A DNA stretch of 64,000 nt from Carcharhinus longimanus (lineage: Eukaryota): positions 32,122,347-32,186,346 of the forward strand of contig JASCQW010000139.1 of NCBI GenBank assembly GCA_030264375.1, read 5' to 3'. This document shows, in pieces, positions 1 to 64,000 of the stretch. Numbering within the stretch: position 1 is the stretch's first letter; each line of letters opens with the position of its first letter. Position numbers and translations under genes: made by a program. The notes under the pieces are model-generated. The model was given only the letters and a program-made list of their open reading frames with translations, did no database searches and was not told the DNA's origin.

Positions 1-220
1 CCATGTCTGCGTGGTATTCCTCTGGGTGCTCCGGTTTCCTTCCACAGCCCAAAGATGTGCAGGTTAGGTGGATTGGCTACTTTAAATTGTCCCTTAATGT
101 TAGGGGATTAGCAGGGTAAATTTGTGGGATAGCGAGGATAGGGCATGGGTGAGATTGTTGTTGGTGCAGGCTTGATGGGCCGAATGGCCTCCTTCTGCAC
201 TGTAGGGATTCTATGATTCT
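1..220 (+). mobile_element. HE1-type tRNA-derived SINE, 3' part
   Basis: ctccggtttcct..cacag.ccaaagatgtgcaggttaggtggattggc core and CR1-like tail gggattctatgattcta. Confidence 0.85.
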
Positions 221-668
221 ACAGTTCCCCATGGGAAGCCGAAATATTAATCTCTGGCTCCTCCTTCAGTTTTGTGTGTTGAGAATGGCTCAATTAACTA
301 TCATACAAGTTGAGTTTTTGGGTGGAAATCCTTCCTCATTTGGCTCGGCCACCTGTTATCCTTCATTAATGAAGCCAATCCAATACTATTCTGGCAATTT
401 GTCTGGTGGCCTTCTATTGCAGGAGAAAGCAGGGAATGGTCAAAGAGGAGAGCTCTGATATTGTCGTTACCCAAGGTTGAGAGTCATCTCAAAGAACATC
501 ATGGTAGTCCACATTAGATAAAGAGGAATTGCAAAACTGGAATTAAAAATTGTGTAAGGTTAAAGAAAGAAAATAATCTCCGATTGGAAATGTTCCTGTT
601 GGGGAGATTTTGATACATTTTTCTACAATTATACAAAATTGCTATCAATATGCTATTCACCTTCACAG

Positions 669-829
669 GGGATGGACGTGTAAATGAGCATCTGGGGATC
701 TTATCCTTTCATGTATTGTTTCTACGGGAACACAATCGCTTAGCAAGAGAGTTAAAAAAACTGAACCCACACTGGAGCGGAGAAACAATCTACCAGGAGG
801 CCAGGAAAATCATGGGGGCATTTCACCAG
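669..829 (+). CDS. Peroxidase gene A, exon equivalent to MPO exon 8 (distal Arg and heme-ester Glu)
   Basis: cacag|GG...CAG|gtaaaa, 161 bp. Translates [54 protein letters not shown], with the GDxRxxE and LREHN motifs of animal heme peroxidases. Upstream exons lie outside the window. Confidence 0.96.
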
Positions 830-2006
830 GTAAAATGGACATTTCCTTGACAGCTTTGATAGCAGGATAACAGAGTTAAACAAGTCTTTGACAGCTTGCC
901 AGTTCAAATGAATTTGTGTGTAAAAAATGCACAACCATGTTCACTTTTAACAATCCCAAAAGGTGCCTTGTCTCTCTCAAAAGGGATAGCTTACATTCCC
1001 AAAGGGGTATCCTGGCTATCCAAGTTTAGACCTTATCCAGTCTAAGTGCAGACTCTACGTATCACACTTCTACTTGACCAGATTTCCACTTCAGTGGAGA
1101 CAGCTACTGATTAAAATGGCCTCAAATCGGAACCCTGGCCTCATTCCACTCCTGCCACAATGGCAAAAATTTCAGACAAAGAGTTTCCAGATTAAAAATA
1201 GATTTGCATTTATGTAGCACAGATTATGACCTCAGGACATACCAAAAAGCTTTCCAGCCAATTAAATAATTTTGAAGTGTAGTTGCTGTTGTAATGCAGA
1301 AAAGGGGCTGTCAAGTTGCACAGAGCAAGCGCCCACAAGTAGGAATGTGGTGAACGACCAGATATAAATGTTGATTGAGGATTAAATACTGGGCAAGGCA
1401 CCGTGGATAACTCCCCTGCTCCCCTTTGAAGTACTGCCTTGCAATCTTTGACAGTGCCTCAGGATACAGTTGGGTCTCACCCAACATGGATGGCATCTCC
1501 AACAGTGCAGCACTCCCTCACACTGGAGGGAGGTGCAGCCTAGATTTTTATGCACAAGCCCTGTCACAGGACTTGAATCCACAATCTCCTAACGTAGAGG
1601 TGAGAGAGCCATTGCTAACCAGGCCTTGAGGAGAAGACAGCAGTTAATTTAATGAACCAGAATCAAATATTTTAAATCTTTTCAGAATCCTAACCTCTTG
1701 TAACTGATTTTCAACAATTTTACTTTCCTTGCCAAGTATTTTACCATTTGCCTTTTAGTCATTATTGACACTGTTGATTCTTTCTATATTAATTAATTGG
1801 AATATTAATTCCTTATTGGAATGTGAACTCCAAAACAGTTTCCATCAAGTGAAAAAACCTGAATTCAACCTGCACAAGATTCTCAATTAACCGCTGAGTG
1901 AGAGGCTACTGCTCTGCTATAGTCGGAAACCCAGACGATTCTGGATTTCATTATCCTCGGAAGACAATACGCTCATCCATTCCTCTCCCTGACTCCTTCC
2001 TGACAG

Positions 2007-2265
2007 ATAATAACCTACAGAGACTATGTTCCTCGACTCATTGGCTCAGCCGCAACGCAGAAATATCTCCCTCCCTACAGGGGTTACAATGAATCCATTG
2101 ATCCCAGAATTGCCAATGTTTTTGCCACGGCTTGTTTACGGTACGGACATGTCACCATTCAGCCAATCGTCCATCGTTTCAATGAAAGCTATCAAGAACA
2201 CCCACTTTACCCAAACCTTCTCCTGCACAATTCCTTCTTCTCTCCCTGGAGAATTGTGGATCAAG
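2007..2265 (+). CDS. Peroxidase gene A exon (proximal His)
   Basis: tgacag|ATA...CAAG|gtaag, 259 bp. IITYRDYVPRLIG...DPRIANVFATACLRYGHVTIQP...FFSPWRIVDQG; phase-compatible with both neighbours. Confidence 0.96.
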
Positions 2266-2544
2266 GTAAGTAATAAATTTCAGCGTTGCCATAAACTAGC
2301 CACATGCTGCCATTGAAGCATCAGTGTAAGAACAAGCTGCCTTAAGTTGCCATTCAAACTGCACACCTATATTATCAACAATTACTTCACATCAGAGAAT
2401 AATCAATCTCTATGAAGCACTTGAAGAAGTTTCTGAGATATGTGGTAACCGTAATATGACTGCAAACATTTTCCATTATTGAATTCAATTGATTTATTAT
2501 TTTTACACGTGTTGGGATTCAGTGAAAAGTATAGTTTCGAGATG

Positions 2545-2900
2545 TCATTAGAAACTTATAAAATTCTAACGGGGTTAGACAGGAGAGATTCAGAAAGAAT
2601 GTTCCCAATGGTGGGCGAGATCATAGCTTGAGGATGAGGCATAAATCTTTTAAAACTGAAGTGAGGAGAAATTTCTTCACCCAGAGGGTGAATGTGTGGA
2701 ATTCATTGCCACAGAATGTAATTGAGGCCAAAATGTTGTCCGATTTCCAGGAGAAATTAGATATAGCTGTTGGGGCCAAAGTGGTCAAGGGATGTGGGGG
2801 GGAGAGGGATCAGGATATTGAATTCGATGATCAGCCATGATCAAAATGAATGACCTACTCCGAATGGCCCACTCCTGCTTCTAGTTTCTACGTTTCTTGC
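2545..2900 (+). mobile_element. CR1-type LINE 3' fragment
   Basis: FKTEVRRNFFTQRV.NVWNSLP motif plus typical tail (cctactcctgct). Confidence 0.8.
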
Positions 2901-2957
2901 GAGCTCTTACAGACAAAACATACCATTCATACAGCACATAGGGGAGATGGAAAGGAT

Positions 2958-3242
2958 AGAATCGTAGAATCCCTACAGGAGGCCACTCAGCCCATTGAGC
3001 CTGCACTGACAACAATCCCACCCATGCCCTAATCCCTTAACCCTGCTAATCCTCCTGACACTAAGGCAATTTAGCATGGCCAGTCCACCTAACCTGCACA
3101 TTTTTGAACTGTGGGAGGAAGCCGGAGCATCCGGAGGAAACCTACATAGATAAAGGAGAATGTGCAAACTCCACACAGTCACCCAAGGCTGGAATTGAAC
3201 CCGGGCCTCTGGTGCTGTGAGGCATCAGAGTTAACCCCTGTG
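2958..3242 (-). mobile_element. HE1-type SINE
   Basis: Reverse complement of the same SINE; further partial minus copies at about 5820-5990 and 8850-9150. Confidence 0.85.
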
Positions 3243-6150
3243 TTGCAATTACCAATAGGGTGATCAGCTTAATATGTGATAGACCATTCAAAAGTCTGAT
3301 GGCAGCAGGGAAGAAGCTGTTCTTGAGTCAGTTAGTACATGTTTTCAGACTTCTGTATCTTTTTCCCAATGGAAGAGAGTATGNNNNNNNNNNNNNNNNN
3401 NTGATGTATTGCCCTTGGTGAGTCTGACACTAACTCCAGTTCAGACAAATATCAAGAGCTCCAAGGGTCCCAAGCAAATTGAGTTTGAATGGCCCTTTCC
3501 TATTGGTCTGAATCTACAACAACTCATTCACTGAGCTCACGGAGGTATAATTCTGATTCAGCTGAGGTAGGAATAAAAGTGTAGAGAGAGCTTTAATCTG
3601 ACTCTTCTGACTAGTGCAACTAAGCTGAGAGTGTTTGATGAGACAATGTAAAGGGTCATAGTTCTTCATGCACATCTGTGAATTGCAAATTCATTCACTC
3701 CCAATCCATCAGTGTAAATGTAGTTCTGATAGTCCCTTTAGCCTGCACATAACTACACAAACATTTTTTACCATCCGTTTTATTCCTCAGTGTTATTTGA
3801 AATTTCCTTCATAATATTGAGTGAGTTTATTGATTACCGAATAATTCTCATTAAGTTCCAATTACAGACTGTTGCACACCTTTACAAAACAATCTGTTGT
3901 GCCTGGTTCTGTGAGATTTTGTGCATAGGATGTCATACAAATAAATAGAATGTCCAAAGGTATCAAACGTTTGAAAATTAGGTACTGTACATATTAATAA
4001 AATTCCTTCTACGCTGTCAAATTCAACACTGTCAGGTTAGGTGGAGCTTTGCATATGTTTGTGACTATGTGTGGGGTGAAGTTTAAGGGGGATGTTGTCC
4101 ATTACCTGTCCCACCTCCATCTAAAAGTCAGTCAGCACCTCACCAATGTGAAATCTATATCCTGCAGCTATAGTATGTTGGGGGTGGCCTTCATTCGGGC
4201 AAAGTGGGACATCTGCCCCTCGGGGTCAGCAGGTCCCGGCATAGTGAGCTGCCAGTCAATCTGATTTACAGGCAGCGCTGTCATCCCAGCAATGCCACAA
4301 AATGGTAGTGGCCACTCTTGGGACTATGAAGCAGTGAACTTGCCTGGAATTTTGTTGCCATTCACGCAGGCAGGAGCTTCCAGACCAGCTGACAGCATAC
4401 CCTCGCTGTGGGTTTCCCATTGGTGAGGGGTGCATTCAACAGGAAATCCTACTGACAATGTTGAGACCAGAAAACCCCACCGCTAGCCAATGAGCTTGTG
4501 ATAATTCCAAATTTTGGAACAGTTCTGGGAGAGGCAGTGCCGGCTCTGTAGTTACCCTAAGCTCTAAGCTCTGTTGGCTGTTTGACTGTACTCTGCACCC
4601 ACTAGTGTCTCCACTCCAAACCCACTGCTGTTTCCACTCCGAGTCTGTATGTCTGTTTGCATCTGCAGCACCCATAGTGCTCCATTCTCAGTTGAATCTT
4701 TAATCTTTGTCCTTTTCCAAGCCGCGTACCTCTGAGATTTTCCGGGTTTTTAACTCCCTGTCTCTGTTGCCGCCATGTTTCGGATAGTGCATGTGAACGG
4801 TTAAGAGATTCCACCAGCTACCACCACGTTTTGCCTTCAGTTCAGGGTCCAGATGGTATTTCTTTCAGGTTTTCTTGTTACTCTAAGAATGCTACCATAC
4901 ACAGTTATTTGTTAGAAACTTTCTTGTTTATTTACGGATTTACATACACATCTCAGTACTTTACACCAGGGTATACATCTGCAGTCTCTTAGTCATGTGA
5001 CAGTGTATCACAACCACATCAACATCAGTCACTCCTGATGTTAAGACTTCACACTGCAGACAAAAAATTGCAGCAGAGACGGAATGGAATGCTTAAGTGG
5101 CAATTAATTGTGCACTTCAGGACCTCAATAGGCCTGGGTGGGCTACCTGACACCTTCCCCACCTCCCCTGTAATATTGGGGGCATTTTAGGGGTGGTCAG
5201 TGTTTATTTCCCACTTTATTATATGTGCCCGTTTCCTTCAATTATATTGGCAGGGTACTGTAAAAGTTAAGTGTGTGTGTGTGTGTGTGTAAGTGTCAGC
5301 AAAATCTTACTCCCATTCACATTGGTGGGAACTTATAGTCCTACTGACTATGCACCCTCGCCGCGGGTTTTCTGGCAGTGAACGGTGTGTTAAACAGTGG
5401 GACCATAATGTCCCGCCACCAGCGATGCATACTAACTCCACCAAACATGCCGCGGAGTGGGAGAAAAATCCCACCCTGCAAGTTTATAAACAAGAAAGAA
5501 TGTGGTTTATTTTCAGTGTGTGCTTGTCTGTAGCTGACAGTATTTATGCACTCAGGTGTATGTGACCATTTCCCAGCAGACGTGAGGCACCATGCATTTA
5601 TGGACATGCAGTTACCATGCATAAATATCTGTAGTTTTGGGTTTGAGAGGAGGAAACCAACCTGCATCATCCACTTTATACTGACAGGGCTCCATACCCC
5701 TGAAGTAATTCTTTGAGATATAGATGCCAATTTGACACTGAATAGTTGCAGCTCTTTATTTTAACAGGAAAGTGGCTTTGAAAGGGGACAGTCCCAGGTA
5801 ATAAAAGTAAAAGTGCTTAGAATCGTAGAAACCTTACAGCACAGAAAGAGGCCATTTGGCCCATCGAGTCTGCACCCACCGAGGCCCTACCTCCATATCC
5901 CTACACATTTTGCCCACTAATCCCTCTAACCTACATATCTCAGGACACTAAGGGGCAATTTTAGCATGGCCAATCAACCTGACCCGCACATGTGGAGTTC
6001 TTTTTATCTAAAGCAAGCTGCCAATGGCTGTTTCTTACTTTCTGGGTTTCCCAATTGATGGAAACTGAAGATAAGGAAACAAACTGTATGCAAAATACCG
6101 AGGGGAAGAAACAGGAAGAATATTAGCTGAACCATGTTTTAATCTTTCAG

Positions 6151-6321
6151 GTGGTATTGAACCAATTCTTCGTGGGCTACTGGCCAATCCAGCTAAACGG
6201 CAGACACAAAATCGGATGATCGTGGATGAACTGCGGCAACATTTGTTTCAGTTGACAAGTCGCCTACCACTGGATCTGGCCTCATTAAATTTGCAACGCT
6301 CTCGGGATCATGGTCTCCCAG
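6151..6321 (+). CDS. Peroxidase gene A exon ([10 protein letters not shown])
   Basis: tttcag|GT...CCAG|gtaaat, 171 bp. [58 protein letters not shown]. Confidence 0.96.
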
Positions 6322-6344
6322 GTAAATGCTCATAGGCTGAAGCG

Positions 6345-6605
6345 CACACTCTCATGTACATATAGACAAATGTAGTTAGATAAAAGCACAGGCACTCATA
6401 TACAGACTCTCTCACACACACAAACATACATATATACAGATTCACACACATACACACATGCATGTATAGACACGCATGCTATACAAACATACAAATTCAC
6501 ACACATTTTATGCGTGCATATACAGACTTGCATACAGATTCACACACACATGCATGTATAGACACACATACAAATTCACACACACTTTATGCATGCATAT
6601 ACAGA
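6345..6605. repeat. CA/TA-rich degenerate simple repeat with internal duplication
   Basis: catacaaattcacacaca..ttatgc.tgcatatacaga occurs twice. Confidence 0.8.
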
Positions 6606-8264
6606 AAAGATTTGTACAGGTCAGGCTGGTTCCCAAACACTCTGGCATGGCTGCTTTCCTGCAGTATAAAGTATGACGTGCAGTGGTGATGGATCTGCTT
6701 CTGAGAAAGCTTCTGATATAACGATTAGACAGGCTATTATGATGCCACCCAGTTTCCCAGTGCAAAGTCAGAGTGAAGCCTCCACCAATGAGATCCATTA
6801 GCATGAGTTAGTTTGGAGCTCTGCAGATGTTGAGGTTCAGGCTCTGATCTCAGGGGGAGAATGACCTGCCTGGATTCCTCCCCTTATTCCCAGAACTTCA
6901 AAATAGTCACATTTTAAGACTCAGAGTACTGGGGATTCATTGAGTATATTTCTTACAGCTCTCCATGTTGCTGGGCACCTGATTGCAGTGCAGTAAATGT
7001 TCCTCCGATGTATATTCTCAGAACAATGAGTTTGTAGTTCTTTACAAATAGTATTGCGACAGTCACGTTGCTGTGATGTGGACAAAGGGCAGCAGCTTAA
7101 AAGTGAGGGACTTCTTATGTTCCCCACAGCAAATAAAAGATCTTTAAGCCAAAAATGCCAATCAAACCAGACACCAAAACACAATCACAGGAGCATTTAG
7201 CATCCATGTTATTGACCTTTGACACCATTGGTGAATGCAAGCAGGAAATTCACCACAAACTGGTTGGACTAACTCCTTGACCTTTGCTGTTTCTTCTGGC
7301 AAATTCTGTTCAATGACAGGTCGCGTCATCGAACGTAATTCCCACTTTAGCGAAACTGAGTGCTGGACACACTGTTACGTTCCTGAGATCAGGGGCTGGA
7401 TTTTCAAGTTCAAGCCAAGAAATTTCCCAGTTCAGCGTATCCTCCTCAGGAGAAAGTGCCCTAATTGGCGTGATTTTGGCTCCTGGGATGCAGGATGGAA
7501 TCATCAGGCTCCAGAAGCAGACTGGAGGTAACCACAGGGGCAGAGCGAAAATCATGTCTGCTTGTCTCGTGAACAGAGTTGAAATGATCCAACTGATTTA
7601 TAATTCACATCTGTGTGCTTCACACCTAGGAGTGCCAGAGGAACTGACACTCCTGTTTAGGTACAAAGCATGAGGTTCCCTGATTGGACCATCAATTTGG
7701 CCCTTAATCAGGGAGTTCATATGCAAGCAGGCCAACCTCAATCACCTGATTAAAATTGTTACAGATTCCTACATCAGGTTCCCGTCTGCCATTTGTACAG
7801 CCTCCATAACTCTGTGAAAATTTGGATCCAGGTACTAAAAGAGGGCTTCAGTTCTGAAAAAGCTATCACAAAATAATCAATTGCACGAGGAGAGAATCAC
7901 TTTTTTAAAAAAAGTCTGAGTATCATTGTTGTGGGCATAATCCCCCTTCCAGAATTTGATGCCTTGCGTACTTCCAACTGATGAGTTTTATCATCAGTTT
8001 TGGAATAAGACTCCCAACTTAGTGAAGTTCCGTTGCTCTTTCCTGAAACCCCCACATCCATTGTCCCAGGTTTCCAATGTGCATTTCCAGTTGGCAATAA
8101 TTCACCATTAGAAAAATTGACAGCCGTGACCTTGGCTGAGGAAGCACTTGGCCATTGCTCAGCTGTTTGTGTTGGTACAAATGAATTGAGGAAACCAGTA
8201 ATAGGTCAATGTGCCTCAACCCAGTCCTTTACTATCACTAACATCCTGTAACCTTTAGAGTAAT

Positions 8265-8739
8265 GATGTGGAGATGCCAGTATTGGACTGGGGTGGACAC
8301 TGTAAGAAGTCTCACAATACAAGCAGAAACTGATGGCAAAATTCTGCACACATGAGGATGGCCTCAACCAGGATCTTGAGTTCATGTCACACTATGTGTA
8401 ACCCCCATGACTTGCCTGGGCTTGCAACATCTCACTTACTGTCCTGTCTGGAGACAATACGCAGCTCTTTAACCTATGCTTAACGCTAGCTCCACTCACA
8501 TTGTCTGCACCTTTAATACTTGATTAGCTGTAAAGACTCACATTCTAATTAGTATTCTGTAAACTGAAAATACCTTTATATGCCCTATTTGTGATCAGAA
8601 CTCCCCACTCACCTGATGAAGGGGCAGAGCCCCGAAAGCTAGTGGCCTTTGCTACCAAATAAATCTGTTGGACTTTAACCTGGTGCTGTGAGACTTCTTA
8701 ATGTGTTTACCCCAGTCCAATGCTGGCATCTCCACATCT
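8265..8739 (+). mobile_element. 5'-truncated Penelope-like element with inverted terminal repeat
   Basis: 8321-8395 encodes a decayed GIY-YIG C-terminus (QKLMAKFCTHEDGLNQDLEFMSHY). 8265-8320 is the reverse complement of the 3' end (about 8685-8739). Confidence 0.75.
8609..8645 (+). ncRNA. Minimal hammerhead ribozyme motif in Penelope terminal repeat
   Basis: tcac-CTGATGA-a-ggggc-aga-gcccc-GAA-AGCT-A-gtgg: intact core, 5-bp stem II, palindromic AGCT stem III, stem I tcac/gtgg. Confidence 0.7.
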
Positions 8740-11241
8740 TGGATTGGCAGGCCTGGCCTTTTAGAAACCATTATCATCAGTCTTCCTGCTATTCGTAGAG
8801 AAATTCAGGATATACCAATTGGAACAGCATTGTGAACATTGAACCCTACAATCCAGAAAGAGGCCATTCTGACCATTGAGTCTGCACTGTGACTCCAAAA
8901 AAGCATTCTTCTTAAGGTCCATTCCCCTGTCCTACGCTGTAACCCTGTGCATTTACCATGGCTAATCCACCTGACCTACACATCTTTGCGCACAAAGGAG
9001 GAATTTAACATGGTCAATCTACCTAACCTGCACATTTTTGGACTGTGGAAGAAACTGAGGCTTCTGGAGGAATCCCATTCAAACATGGGGAAAACATACA
9101 AATTCCACATAGACTGTAACCTGAGGCCAGAATCGAACTCTGGTCCCTGTTCTGCTAAATTGAGAGGGGGATGAGCAGTGAGTGCACAGCAGTTTAATGT
9201 AATTGGCTTACCTGAGATAGTCCAGTAGGATACATTTCTGCTGGAGAGGTCTGAAATCAGCAAGAGCGATCAGAAGGAAGGATTGTTTTTTAAATTTTAT
9301 GGTTCTGATTCAGTGAAGTGTAGACACATTTAAAAAGAACCACAATACTTTTTACAATATGTGTAAATCTTGAGCAGATAGAAGCACAATCTAACAAACG
9401 CAAACATATAAGTTTCATTGAGAACCCTCTATATGCAGAAATATGCATATATGCACCTCAATTAACATATAAGCATATGGTAGTCACTTGGGGTCAAATT
9501 AATAAACAGTGGCATGGAAAGGGGTGAATTTGACCTTATTCTATACAATTCTGCTCCACACATTGCCACTTTTGGGTGACAGCACCCGGAGCAGTTGGAG
9601 CTTCAGCGCAATTTTGGTTCTATTTCCAGTTTCTCATGCAGGAAAAAGTTATGGGAAGCTGACAGGTTGCGAGAGACAGACTAGTCAGATGCAAAGTTAC
9701 AATCAAATCGGCCATGATCTTATTGAATGGCAGACAAGGCTTGAAGGGCAAAGTGGTGCATGCCTGCCCTTAATTTGTACGTTCAGTCATTGAGTATATT
9801 CAAGACAGAGACTGATAGATATAAACATATTAAACATATGAGATTGTGTGGAAAAATGATATTGGGCTAGAAGATCAAGACATAATCTACTTGAATGACA
9901 GAGTAAACTCGAGGGGCTGAATGGGCACTCCTGCTCCTGTTTCCTATGTTCCTAAATTGGTCATATCAACAGAGAAGTGCTGAACTGCGGTCTAGCACAA
10001 TAACAAGCTGAGACACAGTGTTAGGAAATTTAATTTATTTGCAATTTTTAATAACATCATTCCTTAGATAAAAATGCAATCTTACAGGAATATACATTGT
10101 CCAAATTAAAGATTAACCGATAACTTGTTTTAGGTCAATACATTCTAAATTTTACGTGCGAGGGCAAGACGGATTATCCCACCATAGACAGAATAACATT
10201 ACAGTTACAAACTGTACATCGGTTATTTACAAACAATCTATTTTTCTGTTTCTTTAACAGAGTACAAAAGTGTCAAATTTAGTGACTCAAAACTTTTCAA
10301 ACAGGTGGTAAAGAGAACACAAAAAGTTAAGGAATTAATCATGTATTCTGCATGCAATACTAAATAATAGTAATTTAAATAAAGCAACAGCTTTTGCAAA
10401 CTCTACCGTGTTTCAGATAATTCTGGATTCACTCATGCCCCTGACAGAAATAACTTTCCACAAATAGCCAGTTACCTTGTATGCCTAACACATAATTTTG
10501 AGGACAGAAGGGAAAAAAGTGTTTGTGTAATTGTAAAAAGCAAGTGCTTTTCAAACATACGTGCTGCAATTTTTTCTCTTTTTGACATCTGGGGGGCAAT
10601 TCTCCGACCTCGATGCACCTGGCGCAGATCTCGCCAATCCCAGAGAATAGTATGCGGGCCTTAAACTAGGGTTCGTGTCCAGCACCAAACAGTTTGAGAC
10701 TCTCCTGGCCCCTTTCTAATGGCACAAACCAGATCAGCATATTTAAAGTAGTAATTAAATATGCACAGCCGTTTCAAATCTCAGCACATGGAATTCACCG
10801 GCCTTCAGTCACAGCACAATAACAGCGAGAATCAGTACAGGTCTCCACTAGCAGAGATCTGGTGCAGTGGTCATGCTGGAGGCCCGCAGGCCACTGAAGC
10901 CTCCGAATGGCTGGGGGCATGGCTGGAAGGTGCCTGTTGGGCAATGCCTACCTAGTGGGGCCCACCAGGCACACTGATGGGGCCCACCAGACACCCTGAC
11001 AGTGGCCACTGGACATCACAGCTGTGGCCACTGGACAAACCGGCTCTGCTATTAGCCACAACCAATGTGCCAATGTGCTGGGGCAGTGCCAAGAGAATGG
11101 GGCCTGAGTGGGGGCTATGATAGGAGGCATTGCAGTATGTCNNNNNNNNNNNNNNNNNNNNNNNNNNNNNNNNNNNNNNNNNNNNNNNNNNNNNNNNNNN
11201 NNNNNNNNNNNNNNNNNNNNNNNNNNNNNNNNNNNNNNNNN

Positions 11242-11472
11242 CAGGGTGTGGGTGCGGCCCATCAGGGCTCCGGGTGCGGCCCATCAGGGGTCCCGGTGCG
11301 GCCCAGCAGGGCTCCGGGTGCGGCCCAGCAGGGGTCCGGGTGCGGCCCATCAGGGGGCCGGGTGCGGCCCATCAGGGTGTGGGTGCGGCCCATCAGGGTG
11401 TGGGTGCGGCCCATCAGGGGTCTGGGTGCGGCCCATCAGGGCTCCGGGTGCGGCCCTTGAGGGTTCTGGGTG
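11242..11472. repeat. GC-rich minisatellite, about 21-23 bp unit (cagggNNccgggtgcggcccat)
   Basis: About 10 tandem copies directly after the 100-N gap. Confidence 0.9.
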
Positions 11473-12052
11473 CTGTCCCACAAGACATTTAGTTGACTGA
11501 TGCCCACATGCAGAGTTGCCACATTGGTGTTCACCCACATAGCATTTTTTCCTACCGGAATGACTAAAGTGATGTGATCGTAAAGCAAAGACACATGAGG
11601 TTTGTGCATTGACTGTGAGAGCCATGCATTCCCTCTGCCTCCAATCTAAGCATAAATATTTATTTGGTTTTTGCCATTTGATGACAGTTTTATTAATATA
11701 TAAATGCCTTAAGCATTTTCTCTAACTCCTTATGAAATATTTAATATGTATTCAATGTACCCAATCTTATTCATGGGGTCATGGTGAGTGAGCAAGTCTA
11801 ATTTCAATGTTGGAGAAGGGCTACTCAGGCAGCCCATCACTGTGTCCATGTGGGATGATTTTCACAATAGGATATCAATAGAGAAAGAAACATTAGAATA
11901 ATATAAGCCATATGACGGAAACAGCATCAACAGGTTTTTGATGCAGCTCTGACTCGGAAAATTGTAGCTTGCCAGGAGCTGTTGGACTGCGGTCACAGAG
12001 TCCCCAAATTACCTAACATTCCATTCTGATCCCCCCCTGCTCTTTCTTTCAG

Positions 12053-12258
12053 ATTCTGGTGGGAAAACAAAGGTGTTTTTACTGCCAGCCAGCAGCAGGC
12101 TCTGCAGCAAGTCTCACTCTCCAGGATAATCTGTGATAACACCAGAATTGAAGAACTCCCTCAGGATGCATTTGGGTTTAGACCATATCCGGAAGGGTAC
12201 GTCAGGTGCACTCACATTCCACAGGTAGACCTGAGTGCCTGGAAAGAGAACACAGAAG
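12053..12258 (+). CDS. Peroxidase gene A exon, end of catalytic domain
   Basis: ctttcag|ATTCTGG...GAAG|gtatgg, 206 bp. RFWWENKGVFTASQQQALQQVSLSRIICDNTRIEELPQDAFGFRPYPEGYVRCTHIPQVDLSAWKENTE. Confidence 0.95.
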
Positions 12259-12502
12259 GTATGGTATCCCGGTATGGAGTGATGTTTCTCTTGGTCTAAT
12301 CTGTACTGAGTGATGCTGTGCTGCAAGAATAAGTGTGAGGGAGGGGTTAGAGAATCCTCTCTGGATAGAGAACCCTCTTCTCACACTGACAGGAAGAGTG
12401 TTGGGGGGTGGGGGGAAAGTGACCAGGCAGCACCCTCTGCTGATCAGCTGTCTGACAGTTTAAATCTATTTCCATGTGCTTCAACATAAAACAGAAAGAA
12501 AT

Positions 12503-12660
12503 CCCACAACACCAGCTTAAAGTCCAACATGTTTATTTGTAACAAACGCCCCAAGCTTTCGGAATAGGCGGGTGGCTGGGAGTTCTCAGCCACAACTTCC
12601 CAGCCACCTGACAAAGGGACAGCCCGTTCCGAAAGCTTGGGGCGTTTGCTACAAATAAAC
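12503..12660. mobile_element. Penelope terminal repeats in inverted (hairpin) arrangement
   Basis: gtttatttgtaacaaacgccccaagctttcggaa ... ttccgaaagcttggggcgtttgctacaaataaac; same family as 8600-8739. Confidence 0.7.
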
Positions 12661-12699
12661 TTGAATGATGAGCATTATAGAAGGGCTGGTCTGCACAGA

Positions 12700-13212
12700 T
12701 TTGGCCAATTAGGCATCCAATGTTAGGAAGGATGACAAACCCTTGGAGAGGATGCAGAAAAGATTTACTAGATTGGTGTAAAGGACGTGAGCTTTCAGTT
12801 ATACAGAAAGACAAGACGAGCTGAGATTGCTCTGGTTAGAACAAAAAAAATTTGAAAGAAGGTTTAATAGGGGTGTTCAAAATCCAAGAAGGTTTGACAG
12901 AGCAAATAAAGCAACTGTTTCTAGTGGTAGAAAAATCTATCACCACAGGCTACAGATTTAAAGCCAAAGATGGGACAAGCATGATTTTGACAGCAAGAGT
13001 TATTACAACCTGGAATGCATTGCTTGAAAGGCTGTTGAAATAGATGCAATGGCAATTTTCAGAAGAGATTTAGACAAATACCTGAAGGAGAGAAAGTTGC
13101 AGAGATCTGGAGAAAGAGGAATGATTGGGATTAATTAGGTACCTTTCTTAAAGAGCTGGCACTAGCGATTTGGATTGAATGGCCTCCTTCCATACTGTAA
13201 GAAGCTATGATT
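12700..13212 (+). mobile_element. CR1-type LINE 3' fragment, old
   Basis: LERMQKRFTR-like start, TWNAL, tail gaatggcctccttc...ctatgatt. Confidence 0.7.
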
Positions 13213-13406
13213 CGACAAACAGTGATTAAGCTTTTCATTCAAACCTTTTTGACATAAATTTTGCAAAGGTGTACTTGCCCCTTGAAACTTATCTAAGTAC
13301 TTTAGTCTCCTGGGAATTTCAAAACCTTTATATTTTTAGGATCAGAAATGTGACATTGTGTTTGGACCCTAACTCTGGCTATTTATTATATGTATTTCCT
13401 TTACAG

Positions 13407-13568
13407 TGACCCCCTGCACCTCTGTCCCTATCGTCAACCATGCCCATTTCTCGATCTGTAACTCCTCGGTCAGGTATACCTGCAAGCCAGGATTCAAACT
13501 GGTGGGAGGAGATACGATAACCTGTTTAAGTAATGGACAGTGGAACTCTACATCACCGATCTGTACAG
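13407..13568 (+). CDS. Peroxidase gene A Sushi/CCP domain exon
   Basis: ttacag|TG...ACAG|gtaaaa, 162 bp, phase 1-1. VTPCTSVPIVNHAHFSICNSSVRYTCKPGFKLVGGDTITCLSNGQWNSTSPICT fits the CCP consensus C..YxC..GF.L.G...C...G.W....P.C. Confidence 0.93.
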
Positions 13569-14199
13569 GTAAAACAGAAGTGCAGTAACTTTGCAACACT
13601 GATAAAATGTTCATCTGTCTTTTGGTGATGCCAAATGGCATCACAAGCTTATTGAATAATTAGAAATCCATCTCTTTAATAAGAGAAACACAATACACAC
13701 CAGCTAATGACCTTCACACAATTAATTGCTTCTGAAATTAATTCTAATTAATGAAACTTCTCCACCATGATCTCGCACTAAGATGCAGGTTCAATCAAAA
13801 CAGGCTAATGGGAAATGAATGAACAGCAAATCTTTTGCATTCTAATTTTATTTATTAAATGTTGGTTTAGCCTCCTGCTTAAGATGGTGGGAGGAATTTT
13901 GCCTTTCCTTTTGGCAAAATGTCATCTTGGGCAGATAACATGGAGAATAGTTAATGGGTGGGTGGGGGTGNNNNNNNNNNNNNNGGGGATCAGGCATTGA
14001 ATGGGACTGGGTGAGTTCCACTCTGTGAGTGCACATATTGCAATGAAATCTCTCAAATTGAGTGTCTGCTTTCCTCTTCAGTCTCAAGACTAATTCTGAT
14101 GGTGACTGTCTCAGGATATTATAATTATGCTTAAGGCATATTTCCCTCTGACTGATGTTTCTAGTACAGAATTTTAAATCATGTTTCCAATTTTACAAG

Positions 14200-14243
14200 A
14201 CAGCGGGCCAGAGGGATTCATCGTGAAAGTATTTACACAGTGA
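14200..14243 (+). CDS. Candidate short terminal coding exon of gene A (DSGPEGFIVKVFTQ*)
   Basis: ttttacaag| acceptor, phase 1 open frame, start resembles gene B tail (EDSGSLEG), AATAAA at 14669-14674. Read-through of the Sushi exon (GKTEVQ*) or an acceptor at 14204 are alternatives. Confidence 0.3.
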
Positions 14244-14882
14244 CTGCAACAGCTCCTCCTCCACTGTCCATTCATTCTAACGTTTGATTTTATGCTGCAG
14301 ATGTTGCAACAAATGAAATATAATTCTTCACTGCTTGGACCTGAAAATAAGATCTTTTGATATGAATGCAAGGCTGTCAGGACCCACACTTCCATTGTAT
14401 TTTAGCACTACCCAGGTTTAAAGGTCAAGATCCCACATGCAACCTAGAACCAAACCACATCACCATTTGAGCACCAGATGCAACTTCCATCCAAACATTG
14501 CTGGTGTTCAGAGGCATTTTGGTGAGATTTTTGTTTATAGACTGGAAAATTGTGGAATGAATTGATGTGCTCACTGATGCCATGAGTGGAGAATCATTCT
14601 CCATCCAATATGCTGATTACACTTGACTACTGTTCTGAGATGCAATGTAACCCTGTTTCAGAATTAACAATAAAAGTGTCTGAAGCCATTACGTCAGTGC
14701 TGTTTGTTTGAAATGCAGAATTTCTATTTGTGTCAGCTTATTGGTGTGTAAATGTAATTATTCTGTAAACACATCCAAAGCTCTGCTGTCCATGCCCTTA
14801 CTTGTATCAAGTTCCTTTCACATACCAGTCCTGAGATCAGTAGCTTGCATTTGTTCCTGATTGAATGAACATTTTTAAAAAA

Positions 14883-15222
14883 TTCATTTGTGGGACGTGG
14901 GTGTCGCTGGTTAGCCAGCATTTATTGCCCATCCCTAGTTCCCTAAAGGCAGTTGAGAGTCAACCACATTGCTGTGGCTCTGGTGTCATATGTAGGCCAA
15001 ACCAGGTAAGGATGACAGATTTCCTTCCCTAAAGGACATTAGTGAACCAGATGAGTTTTTACCACGATCATTATCATCAGTAGATTGTTAATTCTAGCTT
15101 TTTTCTATTGAATTCAAATTCCACCATCTGCCATGGCGGGATTTGAACCCAGGTCCCCAGAACGTTAGCTGAGTTTCTGGATTAATAGTCTAGCAATAAT
15201 ACTGCTAAGTCATCGCCTCCCC
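14883..15222 (-). mobile_element. Second tRNA-derived SINE family (possibly DeuSINE/SacSINE-like)
   Basis: Reverse complement of 16718-16990 (ggcgatggcctagtggtattattgct...ttcgaatcc...tggtggaatttgaatt...atgtgactccag); another copy at about 32660-32990. Confidence 0.65.
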
Positions 15223-15274
15223 AGACCCAAAAATTCTTATTCTTGGTTCCAAATTCCTCCATTGCCTCATCTTG

Positions 15275-16000
15275 CTAGGGATCGTAGTTTGAGGATAAGG
15301 AGTAAACCTTTTAGAACTGAGATGAGGAGAAATTGAGGGTCCTTGTGCATGAGTCGCAAAAACCCAGCTTGCAGGTGCAGCAGGTGGTCAGGAAGGCTAA
15401 TGGGATGCTGGCNNNNNNNNNNNNNNNNNNNNNNNNNNNNNNNNNNNNNNNNNNNNNNNNNNNNNNNNNNNNNNNNNNNNNNNNNNNNNNNNNNNNNNNN
15501 NNNNNNNNNNNNNNNNNNNNNNNNNNNNNNNNNNNNNNNNNNNNNNNNNNNNNNNNNNNNNNNNNNNNNNNNNNNNNNNNNNNNNNNNNNNNNNNNNNNN
15601 NNNNNNNNNNNNNNNNNNNNNNNNNNNNNNNNNNNNNNNNNNNNNNNNNNNNNNNNNNNNNNNNNNNNNNNNGGGAGAGGGTGGGAATGTGGAACTGAGC
15701 CACAACAGATCAGCCATGATCTTATTGAATGGCGGGGCAGGCTCGAAGGACCAGATGGCCTACTCCTGCTCCAATTTCTTATGTTCTTATGAATGTGTGG
15801 AATTCACTACCACAGAAAGTAGTTGAGGTCAAAACATCGTCTGATTTCAGGAAGAAATTAGATATAGCTCTTGGGGCTAAAAGAATCAAGGGATATGGGG
15901 GTAAGGAGATTCAGGATATTGAATTCAATCAGCCATGATCAAAATGAATGGTGGAGTAAGCTCGAAGGGCCAAATGGCTATTCCTGTTTCTAGTTTCTGT
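15275..16000 (+). mobile_element. Nested CR1-type LINE fragments with assembly gap
   Basis: One CR1 (KANGML, gap, tail ...ttcttatgttcttatg) interrupts another (gagatgaggagaaatt ... aatgtgtggaattcactacc). Confidence 0.7.
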
Positions 16001-16322
16001 CTCATCCAGCTCTGCAACCTGCTGAGCTTTCCGCACTTATCCAATTCTACCCTGTTGAAAATTGCACAAAACATGCCTTGAATCTATACCAGTTGCCTTT
16101 TCAGAAGATATACTTCCCAAATATCACTCAGTATATCTTGAAATAACTTCAAAGACTTTACATCACATGTTCTGGACAATAGTTCCTCTGGACTGTTTCT
16201 AGGATTTATAGGTGTTTGATTTGTAGATTCAAATTGTCTTTAGGAATCAATTTCATTGCTCCGCTATTGGTGGCTGTGCCTTCAGCAGCCAAGGTCCCTC
16301 CATAAATCTCTCTGTCTCACTG

Positions 16323-16437
16323 GGGTGGGTTTTCCCATTCTGCCCACCATGGGTGAGGGGCAGACCATGGAAAGGTTCATTGACCTCGGGTGGGATTTTC
16401 TGGCTTCGGGGCGAGCACAGCAAGAAAATCCCACCCA
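16323..16437. mobile_element. Short MITE-like element with GGGTGGGWTTT terminal inverted repeats
   Basis: gggtgggttttc ... gaaaatcccaccc; internal cagaccatggaaagg..ttgac shared with 34135-34260. Similar ends at about 5360-5476, 32116-32330 and 51616-51743. Confidence 0.55.
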
Positions 16438-16717
16438 GTATCTTTCTTTCATCCTTATCGCTACTCTTAAAGCATATCTCTTTAATCAAGCTTTTGGCCA
16501 CCTGGCCCAATATGTATCTCAGCGTCACATATTGTTTTATGATGTCCTGTGAAGGATCCTATTATGTTAATGGTGTTATATGAATGCAAATTGTTGTAGC
16601 GAGACAGAGTGGAAGAGCTAGAAAGATACAAAATAAGTATCATTTTATGATTGTAGTAACGTTTGGCATATACTGATAAAAATAGTTTTTAATATCTGAC
16701 CAATACCAGTAGCTTTG

Positions 16718-16990
16718 AGGCGATGGCCTAGTGGTATTATTGCTAAACTATTCATCCAGAAACTCAGCTCATGTTCTGGGGACCCGCATTCGAATCCTGC
16801 CATGGCAGGTGGTGGAATTTGAATTTAATTAAAAAAATTATCTGGAATTAAGAATCTACTGACGACCATGAAAGCATTAGCCGATTGTCAGAAAATCCCA
16901 TCTGGTTCACTAATGTTCTCTAGGGAAGGAAATCTTCCATCCTTATCTGATCTGGCCTGCATGTGACTCCAGAGACACAGCAATGTATCC
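16718..16990 (+). mobile_element. Second tRNA-derived SINE family copy
   Basis: tRNA-like head tggcctagtgg ... ttcgaatcc; inverted partner at 14883-15222. Confidence 0.65.
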
Positions 16991-18659
16991 CAAAAATGAA
17001 TTTTACAAATGGCGGTTCTGATTCTTATGCACTGCCTTCTAATGATAGACCTGGCTAAACAGTCATCTTTTCAAAGCTAAATATTACATGTTAATGTTTG
17101 TGTGCACACTGATGTGGCTCAGATGCAATAAAGCAATTAGTTATTCAGACACAGCAAATCTTCTGCCCACTTTCCCTGTCCAACAGCAGAAAAAACCCTT
17201 ACTTGTCTCTGTCTCTGTTCACTCAGCATTTCAGATCTGTTGATCAATGGAGATGATTTTCCATGTGATTCTCCCTTTCCTCTACCATAATTCAGGTGAA
17301 ATTCCTGCCAAAGCTTTGGTATAAATATCATTCTACTCTTCTGCCTATGCCTATGGCAATTCTGCCCCGGGGATCTCCAGGGTGGTCATGCAACAGGCCA
17401 TGACACACTGGTAGAATTCTGGACTGCTGATGCTCCTTTGAAAGGGAATATGTTTTGTAGTGAATATTTCTGCTTTCCCTCACGTCCCCCGAGAAGCTCA
17501 CCTTTTATTACTCTCGATTCTATTGAGACCAGGCAGTGAATTGGCTCTACAGTCTCAGTTAAGGTGATCTCCATTTCTTTCAGAGTTGCTGTGTGTGGAG
17601 CTAGTCTGCATATATACAGACATGCCATTCAGGACAATGAGCTAGGGGCCTTTGGGGTCAGGATGGCAAGTGATCAATCCGCCTGGAAAAAGAAATGCCT
17701 TACATTTCGCCAAAAGAACCTCAGAGTCTCACTCTTTTCCCTTATTTACTATTTGGAACTTAAATTCCTGACACTCAGGATGATCCTTCTGCTGTCCTTG
17801 TTATCATCTCAGTGGCAGTAAAAATTGACCCAATTACTGCATGCCTACAACTGCACTCAGTGCTCTAGCAATAATATTTCCTCTTTAGATATATACTGTC
17901 TCTCTGCCAATATAACTAAATAACCTATGTTTTTTTTGGGTTCAGTCAAATACAATGCTGAACGTTTCATGGATTTACTAAATTATTAAAGAATGGAAAA
18001 TGCTTCAGTAACAATCCCTGGGCTACCACCTCTCCATTCCAGCCTAAAAACTTAATTGTTGGTTCCATCTGTTCCAAGTTTTTACATCAGTGATTTATCT
18101 AGTACCAGAATCCTATTATCCAGCTCCCCCGTAGCTATTAATCAATCATCAATGGGAAGCCTTGTCAAAATTCTTCCAGAACTCCAAAAAGTGTACAATC
18201 AAGTGGAACTCTTTGTCCATGCCAGTAATATCTTTGAAAGGTTCCAGCTAGTTAAATAACTGTGAGATTGCTCCCTTTCCTGAATCCATGCTCAGTTGCC
18301 CTTGCAGAAGTTATATTCCCCAAATGTCACCCGATATATCTTAAAATAAGTTCAAAGGCTTTACATCGCATGTTCTGTTCTTCCTGGGCTGTTCTTCGGA
18401 TTTGTGGGTGTTTTAATTTGTAGATTGAAATTGACGTAGGAGTCAATTTAATTTCTGATAAAGGTCAAGTAATTTAGTTTTCTCAGGGAATTCAAAATTA
18501 CTAGTGTTCAACTCATCAGCAAACAGAACTGAGTCAGATATAAATAATATCCCAACATTAATACTCGTAGCATTAATAAACTTCTTTTTACCAAATTGCT
18601 GATCATCTTTAGTTCAGGTTTCAATCAAGTTTCACATTCTGTGACTGACATTGAAACTC

Positions 18660-19010
18660 ACAGAATATTGAAATACCCAGACAGAGTGGATGTGGGGAAG
18701 ATGTTTGCATTAGTAGGGGAGATTAGGATCCGAGGGCACAGCCTCAGAGGAATAGGACGACCCTTTAGAATTGAGAAGAGGAGGAATTTCTTCAGCCAGA
18801 GAGTGATGAATCTATGGAATACAATGCCACAGAAAACTTTGCAGGCCAGGTCACTGAGCGCATTTAAGACCAAGATAGATAGGTTCTTGATAAAGGGATC
18901 AAGTGTTACGGGGAAAAAGTGGGAGAATGGGGACGAGAAACCTATCAGCCATGACTGGTAGGCAGAGCAGACTTGATGGGCCGAATGCTCTTAAACCTTA
19001 TGGTCTTGTA
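18660..19010 (+). mobile_element. CR1-type LINE 3' fragment
   Basis: RGHSLR...RRNFFSQRVMNLWN in ORF 18596-18961. Confidence 0.8.
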
Positions 19011-20443
19011 ACATTCAAATGCCGTGAAATTGAAAGAAATGTTTATTTATTGAGATCACATCTTAAAGTCTGTGCAAGTTTGTTTCCTCGTAGAAGTCTT
19101 GCAGATTAAATGAAAAGTATAATTAATGGCTGTTTTTAATTCATTCTTTTTTAAAACATCTGTCAAGCATGTATTTCTTGTTGTGCTCCTTTACTAGCTT
19201 TCAGATTACACAGGAGAATATAGTAGTCATCCACTCTATTATATTGTAATAAAGGATAATTATAGGTTCCATTGTGTACGATTCCACTCACAATGTTTAT
19301 GTAGGTACCGATTTGAACTCATAGACTTGTAGAATTGGGCTCTTGTGGAATCCGCCTTTTTTTTCTGTGAGAGTTAAACAAAAATATTGGGAGAATGCCA
19401 GAATCTGATCTTTGTATAATTATCTCCTTTGTTACTTACACATACGGTTAAGTCCTTTTCTGCTGTTCTTGGGTGTTTGCCAGTTGAGTGACGAGTATGA
19501 GAGTGAAGAGTTTGTACAGTGTAGATGTGGTATCTCAAAATTCAGGGGATGGAGGAGAAACGGGTACAAGAGAGGGAATGTTTTTTCACTGTCAGAGCGA
19601 GTAAAGTTCAGTGCTGGTATAATCACCATGCATTTGGTTAATGTCAGACAGAAAGAACTGCATCGGACACTATTTGGTTGCCGCTACTTTATTTTACTGA
19701 TTTGACACAAGCAAAGATAATCACAGCAAAAGAAGTGCCAGTGTTGTTCTGATTCGAGTATTGGAGCATTAGCTTGGAACAACTTGAAATAGCACACCAT
19801 AACAGTTTACTGAATTACAATAATGAATGTGATTGGTGAAAAGATCTTACATTTATTGCAATCTCCTGGACATCACATTGAATTGAATTTGCGGTCATTT
19901 ATTACAAAGGTATATGAAGCAGCCAATTTGTTCAGAACCAATTATCACCATCAGCAGATGAATTTATGTAAGTTGGATTCTATCGTTGTAATGATGGCAA
20001 AATTGTCAGTTTAACATGTAATTATCCATATGAAAACATATCTGAAAATGTAGCATTTCTGGTTACTGTATTCACGGAGTGCGATGTCCAGAAAGTCCAA
20101 AACTACAGTTGGATTGTAGTTGAGTTTTCTGCTTCAAGATTCACAAATAGGTCACAAACCATATGCGGCCCACCAAGGTTCTGAGTGAGGCCCACGGGAC
20201 ATTTTGTTGACTGTTGCCCACGCGCAGGATTGCCACATTCCACTGCTTCCTGGTATGACTAAAGTGATGTACACATAAAGCAAGTACAAAGACCGTAGAG
20301 AATGCAAAGTCTTACTCCAAACACTGCACCAGGGTTGGTAACACACATTGACTGTATTTTTATATTTACATCAAAGAATGATAAACTTCATCCCCTTTAT
20401 CCAGTGCTCACCTTCTCTTACTGCATTACCACAGTTATGAAAG

Positions 20444-20589
20444 TTAGGCTGTAGCACCATATCCTGAACCAAACGGGTTACTGTCCTTGAGAAAATCTGA
20501 ATCACCTGCATCTTCTTTGCATTCCGCTGATCCAGATTCACTTTTACCTCCTTTTGAGCCAGTTATTCCCTCCAAGCTTCCAGAATCTT
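20444..20589 (-). CDS. Probable last coding exon of gene B, Gly/Ser/acidic tail
   Basis: atattttcag| acceptor, phase 1 matching the Sushi exon. Open frame EDSGSLEGITGSKGGKSESGSAECKEDAGDSDFLKDSNPFGSGYGATA*; strong donor AAG|gtgag at 20412, 32 nt after the stop. Confidence 0.55.
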
Positions 20590-20991
20590 CTGAAAATATT
20601 ATTTAATATGTTAGTGTACACAACCCTCAAATCTGCTACGCCTCTGATCTGATCAGCGCAACTTGTGGGCTGAAGGCCCTGTTTTGTGCTATAGTTTTCT
20701 ATGTTCTATTAGGTAGGCCTAGTAGGTAGGGATATGATCAGTGCAACTTGTGGGCCGAAGGGCCTGTTTTGTCCTGTAGTTTTCTCTGTTCTCTTGAAGC
20801 AAATGAACATGCAATACTGTAGATGTTGGAAATCTGAAATAATCCAAAAATATCTGGAAATTCTCTTTCTGTGCTTCCGGTAAGGATTCTAATCCATCAC
20901 CCAGCTTCCCTGTCTCATCGACTCTGATAATTCTGATGAAAGTGTTATTATTTCAATGTTTTTGAGGATATTGCATTGGTCTGTGGAAATG

Positions 20992-20992
<1 letters not shown>

Positions 20993-21024
<32 letters not shown>

Positions 21025-21031
21025 TGTGTGT
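20993..21031. repeat. (TG)n microsatellite
   Basis: Direct reading; a shorter (GT)10 lies at 5271-5290. Confidence 0.95.
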
Positions 21032-22077
21032 AACTAATTAAGTTGGGGACTGAGCATCTATGGAATCGAGATCATCAAAGGGACTAGGTGTGAAAAGCAA
21101 GTGCTTGAAGTGAATGGGCCAAGTTGACATCCTTCCAACACAAACATGACATTGGTAGAAATATGCACTCGGAGATAAGTGAGAATTTTGATTTTAGCTG
21201 TTGGATTTCAAAGGGAACCAAGACAGGATTTACAATTTAAGGAAAGGTCATAAGTAAACATATGAAAGATTTTTATATTTTGTACACAGTTAAGTTGTCT
21301 ACCCACAAAGACAAAAGTTGAAAGATGTGTGGGTTAGGTTGACTGGCCATGCTAAAATTGCCCCTTGGTGTCCTGAGATGCTTTGGTTAAAGGGATTAGC
21401 AGGTAAAATATGTAGGGATATGGGGATAGGGCCTAGGCGGGATTGTGGTTGGTGCAGACTCAGTGGGGCGAAGGACCTCTTTCTGCACTGTAGGGTTCTA
21501 TGGTTCTAAGTTCAGAGAGATGCTGCGAACAATGGTTTTAAAGATGAAAGAGGAAAAACATATTTAAGGAAAGGTTTGGGAGGAATGATCTTGTAAGATT
21601 CTGCAGTGTTCTATGCTGGAACAGAACTGTCAAAAGGAGCAAAGTGAAGCAGTCTTCAGCCACTCTGCAGAGAAGTGTCCATTTGTTCCCGGCAGCAGAG
21701 TTTTGTTTAAAGCCTTATATTTCCACATTTGAGTATCTCGAAAACCTGGAGGTGGATTTTTGTGATATGAGTTTGGAAACACTGCTGTGGCAATCATCTG
21801 GGGGGAATTTGCGAAAAAATCCACGGCAGGTTGATTGACTGGCATTGTTATTTGGTTTCAGAGTGGGGTGCATTCCTTGAAATCTGTATACCTTTGTGAA
21901 GAACAGGGGGATCGAAGGAATATTGGATAATAATGTTCATGTTTAATAATTTTTTTTGTTGTTAAAAACTTATTAAGAGTCTTGTGACTCTGTTACTCCA
22001 TATTTTCTAAAAGAATATTACGATCTTCTGAGCCAGGATTCCATTCTGGGACCTTCCTGTTCAGTAATAACACCAAC

Positions 22078-22428
22078 GTATAAGATGATGAATGGGATGG
22101 ATAGGATAGAGGTGGAGAGACTCTTTCTGCTCAGAAAGGATAGTAGGACTAGGGGGCACAGCCTCAAGATAAAGGGGGTGCGGTTTAGAACAGAGTTGAG
22201 GAGGAACTTCTTCACTCAAAGGGTGGTGAATCTCTGGAATTCTCTGCCCGTTGAAGNNNNNNNNNNNNNNNNNNNNNNNNNNNNNNNNNNNNNNNNNNNN
22301 NNNNNNNNNNNNNNNNNNNNNNNNNNNNNNNNNNNNNNNNNNNNNNNNNNNNNNNNCTTATTGAATGGCGGGGCAGGCTCGAAGGGCTAGTTGGCCTACT
22401 CCTGCTCCTATTTCTTATGTTCTTATGA
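22078..22428 (+). mobile_element. CR1-type LINE 3' fragment with 100-N gap
   Basis: TRGHSLKIKGVRFRTELRRNFFTQRVVNLWNSLP; tail tcttatgttcttatg. Confidence 0.85.
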
Positions 22429-23008
22429 ATCAAAGGTAGAGGAGCAGAAATATATTTCCAAGTTTGGAGGGGTGCTGTAACTCCGAGTCCTTCATTGATC
22501 CTAGGCTTGGAAGATGCTGTCAAAGGAGAGTTGGCATCCTGTAGCTGGTACACACTGCTGCCATTAAGTTTTGGTGGTGAATGTTTAAGGTGGTCATTGG
22601 GGTGCTGATCAAGTGGGTTGTTTTGTCCTGGATGTTGTCAAGTTTCTTGAGTGTTATTTTAACCATATTTATCCAAGCAAGTGGCAAGTATTCCATCACA
22701 CTCCTTTGCAGATGATGGACAGACTCTGGGGAGTTAGGAAGTGAGTCACTAGCTGAGGAATTCCTAGCCTTTGTCCTGCTCTTGTAGCCACAGTATTTAT
22801 ATAGCTGGTTCAGTTAGGATTCTGGTCAATGGCAACCTCCAGGATTCTTGTGGGAAGTTTACTGATTGTAGTATCATTCACCATGACAGCATGGTGGCAC
22901 AGTGGTTAGCACTGCTGCCTCACAGCGCCAGGGACCCAGGTTCAACTATGTCTGTGTATAGTTTGCACATTCTCCCCATGTCTGATTAGGTTTCCCCTGA
23001 GTGCTCTG

Positions 23009-23134
23009 GTACAGCTAGGTGGATTTTGGCTCTTACCTGTACCGTTAGGTCATTTTAGACTCTTACCAGGACAGCTAGGTGGATTCAGACTCTTATCTGT
23101 ACAGCTAGGTGAATTCAGACTCTTACCTGTACAG
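23009..23134. repeat. 30-bp tandem repeat x4 spanning the gene B Sushi exon donor
   Basis: Units acagctaggtgRattcagactcttacctgt start at 23011, 23041, 23071 and 23101. Confidence 0.9.
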
Positions 23135-23288
23135 CGAGGAGGTGCAGAGTTCCACTGTCTGCCACTCAGACATTTTATTTCATCCCTTCCCTCCAGTTTG
23201 AATCCGGACTTGCAGGTGTACCTGACCGAAGATTTACAGATTGAGAAATGGGCGTGAGCGACAATGGGAGTAGAGCCACAGGGAGTCA
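23127..23288 (-). CDS. Peroxidase gene B Sushi/CCP domain exon
   Basis: tttacag|TG...ACAG|gtaaga, 162 bp. VTPCGSTPIVAHAHFSICKSSVRYTCKSGFKLEGRDEIKCLSGRQWNSAPPRCT; clear paralog of 13407-13568. Confidence 0.93.
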
Positions 23289-24594
23289 CTGTAAAAATAA
23301 TAAACAGAAGCTGTCAGGAGAGGTGGGTGTAGATGTTCAGGAAATATTTGAGCAAATGTCAGTAAAACAATAGTGTATTTCTCCTGCCTTCAGGTTATGG
23401 GCATTGCTTCTTTGTAATAAAAATCCCTGTTGCATCCTTCAATCACCAGTTGTAAGAGATGCTGAAGTTAAGGAATTAATTCTTCCAATTTAAACATCTC
23501 AATGCTACAGCTTCAGGGATTTTATTTTACTAACACATTAGTTTATATAAATTTTCTTTCTTAATTACATGTTGAAAATTGTATTGACTGTATAATATTC
23601 TCCATATAGTGCAAGTGTCTGCCTGAATCTGAACATCTGGACCCCCTCTCCCCCGGGGCCTTTGCTAACCTGTGTGCCTCCGACTGGCTCTGTGTACCAG
23701 GTGCTTGCTGTGGCGAACCTGTTGTGATACGTCAGTGTGAATGGACAGTCCAAGGTTAGGGGTGGTGGCTGCGGGGGCGGGGAGTGGGGGGAGGGGATCA
23801 GATCAGGCATAAACGCTGGATATGCATATGTAAGCAGATGTAAAGGTGGATCTGATTTTTAAAGTGAGGGAGGCGGGGACAATCGGGTGGGAAAATCCAG
23901 CTGGTGTAAAAGCCATTTTGGACTTCCTAATCGAGTCTCCGCTCTCTTTGCCATTCTTGCCTGCTCGAAACGGGAGTAGAAGGTGGGTGGAATCCCCTCT
24001 AAGTCCAGGAACTGGAGACCTGGTAAGTTTGAGTAGTCCTGGAGCAGGGAGGGTAGGGAAGCATTGAGGGGATGTGAGGGAAGTCATCGGAGTCTCAGCA
24101 GAGAAGCCAGAGATGGATATCTGGAGGCCAGTGGATCTTAAGTTGGGCAGAGGGAAGCAGTGCCCAACTTCAGAAATGGACTTCTGTTGAAGGTGCTTCC
24201 CCCTTTCCACCTGAGATGTACCATTGTTGTATTTTGACCTTCCCCCACAGAGGTTCAATCTTCCCGCCAACCTACAAATTGAGGCTGGGCAGGAAACAAC
24301 TCTTAAGTGGCCATTAATTGTGCAAGGGTGAGCTTCCTGTCTGAGGCTGTGACCATCCCAGTGTAAATACAATGTGTGGTTGGGATGAGCAGGAACCTGG
24401 AGGGAATTCTGTCACTTCAAATTCACGCTCCTCCCCTTCTCCCCACCTAGAAATGGGGGAGTGTAAAATTCTGCCCAGTATCTTTTAAACTCATTCTCAC
24501 CACCTTCCTACCCCATCACTCACATGTTCAGTTTTACGACAAACACAATGAAATCTTACATCAGAATTCTAGGAAAGGCCCAACAGAAACATAC

Positions 24595-24800
24595 CATTAG
24601 TCTTCTCTTTCCAGGCACTAAGATCTAGGCGTGAAATGTGATTGCATCCGACATATCCTTTTGGGTACGACCTGTACCTAAACACATCCTGAGGGAGTTC
24701 TTTGATCCTGGTGTTATCGCAGATTAACCTGGAGATTGAGGTTTGCCAAAGGGCCTGTTGCTGGCTAGCAGTAAAAACCCCCTCATTTTCCCACCAGAAT
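24595..24800 (-). CDS. Peroxidase gene B exon, end of catalytic domain
   Basis: 206 bp, ag/gt bounded. RFWWENEGVFTASQQQALWQTSISRLICDNTRIKELPQDVFRYRSYPKGYVGCNHISRLDLSAWKEKTN. Confidence 0.96.
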
Positions 24801-26539
24801 CTGAAGCACAAAGAGCAAGACAAATGATTGTTCAGCAGGATGGTTTACATTCATTTCTCAACCAGTCCCAGCAAAAAAGGCAACTGGACATTGTTACTTG
24901 AGGCATTTTACTGGGCAAAATCACCAATTCAACAACAGTAGCTATATAATGTAATTCGTCTGTGCGAAGTATATCTGAGAGACACGGAAGGTAATATATC
25001 AATTAAACATCTCTCTTGCTCTTTTCTTGCAGCTAATGCCTACTAGCAATGATGGTCAATGACAACTAACCTCAGCTACCATTACCGCATGAGCTGAAAG
25101 GACATTGGGACTTTCCAGCCTAGTCATATTGCGACCTGCCATGCTAGAATTGGGGGCTCAGTTATAAGTCAATTGATTTTAGATGGGACCAGACAAGCCT
25201 GCTGGTGTATGGGGCTGGAACATTCTGCCCATTATGTGGGAATTACGTAAATAATGTATTCAGATACGAGAAGATTCCTTTAATAGTTAAAATAGTTTAG
25301 TATGTCAATTTATTCTGGTTGAGAATAAAGTGACTAAATTAACCCAGCTATTCTGATGTATTTCTTTCCAGAAAGCATCCTTTCTGGATGTATCATGGCT
25401 TAGAACAACAAGGAAAAGACCAGCACAGGAACAGGCCCTTTAGCCCTCCAAGCCTGTGCCAATCATGATGCCCCAACTAAACTAAAGAAAAAACCTTCAA
25501 CGCTAATTTGTTCCATATCTGTTAGAGGGATTTAGGATGATCTGTTACTAAAAAGACTAATAAATTGGGGTAGACTAATTTAGAAATAAATATAGTATAG
25601 GAAAAGCACAAAATGCCAGGAGTTACAAAGGTACTGTTTTGCAGAAAAACACATATAACCATTGTGAGAGAAGTTAAACATGTGTTTTATATATTCTGTA
25701 TTAAAATATACACCTTGGCCAACTACAGACTGCCCCAAGACATAATGGGATAAAAGCTGAATAAGATGAACCACATTCTTTAAGAACGATACAGCCACAC
25801 AGCACAGTTTTTATCAGGATGAGTTATAGCCAGTATAACTTGCCAGACAGTAAAATGACTAAAGTAATACAATTCTTTTCAGTAAAGGCAGTGGAAAGAG
25901 AACTTTTGAACTCAGTGAACTTACATAGTGAGTTTCTAAAAGACAGTGGGAAACAACTTTCCAGTATAACGTAGTGGTTTGCCAGGAAATAGTGGGTGAA
26001 AACTTCTGTGCTTTACGGATCTATGTACTCTCATGTTGCCAGAAGGTGGAATGTTATTGGCCAAGGTAAATAACTTAAACTAAAATGATTGGCTCATCAG
26101 GTTAGGATGAACAGAGTAGGAGGGTGGATGATTTCCGAGAAAACTATGAATGTACTACCGATAGAAATGTNNNNNNNAAATATTTGGGCCACCCCAAACT
26201 ATTCTCCTACATATGAGGACCAGGCCAGGGCAATAAAGTATGTCTTCAACCAGAATTACTGTCCCTGTGAGTTTACCGTATTTGCTAAGCTGGAATTAAT
26301 AAAGAGAAATCCCTCACATGAAATCCAGAAAAACTCTGACAGTATCCCCCTATTCCCTCCCTATTCATGTACCTTTCCAGATGCCTCTTAATGTTGCTAA
26401 TGTGCCTGCTTCCACCACCTCCTCTGACAGGCACCTACCACTCTCTGCGTGAAAAACTTCCCCCACACATCTCCATTAAACTTCTTCCCTCTCACTTTGA
26501 ATCTCTGACCCTCTGTAATTGAAAGTTTAGCTTGGCTGC

Positions 26540-26982
26540 TGTTCTGACCAAGACAGCAAGAAGCTACAAAGAGTTGTGAAGGTAGCCCAATCCATCATGC
26601 AAACCACCCTCCCATCCATTGACTCGGTCTACACTTCCCGCTGCCTTGGAAAAGCAGCCAGCATAATTAAGGACACCATGCACCCTGGACATACTCTCTT
26701 CCACCTTCTTCCATCAGGAAAAAGATACAAATGTCTGAGGTCACGTACCAATGACTCAAGAACAGCTTCTTCCCTGCTGCCATCAGACTTCTGAATGGAC
26801 CTACTTCGCACTAAATTGATCTTTCTCTACAGCCTGGGTATAATTGTAACACTATATTCTGCACCCTCTCCTTTTCTTATGTAGTCTATGAACAGTATGT
26901 TTTGTCTGTGTAGCATGCAAGAAACAATCTCTTTCACTGAATCCCAATACATATGACAATAATAAATCAAATCACATCAAAT
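26540..26982 (+). mobile_element. Rex1/Babar-type LINE 3' end
   Basis: LPSIDSVYTSRCLGKAASIIKD..HPGHTLFHLLPSGKRY motif, then 3' UTR with aataaatcaaatc tail. Confidence 0.75.
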
Positions 26983-27953
26983 GTTCCTCTAGTAAGTTTG
27001 GTGTGAGCATGCAGGATCAGTAACAAACTCAGGTAGGGCCTGAATATATTCATTGGGATTGTATTGGTTTTGTGAGAGTTGGAATTCCAGCTACCACAAT
27101 AAGGCCTTAGTGCATCAAGCAGGGAGAGCTGGCCGAAGAGATTCTTAAGTCAGGAGCTAACATCCTTCTCCTATCAAGTGGGACCTGGATCAGTGCGGAT
27201 ACACTACTTTTCCAAAGCTTATGAGAGTAACTCCAAGTGAGCCTCAGGCCGGACCAGAGGTCTGCATGTATCACCGGTTGTGTAGAATACATTTTTCACC
27301 ACAGTGGCTTTTTTCAACCATTCCCATAGCATAGTGACCATAAGCCACAGCTTTCTGATCTGAGAGAGAATGGAGAGGTGAAGCTAACCTTTCCCTCAGG
27401 TCAACAATCAACTGCTTGCATTTCTGCCTCTTTGCATATCATAGTGTTGTACGGCGCAGAAAAGGCCCTTCAACCTATTGAGTCTGCACCGGTGACAACT
27501 ACCACTAACGTTTGCGATAATCACATTTTCCAACACTTGTCCCATATCATTGAATTTTATAATGATTCAAGTGCTTGTCCAAGTACTTTTATAAAGATTG
27601 TAAGGTTGGGATATTGCAAATATTCATGAACACTATAAGGCATATGGGTTAAACATCAAATGATAATTGTGGTGACAATAATTATGGAAATGACACTAAT
27701 TCTGGAAGCTAAAGTTGAAAGATTGTTCTAAAAGTTTATTAGTGCAAGGGAGCTGGAGATAGTGGTGATGGAGGGCATGATGAGTGAGGTGAGTATTGGA
27801 GGAGATCGAAGGGTAGATGCTAGATTTTTGTTCCATGTTTTTATTTATAACTGAGAAGCAGAGTTTAGACTTTTGGAGACAAATCTGTTGAAGGAAGAAT
27901 ACAATAACGTGATATAAAACGGGTCACCTTGACGCTCTTAATACTTCTGTTAC

Positions 27954-28191
27954 CTGTCTCCATCTCTCAGGTTCTTGAATTGCTGCCCTATCAAGCAGGC
28001 AAACAAAGGGCCCACCCTACCACCTTCCACAAAGGGTTCGGAGATCCCCCCGACCCACACATCGATGTTGTCTGGAGTTCCATACAACTTGAGGAGATTC
28101 GTTGCTAGGTCCATACTGTTAAGGACGAGGGAAAGATCCAAAATATTTTGGGGCTCAGAAAGTCGACAGAACCTTCGCCAAGCATTGTAAC
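27954..28191 (-). CDS. Peroxidase gene B exon (YNAWRRFC...GDR)
   Basis: 238 bp, ag/gt bounded. [14 protein letters not shown]...[45 protein letters not shown]. Confidence 0.97.
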
Positions 28192-28334
28192 CTAGATTCA
28201 GAAAGGGGAGGTGGGGGTTACTTTTCTGTTTATGATTTTGAGCAGTAAACAAAATGATAAAGTTAGCACAAGAAAAACATTTCAAAGCCTGCAATTTGAG
28301 GGTTTCATAATTTTCAAATTGAGCCTATTTATCA

Positions 28335-28645
28335 TAAAACCCCTACAGGCAGAAAGAGGCCATTCGGCCCATTGAGTCTGCACCAACCACAATCTCACCC
28401 AGGTCCTATTCCTGTAACCCCACCTATTTACCCTGTTAATCTCCCTGACAGTAGGGTCAATTTAGCATGGCCAATCCACCTAACCTGCCCATCTTTAGAG
28501 TGTGGGAGGAAAATGGAGCACCTGGAGGAAATCCACACAGATATGGGCAGATTGAGCAAATTCTACACAGACAGTGACCGAAGCCAGGATTGAACCCTGG
28601 TTCCTGGCGCTGTGAGGCAGCAGTGCTTGCCACTGTGCTGCCCCT
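28335..28645 (-). mobile_element. HE1-type SINE, near full length
   Basis: Pol III A/B-box head (ggcagcacagtggcaagcactgctgcctcacagcgccagg..gggttcaatcc) on the minus strand. Confidence 0.85.
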
Positions 28646-28809
28646 ATTTAATCTCGTTCTTAGTGTAATACATGAGCTAATTCATCAAATATAGACTGTC
28701 TTTGTAGGAATCAACAATCAGAATGTGCAACAGGGCATAAAATTACAACCAACTACACTTGAGACTAAAAGACCTGAATGAGTGAATCTGATTGCAGATT
28801 ATCTGTTAC

Positions 28810-28980
28810 CTGGAAGCCCATGGTCTCGGGACCGCTGTATGTTGATGGCAGACAGGTCCAAGGCTATATGATTCTGTGTGGCAAACAGCTTCTCACGCAG
28901 TTCATCTGGCATCATGGAGCTTTGGGTCTGCAGTTTGCAAGGGCAACCAAGCAAGCCCCGAAAGACTGGATCAACTCCAC
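28810..28980 (-). CDS. Peroxidase gene B exon ([10 protein letters not shown])
   Basis: 171 bp, ttttag|GT...CCAG|gtaac. [58 protein letters not shown]. Confidence 0.96.
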
Positions 28981-29134
28981 CTAAAAAATAAAACGCTTCT
29001 TTTTCAATGTTAATTCACTCTTGATTTTTCTTTGCAGTCGAACGATTGCACGTTTGTGTGTGTTTCTCATACTTGATATCTTAGTAACTCTCTGCTGTAA
29101 CCTATGGCTTGATAAAGTAGTGCAATAGTTCAGA

Positions 29135-29485
29135 GACATAGACAGGGTGAGTAATCAGATGCTACTCCCCAGGGCAGAAGTGTCAATTACAAGGGGGCAG
29201 AGGTTCAAGGTGAAAGGGGGAAAGTTTAAGGGAGATGTGTGGGTGAAGTTTTTCACACAGAGAGTGGTGGGTGCTGGGAATGCATTGCCAGAGGAGGTGA
29301 AAGCAGGCACATTAGCAACTTTTAAGAGGCATCTGGATAGTTACATGAATTGGGAGGGAATAGAAGGGTATGGACCAAGTAAGGGCAGAAGGTTTTATTA
29401 GTTTAGTTAGGGCATCATGGTTGGCACGGGCTTGGAGGGTCAAAGAGCCCTTTCCTGTGCAGTACTTTTCTTTGTTCTCTGTTCT
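29135..29485 (+). mobile_element. CR1-type LINE 3' fragment
   Basis: TRGQRFKVKGGKFKGDV..KFFTQRVVGAGNALP. Confidence 0.8.
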
Positions 29486-30075
29486 AATACTAACCAGAAT
29501 TACTAATCAGACTGACCTGTCCTATGTCTGACTTGGGACAGCTTGATAGGTCACTGTAGATTCTCTGCACGTTACCCTATACATGAAGTAAATGTGTGGA
29601 GTAAAAAGGGAGTAACACTAAGAGATAAAGATAAAATAAGCAATCACAAGCGACTAGTGAGAGGGGGAATAGATCCTCATTGTTCTATTGATTTTAGTGG
29701 GATGAAAATGGGGTAGATCGTACAATGGATGGGTGTTCCACTCTCTCAGATTACTGTCAAAGTGATAAAGATTTAAAAAAGCTACCCCCGATGAGTTACT
29801 GTATTAAGCAGAGAACGGCCGCTCCTGATTCAGTGTGGATAAACGGGAGGTGATATGATCTGGAGAGATTCAAGCAAGAATGTATACCCATAGACTCAAT
29901 GGAAGGACCTTGAAGAACATGGATGAATATAACATAACAGGCAGTAAAATTTAATTCCTTGAAGGTGAGTGGAGGTCACAAGAGCCGTAAACAAAAACTG
30001 TCTGCATTTTGGGCTTTGATAATTAAATGCATAGAATTCAAGAGGAATTTGCACAAAGAATTGGGTATTAATACC

Positions 30076-30235
30076 ATGGGGAGAGGGGGAACATGGGAGA
30101 TGGGAAACGTGGGGAGAGGNNNNNNNNNNNNNNNNNNNNNNNNNNNNNNGGGGGAACGTGGGAGAGGGGGAACGTGGGAGAGGGGGAATGTGGGAGAGAG
30201 GAAATGTGGGAGAGAGGAAACATGGGGAGAGGAAA
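30076..30235. repeat. G-rich purine tandem repeat, about 16-17 bp (ggggagagggggaacgt)
   Basis: Direct reading; partly N. Confidence 0.85.
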
Positions 30236-30775
30236 AGTAGGGTAGGAACTTTAATACGTTGGATAGGGTCTTTGATGGGCATCCATTGGCCACACTCAAG
30301 CAGGTCAACTGCTACTGCCACTGGTAAATACCCATGGAGTCAGACAGATGGTGGGCATGACAATATGCCATTGTGTTTGTGGTATTCGACTGTTAATGTT
30401 CAATTATGTGTGTCACACAATAGTGCCAAGAGACTGCAGATTCATTTCTGATCCTAGACTTTCCTACACTTATTTCCATTTCATTCTCTACTGACTGATG
30501 AGTATTTAATATAACAGTGTGAGGAAAACTTTATCTTGTATCCAATGTGTGCTCTGAGTGCTTGATGAGCCAATATAGAAGCAGTTAGCACCCTGTGCCT
30601 AATACTCATTGAAGCAGCCTGTGAGAGTTGCGTATTAATTCTGGAAGCTAAAATTGGAACATTGTTCTATATTCCAGCAACACCATTAAGCACAAGAGTG
30701 CAACAATATTTGAAATTGATTGTTTATACACAGTCGGCAAGGCTGATGTTTACAGGGAATGATAATGCTGAGTAC

Positions 30776-31034
30776 CTTCCTCAATTAAATTCCATGGAGC
30801 AAAGAAGGTGTAGTGTAGGGGAATGCTGGAATACTTTGGGTCCTCCTGGTACTTTTCATTATAACGTTTCAGAATTGGCTGGATCGTGACATGCCCAAAG
30901 CGCATAGCGGCGGTAGTGAAGACATTGGAGAGTCTGGGATCAATTGACTCATTGTAGCCTTGGTATCGAGAAAGGTATTTCCCTGTTGCATCCTTACCAA
31001 TTATGTAGGGAACATAGTCCCTGTAAGTTATAAT
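30776..31034 (-). CDS. Peroxidase gene B exon (proximal His)
   Basis: 259 bp. IITYRDYVPYIIG...DPRLSNVFTTAAMRFGHVTIQP...FFAPWNLIEEG. Confidence 0.96.
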
Positions 31035-32374
31035 CTGTCAGAGAGAAGTCAGAAAGTAATTATTAATCAATTGTAAATGATGGTCAAATGACTTTTATCA
31101 TTGGCGTAGTCGCTATGCATCCATTCTCTCTAATTTCTCTCCCACAACTTTTCTTATTGTCTTCCCCATTGTAATCCCTTAATCCCATGTTCTCAAATAG
31201 GAGGCACACTTCAGGGAGAATCGCATGCTCGACCATATCATTACAACCTTAATTTTTGACCCATATTACACCTAGAAGACAGGATCATGGAATTACAGAG
31301 AATTTCTCACCACCTCTCAGTTTTACAGCCTTTTTCAAATGCACCACCAATTCCATTTCCCTCCCGAGCTACAGCTTCAGGCCGAACTACACTCAGCAAC
31401 ATCAGTGACCTAACAAGATTACTCTCCAGGTGGAGTGAACTTCAATTCTCCAGGTATCCTTCATGAATATATACACAATACTTACAGTGTAGCCTTCGAT
31501 TCTGAGGACCCACCAAGGGTGAGTGCAGACATGGTGGATTGCCTCACTTTCTGTGAGCAAGTTGAAGGGAAAATCCAACCAAGTCTAAACAAGCTGGAGA
31601 GATCAACAAGACAANNNNNNNNNNGAAGGAATAATTTTCACCTTCATCACTCAGGCCATACTGACAGAATAGGATACATTACTTGCGTGTTAGAGAACCA
31701 ACTTTCCATGTCCATTGATATGGAAATCTGCTCCATCAATTCACTGTCCAAGAAATGAAGGTTAAAAAAAAATCCTTTCTCCCGCACGTACAGACAAATA
31801 AATAGAAAGAAATAGAAATGTATAAAGAGAGATCGAAGCAAAGAGAGAAAGAAAATCTCAGTGAAACAGAGATACCGTGATTCTGTATGCATGGAGTCTC
31901 ACACACAAACACAAATGTGAATCATCAACATAGTAAATGCTAGATGAAAAAATAACCACGTCTATCTGTTTCGCTTTCTACCATCAGGGGAGTAAGGATT
32001 CAGTAATAATGGAGACAAATTAATCTCCATCAATTAGTCTAAAACATTCCCTGATCTGATATGGAGAAAACCTTGCAGTGAAGATCTTTGAGAACCATAG
32101 GTCCAAAAACCTCATGCGGGATTTTCCGACCCTTCTCACCACAGAATCTTCCGATCCCGCCATAGGTATCCACCTACCACGACCCCCCCACTCTGCCCCT
32201 CCGTGGGTGGGTTCCCTGTGGTGGGATGGGAAAGCCATAGATCTTGGTGGGACCAAGAGATCTCGCCGGAGGCCAATGGCAAGCTGTCTCTGCCATCGGA
32301 AATCATCCCACAGGGAGAGGGGAAAACCCCAATCCTCTGCTTCGATTTGAAGTCTGTTCCATTTTTTTCTCTAC

Positions 32375-32535
32375 CTGTTGAAACGCTCCAATGATTTTCC
32401 TGGCTTCCTGGTAGATTGTTTCTCCGCTCCAGTGTGGGTTCAGTTTCTTCAGCTCTCTCGCTATGCGATTGTGTTCCCGTAGAAATAGTGTGTGAAAACT
32501 GAGCAGCCCCAGGTTTTCATTTGCACGGTTATCAC
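32375..32535 (-). CDS. Peroxidase gene B exon (distal Arg and heme-ester Glu)
   Basis: 161 bp. [54 protein letters not shown]. Confidence 0.96.
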
Positions 32536-33129
32536 CTGTGTAAACAGGATGAGCACGTTATTTACAACAAAATAGAAACATGCACAGAATAATATGGGTT
32601 GATCTCGTATTATGAACAAACCCCAGAGATCCAGACTGGTGAATAAGTAAAGTGCTACAATGGGGAGGTGATGGTGTAGTTATAATGTCACTGGACTGGT
32701 AAGCTTAAGGCCCAGGCTAATACTATGGTGACATTTAAATTTAAGTAATAAAATCTGGAATATTAAACTAGTCTCAGTAATGGTTCCATGAAACTGTCAT
32801 AAAATCACATCTGGCTCACTAATAAATCTGTCATCTGTACCTGGTCTCTCCTACATGTAATTCCAGACACACAGAAATGTGATTAGCTCTTAACCACCCT
32901 CTGAAATTGCCTAGCAAACCACTCAGTTGAAGGGTAAGTAGAGATGGGCAATAAATACTGACCTTGTCAGTGACATGCACATCCTGGAAGAGAATAAAGA
33001 GAAAAGAATGCAGCTGATAGACTGAGGGGTGCAGTGTGTTAGCACACAACTTCATACTTTGGAGACTGCTGTTCAAATGTAACTTTGACTGACAAGATGA
33101 CATTTTACTTGCAGCAATAACTCTAAATG

Positions 33130-33770
33130 GATGCTATGTGAAATTGATTTGGATCGCATCAACCCATGCCCCACGGAGATTTGTGTTGCAGGCTCAATTA
33201 TTCACCTAATTTATTAACTATTTAGATGGTGGCTTAGAAAGAATTTGCTGATGACACAATGATAGGCAGCTTTGCAAGCTGTGTAGGTTGAGATATTAAG
33301 AGGGATATTGATAGATTAAGCGAATGGCTAAGGGATTTCACTGGAGGCAAATGTGAGGACATTTACTTCGGACCTAACTAGATAGAAAAGTTAGAAAGAG
33401 TGGAGGACTGATAACACTTGAGGATCCAGGTACATGAATCAATAAAATATCATGAACAGGTACAGAAAACAATTTATATCTAAAACAAGGGAGTAGAAGG
33501 TTTGCCTCAGCTGTATAAAGATGTAGTTAGACCAGACATTGAGTGTTGTGAGCAGTTCTGGGCACCACATCTTTGGAAAAAAGTATTGGCCTTGAAGGAG
33601 TGCAGCATAGGTTTATGAGAATTATACCTGGGCACTAAAGGTTATATTATGAGGAGCAATTGTCCAATTAATGTTGTATTCCCTGTAATTTAGAACATTA
33701 AGGGGTAATTAGATTGACATTTTTAACTCATTAAGGGGAACAGAGAGAAACTATTTCTGCTGTTTGGTGT
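33130..33770 (+). mobile_element. CR1-type LINE RT fragment, continuing at about 34630-34850
   Basis: tttgctgatgacaca (FADDT) and QFWAP.L.K motifs, decayed; interrupted by SINE, MITE and Penelope insertions. Confidence 0.65.
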
Positions 33771-33839
33771 TGCAATATTACTTTAATATAGGTACTGCAG
33801 TATTCTGTTAAGCACCTGTTTATAACTAAAATATATACT

Positions 33840-34120
33840 GGGGCAGCATAGTAGCACAGTGGTATAACTGCTTCCCAGCGCCAGGGACCCAGGCACAATC
33901 CCCGGCTTGAGTCACTGCCTGTGTGGAGTTTGCACATTTTCCCTGTGTCTGCGTGGATTTCCTCCGGGTGCTCTGGTTTCCTCCCACATTCAGAAATGTG
34001 TGCTAGTTCAGTGCTTTGACCCAAACAGGCACCAGACTGTGACAACTAGGGGAATTTCACTGTAACTTCAGTGTAGTGCTAATGTAACCCATACTTGTGA
34101 CTAATAAATAAAATTTACTT
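33840..34120 (+). mobile_element. HE1-related SINE with alternative 3' tail (gtgactaataaataaa)
   Basis: Same head and core but a different tail; like copies at about 43950-44250(+), 48350-48640(-), 56450-56745(-) and 58905-59205(-). Confidence 0.8.
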
Positions 34121-34388
34121 TTATTTTATAATGTCCAGAAATTTACCACCCCATCCACCAGGAGAATCGGAGCATGGGAGTGGCAGACCATGGAAAGGTA
34201 TGTTGACTTCGGGCAGGATTTTATGGCTTTGGGATGAGCAAGACCGTAAAATTCCACCCATTATCACCACAGGAAGTGATGCAAGGCAACATATGACACA
34301 GCAGCAGCACCAATGTTAGATCACCTGATAGTGTGTACATGCAGAGCTCTCCTGTCAATCTGCATGTAGACTAATGGTCATCAATAAA

Positions 34389-34518
34389 GATGTGGAGATG
34401 CCAGGGTCGGACTGGGGTAAACACAGTAAGAAGTCTCACAACACCAGGTTAAAGTCCAGCAGGAATATTTGGTAGCAAATGCCACTAGCTTTCGGAGTGC
34501 TGCTCCTTCATCAGGAGG
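34389..34518 (-). mobile_element. Penelope-like terminal fragment
   Basis: Reverse complement of 8610-8739 (gatgtggagatgcc...aagaagtctcacaacaccaggttaaagtcc). Confidence 0.75.
34482..34518 (-). ncRNA. Minimal hammerhead ribozyme motif in Penelope terminal repeat
   Basis: Minus strand cctc-CTGATGA-a-ggag-cagca-ctcc-GAA-AGCT-A-gtgg; core intact, stem I imperfect. Confidence 0.55.
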
Positions 34519-35057
34519 ACCATCAATGAAGAACCCAAGCATTCATCAATGTGTAATTGGTAGGTTTGTGTTACATCCCGGTAACACAGCAGTTGGAAAG
34601 TCTAAGGTTCAGGGACATTGTCTGGAAATTTGAACCAAATATGTCAGGAGTGAAATTAGAAAACATTTCTACTTACAATGGGCGGTAATAGTTTAAAACT
34701 CTCTTTGGCAAACTGATAACTGATATTAGATCAATATTAATTTTAAAGCTGAGACTGATAGACTTCTTTTATCTGAGGATTATGGAATATGGGACAAATC
34801 TCATTGAATGGTGGAACACGCTTGAAGGTTAAATAGCCTACTCCTGTTAATGGTCCAAATCCTTTGCTCTCCGGATTGTCAGAGATGTGCATTGGGACCT
34901 TGTGGAAGTCCTGATGTGCTGAACTGTGTGGGTTTTGTGTAGGAAGCTTCAACTTCTGATGGTCATTTCCCCTGCTGCCTGTGTCCCTCCATGAATATCT
35001 CCAAATCTGAGCTAGAGTCTGAGACTTTGGGCAGTTCTGATTTGCTTCTATAACTTC

Positions 35058-35820
35058 ATAGGAACAGGAATAAACCATTTGGCCTTTCAAGTCTACTCCA
35101 CCATTCAGTAAAATCATGACTAACCTGGTTGTGGTCTCAACTCCATCTTCCTGTTTGCCCCCATAGGCCTTGGCTTCACTCTATCTAACTCAGCCTTGGA
35201 TAAATTTAAAGACACAGCCTTCACTACTGTCTGAGAAAGAGAATTCCATTGTGGAAAGCCCTCTCACTTAACCTGTTTATGTACCTTTACAGTCTTTCTC
35301 TTTACAACTTACTTTCTTACCTATCTTGATGTCATATTCAAATTTAGTTACCACGTTTTCAGTCCCTTCAAACAAACCATTGATACAAACTATAAATAGC
35401 TGAAGACTGAGCACTGATCCACTATTTACAGCTTGCCAATCCAAGAAAAACCCATTTATCCCTACTCTCTGCTTCCTGTTAGTTAACCAATCGACCCAAT
35501 TAATCCCCTACACCTTGTGCTCTTATCTTGTATAATAACCTTATCAAACCTTTTAGAAATCTGAATAATCACATCTACCAGTTCTCTTTTATCCACATTG
35601 AATGTTACTTTGTCAAAATCGCCAATAGATTAGTTAAGGAACACAATTTCCCATTCACAGAGCCATAGTGGCTCTGCCTGATCACATTGCCGTAACCTCC
35701 TTAATAATAGATTCTGGAACTTAGTCCATTGCAGATGATAAGCTAACTGGCCCATAGATTCCTGGTCACCACCCTGAATCCTTTCTTTAAAAAATGTCTT
35801 ACATTAGCTACTTTCCAATT
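35058..35820 (-). mobile_element. CR1-type LINE fragment
   Basis: Reverse CR1 tail (ataggaacaggaataaaccatttggcc) followed by decayed RT sequence. Confidence 0.6.
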
Positions 35821-35909
35821 TACCGGGCTTGAATTTTCAGGATGGTAAGTGCTCGGCACCTGTCATCCTGAGAGTCAGCGCGAAGTGCCTCCCTGCCAAC
35901 TCTGACAGG

Positions 35910-36042
35910 CCACTCACCTGACGAAGGGGCAAACTCCGAAAGCTTGTGAGTTTACTATCAAATAAACTGGTTGAACTTCAACCTGGTGTTGTGAGACTTC
36001 TTACTGTGTTTACCCCAGTTCAATGCCGGCATCTCCACATCA
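35910..36042 (+). mobile_element. Penelope-like terminal fragment
   Basis: Similar to 8605-8739 (aataaa...aacctggtgttgtgagacttcttactgtgtttacccc...catctccacatc). Confidence 0.75.
35913..35950 (+). ncRNA. Minimal hammerhead ribozyme motif in Penelope terminal repeat
   Basis: ctcac-CTGACGA-a-gggg-caaa-ctcc-GAA-AGCT-T-gtgag; perfect 5-bp stem I ctcac/gtgag. Confidence 0.65.
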
Positions 36043-36603
36043 TGGCTTCTTTATGACCCAAGGATGCAGGTCATTTGTTCTGGTGATGTATCAGCCTTTA
36101 GATCTAATAGTTTTCCTGGCACTTCATTCCCTCATGATGATAATTGTTTTATGTTCATCCCTCTCCACCACCTCTTGATTGTCATGTATCTCTGGGAAAT
36201 TTTCTAAGTATTCTACCGGGAAGACAGACACAAAATACTTGTTCAATGCTTCTGTCATTTCTCTACTTTCCATTATCAATTCCCAGACTCACTCTCTACA
36301 GGACAAATACCCTCTTTAATTACCTGAATAGTTACCCAGAAAATATTAGACAGAAAAACCCTTGTCCAACTCTTGGGTAGCACCAGAACCCACCCTCCAC
36401 CACCCCACCGATTCATTCCCTTTGAACCCCTGACTACCCTACTGGCTGTCCTGACTACCCTTGGACCCCAACTACCCCTGCAAGCTCACCACATGACAGC
36501 TATTGCCATAAAAAAGGGGCCATATCCTATCTTTGCCCTGGGCTCAGATACCCTGTGCTATTAGGTGCTTTTCATACCACATCATCAACCAATGATTTCT
36601 TAC

Positions 36604-36946
36604 CAGCTAACATACAGGGAACGCTTAGTCCAAAACAAGATGAGCTGTTGTGGGTCATAACACAAGAGTTCTTCTGGCTGGGGTTTCTGAAAGGCAGGTA
36701 TTTCAGGTTGTTGTCTGAAAAGGTGGGATTGACCATCAACAGGCCCTGGTCATTGGTGAGATCCCTGAGTTTCTTTGCCTGGCTCTTTGTATTGCCGTAA
36801 ATACTGCTGGCATCAATGAATGATGTCTGCATGTTGATCTGCTGGCATGCACTCAGGCCCTGAAACACTGAGTGGCACACGAGAGCTGATCGGATGAATG
36901 GTATGCACTGATGGGCATCTGTAATCCGTGTGTCGTCATCAGGTAC
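36604..36946 (-). CDS. Peroxidase gene B exon (Ca2+-binding loop TSFIDAS)
   Basis: 343 bp, cacag|GTA...CTG|gtaag. VPDDDTRITDAHQCIPFIRS...QINMQTSFIDASSIYG...VPCMLAG; inside ORF 36572-37009. Confidence 0.95.
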
Positions 36947-39900
36947 CTGTGGATGGAAGGTCAAGGCAGTGATGGAAGCAGCTATTGATAGGTCCACAGT
37001 GCAAAACAATCCTGCTCAGTCAGTGAGCATGGAAAACCAATAGTTCTCATGTTTTCTGAAGAAGTTTTTGCCATAAAATACATCAAGATTTATTTACTCT
37101 TTAATTGCCAGAAGAATGTGCCAAATGACTTGAGGATCTGTCCATTTTATAAAGGCAGATCTGGGGGAGCGATTCTCTCAAAAAAACTCCAAATGCCAAA
37201 CTTGCGTGAAAACTGAAGGAACTCCCGCTGATATTTTTAAGCGTGATTTTCAGAATGAATCTCCCACACTCTTTGCACTCCAGAGTGCCCGAACATCAAT
37301 GACTCTTAAAATCAGTGGGCGGTGCCTATTCCTGCTGGAGAAGCTGGCATCAAAGTGCTGAGTGAGCCAGTGTCAGAGCGGAGATTGGCACATGTGCAGT
37401 TGCCCTGCACTGTGGGCCTCCTGATTGCTGACCAACCCCGTGTGCCCCCATTTCTGTCCTTGCTGAACCCTCCTATCACTAGCCTCCCGGACCTATCCAT
37501 GCCAGCCTCGATGTCTCCACCTCCTCGATGCTCCATGGCCTCAGTTCCCTCCAGCAGTGTCAGCCTCCAGTTCCACATTCGTGGGGAGCTGGTATAAGCC
37601 CTGCTAGAGTGAACCACTCCTGGGCTGGGGGGATGGGCAGGAGATGCTAGTGGGCCCAGAGACTTCAGTCCCAGGCCTCCTAATGAAACTTAAATGAAAA
37701 TTTAAATATTTAAATTAGCTCTCCAGGAGCTGAATACTCTAAAAATCTTGGCCTGGAGACCATGGCTCCCAGTGGGGAGCCTGCTAAATGGTGTCCACTG
37801 ATGTCTCCACCACCACCCGCATCTCCCAGTCTAGTGGGGTAGCCAAGTGAGTGTTCCTGGGTCTCTGGACAGTAATTGGAAGTAATGGGCAGCACGATGG
37901 CACATTGGGCAGCACAATGGCACATTAGGCATCACGGTGGCATAGTGGTTAGCATTGCTGTCTCACAGCTCCAGGGGCCTGGGTTCAATTCTGGCCTTGG
38001 GTCACTGTCTGCTTGGAGTTTGCTCATTCTCCCCGTGAGTGTGTGGGTTTCCTCCCACAGCCCAACGATGTATAAGTTAGATGGATTGGCCATGCTAAAT
38101 TGCCCCTTAGTTATACATTCTAATATATGTTGGTTAGGTGAATTAGCCATGGGAAATGTGTGGAGTTATGGGGCTAGGGTGGGGGAGAGGGCCAGGGTAA
38201 GATTCTCTGTCAGAGAGTTGGTGCAGACCCAATGNNNNNNNNNNNNNNNNNNNNNNNNNNNNNNNNNNNNNNNNNNNNNNNNNNNNNNNNNNNNNNNNNN
38301 NNNNNNNNNNNNNNNNNNNNNNNNNNNNNNNNNNNNNNNNNNNNNNNNNNNNNNNNNNNNNNNNNNNNNNNNNNNNNNNNNNNNNNNNNNNNNNNNNNNN
38401 NNNNNNNNNNNNNNNNNNNNNNNNNNNNNNNNNNNNNNNNNNNNNNNNNNNNNNNNNNNNNNNNNNNNNNNNNNNNNNNNNNNNNNNNNNNNNNNNNNNN
38501 NNNNNNNNNNNNNNNNNNNNNNNNNNNNNNNNNNNNNNNNNNNNNNNNNNNNNNNNNNNNNNNNNNNNNNNNNNNNNNNNNNNNNNNNNNNNNNNNNNNN
38601 NNNNNNNNNNNNNNNNNNNNNNNNNNNNNNNNNNNNNNNNNNNNNNNNNNNNNNNNNNNNNNNNNNNNNNNNNNNNNNNNNNNNNNNNNNNNNNNNNNNN
38701 NNNNNNNNNNNNNNNNNNNNNNNNNNNNNNNNNNNNNNNNNNNNNNNNNNNNNNNNNNNNNNNNNNNNNNNNNNNNNNNNNNNNNNNNNNNNNNNNNNNN
38801 NNNNNNNNNNNNNNNNNNNNNNNNNNNNNNNNNNNNNNNNNNNNNNNNNNNNNNNNNNNNNNNNNNNNNNNNNNNNNNNNNNNNNNNNNNNNNNNNNNNN
38901 NNNNNNNNNNNNNNNNNNNNNNNNNNNNNNNNNNNNNNNNNNNNNNNNNNNNNNNNNNNNNNNNNNNNNNNNNNNNNNNNNNNNNNNNNNNNNNNNNNNN
39001 NNNNNNNNNNNNNNNNNNNNNNNNNNNNNNNNNNNNNNNNNNNNNNNNNNNNNNNNNNNNNNNNNNNNNNNNNNNNNNNNNNNNNNNNNNNNNNNNNNNN
39101 NNNNNNNNNNNNNNNNNNNNNNNNNNNNNNNNNNNNNNNNNNNNTTTATTTATTAGTCACGAGTAAAGCTTACATGAGCATTGCAATGAAGTTACTGTGA
39201 AATTCCCCTATTCGCCACAGTGCGGCGCCTGTTTGGGTCAATGCACCTAACCAGCACATCTTTCAGGGATGTACGTTAGAGGCTCACTCATGCACAGACA
39301 TATATCAGTCGCAGATTCCAGCTGTGAGAACCTGGATCAGTCTAGGATCCTCCTTGTTTCTAGATGCTGAAGGAGCCCTATGAGCCATTTATAACTTGGT
39401 GTAGCAACTCGTAAGATTGGAGCTTGGCTGAAATCCAGGAGAAATGCCGGACCAGTGAAGCTAGCCATCTATTAAAGACCTGCTACCAGCACCGACTGAG
39501 GTACAAACTTTGTAATCTCGGGGAACAGCAGCTCGTGAGACGATATTGAAACCCAGGAGATGTACATTCTGCATCAGAATGCTTTTGAGAGAATTCAAAG
39601 GCTAGAATTTCGAAAGTGATATGTTTGGTGTACCTCATTATCCTCCTCCATTGGAGTGGGNNNNNNNNNNNNNNNNNNNNNNNNNNNNNNNNNNNNNNNN
39701 NNNNNNNNNNNNNNNNNNNNNNNNNNNNNNNNNNNNNNNNNNNNNNNNNNNNNNNNNNNNNNNNNNNNNNNNNNNNNNNNNNNNNNNNNNNNNNNATATT
39801 TACATTAAAATCCATCTCACCTACACATCTTTGGAAACTAAAAGGCAATTTCGTATGACCAATGCACCTAACCAACACATCTTTTTGGACTGTGGAAGGA

Positions 39901-40612
39901 AACCGGAGCACCCAGAGGAAACCCACGCAGACAAGAGGAGAACATGCAGACTCTGCACAGACAGTGACCCAATCCAGGAATTGAACCTGGGTCCCCGGCG
40001 CTGTGAGGCAGCAGTGCTAACCACTGTGCCACCTTTCATTCAAAATAAACCCAGATCTGTTCAGTGTTGCTACCTATGATTTATCAAAATTAGTGTGAGC
40101 ACTGGACTAAAATAATTATAATTAATAATTTGAATTAAATGTACAGTTTCAATAGATGAGCTGCTGAGTATCTGTAGAATGTGACTCAGAGGTGATTTAA
40201 GAGGTGACCTACTTTGTTGGATCTGCTCACAGCGGCCAGCATAGCAGGATAAAAATATCCCACCTTTGCTGTGTTAAAAGTGAAGAGTTACTGTCTTTTT
40301 ACTGAAATCCAAACACATGGCCAGTAGCTGCCGTTAACATCCTCATCTTCAACATAGGAAGAAGAGGAAAATGCAAAGGATGAACAGCATGGAAATCTGC
40401 GTCCAGGGATGGGTTGATTTCTATGCAAGAAATTATCAGGATGTTTTTAGTTTCTTGCAATTGTTTTACAGAATATAAGGAAAAATCCTGTTTTAACAAG
40501 AATTAAGACACTGCACCTTACTTTGGATGGCCCGGCTTTGAGCTGAATGGACACCATAAAAATGCACTTTCAGCTCCCAAGCATGTCTTGAAATAGAGAA
40601 TCAATGCCTCAC

Positions 40613-40819
40613 CTTAATTGGGAAACAAGGAATTCTTTGCACACAAGACTTTTGACAGTTGATGCCATTTCTGAAGGTCTCAGTGTTGTGAGATGGACGA
40701 ATTAAACTGATATCATGAGTAATCCACTGCCCCCATTGCATAAACATCTGATTCCATTCGGAATCCGGAACTATATCCTTAACGGGTGCTTTCAGGATTT
40801 TGTTGGAAATCTCTCGGGC
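40613..40819 (-). CDS. Peroxidase gene B exon (distal His)
   Basis: 207 bp, tttcag|GCC...AAG|gtgag. AREISNKILKAPVKDIVPDSEWNQMFMQWGQWITHDISLIRPSHNTETFRNGINCQKSCVQRIPCFPIK. Confidence 0.96.
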
Positions 40820-43800
40820 CTGAAAAAGAATGATAAATAATGGTTAGCTTTAAATGTTCAGGGCATGGAGTCCACCTTACGGGTTTTTGGCAGGTTCATT
40901 TTGGCCTTAGAGTAGGTTGAACAGGCTTATAGATGGAGCCTCATCAACAATGTTCTTCTTTGTACATTTCCACTTGGCCATGTGGGCAAAAGAAGGAGGT
41001 TGGGAATGGACAGAGTAGTTAGGATTGCTAACTCTCCACAGTAGGCCTGGAGTCTCCAGGAGTTCAATACAGTCTCTAGGCCACTGCATGTGCAACCCTG
41101 GAGAAGAATCACAGGGACAATAAAAATGTTTTAAAAACTTTCTCTTTGAACATTTCTCTTCACCAGATACAAAAATATTGAAAATGGTGGGGAGAGCAGG
41201 CTGTTGGGCCAATGGTCAGGCATCATCCCACTGGATAATGAGCCTTTTTGCTTTCCAGGAAGGCAGTGCATCACAAGACTGGATGTGAGAATAAATCCAC
41301 TCTGGGAAAGAAGAATTGCACAACAGTGTGTCACAACTTCCGAACAAATGGGCCAAGTTTGAATGCAACAAACTGTAGCTTTCCGACAAATTCCACATTT
41401 TCACTGGTCCATGCCAAGTCCTCACACAGCCTTGCCGATCATTCTTTGCTTGCCATACTTACCAACTCCTCAATAAAACGCACCTTTGAGATGAAATGGA
41501 CATTAAAATCCTTTTCACTCATGCAACTTCCAGGGCCGATAGTCATTGTAAAACAAGTCAAGTCTGTGTTACAAATCTTTTTAAAATTATTTTATGGGAT
41601 GCGGGTGTTGCTGGCTGGGCCAGCATTTATTGCCCATCCTTAATTGCCCTTGAAAAGGTGGTAGTGAGCTGTCTTCTTGAATCACTGCAGTCCCTGAGGC
41701 AAAAGTACACCTGCAGTGCTTTTAGGCAGGGAGTTCCTGATTTTGACCCGGTGACAATGAAGAAATGATGATATATTTCCAAGTCAGGATGGTGAGTGGC
41801 TTGGAGAGGAAGTTGCAACTTGGAAGTTGCTGATTCCTTGGTCGGTATGTAGATTGTCCACTGAGCCATATGACCTTCCAGCAGCAAAGAAATGGACATT
41901 TCAGTCCAGTGTGCTTGTTATAGCATTCCCAAAATGAATCCCATTGTCCAACTTTCCTCATAGTCCAGTAACTTCCATTTCTTCAAACTTTCTCTCAAAC
42001 AATGCCTCAATTAGTCTGTTCTGAGCTCCAACAACTTTTCATATAAACATTAGCTCCTGACTGCTCTACTCATTCACAGTGGCAGTTAACTTGATAAACT
42101 GATTCTCTGACAGAAGAAATAACCTTTGTGGGTAACTTGTGGAAAGGCCAACATTTCAGGATTACTTACATTTGCTGTTATAGGATGTCACCTTGAAAGC
42201 AGAGCTGAAATTACATAAAGGCCTCCCTCACCCCCGTTGGCAAAGAAACTTGCCCAGATAGTTCTGTGACCTCATCTACATTTCAAGCAGTGGTGGGAGT
42301 GGGGAGGAGAGTTGGCACGACCTGTCTCTGACTCACTCAGGACAGTTTTTAATGCAGACAATGAGCATCTTACCCATTGAGAGCCGGCAGGAGATCCGTA
42401 TTAGCTCCTTTCTGATGGCCTGCCACATTGAGTGTCAATAAGCAGGCCTCCCCACAGTCTTGGGTAGTGGAAACAGGAATTCCACTCACTGAGAGCTACC
42501 GGCCATTTAGCGGCCAGCAGTTGCCCATTGCAGGTAGTGAGAGCAGTGCCACCTGCTGGCAGTGTGCCCATCAGAGGCCCAGGATTGCTGAAGGAACCCC
42601 CAGGACACAGATGAACGAGGGTGGAATGGATGTCGGGTGATGGAGGTCACGGGAAGGGATGGAGGGAATTTGGTAATATACCGAAGGGGATGGCTTCCCA
42701 GTGCTAGGTTCCCCCTATCAGGCATTTAGTGCTTTTGAACAAAGGGATCCTACCTAGGAGTTAGCAAATAACCCAATAGACTTTGCTTTTGTGCTCCCAC
42801 ACAGTGGGTCTCCCACCGCCTCTGGTTGAACACCAGCAGTGGCAGCAATGAGGCTGTTAAATGGGCATTAATTGCCCACTTGCAGGTCCCAATTGGTGGT
42901 GAGGAAGGGAAGCTGTCCAAGAGCCAGATCTAATTGGGGTAGAGGTGAGAAGGTGGAGGGGACCCCCACCTGCCACCCTCCAATCTGTTTGAATGCACAC
43001 CCCCCACCTCCTCACCTCCATGCTACCTCTGGGAGGATATTAAATATCACCATTCAACCCCAGTCTCCGATGAACCCTCTGGAAATTGTCTTTGCTTTAA
43101 CTGCCATTCTATAAGGAATGCCATTCCGACAATGGAAACTGCTGGAAATTAGTATGGCTTCAACTGGCTGGAGCAAAACCTTATAATCATCTGACACACC
43201 AGACAAAGAGTGCACTGAAATAAATGTGACAAAAGCGAGTCAGAAAAGCAAAATATATTGTTATACAAAAGCAGAGAAGACCACAAGTGAAGTAACTGTA
43301 GGGTATAAAAAGGCAGGACACTGTTCCTGAATTTCCTGAGCCAGAATTAAATACATAATTCTGATTTTAACACTCTGTCATGGTACAGTTAGCTTTGTAT
43401 TTGATTTAGATTCCAATTAATAGGAATAGCGTTGTGCATGAACTGTTTGTCTTTAATGGGCTGTGCTACATCAATCAAACCCTCGCGTTGACAAGCATTT
43501 TATTACATGTTGCTGTTAAAAATTATCAAGTGACTAAAAGAGAGCAGGAGTGACTTTTCCTGGCTGCGGGCTGCACTGTTCTATGTATCTGTTTGCCCAA
43601 GTGCCGAACAATAGTATCTCAATACTGGTAGTGCAGTGGGAATTTCACAGACTGAACATATACCCACTATTACCAGAGATTCTTATACTACAATAAGTTA
43701 ATAATAATATTCTAGTGCCAAGAACTACTTGTTCTTCCAGCACTGTCCATTTGGAAAATACCAGGCAATATGTTGAGTGAGCAGTCTGGGTGCTAACATT

Positions 43801-44398
43801 AGACCAACCTCAAAATATAGATCCCCAAAACTTCTCAATTCCTTCAGTCTCTCCTCAATCCACCCATTTACAGGTTTTATAATCCAAATATGCTGCTATC
43901 TGATCACTACTTCAGGGCTGATCTCATCACCTTCTCTAATTCTCTAAGGGTGGCACAGTGACCCCTGGCGCTGCCTGACAGCACCAGGGATCCAGGTTCG
44001 ATTCCCGGCTTGGGTCACAGTCTGTGTGAAGTTTGCTCATTCTCCCTATGCATGCGTGGGGTTCCTCCTGGTGCTCTGGTTTCCTCCCACAGTCTAAAAG
44101 ATGTGCTGGTTAGGTGCACGGGCCATGCTAAATTCTCCCTCAGTGTACCCAAACAGGCGCCGGAGTGTGGGGACTAGCGGGTTTCCACAGTAACTTCATT
44201 GAGGTGTTAACGTAAGCCTTCTTGTGACATTAATAAATAAACTTTAAACTAATTTCCATTCTTCCTGGTAGCCAACACAATGGACCTTTGGAAACTTTCT
44301 GATGGAAAGAAAGTTAGTAATTGAAATATAATCCTCCTTTGCTGATGTTACAGTGGCTACGATCTCTCTGATTGATCTGGAGCAGTAATGATAGTTAC

Positions 44399-44528
44399 CA
44401 GTGGCAGGGGGAATCCAGAATATAGCTTCCCTTCGAACCAGCCCTTTGGAAGTGAAAATCCATCCTCGTATTGAGCTGGGAGCCAGCGGACAAAAGGCAA
44501 GTTAGTTGCCCCCAGGTGAGGGGTCCTC
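44399..44528 (-). CDS. Peroxidase gene B exon (RWLPAQYEDG)
   Basis: 130 bp, ttccag|G...CTG|gtaac. RRTPHLGATNLPFVRWLPAQYEDGFSLPKGWFEGKLYSGFPLPL. Confidence 0.95.
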
Positions 44529-45179
44529 CTGGAAATGAAGAGAAGAAAAGCGTCAACCTTGGCGCTAATTCCTCAATTTGCAATGACCGCAAATGTCAAA
44601 TTAAGATGAATAAGATTCTCCTTCTTGATGGGAGCAGTTTGATTTCTGGAAGAAGGGACTGTCGTGTTTTTCACTCTCCCTGTACTAGTTTAATAGGGGT
44701 GAAAATAAGAGCATCGAGTGAAAATTCTTTCTGTGAATTTACCATTCAGCAGGGGAAAAAGAAAACAAAAGCAGGACTGAATTTACAATGTCTTTATCAC
44801 AAAGATGTGCGGCTTAGGTGGATTGGTCATGCTAAACTGCACTTAGTGTCCGTGGGGCTAATAGGGTAAATATGTGGGATTTCGGGGACAGGGCCTGGGT
44901 CGGATTGTTGTCAGTGCAGGTTTGATGGGCTGAATGGTCTCTTTCTGCACTGTGGGGATTCTATGATTCTAAATACCTATGGATCCCCCTGGTTGTTACC
45001 AGGGATGTCATCACAGATGTGTTTGAGAAAATTCCATCTGCTCTGCGTTCTTCGAGAACATGGGCGCAGTTTCTTTCCAGCCAAGGAAATCTCCATCTCT
45101 CTATGGATATGGCCATCACACAGTGATGTTTTCGTCTTATAATGGGCAGTGATATTAATTCACAGATTTTCTTGGCTTT

Positions 45180-46650
45180 GTATGAATGATGTTTAACATG
45201 GAGTTTGTAGCTGGCTCGGCAGACCTCATCTCACTGATGAACAGATAAGTTCTGTCCCTGAGCTGGTTGCAAAAGGATTGCCTGACACATGGCCAGTAGA
45301 GACACTTATACAGTCTCTTGGACCGATTGTCACAAATGGCCATTTCTTGAGTGGGCGGAATCCGGGGTCAGCTCAAGTGGCCGACTACAGGGGTATTCTA
45401 ATAATGATGAGACAAACGGATGTCAACTATGCTCCATGGTGTTCTCCTCTCTATGGTGAAGTCTACAAGGCAGAAGCTTTGCTCCAGACATGTGAGTCTC
45501 ATAACACTGAGATCCCAGCATGGTGTGGAGCTGCTGTTTATTCTGTACCATTTGTTATTGGGTGCTGTCAGAGGTAGGGTTGAAGGAAGGGAGGGAAGTG
45601 GAATACCTCCAAGAGGCACGGGTGTAGAGGGCAGCCAACCCCCAACTCCAAACCTCTATCCTCCTCCATGAATGGTCATGGCTGGCAAGGAGTCACATGG
45701 TCAGTCTTTCTATGCTGCCAAGACAATGGTCTCGCCATGGAATCTCAAGGGTACTGAAGACAAGTGGATTAGTGTTAGAGAGAGGTTTCTTGCACATGGC
45801 TCTCATCACCCTGGGCACAGAGCAATGTCTCCATGTACAGTCATGTATGAATGGGAAGAACATCCGTCTCTGGTTCTCCAGGTTGTCCTTTCCCTGGAAG
45901 GAGGGGTAGGGATTCAATGTCTAAATGCAGGCCAGGTGAAGAATTTAGCACAAGCCCCAGTGGCTTTGAAATGGAGGGGAACCTATCAATAACACGCTCA
46001 CCAAATGTAACACTTCAATGCATTCACACACCCTCTGAGGCATTGATGATGCAGGCTGCAGGGAACACTGCCTTGGTGATGGTTCACACCCAGATGGGTA
46101 GGAGGCTTCCCACAGGTTGGCACAGGGACAGGAGGATGGAGGATCTGAGCAGCAAGAGGCAGTGGGCATTCTGAAAGGTCAAGCTGTTGGAGAACATGGA
46201 CTTCTCCAACAGTGATCATTCACCTGACCATGGGCGTATTGCAAGCGGTGCTCTTATCTAGCAATGAGTTAAAGGGAATGCTTGACAAGCCCAAGTATTT
46301 CCAGGGATGAGGTTGCTCACGTACACCTGCCTCTCCAGTACATGTTGTAGCCACAAGGACTTTGGAAGAGTAAAGCAGAGCTTTAGGCATTTTATGGAAA
46401 TCCATGCAGATCTGCAATCGGACTCCACTGCCACATTAGAATGCACAACAGACAACACTTTGCTCAGGAAATGGTCATATTTGATATGGAAAAGATTCTA
46501 TGTCTATTCCTTTGGCTGAGCCTGGCCTCTGTCACCTTCCAAGCAGCAATATATTGTCCCCTCCCATTTCCCTCTCCTGGCTGGGCTTCCATCTTCCTTG
46601 GAACTTGAAGTTCATCCAAAAGCTCTGCTGCTTGTCTCCTAACACTAACC
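45180..46650 (-). mobile_element. Highly decayed non-LTR retrotransposon fragment (family unclear)
   Basis: HPWKYLGL motif (RT thumb-like) in ORF 46220-46417; no continuous frame. Confidence 0.35.
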
Positions 46651-46872
46651 AAGTCCTCTTTGTCCAACATCCCTGTTCTCATTGGCCTATATTAGCTCTC
46701 GGTTAAGCAATATTTCAGATTAAAGGTTCTCATCCTTGTTTTAAAATCCTTCCAATGCTTCATACTCTCTTTGTAACTGGCTCCAGCTCTACCACCCTTC
46801 AAGAATAGTGCATCTCTCCGATTCTGGCCTCGTGTGTATCTCCATTTTCCTTCACTATTTCATTAGCAATTG

Positions 46873-47200
46873 GGGTGGCACAGTAGCACAGTGGTTAGTA
46901 CTGTTGCCTCACAGGGCCAGGGACCTGGGTTCGATTCTCAGCTTGGGTTACTGTCTGTGTCAAATTTTTCCTGTTCTCCCTGTGTCTGCATGGGTTTTCT
47001 CCACGTGCTCCGGTTTCCTCCCACACTCCAAAGATGTGCGGGATAGGTGGATTGGCCGTGCTAAATTGCCCCTTAGTGTCTAGGGGACTAGCTAGGGTAA
47101 ATGCATTGAGCTATGGGGATAGATTCTGGGCGGGATTGTGGTTCATGCAGACTCGATGGGCTGAATGCCCTTTATCTACACTGTAGGTTTCTATGATTCT
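46873..47200 (+). mobile_element. HE1-type SINE, full length
   Basis: gggtggcacagtagcacagtggttag...gggttcgattc...ttctatgattcta. Other copies at about 21318-21510, 22888-23010, 37935-38234, 39815-40035(-), 44800-44970, 55255-55578(-) and 63740-64000. Confidence 0.88.
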
Positions 47201-48057
47201 AAGAATTGTGGACGAAAGTTTCCCAGAAATCAGCAAAGATCAATGATAGGCAGGAAGAGCGGCGTTGATGACGCCGGCAACCATGGTGACTTTTCCCATC
47301 ATGCAGCGTGGGAATTATTTTTTTTAAAACTTCCTGCATGAGTTCCACATCTTATCACTGGTGGGACGGCCTCTGATTCACCGACCCTGACATCACCTCA
47401 GCATTGCAGTCATCGGGTCATCGAGGCACTACATTTAGAGGCTGCTGCAGTGAACAGCAGCCATGCTTTACAGGTTGCTAGGAGGTGATGGCTGCTGGGA
47501 AATCTTAAGAGATGCTGATGTATTCAAGTGACTTTCCTGACACTGAAGATGGGAAATATCACCTGCTGCTGATGGCGAGAGGGAATGATCATGGTAAGCT
47601 ATCACACCGATGTAAAACACGACTTTGCACTGCTCCCGATATTTTCCTCTCCTGCTGCCGAACCTGCCTAATGCAAATGGAAACCGAAATCCCGGGCCTA
47701 TACCTTTAGCTGCCCAGGACACAAACACTGGAACTCCTTCCCTAAACTGTCTGCCTCTCTTCCGCCCACACTAAAAATCTGCTACAAGCCTACTTCTTTT
47801 GGTTACTTGTTGTAACATCTGTTTGTGTGATTTGGTGTCAAAGTTCCTTTGATGATGTTACTGTGAAGTTACTATCTAAATACAAGTTGTTGCTCAGTGT
47901 GGTACAGCTTTATTATTGTTGGGTAGTATTACATTTGGCTCAGTTTATGCAGTCATAAACAGTAAAAAAAAGTAATAATTAATTGAAATAATTCATCCTC
48001 TTTGTTCACTTTTTCTTAATAAAATCTATCTTGAACCGTAAGGTTGTATTCAGGTAC

Positions 48058-48190
48058 CTGTTGTTGCAGTTGGAATTGATGTCTCTATATCGTTTGGACC
48101 AGCAGTCATTCTTGCAGACAGAGGGTTGGATTATTCTTGAACACTCTGGGGTGTGAGTCATGCTGCCCACATCAGTCAATGTTAAAAGAT
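48058..48190 (-). CDS. Peroxidase gene B exon (start of mature domain, CNNR)
   Basis: 133 bp, ccatag|AT...AG|gtacc. DLLTLTDVGSMTHTPECSRIIQPSVCKNDCWSKRYRDINSNCNNR. Confidence 0.93.
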
Positions 48191-49254
48191 CTATGGGGAA
48201 AAACACATTAATTGGTAATAGGTGCAAACAACATTGAACATTATTTCACATCAGGAACTTATAATGAGATAAAAAACAGACTTATATTTAATGCGAGCTG
48301 TATTAACAGAATGGGTCAAGTGAGCCAGGACTCCAGCCTATGTGTTTTATTGGTCACAATTAGTCTTACATTAACACTGCAATGAAGTTGCTGTGAAAAT
48401 CCCCTAGTTGCCACACTCCAATGCCTATTGGGGTACACTGAGGGAGAATTTAGCATGGCCAATGCACCTAACCAGCACATCTTTCAGACTGTGGGAGGAA
48501 ACCGGAGTACCTGGAGGAAACCCATGCAGACACAGGGAGAACGTGCAAACTCCACACAGACAGTGACCCAAGCCGGGAATTAAATCCAGGCCCTTGGTGC
48601 TGACAGGTGGCAGTGCTAACCACTGTGCCACCATGCCGCCTAGGAGCAGGAGAAGACCACACTCCCACTTATTCCACCATCTTTTACATTCTCTGGAGAG
48701 AGTGTGCCAAGCCTTGATTTAACATCTCTTCCAAAAGATGGTGCCTCCAACAATGCAGCACTCCCTCAGTACTGCAATGCAACGATAGCCCAGATTTTGT
48801 GCTCAATTTCTTTTGGAAAAGGGTCTTTATACCCACCATATTCTGGCTCAGTGACAATGGAGGGTGACATTAGTTGGTGCTGGGGAGACTGGAAAAGCGA
48901 CAGAGTGACATTTATAAAGCACTTGGATATGCACTTACCGTAACGCACAAGGCTACAGACCATGAGTTGGAGAGTGGGATTAGGCTGGATGCTACTTGTT
49001 CGCTGGCTTAGACACGATGGGCCAAATGGATTCTTGCGGTGCTCTACATTTCTATGATTCTATGCTAGCCTATACAACTCGCTGTTAAGCTTGAATCATC
49101 TGCAGCTGAGTCCAGAATGATCACCTGGCACAGTACTAAGAGCCACAGATGCCCATAGCACCTTGGTCCACTGTGAGCCAGCACCTCAAGGGAGAAGACG
49201 ATGCAACAGAAACTGCACTCTTGATTTCTGGCGAGCCAAACACCCAATTATATA

Positions 49255-49535
49255 GATTTCCTTCATAGCGAGGGGGATTGAATATAAAAGTAGGGAGGTC
49301 TTGCTGCAACTGTACAGGGCACTGGTGAGGCCACAGNNNNNNNNNNNNNNNNNNNNNNNNNNNNNNNNNNNNNNNNNNNNNNNNNNNNNNNNNNNNNNNN
49401 NNNNNNNNNNNNNNNNNNNNNNNNNNNNNNNNNNNNGCAAGGTGGTTGAGGCAGACACGCTAGGATCATTTAAGACTTATCTAGATAGCCACATGAACAG
49501 ACTGGGAATAGAGGGATACGAAAGGGTGATCTAGT
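49255..49535 (+). mobile_element. CR1-type LINE fragment with 100-N gap
   Basis: IARGIEYKSREVLLQLYRALVRPQ, gap, KVVEADTLGSFKTYLD. Confidence 0.8.
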
Positions 49536-49649
49536 TAGCCTAAAACGCTGAAGTAGTAGCACCAGCTTGCTGCAAAATTGATCAAAACAGAGACAGAGTA
49601 TGTTAAGAATCCTAGCCACTCAATACTGAAAGAAATTAATACCATCTGA

Positions 49650-51960
49650 AGAGCACTGGACTCCTTGCTGACTCAATGTGCTGAGAGGAGTATAAAGATG
49701 GCAAACAAAATCTATATGAGTTTGTAAATAAACTGAGTAGATATTTGGCTCTCCTTACTAAAAAATAGGTAGACTCTTGGGCTATTTCCTCTATGCTAGA
49801 TTTCAAAGGTAATAGGATGATTAAGACAGAAGGATTAATAAGGCATTTAAAAGCTTCTATGTCGAGTTATACAAAACAGATCAGTCTGGAGATGCACTAG
49901 TACACATGGAACGTTTTTCTCTTCCTTTAAACTCCCAACCAAAGATCAACCCTATATACCCCCATTTCTAAGAGGGAAGTGGTCTTTTGCCTCAAGGGAC
50001 CTGGTAAGGCTCTGGGGCCTGATAATTTTTGGAGTGAATTTTATAAGGAATTTAAAGACTTGCTAATTGGTCCTCTGATCAGAATGTATAAGCATTCATT
50101 CCAATCAGGCCTGTTGCCTCAGTCACTTTAAGAAGTAAATATCTTAATTTTGAAGGCAAGAATCCTGAGGAATGTACAACCATAGGCAATTTCATTCTTG
50201 AAGGTAGATTTGAAATTGTCGTCTAAAATACTGGCGTTTCATCTAGAAAAAAATCTTCCTCCTGCTAATCCAGACTGGGCTCATAAAAGGCTTTAATTCA
50301 TGTAACGATGTGGAGAGGTTATTAACTATTATTCAGGTCTTCCAAAAACAGCAATAGAAAGCTTTGTGGTCTCATAAGATGCGGAGAAAACTTTTGACTG
50401 TGTGGAGTGAAATTATTTATTCTACACTGTGCAGAAATTTGGACTGAGGGGTGGGGGGGAATTTGTTAAGTGGATTCAAGTGCTTTCGTGTTTAGTGTGG
50501 GCGAGGAAGGGTTGACCATTATCCCTGTTATTGTTTGCAATAGCTATTGAACTCCTCATGAATGCATTCAGTATTTGGGTTATCCAGTGGTGGAAAGCAG
50601 CGTAAGATCCTGTTATACACTGATGATGTGTTGCTTTTCGTGTCTAAGCCAGATGTCTATGTTCCTGCTATTACTGATATCATGGGTAGGTTTGGTTGCA
50701 CTTTGAGATATAAAATTATATTCACAAGTCTGAGTCTGTGCTTTTGGGAAGGCTTAGCGGGAGACCTTTCCCTCTTGTTCCCTTCCCCTTTAATTGGTCT
50801 CCTCCCCCATTCTGAGTCATATAAGGCAAAAACTGCCCCCTTACTTGCATCCATTAAGTGGGACCTATGTCATTGGTCCTTCTTACCGATATCGTGGCTG
50901 GGCAGGATAGCACTAATTAAGATGAATGTACTGCTTAGGTTGTTGTATCCTTTACAATTGCTACAAATTTTGCTTTCTGCTAAGGTCCTAATGGATACTA
51001 ATGGGATGTTTAGCTCCTTTATATGGAACAAAATAAGACCCCACTCAAAATTGGACAAATAGCAGCTTCCTAGTTCAAAGTGGAGGGGGATGCCAAATAT
51101 TAAGATGTATCAATTAGCCTCTCATCTAAGATTTATACAGAAGTCAGTAAGAGGAAACCTCATCAATATTTGGCTTGATATTGAAGCTGGCCAGCCTGAG
51201 GACACCTTACATGCTCTGTTGGATTCTCTGTGAGAATCCAATAGCATTAATGCTCTGAGAGTGTGGAGGGTGGTCCGTGAATTGGAAGGAAGTTTTAATT
51301 TGACTTCCACCCTCTCCCTCTCCCGTTCAGAGTAATCCAGATTTTCCACCATATCTGATGGACCATGGTTTTGATATTTGGAAGGTTAGGAGACACATTA
51401 GATTGGGTGACTTGTTTAATGGTGCCTCGTTATCTTTTGAGCAACTGTGTCAACAATATAATATTCTAAGTTACTCCTTTTTCAGATATTTAGAACTCAG
51501 AAGTTTTATTCTTAATAAGATATTTCTGCATCTTGATGCAAGTGTCTCATGTTGGAAAGAAAAAGATGATATCTATAGAACCAAAGCAATGAATGAGCCA
51601 GATTTATGACACATTGGGTGGAATTTTACTGGCACGTCCGCCCAACTTTTGCATGATCCTGCCTAAGTCCAGTAGAGAATGCCGTTCTCCAAGCCTAGCC
51701 TGCCCCTGGAATCGAGGCTGGCACGTTGGTAAAATCCCAGCCATTATGTTCCAGATCCTGTGTGAATATACCAGCAACTTTGTGGTCTTGGGAAAAAAGA
51801 TCTCTAGTGGCTATTGGTGAGAAGACCTGGGGCAATATCTGAGAAAATGCCAATAGATTCTTTGGCTGTAATACAACGAAGGAGACTCAACTTAAAATAT
51901 TACACTGTCTGCATATTACACCAAGCTTAGGCTATTGGATAGATCCTGTGTATCCTCACT
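49650..51960 (+). mobile_element. Degenerate L1-clade LINE ORF2 (reverse transcriptase) relic in a gene B intron
   Basis: ILLYTDDVLLF (YADD-like), WLGRIALIKMNVLLRLLY, FSSFIWNK and DAEKTFD-like fragments; many stops and frameshifts. Confidence 0.8.
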
Positions 51961-52487
51961 GTGTCAAAAATGCAAATTGGAGAGCGGTGGCACATTGGGC
52001 AGAATTCTCCCAAAAAAGTGCAATAATGGCAAGAATAATGGAGATTTCTGCACCGCTCTCTGAAGTGCACCCTCACTACAATTGCCCCACACTCAGTCAC
52101 TTTTTTGGAGGTTTGGAAGTTCTGCACTGGCACTGGTGGGGGGGGGGCCTAAACATACTGCTGATCCTGGCTTCAGAATGCTTGGGTGCTGTTTCACAAT
52201 CTAACAGTGCACTGGAAGACTCCCTCCTTTTCCCTCTGATCCTCCAGCTTCCCCACCGACCACCCCACTTCACTCCCTCCATCATCAGCAGCATGTTCCC
52301 CCACCTCCTTCCTGAATCAGGTTATCAGCATTAGGGCATGGGAGTAAATGCTACTTTAAATATGCTGATTGGCCTCATGCCCTTTCTGGGCGTGATCAAG
52401 TTCATGTCATTGGAAATGGGCTGGGAGTATCGCAAACTGTCTAGCGCTGGGCACAGAACCAATATTTAAATCCACACACGGTAGCAC

Positions 52488-52830
52488 GGGTGGCACGGTA
52501 GCACAGTGGTTAGCACTGCTGCTTCACAGCTCCAGAGACCTGGGTTCAATTCCTGGCTCGGGTCACTGTCTGTGTGGAGTTTGCACATTCTCCTCCTGCC
52601 TGCGTGGGTTTCCTCCGGGTGCTCCGGATTCCTCCCACAGTCCAAAGATGGGCAGGTTAAGTTGATTGGCCATGCTTAAATTGCCCCTTAGTGTACTAGG
52701 ATGCTTAGGTTAGAGGGATTAGCGGGTAAAATATGTAGGGATATGGGGTAGGGCCTGGGTGGGATTTGTGGTCAGTGCAGACTCGATGGGCCAAAGGGCC
52801 TCTTTCAGCACTGTAGAGTTCTATGGTTCT
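52488..52830 (+). mobile_element. HE1-type SINE, full length, young-looking
   Basis: A box ggtagcacagtggttag, B box gggttcaattcc, conserved core and tail. Confidence 0.9.
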
Positions 52831-52849
52831 TATATTAAGTTGATGTTTC

Positions 52850-53395
52850 TATGCGCCCTATCTGTGACTGCAATATAGTGTTACAGATAGGGTGCAGAAA
52901 AGGATCTGCTTAATATATGGTAGATCCATTCAAAAGCCTGATGACAGCAGGGAAGAAGCTATTCTTGAGTTGGTTGGTATGTGACCTCAGACTTTTGTAT
53001 CTTTTTCCCAATGGAAGAAGGTGGAAAAGAGTGTGCCTGAGGTGTGAGGGGTGCTTGATTAGGCTAGCTGCTTTTCCGAAGCAGCAGAAAGTGTTGATGG
53101 AGTCAATGGATGGGAGGCTGATTTGAGTAATGGACTGGGTTTCGTTCACAACCCTTTGTAGTTTCTTGTCGTCTTGGTCAGAGCAGGAGCCATACCCAAG
53201 CTGTGATACATCCAGAAAGGATGCTTTCTATGATGCATCTGTAAAAATTGGTGAGAGTTATAGCAGACATGTTGGATTTCCTTCGTCTTCTAAGAAAGTA
53301 GAGACATTGGTGAGCTGTCTTAACTATAGCGTTGGCACGGAGGGACCAGGATAGGTTGTTGGTGATATGGACACCTGAAAACTTGAAGCTCTTGA
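52850..53395 (-). mobile_element. Rex1/Babar-type LINE 3' fragment
   Basis: ORF 52910-53149 (HTLFHLLPLGKRYKSLRSHTNQLKNSFFPAVIRLLN); same family as 26540-26982 and 3280-3383. Confidence 0.75.
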
Positions 53396-54619
53396 CAAAG
53401 AGAGACAGGGAAACAGAGAGCTTTAAGGAGATAATTCCAGAGCTTGAGGCACATAGCTGAAGGCATGGATGCTAATTGGGAACAACAAAAAATACAGGAT
53501 GTTTCCTTGTCTCTTTTGACCCTTGTTACCTGAGAAATATCTTTTAGAACAGAGCCTCTGTACACCCTGACAAATAGTGTTTTGTTATATTCTTTTAATG
53601 TTGAAAAATATATTTTTCCCCTGGCTCTGATTCTGAACATATGATATTTAACCTAATCTCTGTCAGCCATCCTCCTGTCCAAAATTGGGCAGTCAAATTT
53701 ATAACTACCTCATATTCTACTGTGCTGCCAGCCCTTACTTCATTGATGGTTGGTCTTCTGAACATGCTCTGACCTTTGCCTGGGGTATGGCTGCCTTTCT
53801 TCAGATTTTCACTCACTTAGCCCAGTTCAAGTCTTCTTGTTCCTTTTATCATCCCATATTGGGGTGGAACATTTCCTTAGCCATGCTGAAAGTCCTAAAC
53901 AGTGGAGCAGCTAAAGAACATTGCGGATCTTACCTTCCACAGGACGATGGTTCACCAATCCTTCTCTGCAAGCCAGTTTTTTGAAGTCAGTCAGAGCTCT
54001 GTATAGCAGGAAGTGGGGAGAGAATTTCCAATCTAACCCAATGGGAAGATCACACGTTCATATTGGTTTTCTGATTAAGATTAATGAAACATCAAAATGG
54101 ATAAGTACGGAAAGGGGATCCAATCCAATCTCATCAGTTCCTAGCGGAGATTACATTACAGTAATCTCCAATGTTCAACTGAAACATTTTTGTGTGAATT
54201 TTCTCCGTTTTTGGCAATCTGGGGAAAAATCTAGGACAATTCTAGGAAAGAATAGTCCAATATTTACACAAACACAAAAGGTAATCCACGAAGATCATTC
54301 GCTTTGTTAATTCCTATTGTCAGTCTTGCAACTCCAGGATCTATCCTCCAATTCTCAGGAGTTTTTACAGCTGCAGAACAGATCTGAATTTTCCTTTTAT
54401 TTCTTTGAAAATGCTGAACAGTTGAACATACAGGAGTGTTTTGCCTGGAGGCATGTGGAGATTTAATTTGGCTCTTGCAAAGCATATATCTACGCTAAGC
54501 CATGTATACGTCAAGGATTTGCTTAGTCCCATTAGCTATATCTAGAGTTTTATTTTTATCTGATGTCCAACTCTGGATAGGCTTGGTTTGAATCTCCCTA
54601 TGTCTACTCAGTCTCACAG

Positions 54620-55020
54620 TAAGACTATAAGACATGGGAGCAGAATTCGGCCACTCAGCCCATTGAGTTTGATCCGCTCATTCAATCATGGCTGATATTT
54701 TTTTCATCCCCATTTTCCTGCCTTTTCCCATACCCCTGAACCCCTTATTAATCAAGAACCTACCTTTCTCTGTCTTAAAGACACTCAATGACCTGGACTC
54801 CACAACCTTCTGCGGCAAAGAGTTCTACAGATTCACCACTTTCTGGTTGAAGAAATTCCTCCTCATCTCTGTTTTAAAGGTTCATCCCTTTAGCCTGAGG
54901 TTGTGCCCTCTGGTTTGAGTTTTTCCTTCTAGTGGAAACATCTTCTCCATGTTCGCTGTGTCCAGGTCTTGCAGTATCCTGTAAGTTTTAATAAGATCCC
55001 CCCTCATCCTTCTAAACTCA
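54620..55020 (-). mobile_element. CR1-type LINE 3' fragment
   Basis: Reverse complement encodes RGHNLRLKG..FKTEMRRNFFNQKVVNL; CR1 tail at 54625. Confidence 0.8.
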
Positions 55021-57476
55021 CCAGCTGTAAGTGCCATGAAGTCCATTATCCTGCCAGACTGATCTTCAAAGGACTGTTAAGTGTGTTGTTTGGCATTATC
55101 TCTGAGAACATATTGATAGGTTATTCCAGTTAAACAGATTGGGGAGGACTAAGAGGGACAAATTTAAACTATTTAAGAATAGGAATTGACTGGAATGGAG
55201 GGTGATGACTATCTTCACACCTTCAAGATGGCATTCATAAAGCTGGGTTACATCATAGAATCCCCACAATACAGAGGAGGCCATTCTCCAATTGAGCCAG
55301 CACCGACTCTCTGACAGAGCAACTTAATCAGGCCCAAAGCCCCCCACCCCGTCCTATCCCCATAACCCCTTGCATTTACCCCACTAATCATCCTAACATA
55401 ACATCCTAGGACACTAAGGAGCAATTTTACATGGCGAATGTAATGTGCATCTTTGGACTGTGAGAGGAAACCAGAGCACCCGGAAGAAACCCACTGAGAC
55501 ATGGGGAGAATGTGCAAACTCCACACAGTCACCCAAAGCTGGAATCAAGCTCGGATCCCTGGCCTATGAGGCAGCAGTTCCCTTCATATCAAAGATAAGT
55601 GGATTCGTTGATGGCACTTTGTCCAAGCGATCTCCTGGCTAGTGCGATTTTGTGGAGTATTTTCCCATTATTGGTTCCAGAGATTTCTCTTTATTTTGCT
55701 TCTCACGGGACATAGCTATGACATTGAAATGTGGGGATGGGGGAATCAGAAAGTCTCTAACTGTGACAATCTAGCCACCATGAGTGTGGGCAAACATGGC
55801 GTGCAGGATGGTCTTTTCCTTCCTGTCATTTTTTTGTCCTTTCGTACAATTGCTTGAGGAGTGGTGTTGTCAGTAGACTGATGAAAAATCTAAGCTATTT
55901 ATTTTGCATCACATATTGGACAAAACAACAGTAACTACTTGCACATATTTTATCAAACAGCTCACAAGCTCAATCAGAGCTGCTAATTCGGGACAGGCAA
56001 AAAATAGAGTCCATTTAAGCTCTGTAAAAACCATAGTGTGTGTGAACCAAACAAACCATTAGGTGTTTGAGGTTTTGACATTCCTTTCAATTCCATCTCT
56101 GTCCTCACATTGTAAATTTCTTAATTGGTTTCTTTAAGGCATTTTCAAGCTGTAGATATTTTGATTTTGGATGCTTAGACGTGGTCGCTGGTTTCTGATG
56201 AACACTTTTTTTTATTCATTCATGGTACATGAATGTTGCTGGTTGGCCAGCATTTATTGCGCGTTCCTAGTTGTCCTTGAGAAGGTGCGAGCTGCCTTCT
56301 TGAAATGCTGTTTCACTCAGTGCTAATTTCAATTTCTGAACCCTTTACATTGACCAGGAAGATATAATTCTTGGCTAGTGAAAGTAGATTTGGATATTTT
56401 TGACTAATTTCCGAAGGTTACTTATGTATTTTTTTAAGTTTAAATTTAAGTTTATTTATTAGTGTCACAAGTTGACTTACATTGACACTGCAATGAAGTG
56501 AAGATCCCCTAGTTGCTACACTCCGGTCCTGTTCGGGTACACTGAGGGAGAATTTATCATGGCCAATGCACCTAACCAGCACATCTTTCAGACTGTGGGA
56601 GGAAACCGGAGCACCAGGTGGAAACCCAAGCAGAATATGGGGAGAATGTGCAGACTCTGCACAGACAGTGACCCAAGCCAGGAATCAACCCGGGCTCCCT
56701 GGCGCTGTCAGGCGCAGTGCTAATCACTGTGCTGCTGTGCTGCCCATAAACATTTAATGTTTCTGCCCAGATGCCAAGGACTTGCCTAGCCAGGCCTGTG
56801 CTGACTGTGCTAGGAATAAGGCTCATTAATAAACTGGACCAATTAGTTTACTACTACTGACCTCATAGTCCATTATTAGTCTCAATATTGGACCTCAAAC
56901 ATAATACTATACTAATGCTAATAATTATTTGCAGTGAAATAGTGACAGTTTGTTTTCCCTGAAAATAAGCTTGTCAGATGGCCCAAGATACATTGAGGTT
57001 ATATAATGTATTGATCATCACAGAAACTGGATTTGGCTGAATGCAGCTGTAATATTTCTGCATTTTGACCATAGTTTTCCCCTTTGTTCTGAAATGTATC
57101 CTTTTCCTGGGGTCATTGATACTTTGAAATTTGTTGCTCTTTCCCACAGAACCTAACCCTTTGTTCTATAACACCCAACCATCAATTCTTGATTTGACTC
57201 CTATTCTATCCTTTTCCTAACTTTGTTCCATCACATCAGTTTCAGCGCAATGAAACCATTACTGGAACTGGGATTTAACAAACATTGTGTTTTTCGGGTG
57301 TGCTGGCAGGTACAGAAATGGGACAATGGGAGTACACTTCTTTGACCTATTATAAAATTCTGCAAATGTTTGTTCAGCAGTCAAGCACAATCCCTCGAGG
57401 GACTTAACGATCACTAGCCTATCCATTTTGAGTTTGAGAGGTGCTTGTTTCTTGCAGAAGTCATTTTTGAACTGAC

Positions 57477-57646
57477 CTGATATATTGAATGGCCATCGAT
57501 GATTCAGGTGTATGTGGTTTTTGATGAATCTCAATGCAGTCTCCACAGTATCAGCAGACTGCACTTTCCTGATTGCTGCAGTAAGCTGCTTGAAGGAGCT
57601 TAGGAGGTCTAAAGATGTTCGGGATGCTTTATTAATATTGTTTTCA
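57477..57646 (-). CDS. Peroxidase gene B propeptide exon
   Basis: 170 bp, tcaacag|T...TCAG|gtcag. ENNINKASRTSLDLLSSFKQLTAAIRKVQSADTVETALRFIKNHIHLNHRWPFNIS resembles the MPO propeptide (LLSYFKQP...RRPFNVT). Confidence 0.9.
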
Positions 57647-59899
57647 CTGTTGAAAGAGGGAAGAATTTCAAAGATTTCATGAAGGCTGTAAGTCAGTTGA
57701 TCAATCCTGAAGCCTATTTGCAAATGTTGCAAAACTCTACTTTTATAAGAACGTAAGAACTGGGAACAGGAATCGAGAGTTTAGCCCTTTGAGTCTGCTC
57801 TGCCATTCAATATGATCATCTCGGCCTCATCTCCACCTCCTTGCCTGCTCCCCATAACCCTCCGTTCGCCTTACTTTTTTTATTTAGTGAATGCAAAGTC
57901 GCCAAATTAAACAGTGTCTTTCAGTCCTGCTGTGTTATGCGCAAAGAGGCCTCCATTGAGTCTATGTTTGTGGTGCATAATTTGCTCTCTGCTCTAATCT
58001 CCCTACTAATTAAAAAGCTATCAATCTCCGCTTTAAGTTTGTTATGAGAGATCAAGATATAGAGTGACCAAGGAGATCAATGAAATTTTATCACAATCTC
58101 ATCATCTTGAGATTGCAACGTATTGAATATCTAATGACTGAGTATAGGTTTCTACTTCTTATTCTCTGTCCACGTATCTAGCAATGTGTTGTTGTCTGGT
58201 GCTGAGTAGCCATGGTGTGGCAAATTTCTACAAGTATTCTCCTGTTCGTAAACTCCAGGCAAACCCTAGAAAGTCCACCAAAATAGTGGGTAGAATTATA
58301 AAGAGCTCTGATGAAGTAAATAGGAATAGATTTTTCCAATTGTTGGAGAGGTCACAAATATAAAACAATCACAAAAGCAATGGATTAGAAACAAAGATGG
58401 ATTGTGTAAACCATTGTTGGAAGAGTCCAGATGCCTTGTTTAAAAGGGCATTAAATAGATGCTTTGAAAAAAAGAATATTAAAGGGATTAAGTGGAAGTG
58501 TGGAATTAGACTAAGGGCTAGATTTTCCTGAAACCCCCTCCCACCCACCACCACCACTCCCCTTCCCAGGAGGTGTTTTTGGGGTGGAGGTGGCTTGCCT
58601 TTGGCTGCTAGCAAGATCTTCCAGTCCAGCTGAAACCTATAGCAATTTGCCAGGCTCACCTGTCTCGCTCCCAAGGTAAGTTGCCATGAGATGGTTTCCT
58701 TCAGGGGGAGCAGAAGATCCCACTAGCAGGAAGGTTGAAAAATTCAATCCTAAGTTCACGATGTGCAGAAAGACATGAGAACAGACACGAGACACCAAAT
58801 GTGTTCAAACTGTAATCTTTATGACTTTAGTAATTGATTGAGTAGAAGCACTAATCTATCCTATAAAGTCATTCAAGAGATTATGTATCTTATTAAATTT
58901 AAGTTGAGTTTATTTATTAGTGTTACAAGTAGGCTTACATTAACACTACAGTGAAGTTACTGTGAAAATCCTCCAAACGCCACACTCCGGTGCCTAGTCA
59001 GGTACACTGAGGGAGAATTTAGCATGGTCAATTGCACCTAACAGGGATGTCTTTTGGACTGTGGGAGGAAACCAGAGCATGTGGAGGAAACCCACATGGA
59101 CACGAGGAGAACATGCAGACTCTGCACAGACAGTGACCCAACTGGGAATCGAACCTGGGTCCCTAACACTGTGAGGCAGCAGTGTTAATCACTGCGCCGC
59201 CCCATGTATAAAACAGTGGAACTAATCTTTATTTTTTCTCCTCAGAGTTATATTACTTTTGCATTGACACTGTCACCATTCTGAGATTGTGGAAGATGGT
59301 CTAATAATGTGGCTTCTTTCCTTTTTTTCTCCTTAGGTTTTAGGAAGGAATTGAAGGTTGAGGCACATTAATTAACAGCGGGAAAGAAATAAGTATCTGT
59401 GCAGAAGTGGGTCATTAGGCTCTGCTTTGGTTTTCGTGTTCTTCGGCCCATTTTCAAATGATGCAAAGAAGCTTAACCCTTGTGTATTAGTAAATGTGCT
59501 GCTGACATTAAGGCGGCAGCAACTTCATTGCAGTGTGAATGTAAGCCCGCTTGCGGCACTAATAAATAAACTAAACAAATTTAATACCAGAGAAATTCAG
59601 CATAGTTAAGCAAATAAACCATGAAATGATGCAACATCTGAATCTTGCATGACAGCAGTCGGAATGTGATAGCTACATAATAAAGGAATGTTGATTAGCA
59701 AACAAAAATGAGAAATAATTCCATTATGATTACTGATGGTTCACTGGTTAATAATCCAGTGTGAAAATTTTATTGGCCAGAATAATTGTGAACTGGAATC
59801 ATTATAAGGGTGTTTGGCTCAGCCACATCAGGTTATTGTGATCAGAGACATTGTAGGTGAATCCAGTTCAAGGGCAGTGTCCCTGAGATTAATACTCAC

Positions 59900-59993
59900 T
59901 CGTCTCTGAACTCTTTGTACAATTGATGGATCATTTTGAAAGCTTCCTGTGAAGTAGTTTGCTTGTACTCACTGCCCAGGGCTCCCTCAGAAT
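59900..59993 (-). CDS. Peroxidase gene B propeptide exon (MPO exon 2 equivalent)
   Basis: 94 bp, gtacag|AT...CGA|gtgagt. SEGALGSEYKQTTSQEAFKMIHQLYKEFRD resembles MPO EEAKQLVDKAYKERRE; its phase 2 end matches the next exon. Confidence 0.85.
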
Positions 59994-62134
59994 CTGTACA
60001 CAAAACAGGAACACAGCACTCAGTAAACTTGTGGAAAATTTAATTTAGATGATTTGTTCACAAGTTAATAACACAAGTGATGTCACAGCACAGATCATTT
60101 CGCTACTCAGGCGAGTTCAGTTCCTGCCAATTACCAGAAAGGGCGGGCAAAGTTGTTGGCGGTTTTAGGATGAATGAAGGTTATTAATACTGAAGAACAG
60201 TCCTCTTTTCAGCTCTTCCACATCTTACCTGAAGGACCTGCAATTCAGAATCTTTTGTCCACATTGTCAACAAAATCTATTGCGGCTTCTTGTCTCCCTT
60301 TACTGAAGGCTTCTCCTTTCAGTGACAGAAGTGCCCATCTTTCTCAGTTCCATTCTCACCTGATGTGGTGGGGATTCTGCCAGGAGCCTGTGCCTCACAT
60401 TCCTCCCAACCAATGCTGTGACCCTTTCCATTCCCCAATTCCCTCTGCTTACTTCATTCTCCATCATTCATTCAGCTACACACTCCTACCCAGCACCTAC
60501 CCACCCTCCCCGGCTCCCTGCTACTTTTTATTCATTCAAGAGATGTGGGCGGCATTGGCTCGGCCAGCATTCGTTGCTCATTCCTTATTGCCCTTGAGAA
60601 GGTTGTGGTGAGCTACCTCCTTGATAGTCCATGTGATGCAGGTGCACCCACCAGGCCATGTGATCAACAGGGGGCCTTGTGGATTGATCTGGCAAGAAGC
60701 TGAGCCAATCATTCCATGGGTCAAGGAGGGACAGGCAGTTGGAGCCATGGAGTTCAGCAGAGCAGTTGCATTGTAATCTCATCTGACCTTGTTGTATATA
60801 TATTATTCTTTATTTGGCAATAAGGCCTTTTATTGTTTAAAGCCACATTGTGTCACCTTCGGTATATTACAGAGGGGAATTTCTAGGTGGTGGAATTTCA
60901 TATCCCTTTCCCTTGTTTGCTCTCTTTCACTTGCTTCTCCCTCTTATACTTCCTTCTTTCCCTTCTCTTCTCTCTCCATATCAGTTCCATCTCAGTTTTC
61001 ATCTTCCATTTGAGTCCTCAGCTCCCCCATTCCATGCTCAGCATTAATGTGGCTCTCAGATAGATCTCTGCTCTGTAAAAGTTTAAAAATAAGTTTTAAA
61101 ATGCTTACGGTTTCCGTACCAATCATTCTAACCGATGAGGGAAAGAAATGTTTCATTTGGTTTCTCAGATTGTCGAACCCTGTAGTTGGAGTTTTGGGCC
61201 ATCCGTATAAACAAGCTTAATCATAGAATCAGAGAGGTCTACAGCACAGAAAAAGGCCCTTCGGCCCATCATGTTTGTGCCAGTCAACGACAAGCCACCC
61301 AACTATTCTACTCCCACTTTCCAGCACTTCGTCCAGAGCCTTGTATACCTTGGCATCTGACATATTCATGTTCCTATTTGTGTCAATTTTAACACAAGGA
61401 AATCCTTTGGTGAAATTTTCACTTGCGTCTTCACGGAATATTGTTTTTTGCAAAAAGTAAATGAAAAATGGAACAATTGAACATGCATGTACCTCGAAAC
61501 CGATTTCCCGGTTTAAAAATGGAGGTATTTTTCCAGCATGTAAAATACCTGCTGAGAATGAACTAAGTGTCAGACATTAACAATAAAAACTGGCAACAGA
61601 GAACATGGAATTCCCTCGCAGGCTGGGGCAGATCTTTTCTTTCTGGCTGTCAGCTCGTCAACTGGCACTAATTAATTCAAACCACTTCATTCACATAAAA
61701 TATTGGCAACAGTTCATGAAATACATACTTTCCAACATTCGAACACATCACCCACTGATGCGATTTTTCTCGAACTTTCTGCCATTCTGTTTTCTTTCCC
61801 CCCCACCGTAAGTGCTCATTTGTCATTGTTTTGAGGGGAAATCATTCTCTACATTTTCCTGCCCGGCGGTTTTGAGCAAGTGGCTAGAGGTCGTGTGGCG
61901 GAAGGCGGAAATGGAGGCACCTCTGTCAGGGTAGCTCCCTAAAGCCCATTGTACACTCATTTTTACATTACAGAGGAAAGGCAGACTACCGCCGCTCCGT
62001 TCTGTTCTCCCTTTCCACGTTCCCGGAAACACTGCAACTTAAATTTGAACACACTGTATTGCACAAAACTTAGATTTAAATCGTTGTGTATATCTAGGGT
62101 ATCAGAGTGCTGTATGCTGTAGATATATACATAC

Positions 62135-62217
62135 ACACGTATGACCCAAATGAACTAGTCATATCGGTCATTTCCCCCAACAAGAAACAAAGGAGGGCAG
62201 GGCAACAACAGGCTCAT
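62135..62217 (-). CDS. Candidate signal-peptide exon of gene B (appears frameshifted by +1 nt)
   Basis: ATG at 62217 reads MSLLLPCPPLFLVGGNDRYD*. Removing one C gives MSLLLPALLCFLLGEMTDMTSSFGSYV ending in phase 1 at a gtatgt donor, as the next exon requires. Confidence 0.4.
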
Positions 62218-62560
62218 GCAGTGCTCAGGAATGCCGCAGCAGCGACCAGACAGGAATTTCAAGCAGGGCCACCTCTGCAGTTTTGGGCTGTGAAGTGTGG
62301 GCTGCACAATGGGAGCCACAGCCTTCTGCTCAGGAGCACACAATCAGGTGCACGTATTGATGTCATTACAGAATTAGTATTCTTGGGCTGTCTGCTGTGG
62401 CGTATAGCCATCATATTTCATTCCTCAGACACAAAGAGAAGCATTTGAACAATTTCATATTGACTGAAGAAGGAGTTTGTTTACAATCTGAAAACTACAG
62501 CACAAAGGCACTTGGCACAATCTGATAGCAACACACAGACAAGAATGCAAATTCTGTCCC

Positions 62561-63322
62561 ATCTGATAAGTGACAAACAGCAACAGGGGTATACAGACTG
62601 ATAACTGACACACGGGAATATTAATGTACAGACTGATAACTGATGCACATTAAAAGGGATATACAGTTTAATAACTGATACACAGGAACAGGGATATACA
62701 GACTGATAACAGATACACAGGAACAGGGATATACAGACTGATGACAGATACACAGGAACAGGGATATACAGACTGATAACTGATGCACATCAACAGGGAT
62801 ATACAGTTTAATAACTGATGCACAGGACCAGAGACGTACAGACTGATAACTGATGCACATTAACAGGAATATACAGTTTAATACCTGACACACAGGAATA
62901 TTGATGTACAGACTGATAACTGACACACAGGAACAGGGATATACAGACTGATAACTGATACACAGGAATAGGGATATGCAGTTTAATAACTGATACACAG
63001 GAACAGGGACATACAGACTGATAACTGATACACAGGAACAGGGATATACAGACTGATAACTGATACACAGGAACAGGGATATACAGACTGATAACTGATG
63101 CACATCAGCAGGGATATACAGACTGATAACTGATGCACATCAGCAGGGATATACAGTTTAATGACTGATGCACAGGAACAGGGATGAACAGACTGATAAT
63201 TGATGCACAGGAATAGGGATGAACATGCTGATAACTGACGCACATAAACAGGGATATACAGTCTAATAACTGACACACAGGAGCAAGAATGTTCAGACTG
63301 ATAACTGACACACAGGAACAGG
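62561..63322. repeat. 35-bp minisatellite, about 22 copies
   Basis: Consensus gactgataactgatacacaggaacagggatataca; exact 35-bp spacing (62596, 62631, 62666 ... 63296). Confidence 0.95.
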
Positions 63323-63403
63323 AAAATGTGATCACTGGGGGATTCACTGGCCAGTTCCTGGTTCATAACTCAACTAATTACAACTGGCTTCTGCAAAGCA
63401 GCC

Positions 63404-63437
63404 TTTTAAATACTGCTGCCAACCAGAAAATGATTGG
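63404..63437 (-). promoter_or_regulatory. Possible CCAAT plus TATA-like core promoter of gene B
   Basis: Minus strand CCAAT (63437-63433) followed about 20 nt later by TATTTAAAA (63412-63404), pointing toward gene B. Motif evidence only. Confidence 0.25.
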
Positions 63438-64000
63438 GAACCCCAGCTGATTTTCTGTGGCACCAGCAGTGGTCATTGTTGTTCCTGTTGTAATATTTAC
63501 ATGTATCTATGATCAGGCAATCATGTAGCTTTAAGAGATGTAAGTGTAATGTCATACCACCTGTCATTGTTGTATAGCGATACTAGCCCTACCTTGAATA
63601 CCAGCCACCAGCTGCCACCATACCACGTTCTTGTGTTATCATGTAGCTCATCTCATGTGAACTCTGAGACAGAGTTCTTGCTGAGAACAAGTATCACAAA
63701 ATTCATTCATGAATATTTGCTGAATACAAGGGTTAACACTGGTTAACACTGCAGCCTCACTGCGCCAGGGACTCTGCTTTGACCCTGGCTGGGTAACTGT
63801 CTGTGTGGAGTCAGCACATTCTCCCCATGTTTGTGTGGGTTTCCTCTCCTATAGTCCAAAGATGTGCAGGTTAGGTGAATTGGCCATGTTAAATTGCCCC
63901 TAAGTATCCAAAGATATGTAGATTAGGGGAATTACCGCGATGAATGTGTGTGGTTACAGTGTTGGGGGAACGGGTTGGGTAAGATGCTCTGCTGGCATGT

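What the first reader, a model, noticed from the sequence alone, without database searches (positions are those of the whole stretch)
40712..40735. Gene B lacks the heme-ester aspartate: WGQWITHD instead of WGQxxDHD
Seen: codon ACT (Thr, 40718-40720) precedes the distal His. The distal Gln, His, Ca-ligand Asp, Arg, Glu (RANE) and proximal His (RFGH) are all intact. Known: the equivalent residue (MPO Asp94) forms one of two heme ester bonds and is conserved in MPO/EPX/LPO/TPO/PXDN. Asp to Thr needs at least two base changes, so a single read error is unlikely. Inference: an enzyme with at most one covalent heme link and altered redox potential or halide specificity.
Basis: partly seen in the sequence, partly recalled or inferred. 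Interest (0 to 1): 0.7.

Follow-up and report, generated by a model that had tools for sequence, protein, structure and literature searches.

The report
Shark peroxidase missing one heme anchor
Sharks and rays share a myeloperoxidase-like gene that lacks the aspartate which, in the human enzymes, forms one of two ester bonds fixing the heme to the protein, so it likely keeps a single bond and likely oxidises iodide and thiocyanate rather than bromide or chloride.

Summary
Confirmed, and wider than reported. WGQWITHD lies on the minus strand (40735-40712) and aligns without gaps to MPO WGQLLDHD, so Thr replaces Asp94. It is not a read error: 4 of 4 laid runs show no other letter at the codon. 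It is not a pseudogene: 13 exons splice into an open frame, 92.8% identical to a Mustelus protein; relatives' contigs join the exons; pN/pS is about 0.4. The loss marks a whole shark-and-ray orthogroup (100/100): 12 of 12 members listed carry Thr, Ser or Asn, while 43 of 43 other chondrichthyan proteins keep Asp. The ester Glu and the catalytic residues are invariant. The best reading is a single-ester haloperoxidase working like Dictyostelium DdPoxA (fast with iodide and thiocyanate, poor with bromide); its chemistry is untested. The loss is not unique: separate losses occur in coelacanth, birds, a crocodile and a loach, and in 16 of 133 motifs of distant relatives. Ten literature searches found no report of it, and the scan's notes held nothing similar. 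New variant of a known kind.

The parts
40712..40735 (-). Distal-side motif WGQWITHD: Gln91-, His95- and Ca-ligand Asp96-equivalents kept, Asp94 replaced by Thr
40718..40720 (-). Thr codon ACT at the heme-ester Asp position
40697..40699 (-). Arg at the MPO Pro101 position; Arg or Gln in 11 of 12 orthologs, Pro in 98% of 108 other proteins
40613..40819 (-). Exon carrying the distal His helix (69 codons, AG/GT)
   Evidence: spliced in contigs
59900..59993 (-). First exon found (propeptide); the signal-peptide exon upstream was not found
57477..57646 (-). Propeptide exon
48058..48190 (-). Exon: end of propeptide, start of catalytic domain
44399..44528 (-). Catalytic-domain exon
36604..36946 (-). 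Exon with the Ca-binding loop (QTSFIDAS) and two clade-specific cysteines
32375..32535 (-). Exon with distal Arg (32527-25), ester Glu (32518-16) and Asn at the MPO Met243 position (32515-13)
30776..31034 (-). Exon with proximal Arg/His (RFGH, His 30893-91)
28810..28980 (-). Exon with proximal Asn (28843-41) and Arg424-equivalent
27954..28191 (-). Catalytic-domain exon
24595..24800 (-). Last catalytic-domain exon
23127..23288 (-). Sushi (CCP) domain exon
20444..20589 (-). Last coding exon: low-confidence acidic tail and stop codon
662..13567 (+). Gene A, a convergently oriented paralog (3' part). Its distal-His exon lies outside the window (L004) and keeps Asp, an internal control

Best explanation
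Gene B is an intact member of a shark-and-ray orthogroup of myeloperoxidase-like heme peroxidases that lacks the ring-C ester aspartate, so it is predicted to anchor its heme through the conserved glutamate alone and likely works as an iodide/thiocyanate-preferring, low-potential peroxidase like Dictyostelium DdPoxA. SHOWN: the Asp is replaced; Gln91, His95, Arg239, Glu242, Arg333, His336, Asn421 and Arg424 equivalents are invariant in 12 of 12 orthologs; there is no sulfonium Met; the fold is MPO-like; spliced contigs exist in relatives; the sequence is under constraint. FROM ESTABLISHED CHEMISTRY: the ester needs a carboxylate, so Thr, Ser or Asn cannot form the ring-C ester. INFERRED: H2O2 forms compound I, the Glu ester forms autocatalytically, the Fe(III)/Fe(II) potential is lower than in two-ester enzymes, and compound I oxidises I- and SCN- quickly, Br- poorly and Cl- not at all, giving mild oxidants for defence. 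Secretion is inferred from the N-termini of orthologs. The gene likely arose by tandem duplication and lost Asp before sharks and rays split, likely through Asn (one base step, seen in Heptranchias), while neighbouring residues were remodelled.
For: Gapless alignment to MPO. Open 13-exon frame with AG/GT at every internal boundary. Orthogroup at 100/100 with the trait column masked. 12 of 12 members non-Asp against 43 of 43 other chondrichthyan proteins Asp. Catalytic residues invariant and no compensating acidic residue near the motif. Between matched species the orthologs are about as conserved as the Asp-keeping C1q-type paralog, e.g. 82.2 vs 82.9% and 77.7 vs 77.5%. pN/pS 0.42 from 24 N and 15 S changes, p=0.009 against neutrality. 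The model of the Mustelus ortholog matches proMPO, TM 0.93 by target. DdPoxA, with Ile at this site, has one Glu ester, E0' -0.276 V against -0.183 V for LPO, I-/SCN- rates above 1e8 and Br- 15 per M per s (PMC5787809). Fifteen clade-diagnostic columns, including the Pro101, Arg161, Phe332 and Leu420 equivalents, point to a remodelled pocket rather than one slip.
Against: No biochemistry exists for this protein. DdPoxA is only 29% identical and differs elsewhere, so its low potential may not be due to the missing ester alone. The site varies within the clade (T, S, N) and was lost several times elsewhere, which fits simple dispensability as well. In MPO and LPO crystals the Asp ester is the fully formed one and the Glu ester is partial (PMC5377774 and PMC5437232 passages), so the Glu ester here may be incomplete or absent. 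The Ca-ligand Asp is Glu in 3 of 12 orthologs. Gene A's orthologs are more conserved than gene B's. The tissue is unknown, the RNA status of the runs is a guess, and the signal exon was not found.
Confidence: 0.6

Rival explanations
1. Dispensable bond: the enzyme has one ester but behaves much like its two-ester paralogs, and the Asp was lost by relaxed constraint after duplication.
For: At least four separate losses among vertebrates sampled; one origin is rejected (AU p=0.004 with the coelacanth protein, 1e-9 with all). The bird clade is mixed, 8 non-Asp of 12. [quoted passage not shown] Recalled, not retrieved: LPO and MPO Asp mutants keep much of their activity.
Against: 43 of 43 other chondrichthyan proteins keep Asp. 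All 23 replacements in proteins with an intact distal His are N, S or T. Many neighbouring residues changed in the same clade. The 2023 EPO structure shows both esters fully formed.
Confidence: 0.22
2. Non-halide role: heme weakly or not covalently bound, with the enzyme doing one-electron oxidation of phenols or tyrosines (for example cross-linking of secreted matrix or egg-case material) through a reshaped channel.
For: Pro101, Pro151, Arg161, Phe332 and Arg370 equivalents are changed and two new cysteines appear in the clade. A peroxidase in elasmobranch egg-case tanning is recalled, not retrieved.
Against: The halide-associated Gln and the ester Glu are kept in 12 of 12 (role of Gln from PMC4420034 passages). 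No tissue data.
Confidence: 0.13
3. A different second link: the Thr or Ser hydroxyl, or another residue, bonds to the ring-C methyl instead.
For: Hydroxyl residues occupy the site in 11 of 12 orthologs.
Against: Asn in Heptranchias and in birds. Linking is initiated by oxidation of the carboxylate (PMC10679500 passage). The only two new acidic columns (636, 693) are far from the motif in sequence; their 3D position was not checked.
Confidence: 0.03
4. Pseudogene or assembly error.
For: The signal exon was not found; pN/pS is fairly high.
Against: Open frame over 806 codons; Thr confirmed in 4 of 4 runs; spliced contigs in 3 runs from 3 studies; orthologs across sharks and rays. The upstream stretches contain large assembly gaps.
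Confidence: 0.02

Closest known systems
Human MPO/EPO/LPO (family 1, chordata peroxidases; PDB 5MFA, 8OGI)
   Same: Fold (TM 0.93 to proMPO by target), about 50% identity, distal Gln/His/Arg, ester Glu, proximal His/Asn/Arg, Ca loop, core cysteines.
   Different: No ring-C ester Asp; no MPO sulfonium Met (Asn); C-terminal sushi domain; changed Pro101, Arg161, Phe332 and Leu420 equivalents; two extra cysteines; lower calculated pI than mammalian EPX (8.9 vs 10.3-10.8).
Dictyostelium DdPoxA (family 6; PDB 6ERC; PMC5787809)
   Same: Asp replaced, Glu and both catalytic triads kept; the characterised model of a single-ester peroxidase.
   Different: Ile rather than Thr/Ser/Asn; 29% identity; different Ca ligands and disulfides; an independent loss.
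Human peroxidasin 2 / Pxd2 group (PMC3533774)
   Same: Vertebrate protein that naturally lacks the Asp94 equivalent.
   Different: Pxd2 also lacks the distal Gln and varies at the proximal Asn, which gene B keeps; it has a multidomain peroxidasin architecture.
Database entries labelled 'eosinophil peroxidase-like / myeloperoxidase-like' in sharks and rays (e.g. XP_078081143.1, XP_041053177.1, XP_038669916.1)
   Same: These are the orthologs.
   Different: The source labels say nothing about the missing Asp; I found no characterisation of them.

Membership tests
Peroxidase-cyclooxygenase superfamily (animal heme peroxidase) | An_peroxidase domain PF03098 and fold | tested here: met
   Pfam E 6.6e-186 on the Mustelus ortholog, 1e-19 on a window exon; Foldseek top hit proMPO
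Peroxidase-cyclooxygenase superfamily (animal heme peroxidase) | Distal Gln, His, Arg and proximal His-Asn-Arg | tested here: met
   Present in the window and in 12 of 12 orthologs
Canonical two-ester family 1 peroxidase (LPO/EPO/TPO type) | Ester-forming Glu (R-x-x-E) | tested here: met
   RANE in the window; Glu in 12 of 12
Canonical two-ester family 1 peroxidase (LPO/EPO/TPO type) | Ester-forming Asp (G-Q-x-x-D-H-D) | tested here: not met
   Thr in the window; T/S/N in 12 of 12
Canonical two-ester family 1 peroxidase (LPO/EPO/TPO type) | Distal Ca site (Asp96 plus T-x-F-x-D-x-S loop) | tested here: met
   Met in gene B by sequence; Asp96 is Glu in 3 of 12 orthologs and the Phe is mostly Tyr
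Canonical two-ester family 1 peroxidase (LPO/EPO/TPO type) | Branches within vertebrate family 1 | tested here: met
   Nested among chondrichthyan paralogs, 92/95; no non-family-1 outgroup was in the tree
Canonical two-ester family 1 peroxidase (LPO/EPO/TPO type) | Covalent heme and halide oxidation measured | not testable with these tools
   Needs protein
Myeloperoxidase proper | Met243 sulfonium link | tested here: not met
   Asn in 12 of 12
DdPoxA-type single-ester peroxidase (works-like) | Asp replaced, Glu and triads kept | tested here: met
   compared
DdPoxA-type single-ester peroxidase (works-like) | One ester by mass spectrometry or crystal; low E0'; I-/SCN- far faster than Br- | not testable with these tools
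   Needs protein
Family 6 (peroxidockerin/DdPoxA lineage) | Closer to DdPoxA than to chordata peroxidases | tested here: not met
   29% vs about 50% identity; rank 36 vs rank 1

The most novel reading that the evidence does not exclude
Vertebrates have repeatedly retuned their halide-oxidising peroxidases by dropping one heme anchor. Sharks and rays have kept a dedicated single-ester enzyme with a remodelled distal pocket since before their split, specialised for iodide and thiocyanate beside two-ester sister genes in the same cluster. Coelacanth, birds, a crocodile and a loach reached the same state separately. [quoted passage not shown]
Probability: 0.45. Interest if true: 0.65.

Novelty: new variant of a known kind. 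Interest (0 to 1): 0.5.

Why it matters
The number of heme-protein bonds is the textbook explanation of which halide these enzymes can oxidise. [quoted passage not shown] Here are natural vertebrate family-1 proteins without the Asp, beside Asp-keeping paralogs about 57-60% identical. That gives a matched natural pair for testing the bond-number rule, far closer than an amoeba enzyme against a mammalian one, and independent repeats in birds and coelacanth. It also warns that the 'MPO-like/EPX-like' labels on shark genes hide enzymes with different predicted chemistry.

Tried and rejected
Read error: rejected. Pseudogene: rejected. One shared origin of all vertebrate Asp losses: rejected. A compensating acidic residue near the motif: none. 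Signal exon: not found in window 60001-64000 or the next 40 kb (L011-L014, 9,689 N); candidates MIPLSWF in L011 and five short hits were spurious. Expression: no holder is on record as RNA, so tissue and level are unknown; only splice joins were used. Run X14 covered none of the exons. pN/pS for organism B (4 N, 3 S, p=0.16) is uninformative because the table was cut. The AlphaFold model cannot test the pocket or the proposed new disulfide: no heme or coordinates are given, and pLDDT is below 50 at 237-250, 292-307 and 367-374. Recent gene conversion between genes A and B: not supported, the 4 of 13 exons with a DNA match are only 69-83% identical. No chimaera member of the clade appeared among the 120 listed proteins (120 of 1879 hits shown). 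The MPO Asp94 mutant paper was not held; searches for D94V and LPO Asp225 mutants gave nothing relevant. PMC2315650 passages had 0 hits for Asp94, covalent or fish; PMC7873122 had nothing relevant. The scan's earlier findings gave nothing that bears on this. No complex prediction was run.

Full report
1. The observation. The plus strand at 40712-40735 shows nothing of note. On the minus strand it reads WGQWITHD, with ACT at 40720-40718. The motif lies in a 207-nt exon, 40819-40613, flanked by AG and GT. That exon aligns without gaps over all 69 residues to human MPO, where the motif reads WGQLLDHD. Counting along the precursor alignment puts Thr on Asp260, mature Asp94, which PMC5437232 names as the ring-C ester residue (passages). 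A search of the own genome with this exon gave 10 matches from 15 candidates; the other 9 have Asp, codon GAT or GAC. Contigs of 4 runs from 4 studies list no other letter at the Thr codon; run X8 may be the source of this DNA, and the other three are coded as other organisms.

2. The gene. Thirteen exons between 59993 and 20444 have AG/GT at every internal boundary and splice into 806 open codons, 92.8% identical (746 of 804) to a Mustelus protein and 57-60% to two paralogs. The architecture is propeptide, An_peroxidase domain, one sushi domain and an acidic tail. The signal-peptide exon was not found in the window or the next 40 kb, which hold 9,689 N. Contigs in 3 of 4 runs laid (X1, X3, X4; three studies, two organisms) run exon to exon across this region; X14 covers no exon. 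These runs are only guessed to be RNA, but intron-free joins at the annotated boundaries are what a transcript gives. Gene B lies tail to tail with gene A and in a cluster with two more peroxidase exons on the same contig; all three neighbours keep Asp.

3. It is an orthogroup trait. Of 1879 homologs, the best 120 were listed. At this column 96 have Asp, 9 Asn, 8 Thr, 6 Ser and 1 Gly; the Gly protein has also lost the distal His. Among chondrichthyan proteins, 12 of 12 in gene B's group are non-Asp: Thr in Mustelus, Carcharodon, Scyliorhinus, Heterodontus, Chiloscyllium, Stegostoma and Rhincodon; Ser in Pristiophorus, Leucoraja, Mobula and Hypanus; Asn in Heptranchias. All 43 others keep Asp. 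Cetorhinus, from cluster members, also has Thr. In a 39-row tree (a hand-picked subset, trait residue masked) gene B and 9 orthologs form a clade at 100/100, sister at 89/87 to a paralog group that includes the chimaera protein; a 65-row quick tree agrees. The loss therefore predates the shark-ray split; the date, roughly 250-300 million years, is recalled and comes from no call. Asp to Thr takes two base changes, and Asn is one step from Asp, Thr and Ser, so a route through Asn is plausible (inference). Heptranchias branches first in the clade (80/92) and keeps several ancestral residues, which does not match the recalled species tree.

4. Constraint. Between matched species the orthologs are about as similar as the C1q-type paralogs (82.2 vs 82.9, 77.7 vs 77.5, 78.9 vs 77.4, 85.5 vs 80.1, 71.3 vs 69.8%) but less than gene A's orthologs (85.4, 83.2, 81.8, 90.8, 80.6%). 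Against organism A, I used 35 exonic rows of the 40 shown (320 in all; 5 intronic rows dropped) and 4 rows. These gave 24 non-synonymous and 15 synonymous changes, pN/pS 0.42, p=0.009 against neutrality. The count ignores transition bias and exon edges, so it is rough and probably low. It shows constraint, but of moderate strength.

5. The active site. Gln91, His95, Thr168, Asp172, Arg239, Glu242, Arg333, His336, Asn421 and Arg424 equivalents are invariant in the 12 orthologs aligned. Position 243 is Asn, so there is no sulfonium link. The Ca-ligand Asp96 is Glu in 3 of 12. Fifteen columns differ in the clade from a consensus of at least 80% among 108 other proteins. They include the equivalents of Pro101 (Arg or Gln), Pro151, Arg161 (Cys), Phe332 (Met), Arg370 and Leu420 (Ile), with MPO numbers read. 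The only new acidic columns are 636 and 693, far from the motif in sequence. A second new cysteine (373) co-occurs with the Arg161-to-Cys change, and both are Arg in Heptranchias: a candidate disulfide, untested. An AlphaFold model of the Mustelus ortholog (73-row alignment, mean pLDDT 75.6, pTM 0.80) matches proMPO best (E 6e-61, TM 0.93 by target). It has no heme and is unreliable just after the motif, so it confirms the fold only.

6. Mechanism. The two esters form by H2O2-driven oxidation of the Asp and Glu carboxylates (PMC10679500 passage). Without a carboxylate the ring-C ester cannot form, and the Glu ester is the only link available. The one characterised natural case, DdPoxA, has Ile here, one Glu ester, E0' -0.276 V against -0.183 V for LPO, rates above 1e8 with iodide and thiocyanate, 15 per M per s with bromide and none with chloride (PMC5787809, passages and whole Discussion). 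I commit to gene B working the same way (0.6). Against it: DdPoxA is 29% identical; in MPO and LPO crystals the Glu ester is the partial one; and the repeated losses below fit dispensability (0.22). A non-halide oxidase role (0.13), an alternative link (0.03) and a pseudogene (0.02) follow.

7. How unusual. Not unique. Asp is also replaced in one coelacanth protein (Thr), 8 of 12 members of a bird clade (Asn or Ser), a crocodile (Asn; alligator keeps Asp) and a loach (Ser). Forcing these into one clade with gene B is rejected (AU p=0.004 for coelacanth alone, 1e-9 for all). Among 150 distant representatives, 124 had a readable motif and 16 of 133 motifs were non-Asp. In print, the Asp is absent in DdPoxA and in the peroxidasin-2 group, which also lacks the distal Gln (PMC3533774 passages). 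[quoted passage not shown] Ten searches listed no paper on the loss in sharks, rays or birds. The library omits most subscription papers, the MPO Asp94 mutant paper was not held, and I read no supplements; alignment figures such as Fig. S1 of PMC5787809 could show such sequences. PMC9138014 and PMC5377774 were seen as passages; PMC2315650 and PMC7873122 as passages without relevant hits.

8. Verdict. A real, ancient and apparently undescribed single-ester variant of vertebrate family-1 peroxidases. It belongs to the superfamily, but is neither a canonical two-ester enzyme nor an MPO proper. It is predicted to work like DdPoxA. Interest 0.5: it contradicts a printed generalisation and offers a matched natural test of the bond-number rule, but a precedent exists, the loss recurs, and no function is measured.

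Noticed in passing
P0088, P0097, P0100, P0101, P0115, P0120, P0122, P0125, P0090: A bird/reptile peroxidase clade is mixed at the ester-Asp site: Asn or Ser in 8 of 12 bird proteins and Asn in a crocodile, with Asp in alligator, turtle and pigeons. The ester Glu is kept in all 12 bird proteins.
   Followed up: partly
P0044 (Latimeria) and P0094 (Misgurnus): Independent Asp losses. The loach protein also has Gln at the ester-Glu position, so it would have no ester at all.
   Followed up: partly
window 36604-36946 (-): Two clade-specific cysteines (P0001 positions 303 and 373) appear together and are both Arg in Heptranchias; a possible new disulfide.
   Followed up: partly
P0017, P0020, P0021: The Ca-ligand Asp after the distal His is Glu in Heptranchias, Mobula and Hypanus orthologs, and Asp in all 108 other proteins.
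   Followed up: no
window 6324-12050 (+): Gene A's exon matching gene B's 28191-27954 exon is not found in window 1-20000; an N gap lies at 11142-11241.
   Followed up: partly
L010 (G000:C139:32414708-32414884): A divergent fourth peroxidase exon in the cluster, at most 48% identical to the proteins fetched, shortened after the motif and with a stop just before the match; possibly a diverged gene or pseudogene.
   Followed up: no
L002 (G000:C132:90860577-90860783): Its exon is 91% identical to Mustelus P0026, whose record lists the same longest-contig length as the gene-B ortholog, yet here it lies on another contig: a translocation or a misplaced scaffold.
   Followed up: no
P0022, P0023, P0026, P0039 and others: The sister paralog group often carries a C-terminal C1q domain (PF00386) after the sushi domain; gene B has only a short acidic tail.
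   Followed up: no
window 38235-39795 and other N runs: The low GC at 38001-40000 is an artefact of assembly gaps; the window holds 1,684 N.
   Followed up: yes
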